Part shown: positions 1 to 64,000 of the stretch, piece by piece
How the letters are laid out: every line of letters starts with the position of its first letter
Position numbering within the stretch: the first letter of the stretch is position 1
Assembly: GCA_002104905.1 (NCBI GenBank)
Contig: MCFE01000274.1
Coordinates: forward strand, 41,866 to 105,865
DNA from: Basidiobolus meristosporus CBS 931.73
Lineage: Eukaryota; Fungi; Basidiobolomycota
Direction: 5' to 3'
Length of the DNA: 64,000 bases
Notes under the pieces: generated by a model
Database searches by the model: none
What the model saw: the letters and a program-made list of their open reading frames with translations, nothing else
What the model was told of the DNA's origin: nothing
Program-made: the position numbers and the translations under genes

Positions 1-462
1 TCTGGTGAATGACAGGATCTTGGATTTCCAATCAATACTCGGATTGTGGTAGCTCAACCATGAGCTTCCAAGCACAATAGGATAGTGTGGTGAGTTGATG
101 ATGTTGAAGGCAATTCTTTCTTGGTGGGCAGTACTGGACAGCTGGAGTAAGCATGTTTCATGGGTAACGGCACCAGAGGAGAGTGATCTTCCATCAATAA
201 CTTCTACTTGGACTGGACAGGATTTCAAGGTAACAGGAATAGAGTGCTTCTGGACAAAGGCTTGGTCAATGAAACAGGATGAAGCACCGGAATCAATCAG
301 GGCTAGGGCTGGGACAGGACTGGAGTCAGGGATCTGGATTTTGACAGGCATTCTCAAGGACTGGATAGATTTTGTGGCAAAGGAAGATTCTTGGATATGC
401 TGGATTTTCATGGGTGGGTCCAGTTGCAAGCCTGTCAGTGCAACTGGACATTGGAGTTTCCC
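1..462 (-). CDS. Ty3/gypsy pol 5' part (aspartic protease), -1 frame relative to gag; continues beyond the left edge
   Basis: Manual translation gives ...PALALIDSGASSCFIDQAFV...YPIVLGSSWLSYHNPSIDW..., retropepsin DSG and LG..WL..HNP.IDW motifs; frame open to the window edge. Confidence 0.9.
418..462 (-). promoter_or_regulatory. Programmed -1 ribosomal frameshift signal (slippery heptamer + stem-loop)
   Basis: G GGA AAC in the gag frame (456-462), 6-nt spacer, perfect 11-bp stem GTCCAGTTGCA/TGCAACTGGAC with 10-nt loop (418-449); the -1 frame is pol. Confidence 0.85.
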
Positions 463-1367
463 AACAGATCTGGATCAGGTTGGTTGCTGGAGGACTGCAT
501 CAGCTTGAAGCTGGACTTCTTGTTGGGGCAGGACTTGGCAAAGTGACCTGGTTGGCCACAGTATAGACAGAGGTTGGCTTGTTGACGTCTGGACTTTTCA
601 CTCTTTGATAGTTTCCTGTATTTGGCACTATCAATCTGCATAGGATCTTCTGGAGTGACTTGGGGAGCAGGAGGAGCTGGGGTTGCAACAGGAATGTGTC
701 TTTGACGATTCTTTTGCTTCTTCTGGAATAGTCTGTTATCACACCGGATTGCTTGGTGCATAGCTTCAACCAATGTATCTGGATCTGGGAGTGTGAGTAG
801 CAGATCACAAACCTCATCATTAAGGCCATCTTGGAATTGGCTTATCAAGGCTGCTTGACCCCAGGAGCTGAGGTCACTGGAGAGTTGTCGGAATTCTGAG
901 GCATAGACTGATGCTGGTTTGTTTCCTTGCTTGAGGGTCTTGATCTTGTTGGCAGCAGTTCTGGCTTGGTCAAGGTTACCAAATGTTAGCTCCATTTCAG
1001 TGAGAAAGGCTTGGTAGTCTCTGAGTAGGGGAGAGTTGGTCTCCACTAATGGGGAGAACCACTTGAGAGCTGTACCAGTAAGCAGGTTGGAGATGAAACC
1101 AACTTTGGCCTGGTCAGTGGGGTACCGGTTGGGCTGGAGTGCAAGATTGTTCTTCACCATATTGATGAAGCCACGGAATTCATTCTGAGAGCCATTGAAC
1201 TTGGTAGCAGGAGTATACTTGGGTTCTTGGTAGACTGGGACATGGCTAGTTTGCTGGGCACTTTGGTTCTGGAACTGAGCAAGAGTGTTTCTGAGGTCTG
1301 CATGGTTTTGCTGCAGTTGGGTAAAGGCAGCCATGAGCTGGGCAAAGTTCAGCTCTAGGTTGGACAT
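435..1367 (-). CDS. Ty3/gypsy Gag (capsid + CCHC zinc knuckle)
   Basis: ORF 435..1397, first ATG at 1367; KFNG...FI..V...QPNRYPTDQAKVGF capsid signature; CLYCGQPGHFAKSC knuckle. Confidence 0.92.
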   Translation of the reverse strand: MSNLELNFAQLMAAFTQLQQNHADLRNTLAQFQNQSAQQTSHVPVYQEPKYTPATKFNGSQNEFRGFINMVKNNLALQPNRYPTDQAKVGFISNLLTGTALKWFSPLVETNSPLLRDYQAFLTEMELTFGNLDQARTAANKIKTLKQGNKPASVYASEFRQLSSDLSSWGQAALISQFQDGLNDEVCDLLLTLPDPDTLVEAMHQAIRCDNRLFQKKQKNRQRHIPVATPAPPAPQVTPEDPMQIDSAKYRKLSKSEKSRRQQANLCLYCGQPGHFAKSCPNKKSSFKLMQSSSNQPDPDLLGNSNVQLH

Positions 1368-1448
1368 GGTAGCAGAGGAAGGCGGATGAACTTGCAAGGA
1401 ATACTGGAATATACTAAACTAGGTTGTGGGTTTGTAAAGCCACTAGTA

Positions 1449-2296
1449 TGTCAAGAATACAACTATTGAGCCACAATCCCCAACTTAAATAAGTTAGCGT
1501 CACTTCAGAAGGTACTGGTTTCAACGTCCTTTGATAGAGTATTGTACTAAAGCTTCCAATACTGTAACAACTGTAAACTCCACCAGCAGGGTAATAAAGT
1601 GAATGCAGCTTTGACCAATAGTTTTACAAAGATAAAGTATCTTTGCCTTTATAGGACAAGACTAGGGAAAGATGATGGGTGATACTTACGGTGAGTATTC
1701 CTTTTACAAGTTTTCTTCAAACTTTGGGCAGAAGGCAGGGATCCACAGGTAAGTCAGGAGAGTCTGATAAAACTGTTATGAATAGACACAAGGCAGGAGG
1801 AAAAGCTAGGCACGGCAGGAAAGGACTTAGGTGTGGACCATCAAGGCAAGGCAGGATTCAAGGCAAGGCTGTTTATTCAAGACCTGTGTTTATCAGACTG
1901 AGGAATACTTAAGGGGGGATAGGACTATATATATACTTTTTGGCTATACTGATGCCGAGAGATATTAGCTAATACTAATGGGGTTGTGGGGTGAGGCACA
2001 GCAATGGTGCTGGGGATAATGACATAGATGACACGGCACTGAGACAGGATGGGGAAATGGATTGGGTCACCTGATCATGTGACTAAGTCATGTGACCTGG
2101 TATTTCCATATATGGTACTGGACTATAAAAAATACGATGGAAAGCTTCCATGGAATGTTCCATTGTGTAACAATGGTTTGGAATGGTCAGGAACTTTCTG
2201 GAAGGTGGTAGAAGGTTCCGGAAGGAATCTCTTAGAAATTGAGCTGGGAAGCTGAAACTTGGCATGGGTGTTCATGGTTGTCATGTGATCATGACA
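1449..2296 (-). mobile_element. Probable 5' LTR of the gypsy element
   Basis: TGTCA...TGACA termini just upstream of gag; TATA-like run at ~1925-1935; second LTR not in window, so the boundary is unconfirmed. Confidence 0.6.
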
Positions 2297-2297
2297 G

Positions 2298-2367
2298 AAT
2301 ACCTCTTCATCATGGGACTCAAATTCTGTGATGGCCCTTTGACAGGATCATCACAATTATTTTCATA
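2298..2367. repeat. Left arm of ~70-bp inverted repeat (partner 3941-4010)
   Basis: Reverse complement aligns at roughly 80% (by eye) to 3941-4010. Confidence 0.75.
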
Positions 2368-2449
2368 TGGTTAGCTATTTCTAATACAGCTTGAACTTCT
2401 GCCTTGTGGTACTGAAATGATTACCTATGAGATTCTTCTGTGCATTGGT

Positions 2450-3900
2450 TCAGGCGGTGTTATGGCTGTAGAGTTTTCTGGAGCAAAAAGCTCTCATTGT
2501 CTAACTCTAATTCAATCCTGACTGTTGGAAAGCATTGACTTGGGTTCATGACTTCATCTGATGTAGTTATTTTGTGAATATGTTGCACTTTCATCAAGCA
2601 ACATGTCCCTGGACCTTATCAGCTTCAGTTCTTTGGATTTATTGAGCATGTATGCCTTATTCACCTTGTAATAGCCCAAATATATGCATTTTGCACCTTT
2701 TGATTCAAACTTTGACTGATATTGGGGCAGTTTCTTGGCATATATTGTTCCACCAGATATTGTTGAGTTCTCTGAGCTTGGTTTGTATCAAGACCATGCC
2801 TTAAGTAGATTATAGAAAAGTACTCTGCTGTAACTCCTACTGGTAAGTTATATAGCTGTGTCAACTGCTTCTGCCCAAAAGTCATACTTTTGATGATGGA
2901 TCTTATATCTTGCCATATTGGTTATTGATTTAGTTGCATATTTGAATACTGCATTTTGTGGTGTAGAGCATGGTGAAGTGGTCTCTTGCATTGTCACAGA
3001 GTTTTTGAGAAGTCAATGAAAAATTGTGAGTTATCATCTTCATCTTTGTGTGAGAGTATTTAATTGATATTCTCACCACTCTCCCTCTCCACCTAGCTTC
3101 AAACTCCATACGCCTTGACCAAGCTACCCACTTCTCTTCTATTAACTAGACCAATGTGCACCTTGTGTTATCAGCAACAAATTTGACTAAATATGACTTT
3201 CCACCTGAGCATGAATTTTCATATTTATGCATCAATCAGAGAAATTAAATCAAATTCTGTTTTGCATTGATTGAGCCATACCTCTTCAATGATTGGCTGG
3301 CTTGTTTTTCATATATTCAGGCTTCAAAGTGCTCCACATCAGCTGGGGGATTAGTTTTACTGTGGAAATTAGCTAGTATCTTATTGCTTTGCTCAAATTA
3401 TCATGATTTATATGACCAAATCTCCTGTGCCAAAGCATAGGTGTGCCTTAACTTTAGTTACCTATATCAGCATCTACATATGATGGAGCATATGCTCACT
3501 GGATATACTTGGGACTCTGATACCCTAAGCAATATGGTCACAATTTTGATCAGTGATCCTTCATATAAAACTGCCACATATTAACTGAGTCCTTCTGCTG
3601 TGGCCCTGATTACAAATGGTAGGTACTTGCCTATTTCTGGCTCATAGAATACTTCATTGAAAGTAAGTGTGCAGCTTTAAGCAACCTCATGTCTTAGATA
3701 CTAGATATGTGGGTAAATATTCCAAGTAAATCCCAATAGGAAGTTTAGTTAGAATTCTTTCAGATTTATAGGCAACAACACAAATGTCCATGTTAGGAAA
3801 ATACTTAGGTGCAATTACAATGCTTACAACATCCAGAACATGCAGTTGCTTAAAGTTGCCTAAATAGTCCCAGAATGTGCACACATGTTGTTGGGATCTC
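2450..3900 (-). pseudogene. Degenerate Ty1/copia integrase region with LTR-like remnant
   Basis: Broken reading ...KCIYLGYYKVNKAYML...K.IRSRDMLLDES at ~2560-2700 (copia integrase C-terminus); 3700-3900 shares motifs (aaatattccaagtaaatcc) with the LTRs at 49.6-54.3 kb. Confidence 0.55.
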
Positions 3901-3940
3901 ACTTGGCATATTCAGCATGCTGGTCTTACTGTGATCCCCT

Positions 3941-4010
3941 ATGAGAAATAATCATGATGATCTTGTCAAAAGGCGGTCACAAGATTCAAGTCCCATGACT
4001 AAGAGGTATT
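3941..4010. repeat. Right arm of ~70-bp inverted repeat (partner 2298-2367)
   Basis: See left arm; the motif gatc(c/t)tgtca recurs at 3959-3968 and 4011-4020. Confidence 0.75.
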
Positions 4011-4379
4011 GATCCTGTCAGGATGCTGTCCAAAGACCATTGAGAAACAATTGCACCCCTGATTTCACAAAAACCTAGTCAAAATTTTTCATCACGGCCA
4101 AACATATGTGACTTGTGATTAGTTCTCTGCCAACTGTCTCACTTTCTGATCCAGGACACTCAATCACCTCCTACATTAGTGTACATTGATTGGCTATTGC
4201 CTCTTTTTGATACTCCTTACTTTCTCACTTAACTAATTCTCTTACTTTTCATGCATACCAATAGATTTGTTTCCATTGAAACCTCAGTTGTTTCTCAATT
4301 GCCAATTGTATTGACCTATGCAAGTCCCAATACCCAACACTAATATTAACCTCAACCCCATATGCAACAAGTAACTGCA

Positions 4380-6130
4380 TTAAAATCCACCACTTAATAA
4401 GTATTTCTGCTCTAAAGCCCTTTTCCCATGATATTGCCAGAGCCCTGCAGCTTTATGCCATTGCTCATTCACTGGTCCCCATACATCCTGGTCTTCAGCC
4501 AGCACTCTAAGGACTAGCACTTCATATGTCGGTCTTTGCAATAGATTCCTGCAATATTCAAGTGCATTTTCTTGATCACTGCTCTTAAGGGAATGCTGCA
4601 ACCTCATGGTGTGCCTATTAATGTTCCAAAATTCCACTGTAGGCTTTTTGATAGTCTTCTGAGTTCCTGATGTTGTTGCTTTGTCTGTTAGTGGGATCTC
4701 CACTCTGTCTACAATGGAGGGCATGGAAGCAATGGTACACAAACTGCTTTTCTCTGCAAACTCATCTACCTCACTGGAGTGTACCTCTACTGGCTGTACT
4801 TCCAACAGCCAAGAAATCAACCAATGTCTTGTGGGTAGTTCTTCTTGGCTATGATGAGATTTGGCCTGCTCTGGGCTAACAGCATTAATTGGTGAGAACT
4901 GCAGCTTTTTTCTCACGCTTCACTGTCTCTGTCCAAGGTAGACCTTTTCCTCTTTACCTTTACCATTACCACTGCCAAGTCTTTCACTACTACTGGGAGT
5001 GAGCGCTTCTTGTATTGTACTGTGTTTTCTCCTTGATGAATGAAGCATTGGTGTATCTGTTTTTGCCTGCTTTTCCCTTGCTAGCACTTTTGTGGCAACC
5101 TGACATTTGATTGCTGCTTGTCTGGAACTTTGAGCCCTGCTTGTGATATGGTCCTGAGAAAGCCACTTATCTTTATCACTGTTGAGTCCTTCACTGTTAA
5201 TGTGGCCAAGTGCTTTTTGTGCTCATCTACATTTTTGCCTTGCTAAATGCTGCACTGATGCATTTGTTTCTGCCTGCCTGTCCCCTACTGACACTCTTCT
5301 AGCTAACTGCTGTTTCTTTGATACTTGTTTGGAGCTTTCAGCCTTGCTTGCAAAAGCTCTTGAGGAAGTTGCTGATTTTTAGCTGTGTACCCTTGTTCTT
5401 CTGCCTTAGATAGTCTCTGCTATTCTTGTTTTACTTTCTTGACATACCATTGCTGATCCAAGATTGGTTTGCTTACTTGAATCTAGGATAACCCTCATGG
5501 GTCAGGTCAAGCATATTCTGCTTGGCCTTGAGTTCCTGATGGTCCCATGTTATGTTGTCCTTGGTATGATGCCATCCTAGACTTCTAACAGCCACCTGAA
5601 TACTAGCCCACTCTTCTTCATTGCACCTACCAATTTCATGGATCTTCAATGTCTTTTGACTCTTAGGCATGGGTACAAACACCACATCCTCTCTCTCCTA
5701 TGCTGTGATAGACTCTTTGGTTGGCATTATCTTTGGACACTGTTGCTGTGCTTCAAAGACTGTACAGTGTTCCTCTGCTGTTACATCAGGAAAAGGCTCA
5801 ATTGCTGACTGTGGCATTGAGCTACTTGAGTTCCTTCTTAGCACCAAAGATATTGTGTTCTCTACCTGGGTTATTGATTGCTTCACACATAATATCCACT
5901 CATCTAGTTTCAGCCCTATTATCAGATTACTCTGGGCCATTCCGTCTATCCTATTAGCCACTGCGCTTAATTGCCTCATTAATGCTTTGGTATGAGCTGA
6001 CAAGATGCTTGCTAATGCAGGTGGTGGTGATGTTATAATGGCCACTTGCTGGTCTTCAACCAAGGGTACTCTGTTTGCTACATTCTCATCTGCCTGAGCA
6101 TTATGGTCAGCTTGCAGATGGATTCTCATT
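4380..6130 (-). pseudogene. Decayed, unassigned TE-associated coding relic
   Basis: Several fragmented minus-strand ORFs in CpG-poor DNA next to the transposase relic; no recognisable motif. Confidence 0.3.
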
Positions 6131-6299
6131 AAATATGTATTCTACCTGCATATCCTGCTGGTCTCTGATTCTCATCAACCTTAATCTACCACCTATCTTA
6201 CAGCATCAAAGCAGAAATCTGATAGTAGTCTTTCTGGTTTCTGGGCCTTAATCACTATCCAGCCTGGCCAGCTACCTTTATCCACTGCTGAATGAATAT

Positions 6300-7400
6300 T
6301 GTATGATTTCCAGCAGAACACTACTAAATGGCCATCATATCAGAGCTCATATTAATGTCTGCATTAGAGATACCCCAGCCATCAGCAAGATAGCTGGCTT
6401 TTCTGGGCACAATGGATGGTATTGCTGTCAAACATGTGAGATGCAGGGGATTTACTCCATAACTAACACTCATGATTATTATCCAAAACCAACACTAACA
6501 ACATCTTCTTCTCACTAAGATAATGTACCAAAGTCAGCATGTAATTGCAGCAAAGTTGGCAAGCTTTAAGTCATTGGCTGGAATATGGAATTAATTAGAA
6601 ACTGGAGATGCCAAAGATGGAAGGTATTTTTAGAGCAAAAGCTTTCCACTGGGAGCAATGCATTTGCTTATCAACAATATCCCTATTCTAATGACCTAGT
6701 TGTACATGGGGCATTTTAAGCTGAATGAGCCTTGTCAGATACCAGAGAAAATTGAAAAAATTGGCAAGATATTATGGAGTAACTGCTACCCAAAGTGCTT
6801 CTCATTGGCTCCAATCAAGATTCATATACATATGTAACAGTACAAATGCAAAGACTGGATGAACTGGATATATATTTATTCAAGTGGCCTTCTGAAGCCA
6901 TTTCAACCAAGTGTATATTGGATGCATTGGGAGTCATATGTGGACATTGTAGGAGTATTTATCCAAAAGCAGATCAGCAATGCCAACTTGTCACATCTAC
7001 AGCTTTTATGCAAGGAGTTTGTGACAGGATTTGAGCAGCTATATTACAAGCCTAAAGCTGAATGTGTAGATCTCTGCCACTACTGTATCCATTCTCTACT
7101 CCATCTTGCTTGGTGTGTGGACAATAGTGGGCCTTGTGTCCCCCTTTGGGAGTTTCCTATGGAGCAGATGCATGGGGAGATAGGAAGACAAGTCAAGTTG
7201 CAGGTACTACCATATCCCAATCTGATCAAGAACATTACCTTCAAGTCCATCATGGATGTGATGAGTTGGCACATAGAGGACAGCCAGAAGTGTTTGAAAA
7301 TGCTGAGGACAGATGTGCACATGGAGACACCTATACCTTTGGCATTGAGAAGCTAAGCAGCCCCAATGTGTGGGTAATCAGTTAAGTAATACAATGTTGG
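6300..7400 (+). pseudogene. Degenerate CACTA/EnSpm (CMC)-type transposase
   Basis: D-T-P-A-I-S-K-I-A-G-F-S-G-H-N-G-W-Y-C-C-Q-T-C motif and FEQLYY...C..H.LLHL.....GP...LWEFPME motif; stops and frameshifts between them. Confidence 0.75.
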
Positions 7401-7699
7401 GTTAGGCTCAGCAAGCAACTAATTCTTATTAGGACAACTTTACCAAAGTATGCTGGGTTTCTCTTGGTCACAAGCCAATTTCTACATCATTTAATACAGA
7501 ATTCACATAAACAAGTGCCAGAGCACACCTATAAGGGGGATAGAATCCAGCAGGGAGAAGGAATATACCAGCTAGAAACCAAGAAGTTCTTTGCAGATAT
7601 TCAGGAGGTATTTATGGCAAAAGTTGTGGCAACCAAGCATGAAGCTCATAGTTTAGGCTGACCAGGTAGGTAACTATTGCTTCATCACCAGTAGTTTTT

Positions 7700-7950
7700 A
7701 TGCCAACTGATTCCACTTCATTAACCATTATAGCACCTAAACATCACTTGAAGGTGTCTTCTAGTACCCTCCAGGCATTCTTTGCATTTTTGCACTTGTG
7801 CTTTGAATTTGCAATTTACCATTAGCATCAAGGCAAATGCAGTTGAAGGCACTTTGTGCACTCTTCTGGTACTTTAAGGCTACTTTTCTTACCCCTTCAG
7901 GAAGGTGTTCTTCTCCCATAGCCATATTCCAAAGACTTCATTCCTGTAAC
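7700..7950 (-). pseudogene. Possible copia gag fragment
   Basis: Reading ...GEEHLPE...AQSAFNCICL...AKMQKNAWRVLEDTF resembles the copia gag AW..L...F motif. Confidence 0.35.
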
Positions 7951-7953
7951 AGT

Positions 7954-8150
7954 TGTAAAAGTTTGTAATTCTTCCCAATATTCACCTAACCTAGCCACTT
8001 ACATCATTACCTACAAACCTTAGTGAATGCTGACCAAATTCCTTGTCAGGATTTATGTTGAATATTTTTCACCTGAAACAGCTGGTACACAGAGCATGAA
8101 AATTTTCAAAGTTGTCCATACTTTTTATGGCAGCTGAGCACAACATGTAA
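7954..8150 (+). mobile_element. Partial copia LTR (same family as 49.6-54.3 kb LTRs)
   Basis: Reverse complement aligns to 51790-51955; begins with TGT at 7954. Confidence 0.6.
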
Positions 8151-9509
8151 ATATTTCTCAAGGCATTCCAGATATCCTTTGCTTTTTAGCTTCTGAGCAT
8201 TGAGCCCACAACCTGCCCAAGATGTTCAGGATCAGAAAGTTGAAGATGCTTGGCACATCTTTTTGGTTGCTAGGAGCCACTTCTCCTGCATTGTTGCAAG
8301 TGCATTCTCTAGCAGGAATATGGCAGTGTCCCAATTCCTCAGGCATTGTATTTATCTTGACCTTCTATATGTTTGCACTTGTATCCACCCTACTATTCTG
8401 CATTGTGAAGATTCTGGTAGTATCTGTAATAGGCATTGCAGAAGGTGATGGCTCAAGTTTCATCACCTGCTGTGAGAGCCTTGGAGATATTGGAAGTAAT
8501 TAGGGGAACAAGCTAATTGGGAGGCTCTCACTCAATGATTTGTCAAAGACCAATGCATTACTTAGAGTCATAGATGGTATGGCCAAGATAAACACCCAAA
8601 GTGTGCTTTGGTAATTCTCCAGAGGATACATATAATGCTTGAGAGCTTTGGGCTACATATCAAGTATCAATACTCAGGGTTCTTAACAGTGTGATGAAAA
8701 CATCACAAGTAAAGCATGACAAATAACTTGGGTATTGAATAGTTAGGTTTATGAACTATGATCCAAATGACTAGGTTAATGGAGTATATAGGTGTATGAT
8801 ACAAAATCCAGATAAGTCAGAGTCTCATTTGTTTTTGGTTAACCGCTTCCAATACCATTTAATAGTATTATGATAGCCATCTAGTGATATTACTGCATCC
8901 ATCACTGTTCAGAAGTATCTTGAGTTAGCACGAATCAAAACAACCCTGATATAAACTCAGAGGTTGAAGAAATGACTATTGGCACTGAATCCTACTTGGG
9001 AACATAGTTGTGCTGTATGGATAATATACATTTCGAGTCTGCATAATAGATCGGATGATGCCAGTGCAGCGTAGCATCACACACAGGGCAGTCTCAGCAA
9101 TTGATGCCACAATAAGCCATCCAACACATCCAACCGCACTAACCGGAAAGGATTGCCATCAGTCAGGGGAAAAGGAGGGAAAAGAACTCCAATTGGCGGT
9201 ATTCCAGAGGGACGAACACATGGTACCATGGGAATTTCATACCTGAGGTGGAGCAGTGATTAGGCAGTAGTATGGCAGAACACTCCCAGTAGTATGGCTA
9301 GACACTTGCATCCCAATACCATGGATGGTTTTTCGATGCCTTACCACGAATTCCCAATCAATGTGATATGTGTGGTGGGAATCAGGATCGAACGATCACC
9401 AATCACCATTACGTCACTGCCAGGCCACCTCCCCTAAGCGGTGGACAATTCGTAATGCTACTTAAGTCCGGCTGGGGAACGATTGATTTCTGGTAAGAAA
9501 CGACCTAAC

Positions 9510-12292
9510 ATGCCGAACACTAGCACCAACAGCAGCGAGTTGTCCAAACTCAAGGTGGACCTCTCCCCCGAGGAGATCACCAAGCTCGCCCAGGAGATCG
9601 TCGAGCAAACCAAGAAGGTCCACGACGAAGTGGCCTCCCTCCCCGCGGAGCGGTGCAACTTCGAAAGCGTCTGCAAACGGTTGGCCTTGCTTGAAGGGTG
9701 GGCGGAAACCGAGGCCAGCAACTGCACCTTCCCCCAGTACGTGTTCACCGACAAAGCCGTGCGGGAGGCATCTAGCAACGCCACCGCCGAGATCGAGGTA
9801 AACCCGACCCCGTTACTTTTCTCCCACCGCCACCAACTCCCCGGCTAAACGTGGGCCACCTTTTGCCTCTGTGATATGTAGAAAGTGGACATCGAGGAGA
9901 GCATGCGCGAGGACCTTTACCAGGCGGTCCTCAACGCCAAGGCCAAGAAGGAGAAGCTCAACCCAGAGGAGCAACGCCTTCTGGACAAAATGGAGTTGGA
10001 CTTCAAGAGAAACGGGCTGGCCCTCCCCAAGGAGCAGAGAGACAAGCTGGCCGAGATCAAGAAGAGAATCTCGGAGCTGCGTATCGAGTTCCAGAAGAAC
10101 CTAAACGAGGACGACTCCAAGTTGGCCTTCACCGCCAAAGAACTCCAAGGGGTGAAACCCGAGTTTCTGGTAAGTCCCGGCAAGGCTTACGCTCGGCAAG
10201 GGCCCGACTTCTAACCGCGTACTCGTCGTTGTAGGAGGGACTTGAGAAGGTTGACCCGGTAGAGGCCGGGAAAGAGGAGCAGTACTACGTGTCTACCAAA
10301 TACCCCGATCTGTTCCCGGTGTTGAAGTACGCCGAGAACGACGAGGTTCGACACAAGATGGACACCCTGAACGCAACCAAATGCAAACCCAACGTTGCCA
10401 TATTGGAGGAGGTAAGAGAGGTCCCTTGGATGATCTAGATACGTGTGGTAACCGTGTGCGATTCTCCCACCTGCACGTTAGGTCATCGAGCTCCGCAAAC
10501 AGATGGCTGACATCATGGGGTACTCTGACTTCGCCTCGTTCCGATTGGAGGTGAAGATGGCCAAGGATTCGGCCACCGTGACCGAGTTCTTGGATGACTT
10601 GACCGCCAAGTTGAAGCCCATCGCCACCAAAGAGCTTGAAGAGCTCAAAAACGTCAAGAAGGTATTTCCCGGTGATAGCTACCGCTTAACATCTTTGAAG
10701 AGTAACCCATCCCACCCAGGCCGAGAAAGAAGCCCACAACCAAGCTTACGATGGCTCCTTCCATAGCTACGACTACTCCTACTACGATCGTATCCAGGTC
10801 GAAAGAGACTTCCAAGTAGACGAATCGGAGATCCAGAAGTACTTCCCAGTGGATCACGTAGTCAAAGGTTACATCCGCAGCATGATCGGCATGGGACTTG
10901 CAATAACACATTCCTCCCGATCTAGTGGTGTTCGATCTCTACCAGGAAGTGCTGGCCGTCAAGTTCGTCGAGGTTCCTGATGCCAAGGTTTGGCACAGCG
11001 ACGTGAAGATGTACAAAGTGTTAGGTAAGGCGGGTGGATCCGTTGGTTGAGCTCGGCGGGGACTAAGCGCGGATTTGATGTAGATGCCAAGACAAACGAG
11101 TTGATGGGTAGCTTCTATCTGGATCTTCATCCAAGGTATGTCGGTGTTTGGCAAACCGTCTCCATCGGGTTTCTAACGTCCCTCGTCAACAGAGAAGGCA
11201 AGTATAACCACGCCGCTTGCTTCCCACTGAACCCTGGATATGAGACTGAGGACGGACAGCGTCAGATGCCGGTCGCCGCCATGGTTGCCAACTTCACCAA
11301 ACCGTAAATATCCCCATCATCATTGTACACTGAACCCTACAGCATCGCTCACCCAATGTGACCCAGCACTGCCACTCGTCCTTCGCTGTTGCGCCACTCG
11401 GAGGCAGTTACTTATCTTCACGAGCTTGGCCATGTGATGCACAACATGTGTGCCAAGACCCAGTTCGCCCGTTTCCACGGCACAAGTGTCGAGGGAGATT
11501 TCGTAGAGGCACCCTCTCAGGTAAGGAATCTCGCCATGGTCACCGTATTGGATCCCAACTAACCAGCGTTACCGACCAAACCGGGATGGCGAACAGATGC
11601 TTGAGAACGTAAGTTGTGCGGAACTTGATGTCGTGGGCCCAACTCTAACCGAGTCTCTATTCGCAGTGGTGCTGGGAGACTGATGTATTGAAGCGGTTGT
11701 CTTCCCACCATGAAACCAAGGAGCCCATCGGGCAGGAGCTGATTGACAGGATGCTGGCGGCCAAGAATCACAACGCCGGCCTGTTCAACCTTCGACAGAT
11801 CTTCTTCGGCAAGTTCGACATGATCTGCCACACCTCCAAAGGTAGGTCGATGATTTGGTGAATGCTTGGTGCCGAGCTGACCGAGTGATTGATCTAGACA
11901 AGATTGACACCACCAAGTTGTGGAACGAGTTGAAACCCGAGATTTCTCTCGTCCCAGCCAATCCTGATGGATATCCAGCCGCCTCCTACGCCCACATCAT
12001 TGCCGGCTACGAAGCTGGCTACTATGTAAGCGATTCCCATGAGCAATCACATGCTTCCTCTCTTGATTGACCACTTGTGCAATTGCAGGGCTATCTGTAC
12101 TCGCTCGTGTTCTCCACCGATATGTTCTACACTCGCTTCAAGAAGGAGGGACTCTTCGCCTCCAAGGCTGGCTTGGAGTATCGCAGCAAGATCCTTCAGC
12201 CTGGAGGCTCCCGTGACGCCCAGGATATGTTGCTCGACTTCATTGGTAGAAAATTCAACCAAGAAGCCTTCTTGAAATCCATCGGCTTATAA
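9510..12292 (+). CDS. M3A metallo-oligopeptidase (thimet oligopeptidase/neurolysin/saccharolysin family), multi-exon
   Basis: HELGHVMH zinc motif at ~11419; DLHPR|[16 protein letters not shown]|MLEN and GYEAGYY|GYLYS motifs across GT-AG introns. Confidence 0.93.
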
Positions 12293-12531
12293 ATAGTTTA
12301 TTTAATCAAATTAATAAATCAACTCCCCCCCCCATTTCACGTGATCCATGAACCAGATAGTCCCTTGGCATACATACATACCCGATGGTACGGACCATCA
12401 TCCTCGAGTGATCCACATCAGCCGATCGGCCCGATGGATCTTCGTCACGGGTAGTCAGGATGGGAACCTTTTTAAATGGATTCCCAGCGGGAATTTTGGG
12501 CAGAATCCCTTCTTGTATCCACCCAGTCAAC

Positions 12532-13605
12532 ATGTCACACATCGAAGCAGCAAACCAAGCCATCGAAAAAATCAAGCAGTTCGGCAACTCTCTTGATGGC
12601 TGGACCTTCCACTCCGAGAACAAGGGTATCAAAATCTACACCCAAGAGAAAGAGAAGGGCGCCATGCCGGCTGTTCGCGGCGAAGGCATCCTCGAAGGAT
12701 ACTCCGTTCACCAGATCGCAGCGGTTGCCGAGTCCATCGGTTGCAGGCCTTTGTGTAAGTAGCCTCCCGCTTTACCCCCGAGACACCTCCCCGGGTTTTA
12801 GTAACCAGATGTGTATTCTTTAGGGGACGGAAGATTCGGTGGGGCTGAGAGAATCGAATTCTTGGAGGATACCACTTTCGTCTTCTGGAACCTGAACAAG
12901 GGAACCTGGCCTGTTTCGTGAGTGGTCTATTCGGTTGGGAATGTGTCAGTTTCTCCGGACTTACCCTCACCCTCCTCCTTTTCACCTCTAGGGATCGCGA
13001 CCTTTGCGGTGTCTGCAAATACGAAACCTCTCCCGAAGGTGTCTATTACAGCGGTCTTACTTCCGTGGTGGACTCCCGTGTTCCCGAGAAGAAGGGGGCC
13101 GTCAGAGCCGATTTGCATATTGGCGGTTGGATCATCCAGAAAGAAGGGGAGAACTCGGTCAAAGCCACATACATCATCGATATCGATCTTAAAGGTAACA
13201 CACACACCACCTCCTCGGGACAGCATTGGCCGGTACTCATTCCTCCTTCCCCTAGGCTCCATCCCCGGACCTATTGTCCGCAAAGTGAGTGTCGATACAC
13301 CCTTGTGCGTCGCTTACGTCTTCGATTTCCTCAAGAAGTATGGCAACCCACCCTACTTGACCGGCCTCAAGGGTCACATCGAGAAAGAGAACTTCGTGCC
13401 CAAGGAAGGAAAATACGAAATCCAGGTGAAATCCGCCACATGCAAGGAACTCACCGTGGTTGTAGATAGCGAGAAAATGTACCCCAAGGGATGGAACATC
13501 CGCGTGTCACCCGAAACCGGGGCAGTGGTGGAGATTTCAGACAAGTTGGCCCATGTGAAATTCCTGGAGGATCAAGAGTATACCTTGACCGTTACCAGAA
13601 AGTAG
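12532..13605 (+). CDS. START/SRPBCC-domain lipid-binding protein, multi-exon
   Basis: W...E.KGIKIY, WD..F, WPVS.RD, VRA.LHIGGWII and TYIIDIDLKG|SIP motifs; introns at ~12756, ~12918 and ~13194. Confidence 0.8.
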
Positions 13606-13876
13606 AGCCACCCTGGTGGTCTTTTGAAGTGAATTTTGTGGCATTGAATGCTCGTGCATAGAGCTCATGAGCAACCCCCCCCCCTCTCACCACCATTTCG
13701 AGCATTAAACTTTTTTCGTGAACATGACGTCAATTCGGTCGAGCGTTTGGTTTATTGGAGATAAGGATGACGATGGAAGGGAGTCTAACGGGTTAGCCAG
13801 ATATCTATATTTTGGAATGTTGGGATCACATGTACAAGCACAAAGATGGAAGGGAAATCTACAAGGACATCCAATC

Positions 13877-14581
13877 TTAGCAAGCCAAGTCCTCCAGGGT
13901 CAGGATGAATTCGAACTCCTCCTTTTTCACCGGTTGTACGGAGAGTCGGCCTCTGTTGATGAGCGCCATCTGCGATAGCTCTGCAGCTTTGTAGCTTTGC
14001 AGTTCCTTGAGTGATATGAACCTTTTTAGAGTTCTCGCATACTTCACGTCGACCATATACCATTTGGGCTTCTCTGGGTCGGATTTTGGATCGTAGTAAG
14101 GATGCTTGGGATCAAAAGCCGTGTGGTCCACGTGACCCCCCTTGACTATTGTTGCTAGACCAGCTATTCCGGGAGTCTTGCAGTTGCTGTGATAGAAGAG
14201 CACACGATCACCAACCTTCATCTGATCTCGAAGAATGTTCCGCGCCTCGTAGTTCCGCACACCTTCCCAGCTTGAAGTCTGTTCGGGGCAGGCCTGTAAA
14301 TCGTCGATGCTGAATTTAACATCAATCCCCTTGACTAGTCGTGAGTTGGGCTCGGCCTTCATAAGCCAATATCTACACTCAGGCGTCTGGGTCGTCCCGT
14401 CTGTAGTTGGGCCATCAGCTGGGTTTGAGGACTCGAGTTTTTTGGTCCGGGTTCGTTTGGCCGGCTTTTCCTCCCCAGAGTTGCTTCTTTTCAAGCCAGA
14501 AGAAGCCAAAGGTTGGGTTTTTAAGGGCTGGCTTTGTTGGCGGCGAGTGGAGCGTCTTGGTAGCTCTTCATCAATCGACAT
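13877..14581 (-). CDS. EVE-domain protein (THYN1-like)
   Basis: YWLMKAEP...FSIDDL...WEGVRNYEARN..MKVGDRVLFYHSNCKTPGIAG; intronless 234 aa. Confidence 0.92.
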   Translation of the reverse strand: MSIDEELPRRSTRRQQSQPLKTQPLASSGLKRSNSGEEKPAKRTRTKKLESSNPADGPTTDGTTQTPECRYWLMKAEPNSRLVKGIDVKFSIDDLQACPEQTSSWEGVRNYEARNILRDQMKVGDRVLFYHSNCKTPGIAGLATIVKGGHVDHTAFDPKHPYYDPKSDPEKPKWYMVDVKYARTLKRFISLKELQSYKAAELSQMALINRGRLSVQPVKKEEFEFILTLEDLAC

Positions 14582-14843
14582 GATAGTAATCGGATAGGAA
14601 ACGTGGATCCACTCACAAGAAATACATACTTGTTTGTTTTCATCAAGTCAACCAATCGCATCCATTGACCAATCGTATCAAGGAGCTCAAACAAAGTCAC
14701 ATTCTAAAAAGGTCAAAATCGATGGCGGTGCACGTCGTTTGACAATGCAAGAGGACATGAAGCAAGGTTTGAGGTCTCTACACTTCATAAAGAGGTAAGG
14801 TTCGGTCACATCCTTCCTGATTTTAGAATTTAGAGCAAAGACA

Positions 14844-15293
14844 ATGCCCTGGTGCTTTTGTGCCAACGACCCGAAGGAGGACTCACTGATGCAAGGCCGA
14901 GGCATCTTCGTAGCGTTGCGCAATTTCCCCTCGGACCAAGAGAAGCAGAAAAGCTCATTTAGCAAGAATTCTCCACTATGCTTCTCCAAAGGCGACAGGA
15001 TCCAATTGGTCGAGAATCATGGCAAGTACATGGTGGGCTATGTCGAGAGCGACCCGTCCAAGACACTGGGGTGGTTTCCCAGTGATGCACTGGAATTTAT
15101 CAGTCAGAACAACCCTTTAGCGAACCCAATGAGTGCCGGCAAGCTTCAGGGTCACTATCTTAACGAGATTGTTGTAGAGCCGCTATCGCTAGAGATGTTC
15201 CGGTTCGACTTCAAGGCGGGTTCGGGGGGAAAGGAGGAGGCCAGATGTAACGAGGCTCCACCATGTATACCCGCCAAAGTCCTAATGCAGTAA
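14844..15293 (+). CDS. Small SH3-domain protein (possible extra 5' exon 14745-14794)
   Basis: VALRNF...LCFSKGDRIQL...GWFPSDALEFI fits the SH3 consensus; a 39-nt GT-AG intron (14795-14833) would join an upstream ATG in frame. Confidence 0.6.
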   Translation: MPWCFCANDPKEDSLMQGRGIFVALRNFPSDQEKQKSSFSKNSPLCFSKGDRIQLVENHGKYMVGYVESDPSKTLGWFPSDALEFISQNNPLANPMSAGKLQGHYLNEIVVEPLSLEMFRFDFKAGSGGKEEARCNEAPPCIPAKVLMQ

Positions 15294-16219
15294 AGACTTA
15301 TGTAACTAATGTAATATATTTCCAACCATTCTTCTAGGAAGTCGCTTTATATTCGGTATTCTAAAAATAAACAGTCTTGCATGCTCCTCTTATTGGTGAT
15401 CAATTGCAATTTGGTTTGTGCTACACCGTTGATATGAACTGTTGTACATTTTAACTATTGGATACGTTGTTTCTCACCCTGCGACAAGGTGTGGGTTGGA
15501 GGTTGGTAGCTCGTGGCTCGAGGTGGAGGAAACTTTAATTGCCAGATCTCGATCGCCTTGACTGGGGTGATATCACATTACATTGCTTCATAAGAGGGAT
15601 TGCAAGCTCGTGTGGACAATTCATTTCTGCCAGGCATATGCACTGATGTTGCTTCGGCCAGACAGACACTCCGGATGTATTAAGGTAGAGGCAATGGGGG
15701 AGGTGACACAGGCCAAGCAGGAGGTGATCCTTAAAAGTCTTAATTTCTGGCTCGACGGTTCAAATTAGCCCATTTACTAGTCAACTGAATTGGAGAAAGC
15801 ATAATTAAACCACACTCACCATTCTCCAACCGTCATCTCATCATCCCCTTCCCTACTGAACAACCCCCCCCCCAGAAAAATCTGCGCTACATTCCACACA
15901 GTAGTGCAGTAATGCGTGGAACCGGTAAAAAATCTTAGGGTGAATGTCGATTTCGTTATATCTCGTCTCTTGTTCGTTTCGTCAGCTCCAAACCATCCTT
16001 TCTCTCTCGTTTGCCAGGTCCCCAATTTACCCCTCCCTTCCAGATATTCACCTCAGCTGAGCTGAGCTGAATCCTTGAGATTTCCACTTTACCCATTTCC
16101 ACCCACGGTTGCAGAAATCCCCTCCCCACACCCAACCCCTAGTCTACCGGTTAGCCTTATACTGCTCCGACGCTTCTTTACCTAGTGTTGGTTAGTCCAG
16201 AGTATTTCGCATCTTTGCA

Positions 16220-19200
16220 ATGCTTCAACCGGACACTCCATTCATCAATCTGGAGCCGTGCACACCACGGGAGTTTTCCGACTCTGATGACGAGCTGTCG
16301 GAGTCCGGACAAAGCTTCGAGATGGAGCTGACCGAGTTCCCAGGTTACTCGGAGGTTTCCTCCAGTCAAAATACCCCGCAACCTTCAGTCAAGCGATTCC
16401 GAAGCTTTTCGGCCAGTAAGCTGGCCATACCAGTCAAGTTCTCCGCAGAGGCCCAGATCCGAGAGCTGGAGGCCAAGCTGGTGGAGAAAGAGAACGAGGT
16501 GTTGTTGGCGGCGGATATCGGCCAGGTCTTATTGAAAGAGATCGATAGCTTAAAACATAAAGTGGCCGCCTACGAGCATAGCAAGCCCGCTGACGATCTT
16601 AGCCAGGAAATCGAAATCAACAACACTGAAACGGTGCAGAAGCTTCGTTCGTTTCGTGTGGAGGCGGAGATATATACCTCCTCCTTCAAGGAAAAAACCC
16701 CCAAGATCCCTGGAAGTCCTTACACCCCTGGGCGTCGAATGGATCGCTCGGGAACTCCAGGTCTATTGCCCATCAACGAAAATGACCCTGATCTGACGGT
16801 GCTTCCACCCTCAGCATTGTTGCCTAGCAAGAATAGCACCAGCACGTTGCATAGTGAGATTAGCAAAGCGGTTGAGTCCGGAGAGAACCTGATGAAGCTC
16901 TCGAGGCAACTGCAGACCAAGCTGCTCGATGCCGAAAGGGAATCGCTCAATCTCGCTGAACGATGCTCTGAACAGGACCGCCAAATTGCCGCATTGAAGA
17001 TCCAGGTAGCTCGTGGCGCTGAGAATGAAGGTAAGCGATGGAATTCCTCGGATTTCCAAAATGGTCGGGATAATTTAGATTTTGCCTTTTTATAGCCAAA
17101 TCCCAGGAGAATACCTGGAATCTAGAACTCCAAAATCAAGAGCTTCAAACCCAGGTGGATGAGCTGGAGCAGGTGGTACAGAAAGTGACCAGTGATCAGG
17201 GGAGACTTCAGGAGTCGCTTCTGGTAGCTCGGGAAACGATCGATCAGCTAAATCTCAAAGAAGAGAAGCTGAACCAAACTCTGGAACGAACCAAAACTCG
17301 CCACGAGCAGGAGATCATCGGGATTCGAAAGATGATCGGTAATCTCCAACGAGAAAAGGCGGAGCTCAGCAAAAAGAATGAGGAACTCAAACTTGAACTC
17401 TCCGGAAGAACTCAAAGAGCAGGTGGAAGACCATTGGGTGGCTCTACGCCCATTCTTGAGCCCGCCGCTTCTGGCATAGACTCTCCATTCGAACTATCTG
17501 ACGCATTTGAGCTCCCTCCTGCCCGCTCGCCGTCCCCCTCTCCATTTTCTGCCCCTTCCAGTGGTCAGACACTTCAGGTCGAGACATTGACCGGATCCTT
17601 AGGGCATGCCCATAGAACCATTGCCAACCTTCGATCCTCCCTCCACCGCGAGAAAATCGAGAAGATGGAAATGAAGAAGATGCTGGTTGAATCGCAGGAG
17701 ACGGTAGAGGCGTTGCAGAGCGAGTTCATGTGGGAGAGTGAGGATATGGATAAGGTCATGAAGAACGTTCATCGATCAGTCAGAAAGAAGATGCGTCGAA
17801 GGAAGACTCACATGCGCCAAGTGGTCACGAAATCTGAGCTTTTCGGTGATGATGTTGAAGTGGTCGTTGGAAGTCCGGAAGATATACTGAAGGACAGAGC
17901 CGATCTTAGTGAAGGGTCGAGTCCCTCCACAGAAGAGGACTTGTCGGAGTTCTCTATGGATTCCGGAGCAGAGAAGGTTTCTGATAATGAACATCGCCAA
18001 TCAAGCGACTCCCCGCGGACACCCGTACCTAATAGATCAACCACTCCAACTGGTAGTCCTCCAGGTACCATGAAAAAATGGACACCTTCTCGAAACCCCT
18101 TAGCCAGACGCTCTACTCTAAATCCCATGCCCAGCCGCGACTTGCTCAACGAGCTGACAATGTTTGACCGCCAGCCAAAGATCGAGGAGGGCTCGGAAAA
18201 GGTGGACATAAGCACCCAGACTACCGAGGCTACAGATGGGCATGAGAGCCATGACCAAGGGGTTCAAGTTGAGCTATTGGATTTAGAAACCACACGCGGC
18301 TTATGTACTGAGTGTGGCTCAACAGTCGATATCATCTATCTCCTATCTTCTAAAGTCGCCGAAGCATCTGCAGTCCTGAGCACGCCTGAAGATCAAGAGG
18401 ATAATCTGTCGACTCCGGAATCCTTCAAACCAGACAGTGCTGCTCCGTCCATGGTCAGCGAAACCCAAGCCTCTACAATACCTCAGAGTATTGTAGATCA
18501 ACCACTTTTTGAGAATGAGGAGCTAGACCGCGAAATTGAAAGCAGCAAGGTGGCGTCGTCTGAACCTCAAGCAAACGAGAGTCGAGCGGGCACATGTACC
18601 CTCGAGATGAACAGCGATGTGCTTGAAGTGCCTGTCGCTGCTGAACTTGAAGAAAATCGCCAAACCATCAATACGGATAGCTTGGAAGTTCAACAGAACG
18701 AAGATGCTTCAGCTAACATTTCCAGTGCCCCTCAGACAACTGGAGAAAAGGATCTCACTGAGCACTCCAAAGGCCAAAGCCCAAATGTCAGTAACCTCCC
18801 TGGGCCCTCACAGAGCACCCGTAAGTCCATTTGCTTTTGCTAGTACGAGATCCACAATATTGATTTGACCAGTCCCCTTCTTAGACGCAATGGCCAACGT
18901 GGAGGCTGAAAGCGATGCGGAAGCAAAACGCATCCCTACCCGCCCGCTCATGTGGACCGATAGCCCAAAGGTGCGCAAGTCCATTGAAAGCGATCGACAG
19001 GCTTTCTATCCATCCGAGACGGACTTGGAAAGCAGTCAAAGTGCCGAGGTTGAAGACAAAGAGGTGGAAACCACACCGACAAAAGAGCGCCACGTCGCTG
19101 CTAGAATATCAGCGGTGAAGCCCCGTACCAGTGTCGAGAAGCCAACACTTTCCTCGCCGCTTTCCCGGGAGAACAGTCTGAACCAGTCGATGGTTGACAG

Positions 19201-20731
19201 TGAGCTGGACGATAGCGATATCCCTGATCACGCCCTTCACAGGATCTCCCCCCGGATCTCCGCCGTCAAATCCCGTCCATCCCAAGACATCATTCGCGCG
19301 GCCATGGACAAGTATGGAAGCCCACTCAAATCGTCTGGCACCGGGACTGATATCGAGAGCGAAGAAGACCCCGTTGCCATCCAGTTTTCGGAGGTCGCCA
19401 CGCAGGTCTCCGGAAACAGTGACTCGGAAGCGCCACTGCAATGCGACGTAGGCACGCAGACGGATGACATCAGCAAGCTGCATGTTCTTCCTGAATCTAA
19501 CGGCGGGGTATTTTATTCACCACTGCGCCCGACAACCCCACCTCCCCCTGGACTGATTGCGCGCTCCTTGAGTCCAGTTAGAGTGGATCGATCTTCGCTG
19601 AGAATAGCTGACGAGGTGGACCTTGGAAAGAATCCTGAGGTCTACCACCAGGCAGCCAACCACAGGAGACCACCCATTCCAGTGGCCATGCTCTTCGGGG
19701 GAACACCCACTCCCCGGGGGGCATCTCAATCCAGAACGCTGAGTCACAGACGCCATTCGGATGGAGAATCGGAAGCGGTGATATCGGAGAGTAGCACGAA
19801 GCGGTACCAGACTGTCACGTCGTATCCCGGGAGAAGAACGAAGGAAACCGCCCCCTCGTTCGGTTCGCCAACGGTCTGGCCCAGTCGGCCATTCTCAGCC
19901 ATTACCCCCAGAGGAATGGACACGTTCTCCTCCTCAATCACCGACTCCAGCTTCACTGCAGATGAGGAAAGCTGGGGAGACCAGCGTCGTACCTTCTCGG
20001 CAGACCCGGCAATCATCCATGCCATCACCCAGGCCATGATCGGCAATTTCATGTGGAAGTACACCCGGCGAGTGATCGGGGGCGGGATTAGCGAGAAGAA
20101 GCACATGCGGTACTTCTGGATCCACCCTTATGCGAAGACCATCAACTGGAGTACAGAGCAGCCAGGCCCCGACCGGGTCGTCAACCGAGTCGGTAGCAAA
20201 TCCAAGTCGGCCTATATCCGATCCATCCGCGTGGTGCAGGATACCGGATCCACCACGGACCTGACCAGCACCGAGTTCAGTCTGGTCATCCAAACGGCGA
20301 CCAGGGAGCTGAAGATCAAGGCACTGAAGCGCGAGAAGCACGATATCTGGCTTCTGGCCCTGACCTATCTGCAAAGTCGTCAGACCATGTCCCCCTCAAT
20401 CACCCAGAAAAGTCTCCAGAGTCCACAATTAGGCGAGGCCGACCCGGAGAAAACCCCGCAGAGAAGAACCCTCCTGTCGGTCGCCTCTACGGTGCAAAGC
20501 AACTTGTCGCCATTAACTCGCAGTGTCTCCAAGAAGCATAGTCTCGGGAGATTGTTCAAGAAGCCCAGCAAGTCCACGCTCGCCTCACCAATCCCTGACG
20601 TCCGTAAGCTAGAGGAGGAGGAGGATGGCCAGGATCTCGAAATGAACGAGGATGTTCGAAAGTGTTGCCACGGTAAACACGACATCGGCAAACTGGATGC
20701 CAAGTCCACACTCGGCAGCCACATAATCTAG
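16220..20731 (+). CDS. NUM1: Num1/Mcp5/ApsA-like cortical dynein anchor (N-terminal coiled coil, C-terminal PH domain)
   Basis: Three exons (introns ~17031-17095 and ~18821-18884); coiled coil; AITQAMIGNFMWKYTRR...RYFWIHPY..TINWS Mcp5-type PH domain. Confidence 0.8.
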
Positions 20732-21172
20732 ATAGGGGGCTCCCGCCGATGGGCACGGCTCCGCCCGACGAACGTCCCATAGACGGGACAAGCAACCGGA
20801 CTTCCCTTCCAAGCTCCACATCTACTGTAACATATAATTGACACCACCCAAATAATATCCCTGATATGCACCAAAATACCGTTTGATCCTCGGGATGGTG
20901 AACACAAACCCATTTTGCCCCTTCTAATTTCCCCAGTTTCCCTAGTTTATTTCTAAAGTATTTCTGATTAAAGATATCCAAACTTTCATGGCCAAGAGGT
21001 CGTGTGGTAGAGCGGGTGGCGGGTGCAGTGCAATCTAATTGGGTGAACGAGCACATGAACCCACATACGCTTCCTTGGAACCGGGTTTTTTATGAATCAT
21101 TAGTCAAAAAGAAAATGGTCTATTTACAGGAGGGAGGGTGCTAAGGAAAGGGTGGCAATGGATACTGGGAGA

Positions 21173-24100
21173 TTAGCATGCGGTGTTCGCGTTTCGCACA
21201 AACGGGTGGTTCAGAAGCTCCTCGGCGGTAGGTCGAAGACTCAATTCACTAAGGGAGTTGGTTAGGTTACGCTGCTGGGTACCAAAGGCCACTCAAGACT
21301 TACATCTCAAACGTCTTCTTCAGGAAATCCTTGGCCTCGTCCGATATATTCTCCGGAACATCCGGGGCGATGTTTCTCCCGATCTGCGCGGAGAACCCGG
21401 TCAATGGATTGTGGTGGTGAGCATCGGGATGAATCGAAGTGAAACTTACTTGGAAGATGGCTTGCATCTGGGATGAGGCCGGAAACGGGTGCTCCCCTGT
21501 GAACATCTCTATAACTAAGCATCCAAGACTCCTTGAAGTAGATTAGCACTGCATCCGGTCCATGCTTGTTACGGCTACTTTACCAGATGTCTGCCTTCTT
21601 AGTATAGTGCGTATTCTTCACAACCTCTGGAGACATCCAAAACACTGACCCTGCGAGGTGGGGTTAGGCCCGAGCATGGCTTGATGTGTGGTGAAGTTAG
21701 CATTCGCTTACCCTGAAGGGAGGCTCGAGCATTTGGCACAGGAGCGTTGATATCCGCTAGTGAGGATTGTCAGCGAAGCTAGAAAGCAACTATACAAACT
21801 GCCGAGCTTACATGCTTCAGTCTTCTTGGAGATCCCGAAATCGGAGATTTTAACACATCCTTTGTTGTCCACCAGAATATTCCCCCCCTTGATGTCTATT
21901 GAATCGGTGTAAGTTCAACGTCCGGGCCGAGCAAATCTCCCTGCATACCTCTATGGATGATGCCTCTGCCATGAAGGTAATTCAAGCCCATCAGTATCTG
22001 TCGAACAAACGAGCGGACCAGAGTCTCTTCAAAGGCATTGCCGAATTTCTCAAGCAAGGCTGCCACCGATCCGCCAGGCACGTACTCTAGGAAAATGTTG
22101 AGGTGCTCCTCATCCATCTGAGAGCCTATTTGAGCAGTATACTTGATTAGGGTTTTGCGGGGGTGGCACGTGTCGAGCGTTTCAACTTGCCTAGGTATCT
22201 GACGATGTTTGGGTGTTTCAAATCTTTAAGCAGAGATATCTCGTGTTGCAGAGCCTCCAACTGTAAAAGATTCGCTATTAGTCGTCGCAAGAGAAACATC
22301 AATGATGGGTGTTTACCATGGTAATCTTTCTCTCTTCATTTCCGCCATCGTTTTTCGGGAGCTCGACCTGTTTGACAGCCATCAATTCACCGCTAAACGG
22401 ATTGAGACCGAGATAGACATTGCCAAATGAACCGGTTCCGATAAGTGCGCCACGGATCCACTTGTCAGGGTAACCTGGTCAGAAGTTAGGAACACGCACA
22501 CTACTCGAGCACGAGTCCAGACCTTACCTTTGGAGCTAAACGGGCTAGCGGGTTTTTCATCGATGGGAGGAACTGCCGACTCCACCACGGGCGCCTCATC
22601 GATACTGGTGGTGCTCTTTGTTTCTTCCTTGGCAAGCGTTTCTTCAACTTCGTTGCTGAGTTGTGTTGGTATGCCAGATTGTCGGAGTTTTGCCTTCGAG
22701 TAGCGGACCTTTCCATCGTACACCTCCAGCATATGACTCTCGTGTTCTGGGAAGAATTTGCCCAGATTCATGGAAATCAGCTCCGATGGTGGTCTTTCCC
22801 CAAAGATCTTTCTTAGCTTCGTGTGTGTATTGTTGGTGGGCGGTCTTTCGCCAAAGAAATTCTCTAATTTGCGGATGGTGTGCTTCAGAGTACCCTGTCT
22901 CTTGAAGTCATCGTGGCGTAGCGGTTGATGGATCTTGCGCAAGATAAGTCGCTCACGTTCCGGTCGATCCGGGCTTTTACAAATGGCCATCAACTCCTGG
23001 TCAGTCACGATCCGGGCTAGAAATCAGCATCAGTGAATAATGCAAGAACCTCAGCACCATGTGTAACAATGTACCACCAACCTGCACCTGTGTCACTAAA
23101 TACGGTGAAAATGGTGTACTTCTCGGTATCGTCGACGATGTTGAACTTATGCAGTATTTTGGCCATGATCCCTGAGGCCTCATGGACATCTTGCAAATTG
23201 ACTACTCGCGTCTGACCATCATCACCAAATACACGCACACAATGCTAGCCATTTCCGAGTTCAATCACGGTTTTGCTTACAAGTCAATGATTCGGCCAAC
23301 TTACCTGTTTTACTGCATCGACTGACATGACATCCGTGCTGGCGAAGGTCTGCTTAATTATTGCTAAGCGGGCAATACTTGGGCTGCAATAAGCGGTTCT
23401 TCACTTACCTTATTGCTATATACACTCGGGCTAATACTAGAGGCGTATGTGTCGGTCTCGGATCTTTTACCTTCAGGAGCAAACTGGACCGTTTTCGCTT
23501 CGTTCTTTCTCGGTGGGCCTACACCTGGGGCCCTTTCTTCAGGAAGGTCTTCTTTTTGGTACTTCTCAGGCGCAGTGTCTCCAATCAGAATTAAGCCGTC
23601 CCTCATCCCATGATTATACGTGTTGGATTTGTCCTAATGCAAGAGCCCATGAGTCCCGCTGAAATGCGATCCCGCTAGCAAACCTAGAGGGACTTACTGC
23701 CTCGGCTTCAGAAGTACCATTGGTCCAAAGTTTTTTGAGACCTCTAATGGCAGTCAATATTCTAACCCTTTCTCCTACTGTGTTGATATGAAGCTCTTTG
23801 AGAGTTTCGTGACTGAGATCTAAAAGAGCCTCGCCATTGATATCGTTTTCTGAGGAAAGGAGCTAGCGTAAGTCTGACTGGCTGACTGAGTGCAATCGTG
23901 TGCACATAGTAGGTACCTGAAAAGATCTGCTTGTATTGGCCAAGGTTATTGTCATGGAGCCATTCGGCTACCTGGCTTTCAGTCCAGTGCGAAACTTTTT
24001 CTCGAAGCGCGGGTTGATTGAACGATACGAAGGAGGGGGATATGCTGACAGGAAAGTCAGAGGTTTTCAATAGTGCGGGCGAGAGAATAGGCTCAAGCAT
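21173..24100 (-). CDS. STE11: Ste11/Byr2-like MAPKKK (SAM + Ras-association + kinase), multi-exon
   Basis: SAM ([10 protein letters not shown]...LGQY), RA-like ([13 protein letters not shown]), [14 protein letters not shown]|[32 protein letters not shown]. Confidence 0.9.
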
Positions 24101-24644
24101 TCTAAGAATCTAGGTCAAGGAAGTTGGTTGAATGTCACACAGCGAAACCCTCGAAGTAGGTTGGCTTGTGTATGCACCGATATGGGTGATCGTACTGTAA
24201 AGGGAATGATTTGCTAGAAAGATTTGCCTTGAAATTCAATCATGAAAATCGCCAAGCAAATAGGAAGGTGAGGTCAGAGAGGCATATTTGAATCGGATGG
24301 CTACACAATAACCTCAACGCTGATTGAGAGCATAATGGGAATGCTACACTGTGGCTGTACAATGGCTGGAGAACCCATGGCCCTGCTCGAGCTACGATGT
24401 TTGAAAGTGCCCGAGACAAACATCAGATGGATTGTTGGCCAGGGATTTATGCAACGGGGAGTTTGACCAAGTTGTCTCGTGCAGCATTACTCTACATCAA
24501 GCGAGGCTCCATTTATTGCGGAAAATACATGCTGAAATGCACTAGTGATGGATAGTGATGGATAGCTGTAAAGATACATGCTGAAATATACTAATGATGG
24601 AAAGCCGTTATGCCGCAGCCGTTATGTCGAAATACACTGCGAAT

Positions 24645-27600
24645 TTAAATATCAAAACTTAGAGTGACATCACCGGCTTTCAGCTGAAGGCACCGATTGG
24701 AAACCCAGGCCAGTTCGTAAGTGATGTTGTCAAGATTCATGTCAGCGGGCAACACGACGTTGAAGGACTTGGATGGCTTATGTGAGGAGAGCATTGAGCC
24801 AATGCCGTTTCCGCTGGAATGCCCGGACCCTAGGGTTTCGGCCAGCATGCTGAGGAAGCCAACGCTAGGATGCCACAAGAATATGTACGACTCCTCCCGA
24901 GAATATCCCGCAATATATTTGCCATCATTCGAGATAGAGATCACCGTCACCGGGCGGGTGAACCCTTCCAAGACCTGCCAGCGGGTGGCGGTCCGCAGGT
25001 CATAGATCACTATGACCCCTTCGTTGGTTCCCACGGCAAACTTCTGTGAGTCGCCATGAAAAGCCACCGAAGGATACGTCTTGACAATTTCATGGAGCCC
25101 TGCCGTCCCTTCCTTAAGCAAAGCCTTGCGCATCTTGGGATCTCTTGGGTCCAGGGACTTGATAATGGCCTCGGTCAGCCGTGGGATGTAAAGCAGTAGG
25201 ATGTGAGGTTTCTTGTTAACTGCAAGAGAGATAAGCTTCAGGTAGGAATTCCTGTCCTTGGCTTCCTTCAACTGGAGCAGATCGGTTATCATCGTCGATG
25301 TGAATAGCTTGGGATTGGCAGTAGCGATTCGCAGTATGGACACCTTGATTAACCTGGATGCGGTGGGACTAGGATCATACAGCAGCGTGATCAGCGTGCG
25401 AAGCACTGCTGAGCCGTTCAAATGCGGTTCCCAGGTCGAGAAACCTCGGGAGATGAGCTCAATGGCAGCCAGTCGATAGGAGATTCTCGTGTCATCATTG
25501 AGCAAGAGAGTAAGGGATAGCGCGACGTTCTTGCGAACTCTGGATGGCAACATGTTCGGTGACTCCGATCCAATCACCCCCAGAATGATGGCCGACCGTG
25601 CCATCTTCTGGATATTCGACTTTTCGCTTGTAATGGAGACTGGCAACAAGGACTCCCAGTGCTCAACAACCGATTTGATCTCGTGGCTGGACATGCGATG
25701 CAGCACCGAAATGAACAAGGATCGGGCGGCCTGCTGCACATCCACCAAGGTGTCCTGCCAATATTTGGCAAGGAAGGACAATGAAGGTGACGAGTAATCT
25801 CTTCCCACGAAGTCGGGCAAGCCACTTCCGAACTGAGCAATCATATTGCTGAGCTCATCACTGCTGACTAAGTAATACAGGGTCAGAGGCCGCACAGTCG
25901 CATCGTCAAGCACTTAATACAATACCTTTGTGCGGGAGGATAAGCTTCACCAAGGACATAAGTCCGAGCAGGAGCGAGGATGTCAAGGTCGACGAAATGC
26001 ATAATTTGGCTCTATCGGTAGACTCCTGAGGAGCTAGGATCGAAAGATTCCCGTTGGCTCTAAGACAGAAAGTAAATATCTCCCTTCACGATGTGTGCCA
26101 GAATCGATAGAAACAAACCCTTTCAAACCGTACGCCATGGTCTTTCGCGGGAAGATCAATTTAGCATCCAAAAGCTGGTCGAATGTCTCATCAACCGAGG
26201 GGGTCAGCAGAGAAGCGAAGACCGATTTCACGAAATCGATGTCGGCAGGGTGATCGGGCACGTAGTCCGAGGTGCCAGCCTGAGTCGCATAGGTCCGCAT
26301 GGTGTCCGATTTGGCAATACTGCCATGAGCCGAGTTGGGCAATGCGTAGTAGTTATCAGAAATCAAGCGTTTGATGTTAATCGACACCGTGGTGATCTGG
26401 GAAATGCCGTTCGTTCCGCAGTAGATCGGGGCGAGAGAGATCGTCTTTTTGTTCATGTCAACCTCTCTGAAGCAGTTGCTGTTGATCACACTTGATTCCA
26501 GCCCCTTTGAATCTGGCGCATCGGCCTGTGTTTTCTCGTATTCAACGAAGCGAGAAGCCTCCTTGTTGTAGACCCACTCAAAGGACTGGCCGTCTTCGTA
26601 GGAGATGCAGACGTAGTCCTCGCCACTCCTCCACTTGAATCCCCGGATCTGGTGCGGATATCCTTCAAAACAGTGGACATAAGCCCCGTCGCTCAATGAA
26701 ACAACTGAGATCGAATTGTCCTTGGCGATAACAAACACCGATCGCTGAAGTATCCATCCAGTCTCTTCAGGTGGTTGAAGCACACGCAGAATCTCCCGAG
26801 AATGGTTGCGATAAGCGTAGATCAACTGGAATGTGTGCAAATCCCAGAGGCACACCAATCCGTCGTGGCCGCCCGACACGAGCCACGTGATCCCCTCGTG
26901 TAAGGTATTCATCCTTGGTGAAAATAGACAGGTCACTCTCCCCACATGACCATGCAGTTTGTGAATATGCTCAGTGTCCACCGAACTTGGATCCGCGAAG
27001 GCATCAGAGAGCCCAACCAAATAGATCTCACCGCTCTCAAAGCCACGAACAAAGTAATCAAAGCCGGCTATAATTCCGCAGGTGACTTGGTGATCCTTCA
27101 ACTCCCCGGGCCACAGGTTGGTGAGGCAGACATCTATTGCAGAGCACTAAGTATTTGTGAGCAACCAACCCTACGCTAAGAACTTACCGATTTCAGGCGA
27201 TTGGGGTTCGCTGGCCTCCAGTGTAATGTCATCTAGCAAATTCCATGCACAGAACTTCTGTGTATGCGCTGCATTAAACAGACCCAGCATAAAGGAGCTT
27301 GGCTTCTTGTGCAAAATACACATTTTCCCCTTCGATCCCTCGTTGTGTGTGTAGGTGCTCACGGCCAGTGCGCTACAACCAAAGAATAAGCTTGAGGTAG
27401 CCTTGTGATGAAACAGGTAAACCAACCTCGTAGACTCTGTGAATGATTCCGAAGACTGTATGTGAGATAGGATTTCAGCTAGATCGAATTGTGTAGCCAA
27501 CCCAGCCTAACAGCCTGTAGATTAGTCACCGTTGTGCATTTGAAGAATTCAGGTCAGTAATCTTACTTCAGTCCACAGCATAATCCTTTCGCCAGACAGA

Positions 27601-28778
27601 AAATCCCCCTTGCACCATGACTGCCCTTCCGGGGCAGGAACGGTGGCTATCTCATTGAACCGATTCATGGAAATCATCAAAACCTTCAAATGCTGTAAGT
27701 GACTGAAGTCAATCGCCAGAATCGTGGCGTATTACCTGAGCTGTTCGACGAGAAATAACGAGAACCAGACGCTCATCGTGCTCACTGGCCTCCATACTGA
27801 GTGCTCTCGACCCAATGGAATAAGTGGATATCAGCCGTAAATCTTCCGAGGCGTTTAAGGCGTTTGAGGACGCCGACCATAACTCCAGCTGTCCATCGAA
27901 CGTACTGATCGCAAAGGTATAGGTGTTCGGGGCTAGGTTAAGGTGTTCGTGTTGAATAATAAGAATAGATGTAGATGCAGCCATCAGACTAGTTACTTGA
28001 TTCATATAGCGGAATGCAAGAAACCCAGTTGCTATGGGTCCAACACCTCAGGATCTAAGAAACCGGGTCTTATTCATCAAAGAGCTCCACTGAAATTTTG
28101 TTGGTCATGTATACCCACCTCAAGAGAGGCTGCGTCCAGGATGTACACGCTATTCGATCTTCCAGAGCATACTATATACTGGCGAGGGCTCGAGCACTGA
28201 TGTTTTCCGTTCCATTCGAACGCGTAAGTGCGGGGCTGTATTATACACTATCATCTAAAACCGTACCTTCTCGGCTTTTGGAAATACCACCATGTTACTC
28301 ATTTTTCCATCAAACGATTTGCTTGCGCTCTGAAGGCAACGGCCGTCTGTGAGGCTCCATTTCATGATCTCTCTAGGGGACCTATCAGTTCATCGACAAG
28401 TACACAGAGGCGATAGGCTTTACTAACCCATCCTCTGACATGCTGAGCAAAACCTGCTCACGTCCTTCCACGTCATTCTCGATCTGAAGGAAATCTAGAC
28501 TGGTCACTGGGGCTTTGTGGCCGATTAAATATGCTTTGTATTTGAGCTAAGAGCGAACGTAGCGGTGAGAGTCTGAAGCATCGAAGGAGATCTACGTAGC
28601 GAAGCAAACTTACGCTGAGTTCTTGGTTGGAGGCTGAGTTGTTCAGAGAATATATCCAGATCCGACCGTCTCGATGTCCAGAGACTAGATTATCTCCATC
28701 GCAAGCTATCACCTCTATGAAGGAATCAGGCACTTTGTTCCATTGAGCCAAATGAACAGACAATGCGGCAGAGGCCAT
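24645..28778 (-). CDS. WD40-repeat protein, WDR7/rabconnectin-3beta-like, multi-exon
   Basis: LHGHVGRVTCL...VSGGHDGLVCLWDL; WQD..VDVQQAAR; C-terminal YPSVAFH...FAVGT.EG...IYDLRTA. Confidence 0.8.
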
Positions 28779-29580
28779 AACGACAACAACGCTCAGTCGA
28801 GGTGTTTTTTGAAGTAATTACTTGGGATTAACCAAAATAGGGTAATAGAACTAAGGGATTCTTGGAAGTTTGTTACGAAATATGGCTTTCAAGCCTAAAA
28901 TATGAATTTGGTAAGTGGGTACTACCACCACTGGGACTCGATGCGAAGAAGTATAATGGCGCGATTTAATGTTACTTATTATATTCATTTACTGGGTGGC
29001 AAGCATTAATTTAAGTCACGTTGACATTCTTAAGGTTGATCTCACTCTACCCATATGATATGCCATATGTTTAAACACACAAAAATATATACACGAAGAG
29101 CTTAGCGTAGAGGGTGGCTTTTTATCCTGTTGTGACTTATTTTTAAATGTCTCCGTTGGCCCTCATTCACCTGGCATCTGTGCATGGGATCGCTAGTGTT
29201 CACCTATTCGTTCATTTGATATCTTTCACGCCGTTTCACTTCGTATAGTCGATGATTTGGTGGGGATCTAGTGAACAGTCTACTTGATCCAAGATGGTTT
29301 ATTGTACGGTTTATTGTACGTATACAGCCTACAGTGAAGGCAGGGGTTGGCTTCACAAGTATTTTTCCAAGCATTCTGATATTAGTAAAATCAGTAATGG
29401 CACATGGAATAATCTGGAATAATTTCGAGTGAAGTTATGCATTTTGATTCAATTTAGCAAACTTTTCACAACATTGATTTTCTTTTTTTCTGGGAAATAT
29501 GTGAGCTTGTTTATAGAGTGCCGTTTTGCAATAAGCACTTTGCTGTCATTCCTACAACTACCTCCTAGCATCTACATAAT

Positions 29581-30747
29581 ATGGCTGAAACCACTGGTCA
29601 AAACAAGACACCCACAGTCGTACTGTGCATTGGTATGGCTGGATCTGGCAAGACAACCTTTATGCAGGTCGGTGTTATGTGCACAACTGGTGCATCTCTC
29701 AGCGTTACTAACTCTTCCACTTCAGAGAGTCAATGCCCACTTGCATTCGGAGAAAAAGTCCCCTTACGTAATCAATCTGGACCCAGCAGTCAGTCACTTG
29801 CCTTTCACCGCCAACATAGACATTCGGGAAACTGTAAACTACAAAGAAGTCATGAAACAGTAAGAGACGGTCGGCCCTTCCGTTCCACAAACAAGGCAGA
29901 TCTTACCCTTTCGCTTATGTAGATACAACCTTGGACCCAACGGTGGAATTCTTACTGCTTTGAATCTGTTTACCACCAAGTTTGATCAAGTCCTAAACTT
30001 TGTGGAGAAGCGTTCCTCCTCTACCGAGTAAGATAGCCTTCAACCCCTTGCGATCATTTCGACCCCCAAATAACCCCGCTGTTTCTAGCTATGTTGTAGT
30101 CGATACTCCTGGACAAATCGAAATCTTTACCTGGTCCGCTTCTGGCGCCATTATCACCGACACTTTGGCCGCCACCTACCCAGCCGTGGTTGCTTATATT
30201 ATAGATACACCAAGAACCACCAGCCCAGCTACTTTCATGTCCAACATGCTCTATGCATGCAGGTGCGACATTAATTTCATCACTTCACGAAGAGTGACCG
30301 TTTCTAACGAAAATTTATTCCAGTATTCTGTACAAGACGAAGCTACCATTCATTCTCGTGTTCAACAAGACTGATGTCGTATCTCATGAATTTGCCGTTC
30401 AATGGATGACCGACTTCGAGGTATTCCAGCAAGCCTTGGCCAAGGACTCGAGCTACATGTCTTCTCTCATGAACTCGATGAGCCTCATGTTGGATGAATT
30501 TTACCAACATTTGCGTGTCGTGGGCGTGTCTGCAGTGACCGGGGCTGGAATGGACGACTTCTTCAAGGCGGTTGACGAAGCCAAGGTGGAATACGAGAAG
30601 GACTATAAGCCCGAGATCGAAAGGTTGATCAAGGAGAAGCAGGCCAAAGAGGAGGCTCGCAAGCAAGAGCAACTCAGCAAATTGATGAAGGACATGAAGG
30701 TCTCAAAGGGCAAGGAGGTTGACATCACACGACAAGAGCAGGAATAA
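29581..30747 (+). CDS. GPN1: GPN-loop GTPase 1 (Npa3/XAB1)
   Basis: [10 protein letters not shown]-loop, [28 protein letters not shown]; four introns. Confidence 0.95.
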
Positions 30748-31077
30748 GTAGATTTCTTGGTTCATTATGATTAGATTATTAGTAAATGAGGATTGTGTAA
30801 ATAAACGAACAGATCTGATTCAATCTTTAATCTCGCTTCGCCCGCTCTCAACGAGTGGAGAATCCTGTTGAGTGATTTTGGGCGGCAAACAAGGAATCAT
30901 TTTTTTCAACTAGCGCTGCGGGGAAATCAATGGGTATCATTGGTGGCTCATTGACAGTCAAATTTGATTGTCCACGGCCACTTAAATATTTTGAATGAAC
31001 TCTGAAATCTCGTAGAAGATTTTTATCTTTCAGGAATCCTTATCTGGGAGCAACATTCACCTTGCATTACGGTACTA

Positions 31078-33285
31078 ATGTTATCGTTGGGCAGATTCCG
31101 TTCAAATGGCCTCTTGAACACTTGGTCGGCCTTGAGCCACCGGGCCGTATCGAAGCCTAAGCTCCTTCTGAGGAATCAGTTCCACCAAAGCGCAAGAACC
31201 CTCGAGGAGAGCCCTATTGTCCCTGCAACTCTCAAACAGCCAATCAAGAAGGCTTTCCCAAAGGTAAAAAGAGTTTTCACCGCACAAAATGTGTCCTCCA
31301 ATCCTTCTGGGCCGGGCGCCCTCTCCAAGAACGCCGCGGACGATGTGCCGATCCCTCCCAACAAGATCCAATACAAAGGCAAAGTTACCCGGCCTATTGC
31401 CCTGCAAATTCTCCGATCACGACTGGCCCATTTGCAATCGGATCCGAAGTTTTTGAAGCACTGCGAAGACCTTGGAATCACCGCCGATGTGTTCAAGCAA
31501 ACCAGCGTCTATTTTGCTCAGGCGGTGTTGCGTGGCCAAGTCCCAAGGTGCACAGCGCAGGACCTGCTCCCCATCATCTCCGAGGAAGGCCAGGAAGGGG
31601 TGGATCGCTTCCTGTCTTCGGCCTTCTTCACCTACATCGAGGAAAACCTGTCGGACGAGAACCTGGAAACCCTCAACTCTCTCCGGGAAATCACTGATCT
31701 GAGATATCCAGGCGAATGGTATCCTGCTGCCAGATCGATGCAGCGCAAGATCATCATGCATGTAGGACCAACCAACTCCGGTAAAACCTACAACGCCTTA
31801 AAGCGCCTGGAGGAATGCGATAGTGGTGTCTACTGCGGCCCACTTCGTCTCTTGGCCCTGGAGATTTTCGAAAGAATGAACAAGAAAGGCAAGCAGTGCA
31901 ACCTGGTAACTGGGGAGGAGCAGCGCATCATCTGTGATGAGGCACCGCTCATCAGTTCCACGGTGGAAATGGTTAATTTGAAGAAGCGTGTAAAGGTTGC
32001 CGTGGTGGATGAAATCCAAATGATCGCCGACAAGGATCGTGGATGGGCCTGGACACAGGCGGTATTGGGCTTGCAGGCGGAAGAAATCCATTTGTGCGGT
32101 GAGCCCTCTATCGTTCCACTTGTCAGCGAAATCTGCGCAAATTTGAATGAGGAGGTGGAGGTTAGAAAGTATGACCGTCTGAGCTCGCTGAAAATCCTCT
32201 CCCATTCCCTGAACTCCTCATTCAAAAACATTCGCAAGGGGGACTGTGTCGTCACTTTCTCCAGAAAGAATATCTTCGCCGTCAAAAAGGCTATCGAGCA
32301 AGAAACCAAGCTCAAGTGTGCAGTGATTTATGGCAGTCTGCCCCCCGAGACCCGTTCTGAGCAGGCCAAGCTCTTCAACGACGCCAATAGTGGATACGAC
32401 GTGCTTGTTGCTAGCGATGCCATCGGCATGGGTTTGAATCTCAACATCCGTCGTGTGGTGTTCGAAACTCTACTCAAGTTCAACGGGATTGCCATGAGAC
32501 CAGTGAGCTTGTCGCAAATCAAGCAGATCGCTGGGCGCGCTGGACGATTTGGTACTGCTTATGACGTCGGTGAGGTAACCACTCTGGATCACTTTGATCT
32601 CAAGATCTTGCATCGTGCCATGAAAACCTCTCTCCCTACTGTTCAGCATGCTGGCCTTCAAGCCAACGTCAACGTTGTTGAGATGTTTGCGTACCAATTC
32701 CCGGATGACTCCTTCTCCTCGCTTCTCAGTAAATTCGAAGATCTTGCCAAGGTCGACGGCCGTTACTTCTTGTGCAACTTCAACAACCAAAAGCGTATTG
32801 CTGACCTGATTGATGAGTTGCCGATGTCCATCCAAGAGCGTTACCAATTCGTGACCGCACCTGCCAATATCAAGGACCCAGTTGTCTCCAAGAGTTTGTT
32901 GCAATTCGCAACTGATTTCAGCGACGGCGCTATCAGTCCATTGGATATGCATATCAATCTTCCTTCCAAAGCGCCCAAAAGCATGGCTGAGCTCAAAAAC
33001 CTGGAGGCCTATCACCGTGTTATCTTGCTCTACATGTGGCTCAGTTACCGCTTCCCCGACATTTTCAATTCGAGCGATTCCGCACGTCAGCTCAAGACTA
33101 CATGTGAAGGCCTGATCAACGAGAGTCTCAGAAACATGCACTTCGCCCGCAAAGCGCCACCCCGCCACAAGAAGGAGAATGACATTTTAGGATTTAACGA
33201 GACATTCCCTACCAAGGACCTGTTGTTTGATCGCTCCACAGATCCGAACCTCATCCCCGTGAGTCCAGCAGACAAAATGAAATAG
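31078..33285 (+). CDS. SUV3: Mitochondrial RNA helicase SUV3
   Basis: HVGPTNSGKT, YCGPLRLLA, DEIQMI, QIAGRAGRFG; basic N-terminal presequence; intronless. Confidence 0.95.
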   Translation: MLSLGRFRSNGLLNTWSALSHRAVSKPKLLLRNQFHQSARTLEESPIVPATLKQPIKKAFPKVKRVFTAQNVSSNPSGPGALSKNAADDVPIPPNKIQYKGKVTRPIALQILRSRLAHLQSDPKFLKHCEDLGITADVFKQTSVYFAQAVLRGQVPRCTAQDLLPIISEEGQEGVDRFLSSAFFTYIEENLSDENLETLNSLREITDLRYPGEWYPAARSMQRKIIMHVGPTNSGKTYNALKRLEECDSGVYCGPLRLLALEIFERMNKKGKQCNLVTGEEQRIICDEAPLISSTVEMVNLKKRVKVAVVDEIQMIADKDRGWAWTQAVLGLQAEEIHLCGEPSIVPLVSEICANLNEEVEVRKYDRLSSLKILSHSLNSSFKNIRKGDCVVTFSRKNIFAVKKAIEQETKLKCAVIYGSLPPETRSEQAKLFNDANSGYDVLVASDAIGMGLNLNIRRVVFETLLKFNGIAMRPVSLSQIKQIAGRAGRFGTAYDVGEVTTLDHFDLKILHRAMKTSLPTVQHAGLQANVNVVEMFAYQFPDDSFSSLLSKFEDLAKVDGRYFLCNFNNQKRIADLIDELPMSIQERYQFVTAPANIKDPVVSKSLLQFATDFSDGAISPLDMHINLPSKAPKSMAELKNLEAYHRVILLYMWLSYRFPDIFNSSDSARQLKTTCEGLINESLRNMHFARKAPPRHKKENDILGFNETFPTKDLLFDRSTDPNLIPVSPADKMK

Positions 33286-33657
33286 ACCAATAGAGACGCT
33301 CATTCCCTATAGCTTAATTTCACCCCATTCCAGCCTACACACATTCTATTCATGATTGTATTATACAACTTCTTTTCTTTATAAACTGGTAATCGCTGCG
33401 GCAATTCAGTCAACAGTCACTATGTAATAATGACCAAGTAATCTATGCATAAATGCTCAATTCCCATATCTATCCCCACATCAAGATGATTTTCCGCCTA
33501 ATACCAAGATGGAAAAATTGCTTCTAAAATCGAGCCAGAAGATCTAGTCCTATGGGTGTTTGGCATATTCATTTATGGGGACTTCATGGTGGTTTTCGTA
33601 TTTGAGCATTCAATCTTCAACCTAATTGCTCTTTTTGTCAGTCAAGCCCATAGAGGA

Positions 33658-35599
33658 ATGCTTCAAGCGTTTCATATACAACAGGCTCGCAACCAACGGT
33701 CTCAGAAACTACTGATACTCGGAGCCCTACTACCTATCTCTATACTTACCTCCATAGCACCACTCATTACTCCGCTACTGCTGCAACTTGATGAAACTTC
33801 GGAAACCGGCACTACTCCTTACACTTCTTCTAAAGGTTATCCCAGCTTCTTTCTGTTTCCAAGATATGCTTGTTCATGTGTCTTTGTTTTCTATACAGAA
33901 ATCTTTGCGTTACTCGGAGTTGGTCTAGTAGGCAATGTGCTTGCCAATGTAGCACTCCACATACGGTTCTCCGAAAATTACATCACCTTCGCAACTGCAA
34001 TTTCAATCGCAGGAACACTACTCAATGGTAAATCGAGCACTGAAACGTGTATTGTCGTTGGCCCGAATTCTCAAATCCCCATTTTCCTTTCTAGCTGTGG
34101 TCTCTTTGATATCGATTGGATTAACAGTTCACAAGCATCAATCGACCCCCGGTCTACTCTTCTCCGGGGAATTTATTGTGCTTTGTATTGTCTCTTTCTT
34201 GGATTGTCTGATAGCCAGCCTGCTTATATGGGATTGGTGTCGTACACAGAATTTTGAGCTAGAAGGTATGGTACACAAAATATACGGCTGTCCGCTCAGT
34301 GTACTAGTTGCTTACTTTCTCGCTCCCTCGTTCAGGAAAAGGAATTACAAACCGTCACCAAACGTTGGTTTATTCGGTCACAGTCACATCGTCGTGGGCG
34401 TTTGTTGGAGGCCTAGTTTTTAGTCTGATGCAAAAATGGTCATATTTGAGTGCGCTATTTTTCAGTCTTGGTAGAGTGAATCGTTTTTTCATGGAAGGAA
34501 CTGATGTTAATCTAGTTATCCGTTAGTCACCATTACGACCATTGGATTTGGTAACCAAGTACCGCAAACTACATTGACCCGGGTGTTGGTCATGATTTAT
34601 GCCTTTGTTGGAATCGTATGCATCGGTTTTATGTTTGCAGTAGTAAGGCTTACAGTCAAGGAGTCAGTTCAGGCCAAATGTACCCTTAAGGTGGCACAAT
34701 ATCGCGAACAGCGGAGACGAGAGCACGAAATCGAAAATGCCCAACATCGCCCACTTTCACTATCGATCTCCGAATTGGCGCGCACTTTGGCATTGCAGCC
34801 ATTTGAAAATTGGGACGATGTTAGAAAAAAACAAATCCACGAAGAGCAGGATGAGATTGGTAGACTGCGAAGATACGCCTTGATCAATGCCTTGGTCTTC
34901 TGGTAAGTGGTTCCCTTGGGTTGCTTGGATTTTCCGGTGAGTTGACCCAGTTGGTAGGATTATCGGCAGCACTATTTTCTACTTCACTGAGCAGCAGTGG
35001 AGTTATTTCGAGTCACTCTATTTTTGTTTCATCGCCTTTCGAACCATTGGTACGTATAGCAATTTTCATCCCGGTCTGGACTGATTCTCAAGTGGACTCT
35101 AGGTTATGGAGATTTCGTGCCTACGTCTCCTTTTGGTCAGGCGATATTTGTTTTTTATGTCTTTTTTGGTGTTGGTACGGTGACATATCTGGTCTCTGTG
35201 GTTACCGAGGACTTTTCCAAGCGGCTGAAGCATCACGTGATCAACGTAGAGCGCAAACGCAAGATAGACGAGACAATCTCCAGTGGCCCGTGTGCTGCCG
35301 AAGATTCCGATCACAGACAACTTACATCAGAGCAGGTCAAGGAAATTGTTAAAGTAGCAAAAAAGCTGGAGAGGAATATGCAGAGAATTATCAAGCGAGG
35401 AAACAACCAAATGAATAACGGAGCAATCCGCCGTAGAGCTAGCTTTAGTGTGAACGAGGATGGAAGCAGCAGCTCGGGTGTTCGAACCAGCGGACCAAAG
35501 CCAGAATGGGCTTTGATGTCAAGCTATCATGAGAAATTCAACCGAATCATTGCCGTTGTTCAAAATCATCTAATCAACGAAGGCTTTGCTGCTACTTGA
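33658..35599 (+). CDS. TOK-type two-pore-domain K+ channel, multi-exon (start codon uncertain)
   Basis: Two pore loops, VTITTIGFG (~34527-34553) and FRTIG|YGD (intron-split, ~35040-35112), preceded by several hydrophobic helices. Confidence 0.8.
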
Positions 35600-35909
35600 A
35601 TGATCTGGTTCTCAATGTAGATATACCATGTATCATATCTTGGTGCTGTATCTTTATGGCATCCCCCATTGTAATTTAACTCCTCTTTTCCCTAATTAAA
35701 CTAATTGTCTTCAGAAGCATACATAAATGGATGACCTCATATATCAACGTTGATGCAAGTATCTTAAATTGATTGTTTAAAAGAGCTCTGCAATTTTCGC
35801 CAACACTTACCCATGAATGTGTGAATATTTTGTCAAGATAGTTGCTATTAGCATAAAGTCAAAAGGCTTATCCTTGCTCATCCACACCCATTAGTCAAAC
35901 TCGTCATAC

Positions 35910-38900
35910 ATGGATCGCTCACAAAGATACCAAAAGCCTAGAGAAGGCTATGGCTCGCATCGAGGAACCGGCACATACCGCTTCGAGGAAAAACGAACTC
36001 CACCAGCCTCTGCAACAAAAGACAGATACGTTTTACCGTTCCAATCCATCGACGAGTTAAGAAACCAGCCGAAGCTTCGCATCAATCTCCGTAACGTTTC
36101 TTTTTCAGCCACCGCGACTGAGGTGAAACAACTTTTCTCGCAATTTGGTCAAGTAGCGGTCTGCTCCCTGGATAAGGACGAGTACACTGAGCGTCCGCTA
36201 GGGACTGGTCAAGTGACGTTCATTCCTCCACCCGGGAACTTGCTCTTTCTATCTAGACCGTTGATACTTCACCGGAGAGCGCTGCAGCTCGAATTTCCGG
36301 AGAAGTCGAACTCCAAAAAGCCACCAAGCAACGAGGCCTTTGAAGCAAAGCTTCTGCAATTCGGCTCACTAGTAAGGCCGAAGGAATACCTCGTAGGGTG
36401 GGAAGTGACGGAGGACATCAATTTAAGCATCGACTATAGGATAAGAACGATCAATCTACAGTTCGGCACCCATGGCCGGGTATACAAATTAACGTCAAAC
36501 TTCAAAGAGGTGGAGCACGAGATTGCGGTGCAAAGCGACGAGCGTCAGCTCACCTTGATCATGGCGTTCAAATATCCACCGCGATTCTGGATCAAAGACG
36601 AGAATCATGTTAGTAAGGATCGGTTTCATTGGAGCTCCAACGACTGCTGGAAACGCATCACACGACTCCAAATGGGGCCAGCCCCCGTGAGGAAAGGACC
36701 TCTTACAATCTACTATTCAGACGAAGAGGTGCAGTTGGGGAACTGGAGAATCTATCGGCTCCACTTCCATGCTGATGTCAATAGCTGGATGAGATACCGA
36801 TTGGCTCAGTTTATCAGCAAGGCCACCAGATACAACTTGATCCGAAGAAACAGCATCTACAGCACCATGGAGATCTCGCCCAAGGGCAAATACCCGCGTC
36901 CACGCATAGACATCACCTCGCTTCCATTCGAGCTTCAATACATGGTCGAATGCCTGCTCTCTCATGATATCCTCAACGAGTACTGTGTCACCCAGGGGCT
37001 GGTCGATCTATTACTGAGCCTAGCGCCTAATGTATCGCTGACCATACTGAAGCTGATGAATGGACTCAAAGAGCCCGTATACGATGCTGTGGAATTCATC
37101 CAAGCCCGAGCCCTTGAGTACGATCGGATCTATCGCGCACCGGAAGCGACGGCCGCCCATACGACCTTGATACGCAAGGTGAGCGTGAGTCCGTCGAAGG
37201 TTTACATTGAACCGCCGAGCATAGAGACATCCAACCGAGTCATCCGCCATTTTTCGAAAGAAAAGGACAATTTCCTTCGGGTCAACTTCACTGAGGAGGG
37301 CCTGCTCAAGATCGGAGTAAACACCGTCACGTTGGGCCAGGTGTACAATCGGCTTTACAATGTTTTGCTTCATGGGCTCACCATTGGCAACAAGCATTAC
37401 GAGTTTCTGGCCTTCTCGTCCAGCCAGCTGCGTGAGCACGGATGTTGGTTTTTCGCCTCGACCGAGAATGTAACCGCCCATTCGATTCGTCACTGGATGG
37501 GGGACTTCCGATCCATCAAGAACATTGCCAAATACGCGTCTCGAATGGGGCAATGTTTCTCCAGCACCCGAGCTATCGCTACGCAACCTGTGAAGGACAT
37601 CCAAATGATACCGGATATCATTCGGAATGGATACACCTTCTCCGATGGCGTTGGCAAGATTTCCCCGTCTCTGGCCAAGAACATCTCCAGAATACTCGAC
37701 TTGGAGCCAGTCCCCTCTGCCTTTCAATTTCGTCTTGGTGGCAGCAAGGGAGTGCTTGCATTGTCCCCCTACATGCGTGGGGATCAGGTGCATATAAGGC
37801 CCAGCCAGGTGAAATTCGAGTCGGACCACAACATCCTTGAAATCGTCAAAGTAGCCACTTACATCCCGTGCTACCTCAATCGGCAGATCATCACATTGCT
37901 ATCCACTCTAGGCGTCCCGGACACTGTATTCCTGGATCTGCAGCAACAAATGATTAAGCAGCTCAGCACCATGTCGACGAGTGACGCAATGGCCATCAAG
38001 GTATTGACGCAAAACGCAGATGAGTACGGGATCACCCGTAGAATGGTCGAACTTATCCGGGCAGGCCACCGTATGCGACAAGATCCTTATCTGGTGAATT
38101 TGCTCAAACTTTTCCAGATCTCACTGCTGAAGGACGTCAAACAGAGGGCGCGCATCCATGTTCCCAAGGGATGCCTTCTTATGGGTGTGCTGGATGATAC
38201 CTTGAGTCTTCGAGAAAACCAAATTTTCCTGCAGTACACAGACCCGGAAAACCCAACGGAGCGAAGGGTTGTGGAAGGCCCGTGTATCGTTACTCGGAAT
38301 CCGTGCTTCCACCCTGGGGATGTCCGTGTGGTCGAAGCAGTCAATGTCAAGGCTCTAGCTCACCTATACAACTGCGTGGCATTCTCTGCACTTGGCTTCC
38401 GGGACGTTCCCAACCAGTGCAGCGGCGGTGACCTTGATGGAGACTTTTACACGTACCGCAGCTCGCTCGTCTATTCTGTAAACTCGGCTAACCTCTGTTT
38501 CTTAGGGTAATCTGGGACCAGGAGCTTATACCGCCAACCAGAAACTATCCTCCAATGGAATATGACCCACCGGTTCCAGTGAAGGTGGATGAAGTGAACA
38601 TGGATCATGTCAAGAAATTCTTTGTCAACTACATAGCCAGCGATAACCTGGGTCTAATAGCAAACGCCCATCTGGTTCATTCAGACCGCCACCCCGATGG
38701 CGCGTTTAATGGGATTTGCTTACGACTAGCGCAGTTGAATTCGCTCGCTGTTGATTTCCCAAAAACCGGGGTGCCCGCAGAATTCGAGCCGGGCCTGAGG
38801 GCCAAGGAGTATCCGGACTTTATGGAGAAGCCGGAAGGGATCCTGACTTACAAATCGACCAAAGTTCAAGGGAAGATGTATCGCTCCATAGTCACTCACG

Positions 38901-39568
38901 AATTCGTCGTGTCAAAAGAGGCAAACTTCGACGAGCGTTTGCTGGTCCCGGGATTCGAGATATATCTGAAGGATGCTAGATACCACAAGGCGAGCTATGA
39001 TGTGGCATTGTTTGGCATCCTCAGACTCTTTGGGATTCCAACCGAATACGAGGTTATCAGCGGGTTTATGGATAAGTGGGTTATGCTTCTAGGACGTAAG
39101 AAACACAGCGTACGGGAACGGGTTTTGGATTCCTACATGGCGGTGCGCTCCACGTTCGTAAAGCAGTTTGAGGAGGAATTTTACGACAAGACGACCGGGC
39201 TGATCCCCAAGAGCGCCCACGAGGCTATTTACAAAAAAGCGTCCGCATGGTACTACACCACATACCATCCGAACGAAGGGAATCAAAATCCCACCATGCC
39301 TACCTTCTACTCCTTCCCCTGGGTGGTAGACAAATACTTGAACGATATCCTACGAAATCGCCACCGTTTAGCATTGGCTGAAGCTGGAGCGGCGCCTCTT
39401 GCTACCTCGATGCCTCGTCAAGCCGTCGTGGGGACAGACGAGGCGATATTGGGAACCAGTAGGACTGATGAGACAGCTGACGCCGGCAGTAGCTTCCCAC
39501 GGCCCAAAATCTTTGATATCAACGACGAAGACGATGATATGGCCGAGTTTGCCCAGGATTTCCTATGA
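35910..39568 (+). CDS. Cellular RNA-dependent RNA polymerase (RNAi RdRP) with N-terminal RRM-like domain
   Basis: FSDGVGKIS, AFQFRLGGSKG, RNPCFHPGD, CSGGDLDGDFY (catalytic DxDGD at ~38430), AVDFPKTG; one intron ~38453-38506. Confidence 0.95.
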
Positions 39569-41046
39569 GCGCACGGCAAACAACGCATCTCGGTAGAACA
39601 TGATTTAGCAGCAAGGATAAATTGGGAGATATGGTAATATCGCACGCTCAATTCACCTGGAAAAGAAAGCCTATAATAGGAAACACCAAGCTCGAAGTTA
39701 AAGTCGACATGAAGCCACTCAACAAAAGCTCAGATAAGCCAGGTCGCTAAACATTAGTAATTCCGCGCGGAAAGCCAATCATATCGCACCACCCAACTCA
39801 TTCCTCTCAAAAGGAGAGTCGATAAGCCAATTCCATGCTAGTGACACACCAAAACGGATATAAATAATGTTGAGTAGCCATAAATAACTGGACGACACGA
39901 TGCACCAATAGATCTGCCATTCAGATAAAGTTGTGGCTATGTTTCAATTGAGCCAAGTTAAAGTTTGCGACCATTCTGGTACCCAGAAAAGCCCAGTCCA
40001 TAACAAGCCAGTCTTATTTGGAAACAATGTGTTAAACATATCATCCTCCTGCAAAACTTAAACTAGGTTAGTCTTTGCAATGGTTGAGTGCCCGGGAAAA
40101 ATTACCCCCGAGATTCCATATAGTGGGTTTGGGCTTTCTGGATGATTCCATGATTATTCATATAGCTGTGCTACCTTAATCTCGAAATCTCCCATTCATC
40201 AAACTGTGTTACGTCAATCGTCCAATCGATATGGCACCAGCGAACATCAATCATAGGTATGTCTTGCCTTTTTTGGGCTCAAAGCCTAGCTGGCTTGCGG
40301 TGAGGGGAAGGGAAGAGGGGAGCAAGGAGGTGGAAGAGTATATCCCAAGAGAGACCACGTAGACCGCCCAAGGTGGTCGCGAACCAAAATTCCTGATCAC
40401 CAATTCCCATTCCCGCTCCCGTCCCCGTTCCCATTGCCTTTCCAATCCCCATCCCCAAACGGTGCGTTTCTCGGCAATAATGCTCCCCGTTCCGTCGAAT
40501 TCACCGAGAATGCAGAAATCGGCAAAAGATTTCGGTGCCTTGTATATATTTATATACTAGCCTACCAATCCTTGCGGGAGCTAATCACCGCATCTTCAGA
40601 GGCTTCGCCAAGATGTCCCAAATTGGGGGCTTTCATTGGATAAGGTTGGTGATTGTGTCATTTCCAATGTAAATTGAATTCCATACTGAGCCAGTCAATT
40701 ATATCGATGTTATCCGTAGCATTCCGCACTACAAATCACGCATGAAAGGGATTCACGGTTTTTCCGGCAATAAGCTGCATCCAGGATGGGTTGCTTTAGG
40801 AAAAATCCACCTGATAAAATTATTACCGGATTTATTTGAGTTTCTGAGCGTTAAACTTGAATTTGTAATACATATCATCTTTGGCTCTCGTCCAATGGAT
40901 GCCACCAGCCTAAATTTACTCCCCTATAAATACCTTGGCCGACTCCACCCTGAAGTTAAACCCTCTGACGTTCCAAGCTTCTTGTGGTCGACTTTCTTGT
41001 CGTATCCTGTATATTCTTCATCCTGACATTTTAATCCTACCTGACT

Positions 41047-41919
41047 ATGGAAACGTACTACGGCTACATCGAATCAGTCCACGACGCCTTGCTCATTTTC
41101 GAGGCATGTCGTTTGGGCTACCTGCACCGAGTCCAGCGTCGTCTCAGTGAGAAGGAAAGACAACGCATTCGCTCGGGTTCGGTCTTCGTGTGGGAGGAGG
41201 AGGAGTCCGGCATGCGTCGCTGGACTGACGGTCGTACCTGGTCCCCATCCCGGGTCCATGGCAGCTTCCTTACCTATCGCGAGCTAGACAACAAGAGAAA
41301 GCCTGTCAAGGCCAACGACACTCCCTCGCCAACCTTGTCGTGCAACGATCCAGATTTCGATAGTCGCTCACACAACTCGCACCATTCCGACGATTTCCAA
41401 TACAAGGACAACGGAATGATCAAGCAATCTTTATCGGTCACCACCGCCAACAATCGCAAGCTCCATTTAATATGCTATTTCAACAAGGAACATGTCTTCA
41501 CTGGCAACCTGAAGCTCCCCTCCCAAGACAACTCTTTGAGCCAAATCGTCATCCCTAAGGGGGTCTATCCTGATATGTCCAATGAGCTCTACTCCGGTCA
41601 CATGGATGCCCGTGTTAGTAAGCCACGTGAAGAGCACGTCAAAGCCGAGCGCTTCTCCCCATACGGCCGCGCACAAAGAGGATTCCCCGCTGCTGCCAAC
41701 ACTGCCGCTTATGACCATTGCCGGCTACCAAGCCCCGCCAACTCGGAACAATCCCACCGCGGGTTCGAGTTGGCCCCACTGGGAATTTCCAATCAGTGTG
41801 CACCCTCTTACAACCTCCCACCACCTTCCATGCCTTTCCAAGACATTAGCCTGGACCGTATACCGTTCAACGAGGATCGCCGTCAACTAGCCGTTCTCAC
41901 CACGGTCCTCTCCTTGTAA
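41047..41919 (+). CDS. Gti1/Pac2 (WOPR, Wor1/Ryp1-family) transcription factor
   Basis: TYYGYIESVHDALLIFEAC...IRSGSVFVW...RWTDGRTWSPSR; second WOPR box KQSLSV...LHLICYF. Confidence 0.93.
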   Translation: METYYGYIESVHDALLIFEACRLGYLHRVQRRLSEKERQRIRSGSVFVWEEEESGMRRWTDGRTWSPSRVHGSFLTYRELDNKRKPVKANDTPSPTLSCNDPDFDSRSHNSHHSDDFQYKDNGMIKQSLSVTTANNRKLHLICYFNKEHVFTGNLKLPSQDNSLSQIVIPKGVYPDMSNELYSGHMDARVSKPREEHVKAERFSPYGRAQRGFPAAANTAAYDHCRLPSPANSEQSHRGFELAPLGISNQCAPSYNLPPPSMPFQDISLDRIPFNEDRRQLAVLTTVLSL

Positions 41920-42063
41920 CAACGGGTGTGGAGCCGAACCAATTATAGATAAGGGTCGGGAGAGCATGTTTGAAACGAAGAATCTCCACCTGGGCTTTTA
42001 CAAGCCTCTCGTTAATATTTACTTTATTGTAATTCATATTAGAAAGCACTTGAATATATGTCT

Positions 42064-42249
42064 GGAGCGTGCAGTGTACTTTTTGTAAATAAAATAGCTG
42101 ACCATTCTCAAAAGAATCTCGGGGTTGATTGCACAAAAGAAGCACAGGGTTGGTTGTTCAAAAGAAGCTCGGGGCTGATTGGAGCGTGCAGTGTACTCTT
42201 TGTCAATAACATGGCTGACCATTCTCAAAAGAAGCTCGGGTTGATTGCA
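42064..42249. repeat. Imperfect direct repeat, ~69-bp units with a 117-bp period
   Basis: ggagcgtgcagtgtact...gctgaccattctcaaaagaa.ctcggg.ttgattgca at 42064 and 42181. Confidence 0.8.
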
Positions 42250-42764
42250 AGGCCTCGACCACAGCTGCTCGAGTCTAATGCTAAATAAGGTTAACGAAGA
42301 AAAACCGTCTTTCCCATCCCACCCAATTCGTCGAATCTTATTTGAGAAAGGGAGATTCTTCTCAAACAACTCTATGCTCTTTTGGTCGAAGAAATCACCC
42401 ATTTGGTGGTCCATTTGAAACCATAACCTTGTCGAAAGGGAACTAATGCGGTGGCTAACGATCAACACCCCCATGGGGGTTATCTGATTCTTTGCTCTCC
42501 CCCTAGTCCACGTTGTTTCTTATGTGATGAACATTTCTCCTTTATTCCCGAAAAATTGGATTCTAATCGAATGCTCAAATTCCCATTCTGGTCATTTTTT
42601 GGTAAAATAGCCTCGGTCGGAGTAATAGCGGACTGGTGGCGGATCAATTGCCGGTCAGCTACACTCTGAAGCTCATCCGATTGGGCCGGTCGTCAGCCAA
42701 TAAATCGAAATATAATAATAGCAAGGTTTAGTGGATGTGGTTTCGTTTGGAACAGACTACGCTG

Positions 42765-43802
42765 TCAGTTTCCTACGCTATTCGCATCCTTACTCTCTGC
42801 TAATAGGTCTATCGTCTTGGACGAGCGCCCGTTGGCGATGTACTGGGCCTTTTGCAAGTGAATCAAGGACATGTCGTGGACTGGGATTTTGGCTGTGAAG
42901 TATATGGTCCCGGAGTCTTTCAGATACACTGGTGATTAGTCGGCATCCCCAAGATTTTCGTCAAGACCACTATACCTGGCGTGGTGGCGGTCGTGCTCTG
43001 CTCATTGCTAGATATGGTCAATTCTCCTTGGAAACTGTACGAAAACTCCTCTTCCCAAGACGTTTCTCCATCGCCGTGCAAGTGGATTTCTCTAGACTCT
43101 TTCTCGATCCGGTTGCGGCTAGACGCCAATTCGGTTTTTACTTGTTCATTAGAGTCAGTTCACGTTAAGGCTTACCTGATCGTGAAACCAGTTACGATAC
43201 GCTTAGGCGGCGGGCTGTGTTATCATCTTGATTAATATTGTAAATTCTCTAACATTTACGTTTAGAGAATTCATAATCACCCGGAGATCTGGTTTACTTT
43301 ATACTTCACGATGTTCAGTGGTAGCCCGTAAGTGGATTTGACCGTGGGGGTCGCTACAAAAAGCACTTCTTCTAGGATCTTGTCTTTGTAACCCGGTGGT
43401 TAGTCCAAGACGCCTGGTCAAACGTAGTCGACAAGAGTTCTTACCTTCGAGCGCAGTCTGATCCTGCTCGATATTTGGCCCAAACTTGATGGTCTGGTAG
43501 CGGTACGGGAGGAACCAGGACTGATTACGCCCGTATATCTGGTATGCTGTATGGCCGGTATAGGCGATTGCAGAGACACCAATCACCAGACCCAAGATGC
43601 TGAAGGTGTTGGATACGTTGGCGGAGGGGCCTGTAGCGCTGAGAAAGGTCTTAATGGCAAGATCAATTGGTGTACTGAAGAGAAATGGCTCTTACAACGC
43701 TCGTTGTTGAGATGGTCTGGTAAATGATCTGATGAGACTGGGTCGTTGTGTGGCCAAGGAGACTCCACCACGGCTTCGGACAAGACTAAAAATGCCGCGC
43801 AT
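42765..43802 (-). CDS. Putative mitochondrial single-pass membrane protein, Coa1/Tim21-like (6 exons; fragmented in the ORF track)
   Basis: Hand-spliced model: Arg-rich, acid-free presequence MRGIFSLVRSRGG...QQRAFAT, one TM (ILGLVIGVSAIAY), V..TYGLPL, SGTIYFTAK, C-terminal KTIDLL; introns GT-AG; one donor choice ambiguous. Confidence 0.6.
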
Positions 43803-44335
43803 GTTCAGCAAAATAAATCAACACTTTCTTTCTCCGTAGCTTCGACCTGTCTTGTGGTTTGTCGAAGACGAGGTTGGGTGTAGAGCTTTGTGGCTGGGGT
43901 AAGGTTCTAGTGATAGATCGATCCAAGTCATACAATACGTACAAAATCCCATTGACGTAACCAAAGCACGGATTCATGGATTTACTCAGCATTCTGACAA
44001 ATTACTGCCAAGAGGATCTGAATGTGGGTAATGGCCGAAAATATCGGACTCTCGAAAAACATCGAGGTGAACGATGGTTCGCGAGGGATTTCGCTTATCT
44101 TGAAAAATCTACACCCTTCAATTACACCAAATGTCAATAAAACCTACCATCTTATCACCTTGTCTATTTCCTAGTATAACGTGCGTCCAAATAACATTTG
44201 GGCTATTTCTGACGTACCAAGAAACATTTGCGCGTTGCACCTCATTCAACTTTGTTCCAAGGAACCGATCCCCATATTTTGCCCTTCAGAGTCAATTCAT
44301 TTAGCCACCTAGGACAGTGAATACACCCACGCAGA

Positions 44336-45465
44336 ATGACCTCAAACGGTGGTTTACAACGTCGTCGTGTCGGTGGAAGTGCCCAGAAAATGGAGGACCA
44401 TCTTCCAGAGGAGTCGAACTCCCAATTTTCGAGTAGGTCACAGCAAGACAGCCCCAATAATTCCCCCAAAAGCGCAAAGGAGTTCGACAGACTCTCCCCG
44501 ACACTCACGCTTATGGAAGAGGTGCTGTTGCTTGGCCTGAAAGATAAGCAGGTAGATGAGTATTTTCACCCTAGAAACATGTCGAGTGCGAAGGCATCTC
44601 GCCTCTCAGATCTTTAATCGTCCTTTTTTAAGGGGTATCTGTCTTTCTGGAATGACAATATAAGCTACGCCTTGCGTGGCTGCATCATGTTGGAATTGGC
44701 GCTGAGAAACCGAATCGCGGTGGTCAAGGATGCCACTTATAGTTACACCCGGCTGAGTGATAGATGCGTGGAGCTGATAGATTCCAGCCTGACCGGAGAG
44801 GTTCTGCTGGACGAAGCCATCAAGCTTATGAAAGCTACACAGGAGCGGTTGAGTGTGAGCAACTGGATCGACTATATGAGCGGTGAGTTCAACTTCCTTT
44901 ATTTCCTACCAAGTTCGCATCACTTATACGTGTCGGCTCAGGCGAGACTTGGAACTTGACCAAAGTGGGATACCAGCTGAAGCAAGTCCGTGAGAGGCTC
45001 GCCAAGGGTTTGGTAGATAAGGGGGTTTTGCGTACCGAAAAGCGAAGCTTCCTAATCTTTGACATGGCCACTCACCCGGTAAGTGACGCAGCTACCAAGA
45101 ACGAGATTTTGAAAAGAGTCACCTCCACACTACTGTTGACCTCCGACAATGCCTTGACTACCACTCTCTTGGAGAACCCGGATGAGAGCTTCAAGCCTGT
45201 TCTACAGCTACGCACCATTTTACTCATATGCAGTGCTTATGCTGCCAACGTATTGGAAAATGCGCTGTGGAACATGGACCTCGAGGAAAGAGAGAAGTGC
45301 TTTGATAAAGTGGAAGGGTTCTATAGAATGTTTGGGGTGTGGCCGGTCGTCGCCAGTGCCAAGGGCTATCTGGATAATTGTGAGAGAGCCGGCTCTTCCA
45401 AGGGTTCGCTTGAAGTAATTGCCGCTGTGTTGGATGTGATGAGTAGAATGGATAGCTTGCTGTGA
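44336..45465 (+). CDS. VPS74: Vps74/GOLPH3 (GPP34) Golgi PI4P effector
   Basis: [16 protein letters not shown]|[18 protein letters not shown]; [27 protein letters not shown]; two introns. Confidence 0.95.
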
Positions 45466-45482
45466 TCAGAAGCAAACAGTCA

Positions 45483-45560
45483 GCTCCTCTCTCGCCCCCT
45501 CCTCCTCCCCTCCCCCTCCTCCTCCCCCTCCCCCTCCCCTCACTTCCTCGCTCTCTCCTT
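45483..45560. repeat. Low-complexity polypyrimidine (C/T) tract
   Basis: Runs of CCCCT/CCT just downstream of the VPS74 stop. Confidence 0.85.
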
Positions 45561-45876
45561 TCGAATCCATGTTTTCCTAGCATACAGCTTTGTATTTGAG
45601 AAGTTTTCCATTTATTTAATATCTACCAGGCTTGTAGTAGTGCAGAGCAGATTCGTGGTTCAATTTAGACTTGTTCGTTAGTTTTGAATCATGTTTGGTA
45701 AACACTCGATACTTTGGCTTGTTCAGCATGTATGTGCGAAAGAATAAAACGTGTTAATATTTATTCGCGCTTGCAGGGCCTAGTGAATGTATCCATATAA
45801 TTCCCACTGGCGCCCTCTTTCTCTCAACGAGTACCTTGTATGGGATTGTTTATTTGTATACAGTGAGTGAGGCAAG

Positions 45877-46002
45877 TTACTCGAGTTTCTTGGCTTTGGT
45901 CTCCTTGGAATTCACAGAAATCAAGTGATAGACGATGATGAACGCCAACAGGGTTACGCCGAGCCCGTTAACAATGTAGGTGAGAGTTACGTCGGAAAGC
46001 AT
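45877..46002 (-). CDS. OST4: Oligosaccharyltransferase subunit 4 microprotein (41 aa), with a 5'-UTR intron at 46023-46080
   Basis: MLSDVTLTYIVNGLGVTLLAFIIVYHLISVNSKETKAKKLE matches the OST4 pattern M(I/L)(S/T)D..L....N.LG......V.YH; upstream GTATGT...CTCCTAG intron. Confidence 0.88.
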   Translation of the reverse strand: MLSDVTLTYIVNGLGVTLLAFIIVYHLISVNSKETKAKKLE

Positions 46003-46495
46003 GTTTGTTATGGCCAGAGAATCTAGGAGATTACGGTTGGGTTAAATAGTACATTGAACTCTACTCGAGAGCATACATACTTGTCGCTTGCTATGTTTCG
46101 TCGATATGGGCAGTGTAAGCGAGATGAAGTAGGAAACTCTGTTCAACCTGACACTAGTGGTAAGCCTCTACTGGAACAATGCATCCACGACGTGCCTTTT
46201 GATTGAATATTATTCGTATCAAAGGCTGTCTGGTTTTGGGCGAATCAGATCAGGCTATTGGTTTTTCGGTCAGCAACCTCATCGATGCATGCTCACAAAA
46301 GAATTCACACGAAGAGTTCAAAAAAACAACCGGAGTTGGATTAACCATGATGATTAGCTATCATCGCAAATGGAGTAATTATTGATTTTTGATTGGAGTA
46401 TGTACGTATCGGGAGAAATGGTGGTGTGGTGAAAATCAATGCATCAAGTCGAGTGAGTATAAATTACATGTAATGGTTGTCAAAAGAAGGGGATA

Positions 46496-48481
46496 TTAGG
46501 ACGCGCTTTCTCGGGTTTGTATGCGGTTCTGGTGGCGGCTGGCGAGCCTCTGCGCTTCGTTCGTTAATTTCGTCAGCTTGTACGGAATCTGTGAATAGTG
46601 GCTTCTCATTTCCTCGTGGAGTTCTACCACCTGGACGAAGTTTCTTGTCTGAAAGCATTTCTCCATTAGCATACGATATGTATCTAGCTTGGGAGCTAGG
46701 CCCTCCTTCCGCATCTCCTGGTAGGTGGCCAACGAGGCCTCTAAATGGTCACTGGTTACTAAAGCGCGGATAAGCCCATGGTAAGTAATCGCGTCTGGTG
46801 CGGTCTCTGAAGATTTCATTTGGCCGTAGAGCTCCATAACTGCATCGACGTCAGAGTTCCACGAATAGGCGTTGATGAGGGTGTTGTAGGTGATGACGTT
46901 GGGTGCGATGTTTCGCGCTAGCATCTGTTGGAAAATGTCTGAAGCCTGCTTCAGATCGGCGTTCTTAACATGGGCATGGATCAATGAGGAGTAGGTGACC
47001 ACAGTGGGGGTGAGTCCGTTATCCAGCATTTGTTGGTAGAGTCTCATGACTTCCGAGGTGTTTGAGTGTTTGGCATATGCGTTGATTAGGCTGTTATAGG
47101 TCACCACGGTGGGTCGGACCTTGGTGATTGACATGTCTTCAAAGATCTGGAGCGCCTGGGCAGTGTCCAGATTCTTTACGCATCCATTGATGAGGCTGTT
47201 GTACGTGGAGGCAGATGGGACCTGCCTCTGTGATTTCATCGTGTTGTACATCTCCAGGGCTTTGTCCAGATAGGAGCTTTTGAGAAAACCATGAATAAGA
47301 TTGCAATATGTGGACGAGTCTGGCTCTATCTTGCGGATGAGCATGTGCTCATAGATGGTCAAGGCAGTCTCCATGTCGCGACGCTTCACGTGTGCATCGA
47401 TCAAGGTATTGTAGGTGATGACATTTGGCTTCACTTCAGATTCGCACATCTTTCGGTAAATCTCCATTGCTTTCTCCAATTTGTTCTGCCTGAGGTACAT
47501 GTTGATCAGGTTGGTGGCACTTATAACGTCCAACAGTATGTCCCGATTGGCCATCTCTTTCCGTAGCTCGGCTGCTCTTTCCATGTCAGAGGCCTTCACA
47601 AAGCCATCGATCAGCATGGTGTAAATCACCTCGTTGGCTGGAATCCCTTTTGCTTCCATGTCTTGGAAAATTCGCATAGCGCACTCCATACTTGAGTGTT
47701 TGATGTGCCCTTCGATCAGGATGCCAAAGGTAAACTTGTCAGGGCTTATCTGAGCCTTGACCATGTCTTCGTATATCTGGTTCATGAGGGCGAAATCACC
47801 GTGTTTGGCGCATATCTTCAGCAGCGAGTTGTATGTTATAAGGTTTGGTCGAATATTGTGACTCAGCATTTCCTTGAAGATTCGAAGAGCCTCGGCCGAG
47901 GAGACATTCCCGTATACACCCATGAGTTCACTGTACGCAACCGTATCGGGTTGGATGTTTCTGTCTTTCATTTGTTGGAAAACAGCCGCGGCCTGTTTGA
48001 CCAGGCCTATCTTTCCATAGTAAGAGAGTAGGGCACCGTATTCCCTGGAGGTTTTGAACACTGTATCCATCTGGAGCATGCAGTCGATGATTCTATCGCA
48101 CCTTTGACGGGTCTTCTCCTTCAGATCTCTGAAGCCGCTTGTTAGGCGCAAAAGCTTGGCAAACTGTTCTGACGATATCGTGACGCCCTGTTGATTTTTG
48201 ATGAGCGCCTCGAAGGTCTTCCAAGCCAATTCCTTGTCTCTGGCCTGAAGAGCAGCGTCTAGAGTACTCAATAGATCTCCCTCCTGACACTGGATACTGA
48301 ACGCTTCATTTTCTTGTAAAGCATATGACGGCGAATGCAGCTGGTATGTGCGAGTAAGTAACGGTCGATATGGGGATAGACTTCTGAAGCCGGAGAGGCG
48401 CACAGCGGTAACCCGGCTATGGAGATTACCGGTGGGCGACAGACGGATGGAAGTAACCAGGAATTTCCCAAGCTTCAGCAT
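46496..48481 (-). CDS. Pentatricopeptide-repeat protein, probably mitochondrial (~14 P-type repeats)
   Basis: Tandem 35-aa repeats (e.g. VITYNTLIDAHVKRRDMETALTIYEHMLIRKIEPD); Arg/Ser-rich N-terminus; intronless. Confidence 0.95.
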   Translation of the reverse strand: MLKLGKFLVTSIRLSPTGNLHSRVTAVRLSGFRSLSPYRPLLTRTYQLHSPSYALQENEAFSIQCQEGDLLSTLDAALQARDKELAWKTFEALIKNQQGVTISSEQFAKLLRLTSGFRDLKEKTRQRCDRIIDCMLQMDTVFKTSREYGALLSYYGKIGLVKQAAAVFQQMKDRNIQPDTVAYSELMGVYGNVSSAEALRIFKEMLSHNIRPNLITYNSLLKICAKHGDFALMNQIYEDMVKAQISPDKFTFGILIEGHIKHSSMECAMRIFQDMEAKGIPANEVIYTMLIDGFVKASDMERAAELRKEMANRDILLDVISATNLINMYLRQNKLEKAMEIYRKMCESEVKPNVITYNTLIDAHVKRRDMETALTIYEHMLIRKIEPDSSTYCNLIHGFLKSSYLDKALEMYNTMKSQRQVPSASTYNSLINGCVKNLDTAQALQIFEDMSITKVRPTVVTYNSLINAYAKHSNTSEVMRLYQQMLDNGLTPTVVTYSSLIHAHVKNADLKQASDIFQQMLARNIAPNVITYNTLINAYSWNSDVDAVMELYGQMKSSETAPDAITYHGLIRALVTSDHLEASLATYQEMRKEGLAPKLDTYRMLMEKCFQTRNFVQVVELHEEMRSHYSQIPYKLTKLTNEAQRLASRHQNRIQTRESAS

Positions 48482-49587
48482 ATTGGCGAAAGGAAAGTAA
48501 AACGCTTTTCAAATTATATGCAAATCAATTGGTATTAATACATCACCATTCATTAGCCTATGAAATAAAGAAATAATTTCACGAAGATGAAAGTAAAATT
48601 TTAACTTTCCCCATTTGCAGTGTGGCCCCGCACATCACTTTCCCCAGCTATTTATCGAACAAATATTCGCAGCGGACTGCCAACCGTTCAGCAATATTAT
48701 CCTTATTTGTTGGAATACAAGTCCTTGTTTAACTTTAACCAAATAAGTTGTGGTTTTGTTGGTAGAGAAGAATGATCTGTACGCAGCCTTACTGTTGGAA
48801 ACATTTACTTAAAGTTTGCAGTTAGCTGGTTGTTAGAATTCACTCTCAACAGCAACAACCTTGTAAAATTCACCCACTCTGCAAATAACCAGTCTAACGC
48901 CTAATTGTTATCATTGATATGCGTTCCGCATTTATTTACTTAGAATCAATCCTTTCGTATACATAGATAACAAATGTTCTGCAATCTTTCTGACTCCCTT
49001 GGTGGATCCCACAACTTGTACACTACCTCCTGAGTCCATTCGCATCACACTCTTTGCAGCTCATCTACGTAATTTACACCAAACTGTAAATTATACAGTA
49101 GACTTGTTCCATTGTGCCATTGATCATAGTGCCAGATAGCGCTCCATATTTTGCTATTAATTGGGTAAATTAGGGTCATATGCTGGTCAATTTTATTCCC
49201 AATCTGGCACTGCATGGCATGGTCCAGCACTATCCGCCATGCTATAGCACTCTGTGACACTACGATCAACTGGAATGATGACTCATGTCCAGTTTTTATG
49301 GCAAATCTTGTAAATATTCGGTTTACACATAAGCCAAGCCTATACCTTGAGGTCTACTTTGCCTATTACTAGGTTATAAAGCATTTACTTAGGATTTGCT
49401 TTGAAAGATACTGGCTCATTCTTACAGTAAGTGCAGGCCTGGAAGTTATCAATGTTTCAAGTGCATCTATAAGCCCTCAAACTTTGTACACAGCTTTCGG
49501 GTACTTTCTGTAACGCATATATGCCATTAGCTTTACAAAGTTTCCCTAAATGTATAAATACCTTTTTGAGCTCATTCATCATATAAT

Positions 49588-49946
49588 TGTTGAGAATATC
49601 TTGCGATAAGAGTTTTGGAGATATTGGAAGTGATTGGGACAACAAGTAAATTATGTGGTTCTCACTTAATGACTTACTGAATGTAAAGATAGTATTTATA
49701 CTTTTACATGTTCTTGGCTGGACAAACATGTAGAATATGCTTAGGAAGGTTTGAAGAATATGCATGCAAAGTTTGGGGGGTTTTTGGACAACTTATCCAA
49801 ATTTCATGTTTGGGTACCTGATGTTATGGTGAAAATATTCTAAGTAAGTCCTGGCTAAGAGTTTACTCAGAGTTTTCTTGGAGCTGTAGGTAATAATCTA
49901 AATGACTAAGTTGAGTTAATATTTAGGTGTAACTACAAAATATACA
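49588..49946 (-). mobile_element. Copia LTR copy a, with adjacent polypurine tract
   Basis: TGTTG...TACA on the + strand; GGGTGGGAGCAT on the - strand abuts the TGT start; similar to copies b-e. Confidence 0.7.
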
Positions 49947-49988
49947 ATGCTCCCACCCATATAAACACTCATGTTAATTAGCCCTAAT

Positions 49989-50760
49989 TGTTGCAATATT
50001 CTGAGCAGTATTGGAAGTGATGTGGAGAACTAGAGGATTTACATGTTATTCACTTGTAGATTTATTGATCAAAAGTATGGTATTTATACTTTTGATAGAG
50101 TAGAGAAAAAAAATGTGCAGAGTTTGTTAAGAAAGATCCCAAGAATATGTGTGCAAAGTTTGGGGTCTTTTGGGCGACTTTGAGAAAAATAATAATCTGG
50201 GTACCTGACAATTTGGTGAAAATATTCCAAGTAAATCCCGACAAGTAATCTGGTCAGGACAGAATGCTAATCACAGTATAAGATCTATGTGACTAAGTTA
50301 GCATGAATATTTTGGTGACAACTCAATAATTACAACACTAATTGTGATCTAAGATATTCATATTTGTTACTAGCTAATGGATTGATAAATATGTCTGCAA
50401 TCATTTCATCTGTATGACAGTAGACTAAGCTAGCTAAACTATTCTCTATAGCCTCCCATACAAAATGATGTCAAAAACCTATGTGCTAAGTCCTAGCTTG
50501 AAAAGTGGGATTTCTACTTGATTATCTTGAAATCTTGTATTAGGGGCTTTTTGACATACATACTAGTGTCTAAAAAGCTTTCCTAGTCACATTGCTACTT
50601 TTGTAGCTTCACAGGCTGCCATATACTCTGCTTCAGTAGTGAAAAGTTCCACAGTTAGTGCTTTCTTGAGCTCCATGAAATTGCTCCTTTGCAGTCAGGA
50701 AAGGTGAATCCTCTAGTGGATCTTCTGTCATGGAAGCTAGGTTATCAAATCAGCATCAGA
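49989..50760 (-). mobile_element. Copia LTR copy b + truncated RNase H relic
   Basis: LTR from TGTTG 49989 to ~50334, then decayed MIADIF.KPL, ELSTTEAEY and GFSDAD motifs. Confidence 0.7.
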
Positions 50761-50841
50761 GAATCCCAAAAATTCCTGTTCTAATTCTTATAGATGTACT
50801 TTGAATAAATAGCAGCAGCTCTGCTCAAGTTTTCAAAAATC

Positions 50842-51440
50842 TGTTGTAAGAATCTTGGAGATATTGGAAGTGATTAAGAGAATCAGTAGATCATGAGGTT
50901 TTCACTTGCTGATATATTGAATGTAAAAGTAGTATTTATACTCTACATAGTACTGGCATAGAATATATGTAAAATATAGTAAGGAGGGTGCCAAAAATAT
51001 GTGTGCAAAGTTTGGGGCTGTTTGGAGAATTGGGAGAATACTGACCAAGATACTTGTTGGGATAAACCTAGTATATTTTCACTAAAACATCAGGTTCCCA
51101 GAATATTATAACTCTCAAAGACTTGTAGGTAAAGTACCAAGCAACCAAGCTAGAAGAATAGTCAAGTGGAATTATGTATTTTTAGAACACTCCTACTCAA
51201 CCAATTGTGCATACTGACTAGTCCTCATTGTGACCTAAGACATTTATATTTGTCTCCAGCTAATGGGTTGGTAATTATGTTGGCAATCATTTCATCTGTA
51301 AGACTGTAAGCTAAGCCAACCAGCTCTTCTCTATAGCTTCACATATGAAATGATATATAATATCTATGAGCTTAGTTAAAGCAATAAATTTTGGATCTCT
51401 ACCTATATGTATGCATCCTTCATTATCTTGAGATTGTAGA
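50842..51440 (-). mobile_element. Copia LTR copy c + short RNase H tail relic
   Basis: Same LTR motifs from TGTTG 50842; RNase H C-terminal relic at 51215-51440. Confidence 0.6.
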
Positions 51441-51499
51441 AAAACTTGTATTTACACCTAAATTTTCACTTAGCTTAGTTGCTTAGATTATTGCTTTAG

Positions 51500-51608
51500 A
51501 GTTAGGAGGGAGATAGTTGCCAATAGATTATGACTTTATTTCAGTTGAAACAAAAAAGTCAGCACTGCTGTTGCAGCTTAGATACAGAGTGTGTAGCAGA
51601 GGGGAATT
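51500..51608 (-). mobile_element. Decayed 3' end of the E2/E3-type non-LTR element, interrupted by a copia LTR
   Basis: Aligns to 59048-59160 (gttagg..ggagat/cagt...ctttatttcagttgaaacaaa...gagtgtgtagc.gaggggaatttg). Confidence 0.8.
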
Positions 51609-53868
51609 TGTTGTAAGAGTCTTGGAGATATTAGAAGTGATTGGGAGGGCAAGTAGATTAAGTGGTTTTCACTTAATTATTTATTGAATGTAAGAGTAGT
51701 ATTTATACTTTTACATGGTCTTGGCATTACAAACACGTAGAATAGGTTAAGGAAGGTCCCAAGAACATGTGTGCAAAGTTTGGGACTGTTTGGACAACTT
51801 ATCTAACTTTCATGTTCTGAGTACCTGGTATTTTGGTGAAAATATTCTAAGTAAATCCTGACAAGAAATTTGATCAGTATTCTCTAGGATTTGAAGGTGA
51901 TGATCTAAGTGACTAAGTTGGGTGAATATTTAGGTTGAATTACAGATTTCTACTACACTCCTGCTCAGCTAAATGTGCACATTGACTAGTCCTCATTTTG
52001 ACCTAAGATATTCATACTTGTCTCTAGTTAATGGTTTGGTAAATATATCTGCAATCATACCATCTGAAGGACAGTAAACTAAGCTAACTAAGTTACTCAC
52101 TATAGCTTCACATATGAAATGATGTCTCATATTTATGTGCTTAGTTCTAGCATGAAAGGTTGGATTTCTACATAATTGTTTACATCATTGATTATCTTGA
52201 AATAAAGTAATTAGTGTTTTTTGACATAGGCCTAAATCTGTAAAAAGCTTTCTTAACCACATTGCTTCTATTATAGCTTCACAGGTGGCTGTATACTCTG
52301 CCTCTGTGGTAGAAAGTGCTATGGTTGTTTGCTTTCTTGAATTCCATGAAATTGCTCCTTTACAGTGAAGAAAGGTGTATCCTGTGGTGGATCTTCTGTC
52401 TTCCAAGTTTTTCCCCAATCAGCATCAGAGTATCCCACAAGATCCTGTTCTGAACTCTTATAAGTGTATCTTGAGCAGATATCAGAAGTTCCTTTTAGGT
52501 ATCTAAAAATCAGCTTAACTGCTGCATACAATCAGATCCATAGTTCTGATTATGCTGGCTGACAACTCCCACTGAATATGAGATATCTGGATTGTTCAAA
52601 GCATGATATAAATCAGAATACCTACCATAGATTGATAAGGAAAGTCAGGGCTTTCAGATGGCACCTAGCTCTCTTGATTTGGCTGAGTTTTGACCAAGTT
52701 AGGGTTTGTCTCCATTAGGGTAGCTGCCAGTTTACAGTCTTCCATTTGGTACTTCTTTGGTATATCTTGAATATACTTGGATTGTCTTAGGTAATTGTCT
52801 GGGTACTTCTATCTATGGAGAACTTAATCCCTAAGTAGTAACTGAGTTCTCCTCAATTGGACATCTTGAACTCCTTAGATAGGCTGGATTTAGTCTCTTC
52901 CAATGTTGCTAGGTTATTGGTGGCTATAATAAGATCATCCAAATATTGAGCTAATAGAACTGGATTTGCTCTATCTGGCTTATAATATATACTATAGTCC
53001 GCATTACTCCTTTGGAAACTCAAAGATTCCAAAAAAGTATCTATCTTTCAATTCCAGGCACTTGGTGATTATTTGAGACCATAAAGAGACTTTTTAAGCT
53101 TGCAGACCAAGTGGGGGTTATCATGGTCAACAAACCATCAGGCTGGTCCATATACATTTCCTCATCAGGTTCTTCATTTGAAATGCTGTTCTGTCATCCT
53201 TTTGATGAATAAAGAACTCATATCTAGCTGCAATAGCCAATATTAATCTGATGGAATTAAACCTGGCCACCAATGCAAATGTCTCAGTATAGTCAAGTCC
53301 TTTTGTTTGAGAGTATCCTTTGGCCACAACTCTTGCTTTCTATCTCTCAATTGTACCATCAGTCTTGTATTTTGACTTAACGACCCATCTGCATCCAATT
53401 GATTATTAATTGATTGGTAATTTGACCAAGTCCCAAGTTTGATTTTCAATCAGGGCCTGATATTCCTGAGTCATTTCAGATCTCCAAAACATTGTCTGAA
53501 GGCTATTTAGGGCCACTTTTACAGTCTGGGGCTCATCAATATGGACTGAATAGGCATAGGCTAAGTTTGTACCCTCATTGATATTGTATTTGGGCTATTT
53601 CTTGTCCAATTGGATCTCCAGGCATCTAATACTGGAATGATCACTTCTGGGTTATTCCTGGGCACTGCATTAGGCTAAACCATGGTTATAGAGTCCTCTG
53701 GGGTGAAAGGATTTTGATTATTTTGCTCAGATTCAATCCTGACAATTGGTGGACTTTTGATCAGATTTCTTTCATCATCTGAAGTCATTTTTTGTGAAAA
53801 TTTTGAATTTTCATCAAACAAGACATCCCTGTACTTGATAAGACTCTTGGCTTTGGTATTGTAGAGTC
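51609..53868 (-). mobile_element. Copia relic: LTR d + RNase H + RT + integrase C-terminus; 5' part missing
   Basis: AKGYSQTKGLDYTETFA, IFRYLKGT, VGYSDADWG, ALSTTEAEY and RLYNTKAKSLIKYRDVLFDEN; many stops. Confidence 0.9.
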
Positions 53869-53917
53869 TTAGGAGAGGAAAGTCACCAAGTGGTGAAATC
53901 TTGATTTACCTATGACT
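53869..53917 (-). mobile_element. Minimal 3'-terminal fragment of the non-LTR family
   Basis: TTAGGAGAGGAAAGTCACCAAGTGGTGAAATCTT, same terminal hairpin as E1. Confidence 0.75.
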
Positions 53918-54266
53918 GTTGTAATTATTGAATTGTCACCTAAATACTCATGCTAACTTAGTCACATAGATTTTATTCTGTGATTAGCATTTTGTCCTGA
54001 CTAGATTTCTTGTTGGGATTTACTTGGAATATTTTCACTAAATTGTCAGGTACCCAGATTATTTTTTTCTCAAAGTTGTCCAAAAGACCCCGAACTTTGC
54101 ACACTTATTCTTGGGACCTTCCTTAACAGACTCTACACGTTTGTTTCCTCTACTTTATCAAAATTATAAATACCATACTTTTGATCAATAAATCTACAAG
54201 TGAATAACATGTAAATCCTCTAGTACTCCACATCACTTCCAATACTCCTCAGAATTTTGCAACAAT
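53918..54266 (+). mobile_element. Copia LTR copy e (opposite orientation)
   Basis: Near reverse complement of 49989-50334. Confidence 0.75.
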
Positions 54267-54578
54267 GACAAGTATCTAAAGAAGTCAAGTTAATCTGAAG
54301 CTATTACTAGAAAGCTAGGTCTAAGAGATATCTTCCTGGTAAGCCAGGTCTGAGAGTTGAGAGGCTGAGTGGTACTATATTTGCTAGTTAGCTAGGTCTG
54401 AGAGAGGTTTCCTGGAAAGCCAGGCCTGAGAAGGGGGAATCTGAATATATCTGAGGTCAGTTGTACTGGTTTGCGGTAGCTGAATTGTGGCTGTAATGGC
54501 CAGAGGACTGAGGGGACTGAGGGGAATTTCTTGGCAATCACTGGCCAGATTAACTAGGCAAATCTGACCAATTAGCAC

Positions 54579-54792
54579 TTAGGGGGGATGATCATCACCA
54601 AAGGGTGAAATCTTTATTTAAATAATAAATAAAGAAGCCAAGTTTGAATATGAATATCTGAGATGCAGGAAGCCTACAAGATAAACTTGGACTTTGCTGT
54701 ATCCCAAATATCCTCAATATCAAAGTCTAGAGGAGAGTGTAGCAAGACTGCTTGTTCACTGTAGTATTTCTTGAGGAAGTTTGTGACTTGAA
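54579..54792 (-). mobile_element. E0: ~215-bp 5'-truncated non-LTR element (third subfamily)
   Basis: Same terminal motif (TTAGGGGGG..TCACCAAAGGGTGAAATCTTTATTT..AAAGAAGCCA) and an ORF tail ending ...WDTAKSKFIL*. Confidence 0.7.
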
Positions 54793-54883
54793 GGGTTAGG
54801 GGAGGGAAAGTCACCAAGTTGGTGAAATCTTTATTTGAGTTAAGAACTAATCTAAGTACAAATAAAGAAGCCAATTAAGAGGT

Positions 54884-57733
54884 CTAGAACCTCTCTAATA
54901 AGTAATCCAATTTATGTTTTGTTTCATCTCTAATGTTTGTTTCAATAAAGTGAAGCTCATCAGAGGTAAATATAAAATTCAGGGGTTTTGGGGGAAGTAC
55001 AAATTGTAGATGTTTCTGATCAATATAATCCAAGACTGGAACCCAGCCTGGAATTAGGTGTAGTAGGAAAGGTGTGTGGACTTGTAAGTAGCTCTGCCAC
55101 ATTGATCTTAGATGGTCCTGAGCCAGTAGTCTTGGTTTCTCAGCTTTTTGAAGTTTTGAAGCAAGCTCTGTTACTACAGCAGAGCCAACCAGGGTGTGCC
55201 AGCAAGAAGATCTCAGGGAGGAGTTAGATTGAAGCCATTGTTTGATGGAGGGGTTATGTGATTTCTGAAGTTTGACTAGGAAGGAAGCACAGAGATAGAT
55301 CATTTGGATTTGGTATGGGTAGAACCCAAAAACTCCATTAGTTGCATGGATATAGGGAGATACTGGAAGATAAGGTACCAAGGATCTGATACACTGATGG
55401 AGAAATTTATCCAGGCGGTGAAGTTCTCTGGAGGTTAGGGGTATAATGTGGAGACCAAATTCAAGTACCGGCAGTACATACTGCTTCAGAAGTATAGGGA
55501 TCTTTTGAATTGGAGTGTCTGGAGTGACTACTACCAGAAGCTTTTTGAGAGCCTGTTGGGCAAGACGGATCCTATTATTCAGGTGGAGCTTTGAGTCAAT
55601 CCCATGTTGACAAAACGGCAGACCTAGATATATTGCAGTTTGTTGTGGCAGAATGCTAGTGTTCTGTATAGTTGTAGTGCACCCAATTGGGACTGTCTTG
55701 GAAATTGAGAGTGAGAGGTTGTTGGCAGCCAAGTACTTCTCAATGATGGCAGTGTCTGCTATGGGCTTAGGAGTAGCAATCTTGATATCATCCGCATAGA
55801 GAGTTAGTAGTGGATAGGGAGAGTCTGGTGAGGGGCCTTTTGGAAATAAAGGAAAGTCGTGTAGGAATATCACAAATAGTAAGGGACCTAGTACAGATCC
55901 TTGGACTACTCCATTTGGAACCTCATAAGTCTCTGATGTACAACTTGGATGCAAAATTTTGGCTGAGTTCTCACAAAATAGAGAACGTACAAGAAGGGTC
56001 ATTGGTAGTGTGGTAACTGCTAATAGCTTTCTCCAAAGCAGAGCTCTGTCCACAGAGTCAAAGGCTTTAGTAATGTCAAACAGAATGGTTGGCAATGAGA
56101 ATTGAAGTGAATGATCATGGCTTAGCACTACAGCCATATCCAAGGAGAGTTTAGGCAAGAATCCAAACTGGGAAGGATGGAATGGATATAGTTGAGATTG
56201 CAAGGATCTTGCTATTATAAGCTCAAATATTTTCCGGCAGGTTGGTAGGAGCAAAACTGGCTGGTAAGAACCTGGGAGTGAGTGTTTCCCCTTCCCTTTG
56301 TATAAGGGTATAACATTTGCCTGTGACCAGGCCTTTGGGGTAGTCAATTGTTGGGCACAGATAGAGTAGAATGGGAGAAGTAAGTGACTCATTTTGGAGT
56401 AGCACACCCGGAGTAGATCGTAGGTAATCAAGTCATGTCCAGGTGCAGTATTTGCAGGAAGCTTCTTTAAAATTTTCTCCAGAAGCTTTGCTGAAACCAA
56501 AATTGGAGATGTTGGACTGCTAGATATGTTACCAGTATGGTAGAAAGGAGGAGTGGGATGCACAGTTGAATCAAAGAATATAGGGGCCAGTTTGTCTGGT
56601 GATGGTATACTCCTTGCTTGGGGTCTCATGGCTTTGTATACTCTTGATATAGACCTTGTGGTGGCATTCATATTTACTAAGGGCAAGGTATCCATGATAT
56701 GAGCCCATAATCTAGTATGCTCAGTGATCTGTAGTGACTTGGAGTAGGAGATTGCGCTTTCCAGGAGGTTCTGTGTTTTTGGGTTAGGGAAACATAGGTA
56801 GCTGGAATTTAAGGCAGAAATGATGGATTTCCATTTAAGTTGGTTTGCAGATGGCTTTTGGTAGGACTTGGTGGGCAGGGCCAGACAGCCAGTGATTATG
56901 ATGAAATGCTGGTAAAATAGCCATAATGCATTTACATCATCACAAATCCATGCAGGTAAGCTGGGAAATGCATATTCTGTAAGCAAGGATAGGTAGTTGG
57001 CAAAGTCCTGTGTCTGTGATACTGAAGCTTTGGCTGGCAGGATTGTAAATGGCTGAAGAAGGGTGCCAATTGGTAGGGTTTTTCTGGCAGAAATGATAAT
57101 ATGTATTGGCTTGTGATCAGATTTCTCTAGTGAACCACAGCTGATATCCTCTGGAATGCTTGTAACCTGGTGGATGTACTGTAAGGCAGCAGGAGTAGCT
57201 GTTACCCAGTCAACACAACGTTGAGCTTGCTGAGTGTTTACAGTGACCAGATGGTTTTGTTGGAGGAACTTTGTAAAGTGCTCCTCTTGGGTTCCAAGTC
57301 TGGATGAAATAGTGGTGATATTTTCAGGGTGGGGAATATTTATATCTCCCACTACCATACAAGGGATTGATGAGCTGTTAATGAATTCTGATGTGGCCAA
57401 GAAAATTGCCAGTGTTATGGAGTTAGACAGAGATGGAGGGAGATAGATAATAATGGCTACTATAGTTGGAAGTGTTAGAGCATAGCAGTAATATCCATAG
57501 ATGATGGATACATTTGCTGAGGGTGCAAGCTTAGAAGATGAAAGAGCAACAAGTGCCATTGAGTGAGCTGGGAATTTTGGGTGAGCAGATGAATATGCAT
57601 TCAGTCTAGAGGGAAGTTTTGGCAACTTAACATCAATTAGTAGGATCAAGGAATATTCCTTTTTCAGTAAGTTTTCTAATTCAGCTACAGTTGGAGTGAT
57701 GGAGTTGAAGTTGAGTAAGAGTATGTTCTGTAG
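54884..57733 (-). CDS. E1 ORF2: APE-type endonuclease + reverse transcriptase, intact, no initiating ATG
   Basis: LLNFNS, IYLPP, GDINIPH, CVDWV and SDH (endonuclease); APG.D.ITY, QFGF, FDITKAFDSVDR, GVVQGSVLGPLLF, YADDI and YLG (RT). Frame opens directly after the ORF1 stop. Confidence 0.92.
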   Translation of the reverse strand, partial: LQNILLLNFNSITPTVAELENLLKKEYSLILLIDVKLPKLPSRLNAYSSAHPKFPAHSMALVALSSSKLAPSANVSIIYGYYCYALTLPTIVAIIIYLPPSLSNSITLAIFLATSEFINSSSIPCMVVGDINIPHPENITTISSRLGTQEEHFTKFLQQNHLVTVNTQQAQRCVDWVTATPAALQYIHQVTSIPEDISCGSLEKSDHKPIHIIISARKTLPIGTLLQPFTILPAKASVSQTQDFANYLSLLTEYAFPSLPAWICDDVNALWLFYQHFIIITGCLALPTKSYQKPSANQLKWKSIISALNSSYLCFPNPKTQNLLESAISYSKSLQITEHTRLWAHIMDTLPLVNMNATTRSISRVYKAMRPQARSIPSPDKLAPIFFDSTVHPTPPFYHTGNISSSPTSPILVSAKLLEKILKKLPANTAPGHDLITYDLLRVCYSKMSHLLLPFYSICAQQLTTPKAWSQANVIPLYKGKGKHSLPGSYQPVLLLPTCRKIFELIIARSLQSQLYPFHPSQFGFLPKLSLDMAVVLSHDHSLQFSLPTILFDITKAFDSVDRALLWRKLLAVTTLPMTLLVRSLFCENSAKILHPSCTSETYEVPNGVVQGSVLGPLLFVIFLHDFPLFPKGPSPDSPYPLLTLYADDIKIATPKPIADTAIIEKYLAANNLSLSISKTVPIGCTTTIQNTSILPQQTAIYLGLPFCQHGIDSKLHLNNRIRLAQQALKKLLVVVTPDTPIQKIPILLKQYVLPVLEFGLHIIPLTSRELHRLDKFLHQCIRSLVPYLPVSPYIHATNGVFGFYPYQIQMIYLCASFLVKLQKSHNPSIKQWLQSNSSLRSSCWHTLVGSAVVTELASKLQKAEKPRLLAQDHLRSMWQSYLQVHTPFLLHLIPGWVPVLDYIDQKHLQFVLPPKPLNFIFTSDELHFIETNIRDETKHKLDYLLERF

Positions 57734-59047
57734 TCAGGCAGACTCTGAGGTTGCCTGTTCCTGCTGAAACTCTTGCACTGCCCTTTGTAAATTTCCAGAA
57801 TTATTCCACAACTCTTCAAATGGAGCTTGCGTAATGTCTTTCAGGATTCTAATTGCTTCCTCTTTCAAGAAGTAGGCCACATCATAGGTTGGAGCCTGTT
57901 TCTTAATGGCAGCAAAGAGAGCCATAATTGCCATGTGAGCTGGGGGCTTGTTGAATATTCCTGGCTCAGTGTCCATTGACTCTGGTGGAATGATTGTGAA
58001 TTTGGTAGGCACCCAGTTTAGATTTTTTGCCAGATACTTAGTCAATGCAGTGGAGAAGTTTCTGTCTACAATCATTTCTAGGATCTTTCCTCTTCTCCAA
58101 GCTAGGTTAACAATTTTGAAGTGTCAATATTTAGAGAGCGGAATGTATGTCTGATGTTTGATATAGTAGTCCATGGAACATTGGCAAAGTATAGCAAGGA
58201 CCAATTCTGGAGCTGAGGTAAGTTTGCTGGAGGCTTATAGGTAGACTTCCTGGCCGGTTGTGTGGTAGGCTTTAGTGTTTCCAAGGTAGCAAGTTGTGGT
58301 TGAGACTTTTTGGAATTACGTATGACTTTGGAAAGAATTCTGCCAGCAACTGTGTCAGGAATGTTAGTACTCATTGATGGTGCAGGGCCTGGCTCCTGGT
58401 ACTGCTTTTGTAGAATACTTGAGTATGTCTCTTTTTGTTTTCCTTTATCCAATGTGCTATGCCTTGGAATGGGATTTTGGGGAATAGAGACTTCAGGTAT
58501 CAACTCTGGGGTCTGGGGATTGTCCAACATTGTTGCTTGAGCTTCCAGCTTTTCCTCTAAGATTTGAACTCTCTGCTTAAGCTCATCATTTGATGCTATA
58601 AGTGTTGCATTGTTTGGAGCCAGGTCAGGTGTTGAGTTATGAAGGCAGGTTGAGCAGCGTTCTAACTCCTTTGTTTGGTCATCCAACTTTTCATCTAAGG
58701 TTTGAACCCTAAATTTGAGTGCACCATTTGAGGTTAGAAGCTCCAAGTTATCAGCCTGCAACTTCTTTAGATCCCTAAATATCTCAAATATCTGTGCCTG
58801 CAAGTCTTTAGCAGTGATATTTCTGATGGGTACTATTTCCTCTAGGAGTTCTTCTTGAGCCAGGTGAGCATTGGGACTTGAGCACTCTACTGAAGGAGTT
58901 GCTGGAATTTCCTCAATGTCTGACAAAACTCCTTCACTTGCAGCATCAGTTGTATGATTATCCTGAGTAGCAGCAACAACCTCAAGTTCACAAGGACCAG
59001 TTAAAGTAAAACATCTCTTGGGTGGGACTATCTCAAGAGGCTTAGGT
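57734..59047 (-). pseudogene. E1 ORF1 (coiled coil + RRM-like), 5'-truncated, 1-nt frameshift at ~58115
   Basis: Track ORFs 58102..59073 and 57734..58075 join into a homolog of E2 ORF1 (YKPPANLP, VPWT.ISNIR, IVNLAWR.GKILE, NKPPAH, KQAP.YDVAYFLK). Confidence 0.85.
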
Positions 59048-62000
59048 GGGTTAGGGGGGGAGACAGTCACCAACAGGTGAAATCTTTATTTCAGTTGAAA
59101 CAAAGAAGCCAGTGCTACTGTTGTAGCTTTGATACAAGAGTGTGTAGCTGAGGGGAATTTGTAGGTAAGTTAATAAGAAGTGATGATAGTTCTTCAGTGC
59201 TCAAGACACTGTTCAGTGGGAAGGGGGGTAGCAAGAGAGGTAAGAATGACTTGTGAACAACATTAATGAGGGGAATGTGATAAGGATTGATATTCATCAT
59301 AAAGGGAGTGTGCTGCTGCAGATATTGCTGCCAAAGGTCTGTCAAGTACTTCAGGTAGGCCAGCTTGGGTTTTTCTGACTGCAGAATAAATTCAGCAAAC
59401 TTCTTGACTTCAGGATCTCCAAGTATAGTTCTCCAGCAGGAGCCAGGTGTTGTGTGGTGTGTTCTCTTCCAGGCCTTAATCAGTGGGTTGTTGCAGTTGT
59501 GAAGTCTGAGGTATAATCTGGTTCTAAGGTAGAGAAGTCTGATCTTATAGGGCATAAACCCAAAAGCACCAAGAATAGCATGTCTGTAGGGGCATTCAGG
59601 CAAATGAGGCACCAAGGAGGTAATGCACCATACTGCAAACTTGTCAAGCTTAGTGCAGTCTCTAGAAGTAAGAGAGAGAAGTGGTAAGCCAAATTCCAGG
59701 ACAGGGAAGACAAACTGCTTGAGTAGAAGGAGGCAGCTGGGAGCTGAAGTTGTAGGAGGAGTAACAGCCAGTAGCTTGTGGAGTGCCTGTCTTGCCAGGA
59801 TAATTCTCTTCTTCAGGTGTGCTCCAGAGTCTAGTCCAGTAGGAAGGAAAGGAAAGCCAAGATATGTAGCAGAAACCTGAGCAGGTAGAGTGGAGTTCTC
59901 CAAGTTGATGGGAGAGCCCAAAGGTACTGTCTTTGCAATGGAAAGCTGGAGATTATTCTTCTGCAGATACTGGTGGATGGTCTGGGAGTCTTGTTGCACA
60001 TTGGAGGAGGATATTCTGATGTCATCAGCAAAGAGAGTAACCAGGCAGTCAGCTGAGAGTCTTGGGAAATCATTCAGGAAGATGGCAAACAGTATAGGAC
60101 CAAGCACAGAGCCTTGAACCACTCCATTAGGAACTGAGAACACAGCTGATTGCTCACTTGGGTGCAGAATTCTTGCTTGTGGATCCAGAAACAGAGACCT
60201 GACAAGGAGGGTGAGAGAGGTACTGGAGAAGCATTGCAACTTGGACCAAAGCAGATTTCTGTCAACTGAATCAAAGGCCTTAGTAATATCAAACAGAACT
60301 GAGGGATACTTGCACTGGAGAGAGTGATCTTGGCTAAGTATGACTGCATATTCCAAGGAGAGGCCAGGAACAAAGCCAAACTGTGCAGGATGAAACTTGA
60401 GGGAGTCAGAGTAGAGCTCCTGAGCAAGCAGAAGCTCAAACACCTTTCTGCAGGTGGGCAGCAGAGATATTGGCCTGTAGGAGCTAGGATCCAGGTGCTT
60501 TCCTTTACCCTTGTACAGTGGCAGAACATTTGCAAAGGACCATTCCTCAGGAGTAGAAAGCTGGGCTGAGCATTGCTGAAACAGTGGAAGCAGAAGTGCA
60601 GACATGGCCTTGGTACTAGTCTTCAGAAGCTCATAGGAGATTGTGTCCACACCTGGAGCAGTAGAGTTGGGAAGCCTCTTGAGCACATTATGGATTCTCC
60701 TTTGATCAAGTGCAAGTGGGATGGGCAGAGTCTTGAAGTCAGGATGAAAGTCAGGAGTTGAGTACTGCTTTGTAGAGAAGAAGATGTTAGCCAACTGTTC
60801 TGTTGAAGGTAACTTCCTGGAAGAGGGCCTCATTGCCCTGTAGCAGTCTTGATACTGTTCTTGTTATAGAGTTGGAAGATTGCAGAGGCAAGGAACTCAT
60901 AATATGATCCCAGAGCTGAGTATGCAGAGTGTGGTGAATTGCCTTGGAGTGGTGTATGCTGTCAGGAGGAGTTTCTCTGTTTTTGGGTTAGGGAAACTCA
61001 GGTAGCTTTGTTGCAGGGCTGAAACAATGGATTCCCATTTTCTTGAGGTAACAGCAGTAGTCTTGCATGGCAGTGAGAGGGAGGCAGACACCAGAATCAG
61101 ATGCTTCACAAAGAGCCAGGCATAGTTGAGATCAATCTGGCAGAGAAAGTAGCAAACTGGCAAGCTTCAAGTAGTTCCCAAAGTCTTTCTTCTGATTCTT
61201 GGTAGCTTTGTGGGTGAGCACAGTAAGTTTTGGCAGCTTCTTCTTCACAACTGGTTGCATAGAAAGGGACCAGGCTGGGTGGTCAGAGGCTCTCAAGGAT
61301 CCTAGCTCAGCTCCAGAGAATTGCTTAACTTCATTCACAAAGTAGAGGGCAGCAGCAGAAGGGCAGATCCAGTCAACACATCTTTTCTCAGATTGAGCAC
61401 CTAGTGCTAGCAGATGGCTTTCTCTCAGGAAGTTCAGTAGGAATGTAGACCTTGGCTTCATTCTTGCAGTCAGAGTAGTCTTGTTCTCAGGATGGGGAAT
61501 GTTGAGATCTCCAAGCAAGATAACAGGTGTCTGATATAGATTGCTGGTATTGCTGAACTTTCTGGCATATAACTTGCACTTCCTGAAGGAGAGACTTGGA
61601 GGCAGATAGCAGAGCACCAGACTGATAGTTGGCAACTGGAGAGCAGCACAGTAAGGGGAGTAAAGAGGAACACAGAGCTGAGGAGTATTGATGGTAGAAG
61701 AGATGAAGCAGATAGAGGAGGTATTCTTTGTTCTAGGAGTAGAAAAGCAATATAGATTAGTCAAAAGTATAGAGGGTAGCTGGACATCAATCAAACACAG
61801 GAGGGAAAATCTTGAAAGAAGTCTCTCTAGAGTTGGTCTTGATGGCTGTATGCTGTTGCAGTTAAGCAACAGAACTTCAGGTAGTCAGGCAGAGGTTGTA
61901 GCTTCTTCAGAGGCAGCATTGACAATGTGACCTGCAGAGTCCCAGAGCTCTTCAAATGGTGCATCACTTAAGTCAGCAAGGAGGGAAATGGCATGGTTCT

Positions 62001-62699
62001 TGAGGAAGTATGCCACATCATAGGAGGGGGCTTGTCTCTTGATGGCAGCAAAGAAAGACAGAATGGCAACATGGGCTGGAGGCTTGTTGAACAGTAGAGA
62101 GTCAGAGGATTCAGATTCTTCAGGCACTATCTTGAAGTCAGTTTTCAGCCAGTTAAGGTTCTTCTCCACAAAGGCAACAAATGGGTCAGCAATGTTTTGG
62201 TCTAGGATAACCTCCAGAATCTTCCCTTTTCTCCAGGCCAGGTTGACAATTCTTGAGAGCTGAATATTGCATGCCTTGAGTGCTTTCCTGATGTTGGAAA
62301 TGGGAGTCCAGGGAACTTGCTTCAAGTACACCACAGTCCAGGTAGAAGCTGGTGGTAGGTTTGCTGGGGGCTTGTAAGTCCTTCTGTGTGGCAATGGAGC
62401 TGCAGTAGTCAGATTGGAGTCCACATTCTCAGTAGAGGGTTTTCTTGATGTGTCTTGCTGAATGGTACTGGAGCTGGATGTGCTGATAATTCTTGCTAGA
62501 ACCTTGCCTGCATAAGTCTGAGGTATAGCTGAGGTGACTGTAGAGGTGGTGGCAGCTGGTGCAGGTGGAGAGGCAGAAACTGAAGCAGGAACTGAGGTCA
62601 CCTGGGAGAAGACAGTAGAAGCAGGTTTTCTGGGAGGAACAGAGTTCACTATCCAGTTGTTCTGTAAAACACTGGAGTAGCTTTCTGTGGAACAGAATC
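59048..62699 (-). mobile_element. E2: non-LTR retrotransposon, second subfamily, 5'-truncated within ORF1
   Basis: ORF1 61885-62699; ORF2 59115-61884 with about three frameshifts (~61140, ~60930, ~60845); the RT part 59115-60833 is intact. Confidence 0.9.
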
Positions 62700-64000
62700 T
62701 TAGGGTTAGGGGGGGGAGACAGTCACCAACAGGTGAAATCTTTATTTCAGTTGAAACAAAGAAGCCAGCACTACTGTTGTAGCATTGATACAAGAGTGTG
62801 TAGCTGAGGGGAATTTGTAGGTAAGTTAATAAGAAGTGATGATAGTTCTTCAGTGCTCAAGACACTGTTCAGTGGGAAGGGGGGTAGCAAGAGAGGTAAG
62901 AATGACTTGTGAACAACATTAATGAGGGGAATGTGATAAGGATTGATATTCATCATAAAGGGAGTGTGCTGCTGCAGATATTGCTGCCAAAGGTCTGTCA
63001 AGTACTTCAGGTAGGCCAGCTTGGGTTTTTCTGACTGCAGAATAAATTCAGCAAACTTCTTGACTTCAGGATCTCCAAGTATAGTTCTCCAGCAGGAGCC
63101 AGGTGTTATGTGGTGTGTTCTCTTCCAGGCCTTAATCAGTGGGTTGTTGCAGTTGTGAAGTCTGAGGTATAATCTGGTTCTAAGGTACAGAAGTCTGATC
63201 TTATAGGGCATAAACCCAAAAGCACCAAGAATAGCATGTCTGTAGGGGCATTCAGGCAAATGAGGCACCAAGGAGGTAATGCACCATACTGCAAACTTGT
63301 CAAGCTTAGTGCAGTCTCTAGAAGTAAGAGAGAGAAGTGGTAAGCCAAATTCCAGGACAGGGAAGACAAACTGCTTGAGTAGAAGAAGGCAGCTGGGAGC
63401 TGAAGTTGTAGGAGGAGTAACAGCCAGTAGCTTGTGGAGTGCCTGTCTTGCCAGGATAATTCTCTTCTTCAGGTGTGCTCCAGAGTCTAGTCCAGTAGGA
63501 AGGAAAGGAAAGCCAAGATATGTAGCAGAAACCTGAGCAGGTAGAGTGGAGTTCTCCAAGTTGATGGGAGAGCCCAAAGGTACTGTCTTTGCAATGGAAA
63601 GCTGGAGATTATTCTTCTGCAGATACTGGTGGATGGTCTGGGAGTCTTGTTGCACATTGGAGGAGGATATTCTGATGTCATCAGCAAATAGAGTAACCAG
63701 GCAGTCAGCTGAGAGTCTTGGGAAATCATTCAGGAAGATGGCAAACAGTATAGGACCAAGCACAGAGCCTTGAACCACTCCATTAGGAACTGAGAACACA
63801 GCTGATTGCTCACTTGGGTGCAGAATTCTTGCTTGTGGATCCAGAAACAGAGACCTGACAAGGAGGGTGAGAGAGGTACTGGAGAAGCATTGCAACTTGG
63901 ACCAAAGCAGATTTCTGTCAACTGAATCAAAGGCCTTAGTAATATCAAACAGAACAGAGGGATTCTTGCTCTGGAGAGAGTGATCTTGGCTAAGTATGAC
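62700..64000 (-). mobile_element. E3: non-LTR retrotransposon nearly identical to E2; runs off the right edge
   Basis: 62703-64000 matches 59048-~60343 with only about ten differences counted by eye; RT ORF 62771-63895+. Confidence 0.92.

Follow-up and report, generated by a model that had tools for sequence, protein, structure and literature searches.

Telomere-repeat-tailed LINEs in co-oriented arrays, probably added at chromosome ends, in the fungus Basidiobolus meristosporus

The array and its elements

The window, by which we mean the whole 64,000-nucleotide stretch of DNA analysed, comes from Basidiobolus meristosporus CBS 931.73, where it makes up the final 64 kb of contig MCFE01000274.1; its position 64000 is the contig end. 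The initial annotation, made from the letters only, had placed the DNA in an early-diverging fungus, which is what it is. Positions 53869 to 64000 hold five non-LTR elements, all co-oriented on the minus strand, and older mobile DNA lies on their proximal side:

51496–51611, minus strand: old, decayed 3' terminus of a LINE of E2 type, tail remnant AGTTAGGAGGG; innermost relic of the array
51608–53868, minus strand: copia-type element, 5'-truncated and decayed, with RT, RNase H and 3' LTR
53869–54578, minus strand: Em1, short non-coding element, 5'-truncated, with a solo LTR splitting it in two
53917–54264, plus strand: solo copia-type LTR with TG...CA ends, inserted in Em1
54579–54792, minus strand: E0, 207-bp 3' fragment of an ORF1-only family; tail TTAGGGGGG at 54579–54587
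54793–59041, minus strand: E1, LINE of a second subfamily, 4.24 kb, 5'-truncated within ORF1; ORF1 pieces 58102–59040 and 57734–58075; ORF2 frame open for ~947 codons (54884 to ~57726), with APE and RT domains and the motifs QGSVLGP and YADD; tail 54793–54803
59042–62699, minus strand: E2, LINE, 3.64 kb, 5'-truncated, ORFs broken; C-terminal part of ORF1 61885–62697, APE domain 61132–61869, RT 59115–60833, tail 59042–59060
62700–64000, minus strand: E3, 3'-terminal 1.3 kb of a LINE of the E2 family (RT part and 3'UTR), cut by the contig end; plus-strand tail TTAGGGTTAGGGGGGGG at 62700–62716

The elements abut directly, with no spacer and no poly(A), and their 5' truncation points differ. Each 3' end consists of an AATAAA–hairpin–C-run motif followed by 0.5–2 CCCTAA units; read on the plus strand, the termini start at 62700, 59042, 54793, 54579 and 53869 and run from a telomere-like repeat (present in five out of five) through a G-run into the conserved motif GTCACCAA..GGTGAAATCTTTATTT. 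The co-oriented, abutting array from E0 to E3 with a repeat at its junctions, as the initial annotation had described it, was recovered in every feature. The bare TTAGGG hexamer is not enriched, occurring 28 times in the whole window against 29.7 expected, and the signal is therefore positional, lying in the element termini.

E3 (62712–64000) is 99.2% identical to E2 (59048–60344) across 1.3 kb and gives an RVT_1 match within 62771–63895. Measured against a full-length copy at 4223–8775 of L136, a locus on contig MCFE01000243.1, E2 is ~895 nt shorter, and in E1 the 5'UTR and the first part of ORF1 are missing. E1 belongs to a subfamily separate from E2/E3 (~66% nucleotide identity); its closest homologues are P0001 (64%) and P0002 and P0003 (43–45%), and copies at 98% identity are present in loci L005 and L006.

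Two smaller elements had to be redefined. The terminus and 5' truncation proposed for E0 stand, with the correction that E0 is a fragment of an ORF1-only family: it matches L136 4006–4212 at 99.5% identity, the terminal stretch of a 976-bp element that is bounded by a tail on either side and whose ORF resembles LINE ORF1 (27% identity, E 4e-15). The terminus at 53869 likewise holds, but the element 'E-1' drawn from it to 54578 is not a single one and consists of the ~360-bp non-coding Em1 with the solo LTR inside. Em1 has the LINE-type 3' hairpin and tail, is 91–95% identical to L007 1–185 and 12750–13065, and has further copies at L136 2497–3228 and 8902–9298. The LTR, which is flanked by a 5-bp duplication (ATGAC, 53912–53916 and 54265–54269) and is 92% identical, in inverted orientation, to 49987–50337, stands outside the LINE system.

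The Em1 tail, TTAGG at 53869, adjoins the broken 5' end of the copia-type element, which retains ORF fragments with YLDDLII and RNase H motifs and borders the young array proximally. In L007 (16402–16414), CCCTAACCCTAA is likewise joined to a second copia copy, whose truncation lies 230 bp away. The decayed GTTAGG noted earlier at 51501 proved to belong to a decayed terminus (51496–51611), 83% identical to the E2 3' end and, across the E3 and E2 3' ends at 62700–62818 and 59050–59162, 82–83% identical.

Element families and their proteins

At least seven families take part in the arrays, where three or more subfamilies had been proposed: E1 and E2 are autonomous, as are their more distant relatives Z and Z2; E0 has ORF1 only; Em1 and Y are short elements without coding capacity. 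The tail is preceded in the E, E0 and Em1 families by an AATAAA signal, a 5-bp hairpin and a C-run; altogether there are three unrelated tail contexts (hairpin, Y and Z), all with the same repeat, that of the host telomere. The full-length layout, 5'UTR–ORF1–ORF2–3'UTR without LTRs, is found in L136 4223–8775 and in L003.

ORF2 encodes a LINE (non-LTR type) reverse transcriptase with an N-terminal endonuclease of predicted APE fold. RVT_1 matches in E1, E2 and E3 range from E 6.5e-18 to 1.4e-25, and the best PDB sequence match of the RT is the human L1 ORF2p RT. Pfam matches the endonuclease domain only weakly: P0003 reaches E 7e-5, and P0001 scores 27.5 bits where the cut-off is 27.4. An AF2 model of the domain reached a pLDDT of 87.8, and Foldseek with this model returned ExoA, the TRAS1 endonuclease and APE1 at E ~1e-10, TRAS1 being the closest LINE structure (TM 0.63–0.71). 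The motifs N, YxPP, GDxN, D and SDH are retained across families and species. At the metal-binding Glu of the 'ET' motif, the E families have Asp, and Z has Glu. Motifs, model and structural matches thus agree with the earlier assignment of an APE-type endonuclease, unlike that of MoTeR; most catalytic motifs are kept and catalytic activity is putative. The domain is as conserved as the RT, and since a purely end-primed element would not need it, this leaves room for a nick-dependent route. Neither RNase H nor a C-terminal CCHC was found in the LINEs, as judged by eye and Pfam only. Outside Basidiobolus, the best protein matches have at most 37% identity.

Arrays elsewhere and a telomere-capped contig

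We found the same architecture in six further chromosome regions of the B. meristosporus assembly. These loci were reached only via annotated gene models overlapping LINE pieces and form a small, biased sample, beside which dispersed internal copies may exist. Within it, ~35 junctions show a single orientation, 0–3 repeat units and varied 5' truncation. Across the seven contigs, 28 hairpin-type and ~10 Y- or Z-type termini all have the tail on the sense strand, with none seen on the opposite strand, and in seven out of seven contigs the 5' sides are turned towards the contig end or telomere. The 5' ends range from full length down to 45 nt, with at least 11 distinct truncation points. Elements related to these, from other sequencing runs, share the terminus and the tandem arrangement, and the junction grammar is found again in short-read assemblies made independently from other samples (L003, L011 and L012).

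Contig MCFE01000243.1 ends in (CCCTAA)x33, which immediately adjoins an array built from the same families, and TTAGGG is therefore the telomere repeat of B. meristosporus, as had been supposed. In L136 the telomere tract (1–198) is followed by a 45-nt E2 3' end and then by a 9-kb mixed array, which is anchored between unique genes and the telomere tract. The array on this contig is terminal on its chromosome. Its cDNA (antisense) strand is continuous with the telomeric G-strand and the element 5' ends are distal, the polarity that had been predicted from the window. The window's contig and four others end within repeats, where the telomere is not visible; the ends fall inside E3 in the window, inside Y in L008 and inside a repeat-bearing gene in L005 and L009. 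The proposed location at a chromosome end is thus directly seen on MCFE01000243.1 but not in the window, where the array reaches the contig end within E3 and its terminal position therefore rests on analogy. On that analogy, what the window holds would be the inward portion of a retrotransposon array at a chromosome end, a reading that we consider probable jointly with the mode of growth proposed below.

Where copies differ in age, the proximal ones are older. Divergence from the E2 consensus rises inward in L006 (1.0, 4.5 and 8.6%), L009 (8.6 and 14.9%) and L005 (0.8, 0.8 and 1.8%), and the sole strongly decayed relic in the window is its most proximal copy; the copies on MCFE01000243.1 are all ~99% alike, and no gradient is therefore visible there. 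A 6.5-kb gene-bearing block, blk, lies distal to the arrays in L005, L007 and L009, which indicates that recombination or transduction also shapes these ends.

Growth of the arrays and comparison with known systems

The arrays are likely to have arisen by chromosome-end addition, carried out by a community of telomere-repeat-tailed LINEs alongside telomerase. The predicted transcripts of all families would carry one to three C-strand telomere-repeat units at their 3' ends. After loss or near-loss of the telomere tract, the G-rich strand of the chromosome would be extended at its 3' end by reverse transcription of a new copy, primed by 0–4 nt base-paired with the RNA terminus ...CCCUAA(G). The 5' end would then be trimmed by terminal erosion before telomerase re-caps the chromosome or the next element is added. 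At junctions with a reference copy, the overlap with TAAG is 0–4 nt and the neighbouring sequence is non-telomeric; together with internal junctions of at most three units, this microhomology suggests that new copies were added to ends without a telomere tract rather than to normal telomeres, and addition to eroded ends appears to fit better than insertion into long telomeres. The annealing of the RNA 3' end to a TTAGGG 3' end, put forward in the initial annotation, is hypothetical.

Insertion would, in the alternative that we consider unlikely, be driven by the endonuclease and site-specific: the APE domain would nick the G-strand of TTAGGG-like DNA at the telomere base or in resident tails, the CCCUAA tail of the RNA would pair with the nicked strand, and arrays would grow by insertion into tails, much as with TRAS/SART or microsatellite-targeting LINEs. 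The conserved N, Y, D-N, D and D-H motifs and APE fold, the proximity of the modelled domain to the telomere-specific TRAS1 endonuclease and the tendency of breakpoints towards TAAG-like or CCCTA-like sites (e.g., CCCTATAAG in E2) all speak for such a route, and the G that follows TAA in 18 of 25 junctions could be a nick-site preference. Insertion into telomeres should, however, leave long internal tracts, and none exceeds three units in the ~35 junctions; it should leave the 5' part of the resident element upstream, and in the loci compared the missing part of a truncated element was never found beyond its neighbour. Insertion into tails moreover predicts no age order or the newest copies proximally, contrary to the older proximal copies described above.

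Recombination is suggested by a 499-bp unit of L005 that is tandemly repeated with an identical junction and by an 11-kb blk-Z block common to three contigs at 98–99.6% identity, and LINEs with a conserved 3' hairpin commonly carry short simple-repeat tails. One could thus suppose that the arrays stem mainly from unequal crossing-over, break-induced replication or segmental duplication of a few old insertions and that the telomere-like motif is the ordinary tail of this LINE clade. We regard this as very unlikely, given that most junctions are unique in truncation point and neighbour family, that three unrelated tail contexts converge on the exact host telomere repeat and that orientation relative to telomere and contig ends is uniform. 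The contig ends lying inside repeats are also what one would see if repeat reads had been collapsed or chained into false tandem arrays; an assembly artefact of this kind is hardly credible beside an identical junction grammar in seven contigs with distinct partners, its recurrence in the independent short-read assemblies and the array anchored between unique genes and a telomere. Returning to chromosome-end addition, we can put a bolder version of it forward only tentatively, as a shade less than probable: an APE LINE lineage may have evolved a telomerase-like RNA 3' template independently, forming a HeT-A/TART-like consortium whose members are autonomous, restricted to ORF1 or short and non-coding, and which time and again rebuilds eroded or broken ends beside active telomerase and may transduce host genes at its 5' side to new ends (blk-Z).

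Chromosome-end-specialised retrotransposons are known from a few scattered lineages and are central to ideas on the relations of telomerase, PLEs and LINEs and on the loss of telomerase in Drosophila. The Basidiobolus elements would combine both known solutions, an APE-keeping LINE (TRAS/SART, TART) and a telomere-repeat RNA end (Athena, Coprina), in mixed arrays of the Drosophila kind, where they have a partner with ORF1 only and lie beneath an ordinary telomerase cap. They would add a fourth, unrelated type of fungal telomeric retrotransposon, extend the phenomenon to Zoopagomycota and offer a culturable fungal model for asking whether a chromosome end can prime a LINE RT, what the endonuclease does and whether arrays buffer telomere loss.

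MoTeR of Magnaporthe, FoTeR of Fusarium and Cnl1 of Cryptococcus are single-ORF elements of the CRE clade with a C-terminal restriction-like endonuclease; TAACCC repeats come after their sense-strand 3' end, and the 5' junction bears a short telomeric motif (PMC12857005). The Basidiobolus elements resemble them in these telomeric sequences, in having a fungal host and in their association with telomeres. MoTeR, FoTeR and Cnl1 are followed by three to eight repeats and live in Dikarya, whereas the present elements belong to Zoopagomycota and combine an N-terminal APE domain with ORF1 and a conserved 3' hairpin; the two ORFs and N-terminal APE fold speak against membership in the CRE clade. Athena and Coprina are EN-deficient Penelope-like elements of rotifers, fungi and others, 5'-truncated at chromosome termini and coexisting with telomerase (PMC8557442). 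They have in common with our elements the reverse-complement telomeric repeats at the 3' end, and differ in their PLE RT, absence of an endonuclease and hammerhead ribozyme motifs, set against a LINE RT, an APE-fold domain and two ORFs in Basidiobolus. The APE domain rules out membership in this group, and L136 1–9400 gave no Rfam ribozyme match at E up to 0.1.

TRAS/SART elements insert into long telomeric repeat tracts and have poly(A) tails. They (Bombyx, R1 clade) and Tx1-1_ACar of the anole are APE LINEs confined to telomeres in hosts that keep telomerase (PMC10088271). The APE-type LINE structure is shared, with TRAS1 nearest to the modelled endonuclease; the Basidiobolus copies, in contrast, abut with 0–3 units between them and have no poly(A), which sets them apart from the TRAS/SART type. 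HeT-A, TART and TAHRE, Jockey-clade LINEs of Drosophila, come close in the features of the arrays: these are mixed and head-to-tail, in Basidiobolus terminal on MCFE01000243.1, with 3' ends towards the centromere, variable 5' truncation and an autonomous element beside a Gag- or ORF1-only partner (here E0), and terminal addition is the proposed mode. With 33 CCCTAA units capping the array, telomerase repeats have not given way to the elements, and the system exists alongside telomerase. Drosophila has oligo(A) junctions and no telomerase, whereas Basidiobolus, a fungal host, has a (TTAGGG)33 cap and junctions of templated telomere repeats.

Layout of the array and its termini

Because position 64000 of the window is the last base of contig MCFE01000274.1 (105,865 bp, oriented like the window), the LINE array runs into the contig end. 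The central part of the window carries unremarkable fungal genes (Gti1/Pac2, Mcp5_PH, Suv3, RdRP and PPR, the last at 46496–48481). Reading of the sequence from 51000 to 64000, together with repeat analysis and self-BLAST, gave the following layout:

62700–64000, minus strand: E3, cut off by the contig end
59042–62699, minus strand: E2
54793–59041, minus strand: E1, of a subfamily other than that of E2 and E3
54579–54792, minus strand: E0, a tail end
53869–54578, minus strand: fifth piece, Em1, of a short non-coding family; joined at its tail to a truncated copia element
53917–54264: solo copia-type LTR (TG...CA, 348 bp) with a 5-bp duplication, ATGAC
51496–51611, minus strand: decayed sixth 3' end

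The head-to-tail order on the minus strand claimed in the initial annotation was borne out, adjacent elements abutting directly with neither spacer nor poly(A). Its division into parts was refined in two respects: the fifth piece is an Em1 copy split by the solo LTR, and E0 is the end of a family encoding an ORF1-like protein only. E3 and E2 are 99.2% identical in self-BLAST; E1, E2 and E3 each have an RVT_1 match, and E2 additionally a weak endonuclease match. The solo LTR and its duplication show an ordinary integrase-type insertion into an already formed array.

The termini share a grammar, which on the sense strand reads AAATAAAGATTTCACC and GGTGA separated by a short loop, then a few bases, 4–8 consecutive C and 0.5–2 units of TAACCC/TAA. 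The bare hexamer TTAGGG shows no enrichment in the window as a whole (28 occurrences vs. 29.7 expected), and the evidence for a telomere-like signal is its location at every element terminus, not its abundance. The five pairs of the 3' hairpin were invariant and gave no covariation support; when the 16-mer AAATAAAGATTTCACC was sought in JGI metagenome contigs, at least 120 loci were returned, all of them chance matches and none with hairpin and tail. The telomere-like GGGTTAGGG is found inside ORF2 of E1 and E2 (56784–56796 and 60988–61000), and was rejected as a junction: it is the antisense of the codons for the conserved peptide FPNPKT, a coding coincidence.

The GC skew of the + strand is strong between 54000 and 64000 (+0.21 to +0.28). 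The LINE antisense strand, which runs on into the telomeric G-strand, is rich in G, and a G-run stands beside the TTAGGG units at each junction. This G-richness parallels the strand-biased G-quadruplex potential that has been reported in other telomeric retrotransposons (PMC10088271).

Arrays in other regions of the assembly

Six further regions of the B. meristosporus assembly (L005, L006, L007 with L136, L008, L009 and L010) were fetched via a few gene models overlapping LINE pieces, a small sample biased by this route through annotated genes; by the record coordinates, position 1 of L007 is position 9066 of L136. All six are built alike, as arrays in which E1, E2, Em1 and E0 are mixed with Y, Z and Z2, which have only the tail in common with the former. 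The proposal of three or more subfamilies held across the arrays.

A telomere was seen in the distal 9 kb of contig MCFE01000243.1 (L136), which ends in 33 perfect CCCTAA units (1–198) with the 5' end of the C-strand outward. TTAGGG is therefore the telomere repeat of this organism, as had been supposed, and the predicted polarity relative to the telomere is seen here; in 7/7 contigs the elements are oriented with the 5' side towards the contig end. A 45-nt E2 3' end with its own tail directly follows the telomere tract; the order then continues with one E2 copy, two Em1, one complete E0, one full-length E2 and a further Em1. The array here thus sits immediately under the telomere, and the (CCCTAA)33 on the 45-nt end means that telomerase is active and capped an eroded LINE end.

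Y is non-coding and at least 0.9 kb long, with 155-bp repeats at its 5' end and a terminus of ...CACCTACA followed by CCCTAA units (copies at L008 1–1141, L006 6184–7060 and L005 11027–11493). It retains CpGs, contains telomere-like motifs arranged internally as a palindrome around GAATTC and stands directly upstream of an E2 fragment in 4/4 cases. In Z and Z2, more distant autonomous relatives, ORF1 measures 530 aa and the RT ORF 747 aa, with an APE-like ORF besides; both families end in AATAAAGTATCTAAAAG followed by CCTAACCC units. The longest Em1 copy opens with a stretch containing GGTTCAAATCC, which by eye resembles a tRNA B-box (L136 2399–2440), and Em1 might be a tRNA-derived SINE using the LINE 3' end; ARAGORN and Rfam found nothing in the telomere-proximal array.

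In L009, a Z tail is separated from the following element by a tandem satellite (10770–11400) of at least seven 86-bp units, each with CCCCTAACCTA. Just proximal to the array of L006 lie five tandem genes for CHAP-domain proteins of 181–231 aa (10790–18266). As the CHAP domain is typical of bacterial cell-wall hydrolases, this family may have been acquired horizontally and amplified subtelomerically. Proximal to the window array, decayed and co-oriented copia 3' fragments are stacked (49600–53868), each with a complete LTR at its end and with mutual identities of ~70–92%; copia sequence meets a CCCTAA tail in two independent copies (window 53868 and L007 16414), whose cut points are 230 bp apart. 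Co-orientation and 5' truncation had suggested that the fragments at 49.6–53.9 kb were retro-copies made by the LINEs. We rejected this and regard them as DNA-level remnants, because their complete LTR ends match in extent the solo LTR with the target-site duplication.

Coding capacity and precedents

A full-length relative of 4512 bp from another sample (L003) has a 5'UTR of 192 nt and encodes 491 aa in ORF1 and 896 aa in ORF2. B. meristosporus has a full-length copy too (L136 4223–8775), and the ORF2 frame of E1 is open for ~947 codons. In ORF1, a Cys motif at the N terminus is accompanied by a coiled coil, and the C-terminal domain is conserved. The N terminus of ORF2 is a divergent endonuclease domain with marginal Pfam scores, and PDB sequence searches with ORF2 and with an N-terminal profile gave only L1 and R2 RTs and one marginal ExoA match, so a fold search was needed. 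The AlphaFold model of the domain is confident (pLDDT 87.8) and matches AP endonucleases and the endonuclease of the TRAS1 LINE. The motifs N, YxPP, GDxN, D and SDH are kept; the Glu of the "ET" motif is changed to Asp in the E families and is Glu in the Z family. Model, fold matches and motifs substantiate the APE-type endonuclease assigned earlier, the APE fold being confirmed at the level of the predicted structure.

Close relatives were found only in Basidiobolus (B. meristosporus and B. ranarum) and in a handful of other sequencing runs, everything else showing ≤37% identity; none of the cluster members of ten distant RT matches carries a clade name. Related elements from other runs (L011 and L012) have the same terminus and are again in tandem.

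Among fungi, the telomeric LINEs on record (MoTeR, FoTeR and Cnl1) are all members of the CRE clade with a restriction-like endonuclease (PMC12857005); Cnl1 was considered as an APE-type precedent and rejected, as the literature puts it in the CRE/REL clade. The telomeric retrotransposons reviewed elsewhere comprise SART/TRAS, GilM/GilT, Zepp, MoTeR1, Tx1-1_ACar and Athena, with early-diverging fungi absent (PMC10088271). Reverse-complement telomeric repeats at the RNA 3' end, pairing with the G-overhang, are established for the Athena and Coprina Penelope-like elements, which are endonuclease-less (PMC8557442). Our search of the literature on Basidiobolus and telomeres or retrotransposons found no description of this system, in agreement with the initial view that none was known in early-diverging fungi. 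The mode of life of the Basidiobolus elements is already known from other telomeric retrotransposons; what is new is the combination of an APE LINE, a telomere-repeat tail, ORF1-only and short non-coding partners, a telomerase cap and a new fungal phylum.

Junctions, age order and proposed mode of array growth

We counted 28 hairpin-type termini and ~10 of Y or Z, each on the strand of its neighbours and with tails of 0–3 repeat units, never more. Copies are truncated at different points (E2 positions 241, 460, 1358, 1533, 1844, 2504, 2671, 2708, 2805, 2848, 3153, 3274, 3540, 3580 and others), and most junctions are therefore independent events. Where a reference copy exists for the older partner of a junction, breakpoint and incoming tail overlap by 0–4 nt of TAAG, an example of such a breakpoint being CCCTATAAG inside E2. 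The terminal TAA is followed by G in 18/25 distinct TAA-ended tails (P = 2.5e-7; sense-strand G content 17%), with example junctions at window positions 62699/62700, 59041/59042, 54578/54579 and 53868/53869. This G was part of the older element in most tested cases and not in two; an RNA ending in ...CCCUAAG, or a preference in end-processing or nicking, would fit as its source.

Divergence from the E2 consensus was measured over the last 490 bp, with copies ordered from distal to proximal. The values were 1.0, 4.5 and 8.6% in L006, 8.6 and 14.9% in L009 (both copies below a 97%-identical fragment), 0.8, 0.8 and 1.8% in L005, and flat at ~1% in contig 243; in the window, the young E3, E2 and E1 are distal to an 83%-identical relic at 51.5 kb. 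Wherever ages differ, the older copies are proximal, the order predicted by addition at the distal end. The data fit sequential reverse transcription onto the G-rich 3' end of the chromosome, after which erosion would be followed by telomeric re-capping or by the addition of another element. As long telomere tracts never occur in internal junctions, addition seems to take place at ends without a telomere, as healing, rather than at normal telomeres.

The conservation of the endonuclease domain keeps alive a different reading, in which it nicks telomere-like DNA for insertion. We consider this unlikely: insertion into resident tails does not predict that older copies are proximal, and simple insertion into resident copies is disfavoured by the truncated elements, whose missing 5' part, sought beyond the neighbour, was found for none. 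Recombination clearly contributes to the arrays as well, given a 499-bp tandem triple in L005 and an 11-kb gene-bearing block with Z at three ends, but it cannot explain the many unique junctions.

In the L005 series (11492–13296), a longer E2 3' fragment (E2 position 2848) is followed directly downstream by two tandem 499-bp E2 3' fragments, both cut at E2 position 3153 at the internal CCCTATAAG, which places 3' termini every 499 bp; the series could reflect tandem duplication or repeated priming at one telomere-like site. The 11-kb unit is 98–99.6% identical between its three chromosome regions (L007 240–11731, L005 1–11026 and L009 1–10767). Its first 6.5 kb is DNA of normal CpG content with genes of ordinary appearance (for a secreted Cys-rich protein of 186 aa and proteins of 100 and 142 aa), and a Z-family LINE follows. 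Homology ends exactly at the Z tail, the sequence beyond differing in every locus, and in L007 the unit begins right behind an Em1 tail. The unit may have arisen by 5' transduction, the LINE taking host genes along, or may be a subtelomeric block that these regions share.

CpG content was compared between window regions 53870–64000 and 1–8000 vs. 8000–48000, and in L136 1–9000 and 4223–4425. The observed/expected ratio is 0.00–0.16 in LINE arrays (0.04 in the window array), 0.08 in the left-end Ty3-like region and 0.83 in genes. Copies ~99% identical already lack CpG, and the source elements were therefore CpG-free; several CpGs persist in the 5'UTR of the full-length copy. The composition suggests long-term cytosine methylation of the element bodies with a promoter that would be unmethylated.

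Follow-up and report, generated by a model that had tools for sequence, protein, structure and literature searches.

A conserved in-frame UGA-CUA-C between ORF1 and ORF2 of two Basidiobolus LINE families suggests synthesis of the reverse transcriptase by stop-codon readthrough

By what means a LINE RNA with two genes yields its small amount of ORF2 protein has long been asked, and the tested cases that we found, L1 and SART1, reinitiate: their RNAs are bicistronic with low ORF2 output, L1 carrying a 63-nt spacer and an AUG between its genes and SART1 an ORF1 stop that overlaps the next start (PMC5972666). Other retroelements have a single stop codon between two genes of one frame. In the Ty3/Gypsy elements Tj1, Tosmo1-3 and Tcry1 of fission yeasts, GAA-TGA-CT is kept between gag and pol, the TGA being followed by CTA or CTG, and the account of these elements proposes readthrough and reports that the stop of Tj1 is essential for transposition (bioRxiv 10.1101/2022.12.06.519325). 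In the Group 3 LINEs of Paramecium tetraurelia, which are of the APE type, ORF1 and ORF2 likewise share a frame with a single in-frame stop, and readthrough has been suggested from consensus sequences (PMC5405496). As for the signal, UGA followed by CU(A) is described as enough for readthrough in Ustilago maydis and HeLa cells (PMC4207609). The hexanucleotide UGACUA of these fungal and animal cases and of type II readthrough in Sindbis virus yields, in the examples described, short peroxisomal tails or viral replicases (PMC4207609, PMC13517186); a stem-loop often lies downstream of it in viruses, and in Ustilago this is reported to be dispensable. Caution comes from Tca2 of Candida albicans, a fungal retroelement in which one UGA splits two in-frame genes: its gag-UGA-pol junction gave no readthrough in the Saccharomyces cerevisiae reporter described (PMC2194720).

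Here we analyze a 64,000-nt stretch of Basidiobolus meristosporus contig MCFE01000274.1 (the window) with two LINEs, E1 and E2, in which the same UGACUA separates ORF1 and ORF2. Like the fission-yeast elements, they are fungal retroelements with structural and enzyme genes in one frame, a TGA followed by CTA and a conserved upstream codon; those elements, however, are LTR retrotransposons with their own protease, and their upstream codon is GAA rather than GCC. Tca2, too, is an LTR element. The layout of Paramecium Group 3 is closer, but there the clade is that of a ciliate, the context of RT21873 is TGA-GTG (counted from the printed sequence) and its EEP domain begins about 110 nt past the stop (PMC5405496), whereas in E1 and E2 the stop reads TGA-CTA-C and the fold starts at the first codon. 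Unlike L1 and SART1, with which they share a bicistronic RNA, E1 and E2 have neither spacer nor AUG, and unlike the known UGA-CUA cases they place neither a short tail nor a viral replicase behind the signal. A sequence-only reading of this locus had implied that the arrangement lacked precedent, a view that the Paramecium LINEs and the TGA-CT of the fission-yeast elements correct; its comparison with gammaretroviral gag-pol chose the wrong type, with UAG-G and a pseudoknot there (PMC13517186) and UGA-CUA and no protease family here.

E1 and E2 are multi-copy families of APE-type LINEs, distantly related to each other (Table 1). RVT_1 scores above the Pfam cut-off in E1, E2 and E3, and the reverse transcriptase, of the non-LTR type, is placed after the endonuclease; in E1 it matches RVT_1 with E 6.9e-18, its nearest solved sequence being L1 ORF2p (E 1.8e-21). 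Both elements are 5'-truncated within ORF1 and have their 3' motif in common, and short-read contigs increase in depth toward the LINE 3' end, where many joints and loose ends sit, as with many insertion sites. E2 ORF1 is 98% identical to the B. meristosporus protein P0042; E3 is 99.2% identical to E2, whose truncated end it adjoins. Beyond four close matches, ORF2 relatives share 20-33% identity over part of the protein. The short reads contradict the frame breaks of the window: at the single break in E1 ORF1 (58113), one additional base is present at full depth in the contigs of every one of the four runs, and at those in E2 ORF2 contigs of all four differ by one base, at roughly full depth at 60844 and 61531 and at part depth elsewhere.

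Table 1. Features of the LINE copies in the window (strand and coordinates of the 64,000-nt stretch).
Feature	Coordinates	Strand	Remarks
E1 junction 13-mer, TCT GCC TGA CTA C	57730..57742	-	ORF1 stop TGA at 57734-57736
E2 junction 13-mer, same letters	61881..61893	-	ORF1 stop TGA at 61885-61887
E1 ORF1	57734..59040	-	5'-truncated; predicted coiled coil, C-terminal domain that is conserved, tail short and variable
E1 ORF2	54884..57733	-	949 open codons, TAG end, head without ATG
E1 AP-endonuclease domain	57086..57733	-	residues 1-216; residue 1 is the first post-stop codon
E1 reverse transcriptase core	55685..56287	-	ORF2 residues 483-683, YADD
E1 3' end	54793..54840	-	AATAAAGATTTCACC-hairpin-TTGGTGA, C run, TAACCC
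E2 ORF1	61885..62694	-	5'-truncated
E2 ORF2 (EN-RT)	59115..61884	-	window frame breaks near 60844, 60956, 61134, 61531, 61587
E2 3' end motif and TAACCC-like tail	59041..59095	-	adjoins truncated E1
E3	62700..64000	-	3' part of a second E2-family copy; extends past the window edge

The junction 13-mer, TCTGCCTGACTAC, occurs at these two sites in the window and at no third. The sequence-only reading was accurate in reporting identical letters, the positions of the stops and an ORF2 in the frame of ORF1, to which we add that both elements lie on the minus strand. Directly behind the stop, where translation in the ORF1 frame would begin LQNILLLNFNS in E1 and LPEVLLLNCNS in E2, the two families agree in 43.5% of 92 aligned codons, and at fourfold-degenerate sites 61 of 193 are identical where a fraction of 0.28 is expected, which is near saturation. 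If conservation of S, A and L is taken as given, the product probability of identical codons and an identical next base is about 0.005, at a site picked post hoc and uncorrected. The downstream CTA-C alone would be shared by two related families with a chance of about 0.05, under the same post hoc, uncorrected choice, and this we count against readthrough. Across the 2295 aligned nt there are two more identical stretches of 13 nt, and these fall inside conserved ORF1 motifs; what sets the junction 13-mer apart is its position in a variable linker rather than the length of the match. The terminator of ORF2 itself is TAG in E1, E2 and E3, outside the leaky context.

What could serve as a start for ORF2? 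As the sequence-only reading had it, the head of ORF2 lacks an ATG: the earliest in-frame Met comes at codon 59 in E1, past the first two endonuclease motifs and ahead of GDIN (residue 129), and in E2 at codon 142, beyond GDLN (residue 125). No ATG in any frame lies between -31 and +99 of either stop, and so an AUG overlapping the ORF1 stop in the manner of SART1 is absent. Near-cognate codons differ between the families (ATA at codon 4 in E1; CTG at 5 and TTG at 6 in E2). In the structure predicted for the E1 endonuclease (pLDDT 77.6), the first strand spans residues 2-8, and model residues 1..216 align with residues 10..222 of the R1Bm endonuclease (Z 17.3, rmsd 3.8, 193 aligned) and 61..318 of APE1 (Z 16.5, rmsd 3.8, 202 aligned), with Z 17.1 for the TRAS1 endonuclease and a Foldseek E of 1.9e-10 for APE1; the E2 domain matches Exo_endo_phos_2 at E 9.9e-5, under the Pfam cut-off. 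On this model, the endonuclease fold occupies the post-stop residues from its first strand on, which would leave no room for a start. Gene-called starts of close ORF2 relatives vary inside one 90% cluster (918, 821, 785 and 781 aa), as one would expect if no ATG were fixed; the call for the relative P0004, which begins only beyond the endonuclease domain and sits on a contig equal in length to that of the ORF1 protein P0043, is counted against readthrough.

Conservation of the stop can be followed among copies and among ORF1 relatives. Two spanning contigs leave the E1 13-mer intact: X3 rec 17 has 12 differences and X4 rec 24 has 13, every one of them outside it. Over the E2 junction, X3 rec 23 (61836-61988) has no differences and X4 rec 28 has one, tabulated for that run at 61996; a second variant listing has no entry at the E2 stop but also misses the variant at 61996, which makes it a weak blank. 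Coverage in runs X5 and X7 consists of short ORF1 patches outside the junction. The expectation that stop and context would be conserved among copies is thus borne out in the majority short-read contigs of both families. In six of eight close families ORF1 ends in [S/T]A-stop, and six of the eight terminate exactly 18 residues past the last conserved Trp, with tail positions -10 to -3 variable; the two with a different end, P0060 (...ESI) and P0062 (...PTN), count against readthrough. This end recurs among families 47-83% identical. The bases 3' of the stop come from DNA of two families, the other six contributing the protein end alone. Left out of the count are P0045, which stops short of the domain, P0042 and P0057 (E2 family), P0075 and P0076 (P0058 cluster), and the distant ORF1s P0063/77, 64, 65, 69, 70/78 and 74 (15-34%), every one of which ends differently, as well as the unrelated P0061, 66 and 67, apparently matched via the N-terminal part of P0057, and P0068, 71, 72 and 73, which match the same profile region as those three. 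The ORF1 tree has 2 of 10 inner branches starred and gives no order of events. Together, the contigs that keep the 13-mer in both families and the [S/T]A-stop of six of the eight argue that the stop belongs to transposing lineages and is not a product of CpG decay. ORF1 matched no Pfam family; the predicted structure of P0043, a relative of E1 ORF1, comprises a long helix at residues 83-146 and, toward the C-terminus, a folded domain, and its fold search, swamped by coiled coils, peaked within the chance range (Z 7.0, rmsd 3.7, 77 aligned).

We therefore propose the following model, to which we assign a probability of roughly 0.7: programmed readthrough of UGA-CUA-C is the likely source of the endonuclease-reverse transcriptase (EN-RT), which would arise as a rare ORF1-EN-RT fusion. 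Most ribosomes would terminate at the UGA and free ORF1p, while a few percent would insert a near-cognate amino acid and go on to a protein of about 1,400-1,460 residues. The near-cognate amino acids at UGA are Trp, Cys or Arg. The fusion probably remains uncut, because a Pfam search found no protease family in the element, and its predicted ORF1 coiled coil would allow co-assembly with free ORF1p on its own RNA; a high ratio of ORF1 to reverse transcriptase would result, as in the gag-stop-pol arrangement of LTR elements. Two hallmarks of type II readthrough are present: UGA followed by CUA or CGG, in both of the two families with DNA, and conserved coding sequence in frame right behind the stop. 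The suggested stimulatory structure in the roughly 100 nt downstream did not emerge. Between +4 and +103 folding gave z -0.4 (E1) and -1.9 (E2) without a shared fold, all downstream windows ranged from -1.9 to +0.8 for pseudoknot-free folds, and long-range complements of the 13-mer amounted to one 7-nt match in E1 and zero in E2. Since the conserved 13-mer is largely upstream (TCT GCC), a part that the UGA-CUA rule does not need, another signal is possible.

The sequence-only proposal of a readthrough fusion thus stands as the best-supported mechanism, by layout, lack of an ATG and a fold from residue 1, but with AUG-independent reinitiation still in play as its main rival. Here, ribosomes would terminate at the UGA and restart without an AUG within the next few codons, releasing free EN-RT as in mammalian L1, which we regard as unlikely yet ahead of the other alternatives. 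L1 ORF2 is reported to be translated without its AUG (PMC4091050) and to depend on completion of the upstream ORF (PMC5009743), and in SART1 stop and start are described as coupled (PMC5972666); near-cognate codons are at hand at codon 4 in E1 and 5-6 in E2, and conservation of the upstream half of the 13-mer would suit reinitiation as well. Reinitiation, however, requires neither a common frame nor UGA-CUA; the 63-nt spacer with AUG of L1 and the overlapping stop-start of SART1 (PMC5972666) are both absent from the E1 and E2 junctions, and the near-cognate codons, unlike between the families, fall within the fold's first strand.

Bypass at the RNA level, either by splicing with CTGAC of the 13-mer as branch point or from an internal promoter that yields an ORF2-only RNA, is improbable. 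CTGAC fits the fungal branch consensus, and an AG follows it in both copies, yet the acceptor phases are unlike (CAG in phase 0 in E1, AAG in phase 1 in E2), the 330 nt ahead of each stop contain no donor of the GTAAG/GTGAG type, and none of the DNA joints listed removes the stop with GT-AG ends. Branch point and acceptor would be 6 and 10 nt apart; in host genes, a pattern scan returned 59 candidates, unverified, with spacings of 3-97 nt, the most intron-like of them at 13-22. The junction of Tca2 is reported to hold a minor promoter (PMC2194720), but an ORF2-only RNA from such a promoter would still be without an ATG.

Recoding of the UGA, whether through A-to-I editing, which would create a Trp codon, or through insertion of selenocysteine, is very improbable. 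Stop-codon editing occurs in some fungi, but folding placed no stable hairpin over the stop (z +0.3 and +1.5), and in the model the stop position falls in a flexible linker and not at a redox site. Selenocysteine machinery is described in five early-diverging fungi; Basidiobolus is not one of the five, and its name is absent from the main text of that study (bioRxiv 10.1101/314781). Decay of a one-ORF element by CpG deamination of CGA to TGA, or an assembly error, might be suspected in a repeat region (from 50 kb on) almost devoid of CpG (observed/expected 0.00-0.13, against 0.76-0.96 in the gene region) and with several window indels contradicted by short reads, but is largely refuted: majority contigs of both families keep the TGA, the very contigs that contradict the window frame breaks keep the 13-mer, none of the 65 Arg codons of the open frames is CGA, E1 ORF2 runs on without a further stop, the ORF1 end recurs across diverged families, and no fused ORF1-ORF2 protein appeared among 20 profile matches (longest 848 aa) or the four close ORF2 matches, nor did one emerge from a separate, weak search for longer forms.

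Scans of metagenome, prokaryote-genome and viral contigs with ORF1 brought up no relative. With ORF2, metagenomes yielded 28 distant loci (24-48% in the best segment) and prokaryote genomes none; the junction pattern had 0 matches in viral contigs. In one of the 13 metagenome loci inspected among the 28, L013, a single TGA divides two long ORFs of the same frame, but its context is GTG and a Met follows 8 codons later; a common frame by itself therefore does not imply readthrough. The literature searched, with subscription papers and Repbase outside it, yielded neither experimental readthrough in a LINE nor work on these Basidiobolus elements.

What is the relevance of this junction? That UGA-CUA is a signal, and that fungal LTR elements use it, is already known, which limits the surprise. 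Lacking both spacer and AUG, and carrying a hexanucleotide that is leaky in a fungus, E1 and E2 offer an unusually clean test case. More tentatively, and with the balance somewhat against it, one may speculate that a little-known group of LINEs in early-diverging fungi produces EN-RT solely as an uncut fusion, by UGA-CUA readthrough that the conserved TCT-GCC upstream would tune, and that this is the fungal instance of an overlooked third general route to ORF2 beside reinitiation and frameshifting. If readthrough operates here, the gag-stop-pol logic of LTR elements would be open to LINEs, and a working LINE reverse transcriptase could bear ORF1 at its N-terminus. Pipelines that annotate stops of this kind as inactivating, or that place the start of ORF2 at a later ATG, would then err for these families.

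The sequence-only reading had placed an identical 13-mer at the ORF1–ORF2 junctions of the two LINE families E1 and E2, and a whole-window search located it, TCTGCCTGACTAC, at both junctions, with zero further occurrences in the 64 kb. Its statements about frame and start codons also hold: in both elements the ORF1 frame is the frame directly behind the TGA (the E1 ORF2 open frame spans 949 codons), no ATG lies from -31 to +99 of either stop in any frame, and ORF2 has its first in-frame Met at codon 59 (E1) or 142 (E2). We regard the UGA-CUA junction as largely established to be real and conserved, and not an artefact.

Coordinates of the junctions, the shared 3' ends and neighbouring features
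Feature	Position	Strand	Detail
Junction 13-mer, E1	57730-57742	minus	whole-window search
Junction 13-mer, E2	61881-61893	minus	whole-window search
Shared 3' ends	62743, 59087, 54832, 54615, 53902	minus	five, with a common motif
Second endonuclease motif, E1 ORF2 residues 29-33	57641-57646	minus	LIDV in all families covering that position
E3-E2-E1 array	54793-64000		each 3' end adjoins a 5'-truncated neighbour
End of a different ORF1, adjoining E1	54580-54790	minus	matches B. ranarum protein P0064 at 62% in 47 aa
Decayed Copia-like fragments (several) and LTR-like repeats	49600-54300	both orientations
RNA-dependent RNA polymerase gene	35895-39568	plus	split over two overlapping frames; intron or assembly indel

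We propose that ribosomes would read through UGA-CUA in a programmed manner, yielding a minor, uncut ORF1–EN-RT fusion, a model to which we give a probability of about two in three. Our commitment to it stems from Ustilago, where, as in HeLa cells, UGA followed by CU(A) is reported (PMC4207609) to suffice for readthrough and where downstream RNA structure is dispensable; the suggested search for a stimulatory structure found no fold common to E1 and E2 downstream of the stops. Because upstream bases to -3 modulate readthrough efficiency (PMC13517186), such modulation may explain the kept GCC. The mode of action would, by analogy, be that of type II UGA-CUA readthrough. A similar TGA-CT junction is present in the fission-yeast elements Tj1, Tosmo and Tcry1. 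The gammaretroviral gag-pol analogy drawn earlier fails on the stop type, which is UAG-G with a pseudoknot there and UGA-CUA here.

How far could chance account for the shared 13-mer? Silent sites are close to saturation between E1 and E2 (61/193 identical, 0.28 expected), and the product probability of identical S, A and L codons plus the next base is ~0.005, that of CTA-C by itself ~0.05, with CTA serving 48 of 287 Leu codons. Two more 13-nt runs are identical, both within conserved motifs. This sequence comparison lends moderate support to a putative nucleotide-level constraint on the 13-mer, lying partly upstream of the stop. Six of eight close ORF1 families (pairwise C-terminal domain identity 47-83% in the seven that were aligned, and 58-67% between the window copies and the P0062 fragment) end in [S/T]A-stop, as judged from proteins, the stop codon and 3' bases being read in E1 and E2 only; P0060 ends in ESI and P0062 in PTN. 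In six of the eight the stop falls exactly 18 residues past the last conserved Trp. Positions -10 to -3 of the tail are variable, but -2 is S/T in 6/6 and -1 is A in 5/6. Distant ORF1s end differently, gene-caller starts of close ORF2 relatives are scattered, and no fused ORF1-ORF2 protein was found among the relatives searched.

E1 and E2 are APE-type LINEs. Their ORF2 contains RT (nearest solved protein, L1 ORF2p, E 1.8e-21), and the 240 residues behind the E1 stop are, by a structure model (pLDDT 77.6), an AP endonuclease, modelled residues 1..216 aligning with R1Bm EN 10..222 and APE1 61..318. The first endonuclease strand starts immediately after the stop and therefore leaves no space for a later start codon. 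The second endonuclease motif reads LIDV, at a place where APE enzymes usually carry a catalytic Glu. E2 ORF1 is 98% identical to a Basidiobolus meristosporus protein, and the window's gene region encodes the fungal domains Mcp5_PH, Gti1/Pac2 and Ras_bdg_2, which makes B. meristosporus, or a fungus close to it, the probable host. A related ORF1 is predicted to fold into a long helix and a C-terminal domain, its last 11 residues at low confidence. Full-length ORF1 relatives (P0045, P0058-P0060, P0063, P0069, P0070, P0074) carry an N-terminal CPxC...CxC zinc-ribbon-like motif, then a coiled coil; the C-terminal domain is similar to unnamed Atlas clusters, most frequent in Mucoromycota (scores 0.95, 0.93).

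AUG-independent reinitiation, established for L1 (PMC4091050), is the main rival, but it leaves frame and context unexplained and we consider it improbable. Splicing via CTGAC is disfavoured more clearly, as acceptor phases are unequal and strong donors are lacking, and editing of the UGA or its reading as selenocysteine is very unlikely. According to PMC2194720 on Tca2, a gag-UGA-pol arrangement need not mean simple readthrough. Since the repeats are nearly CpG-free, CGA-to-TGA decay had to be excluded; that decay or an assembly artefact produced the stop is the least credible explanation and largely excluded, because spanning contigs list no difference at the E1 stop and CGA serves 0/65 Arg codons.

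A single sample, sequenced in four runs, supplied these short-read contigs; it may be the source of the window itself, and so they do not count as independent. Two long contigs span the E1 junction, their 12 and 13 differences all lying elsewhere; at E2 one spanning contig has none and another a single difference; for that run a difference at 61996 is listed. A narrower comparison found no variant at the E2 stop, but we give it little weight because it missed a variant seen in the broader one. At the window's frame breaks the contigs differ by one base, so the families are largely intact, and the breaks are either errors of assembly or confined to these copies. A contig of the E1 family reaches a depth of 6,137, whereas long low-copy contigs lie at ~150; this difference suggests that there are tens of copies, although depth is not a copy number. 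CpG o/e switches sharply from 0.00-0.15 in repeats (1-8000, 50000-64000) to 0.76-0.96 in genes (10000-48000), and the LINE frames are open despite this scarcity, with AGA/AGG at 59/65 Arg codons; active elements seem to have evolved almost without CpG.

E3, a second E2-family copy (99.2% identity), forms a head-to-tail array with E2 and E1, both of which are 5'-truncated; nested insertion or end-to-end addition could have produced the array. In the five 3' ends, AAGATTTCACC is accompanied by a short hairpin with TTGGTGA at its close, a run of C, and TAACCC or CCTAAG; numerous 3' junctions in the contigs show GGGTTA-like letters. The tail resembles the TTAGGG telomere repeat, but the sequences flanking it vary and do not form telomeric arrays. 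The P0064-like ORF1 stops at TAG, with the same 3'-end motif ~60 nt further on, and is likely a solo-ORF1 non-autonomous element using the LINE's 3' end. P0046 and P0052, partial proteins of the same LINE group, are filed as Bacteroides fragilis, a record that probably contains fungal contamination.

In-frame stops with suggested readthrough are already published for Paramecium Group 3 LINEs, where the one element examined has TGA-GTG, versus TGA-CTA in E1 and E2. In L013 (15-5087), a distant metagenome LINE, two long ORFs share a frame over one TGA, but a Met lies 8 codons downstream. The literature searched, which also covered PMC5972666, PMC5009743, PMC3956500, PMC3441728 and PMC2861651, contained no experimental proof of LINE readthrough and no description of E1 or E2. 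The junction places a known recoding signal between ORF1 and ORF2 of a LINE, where it is cleanly testable.
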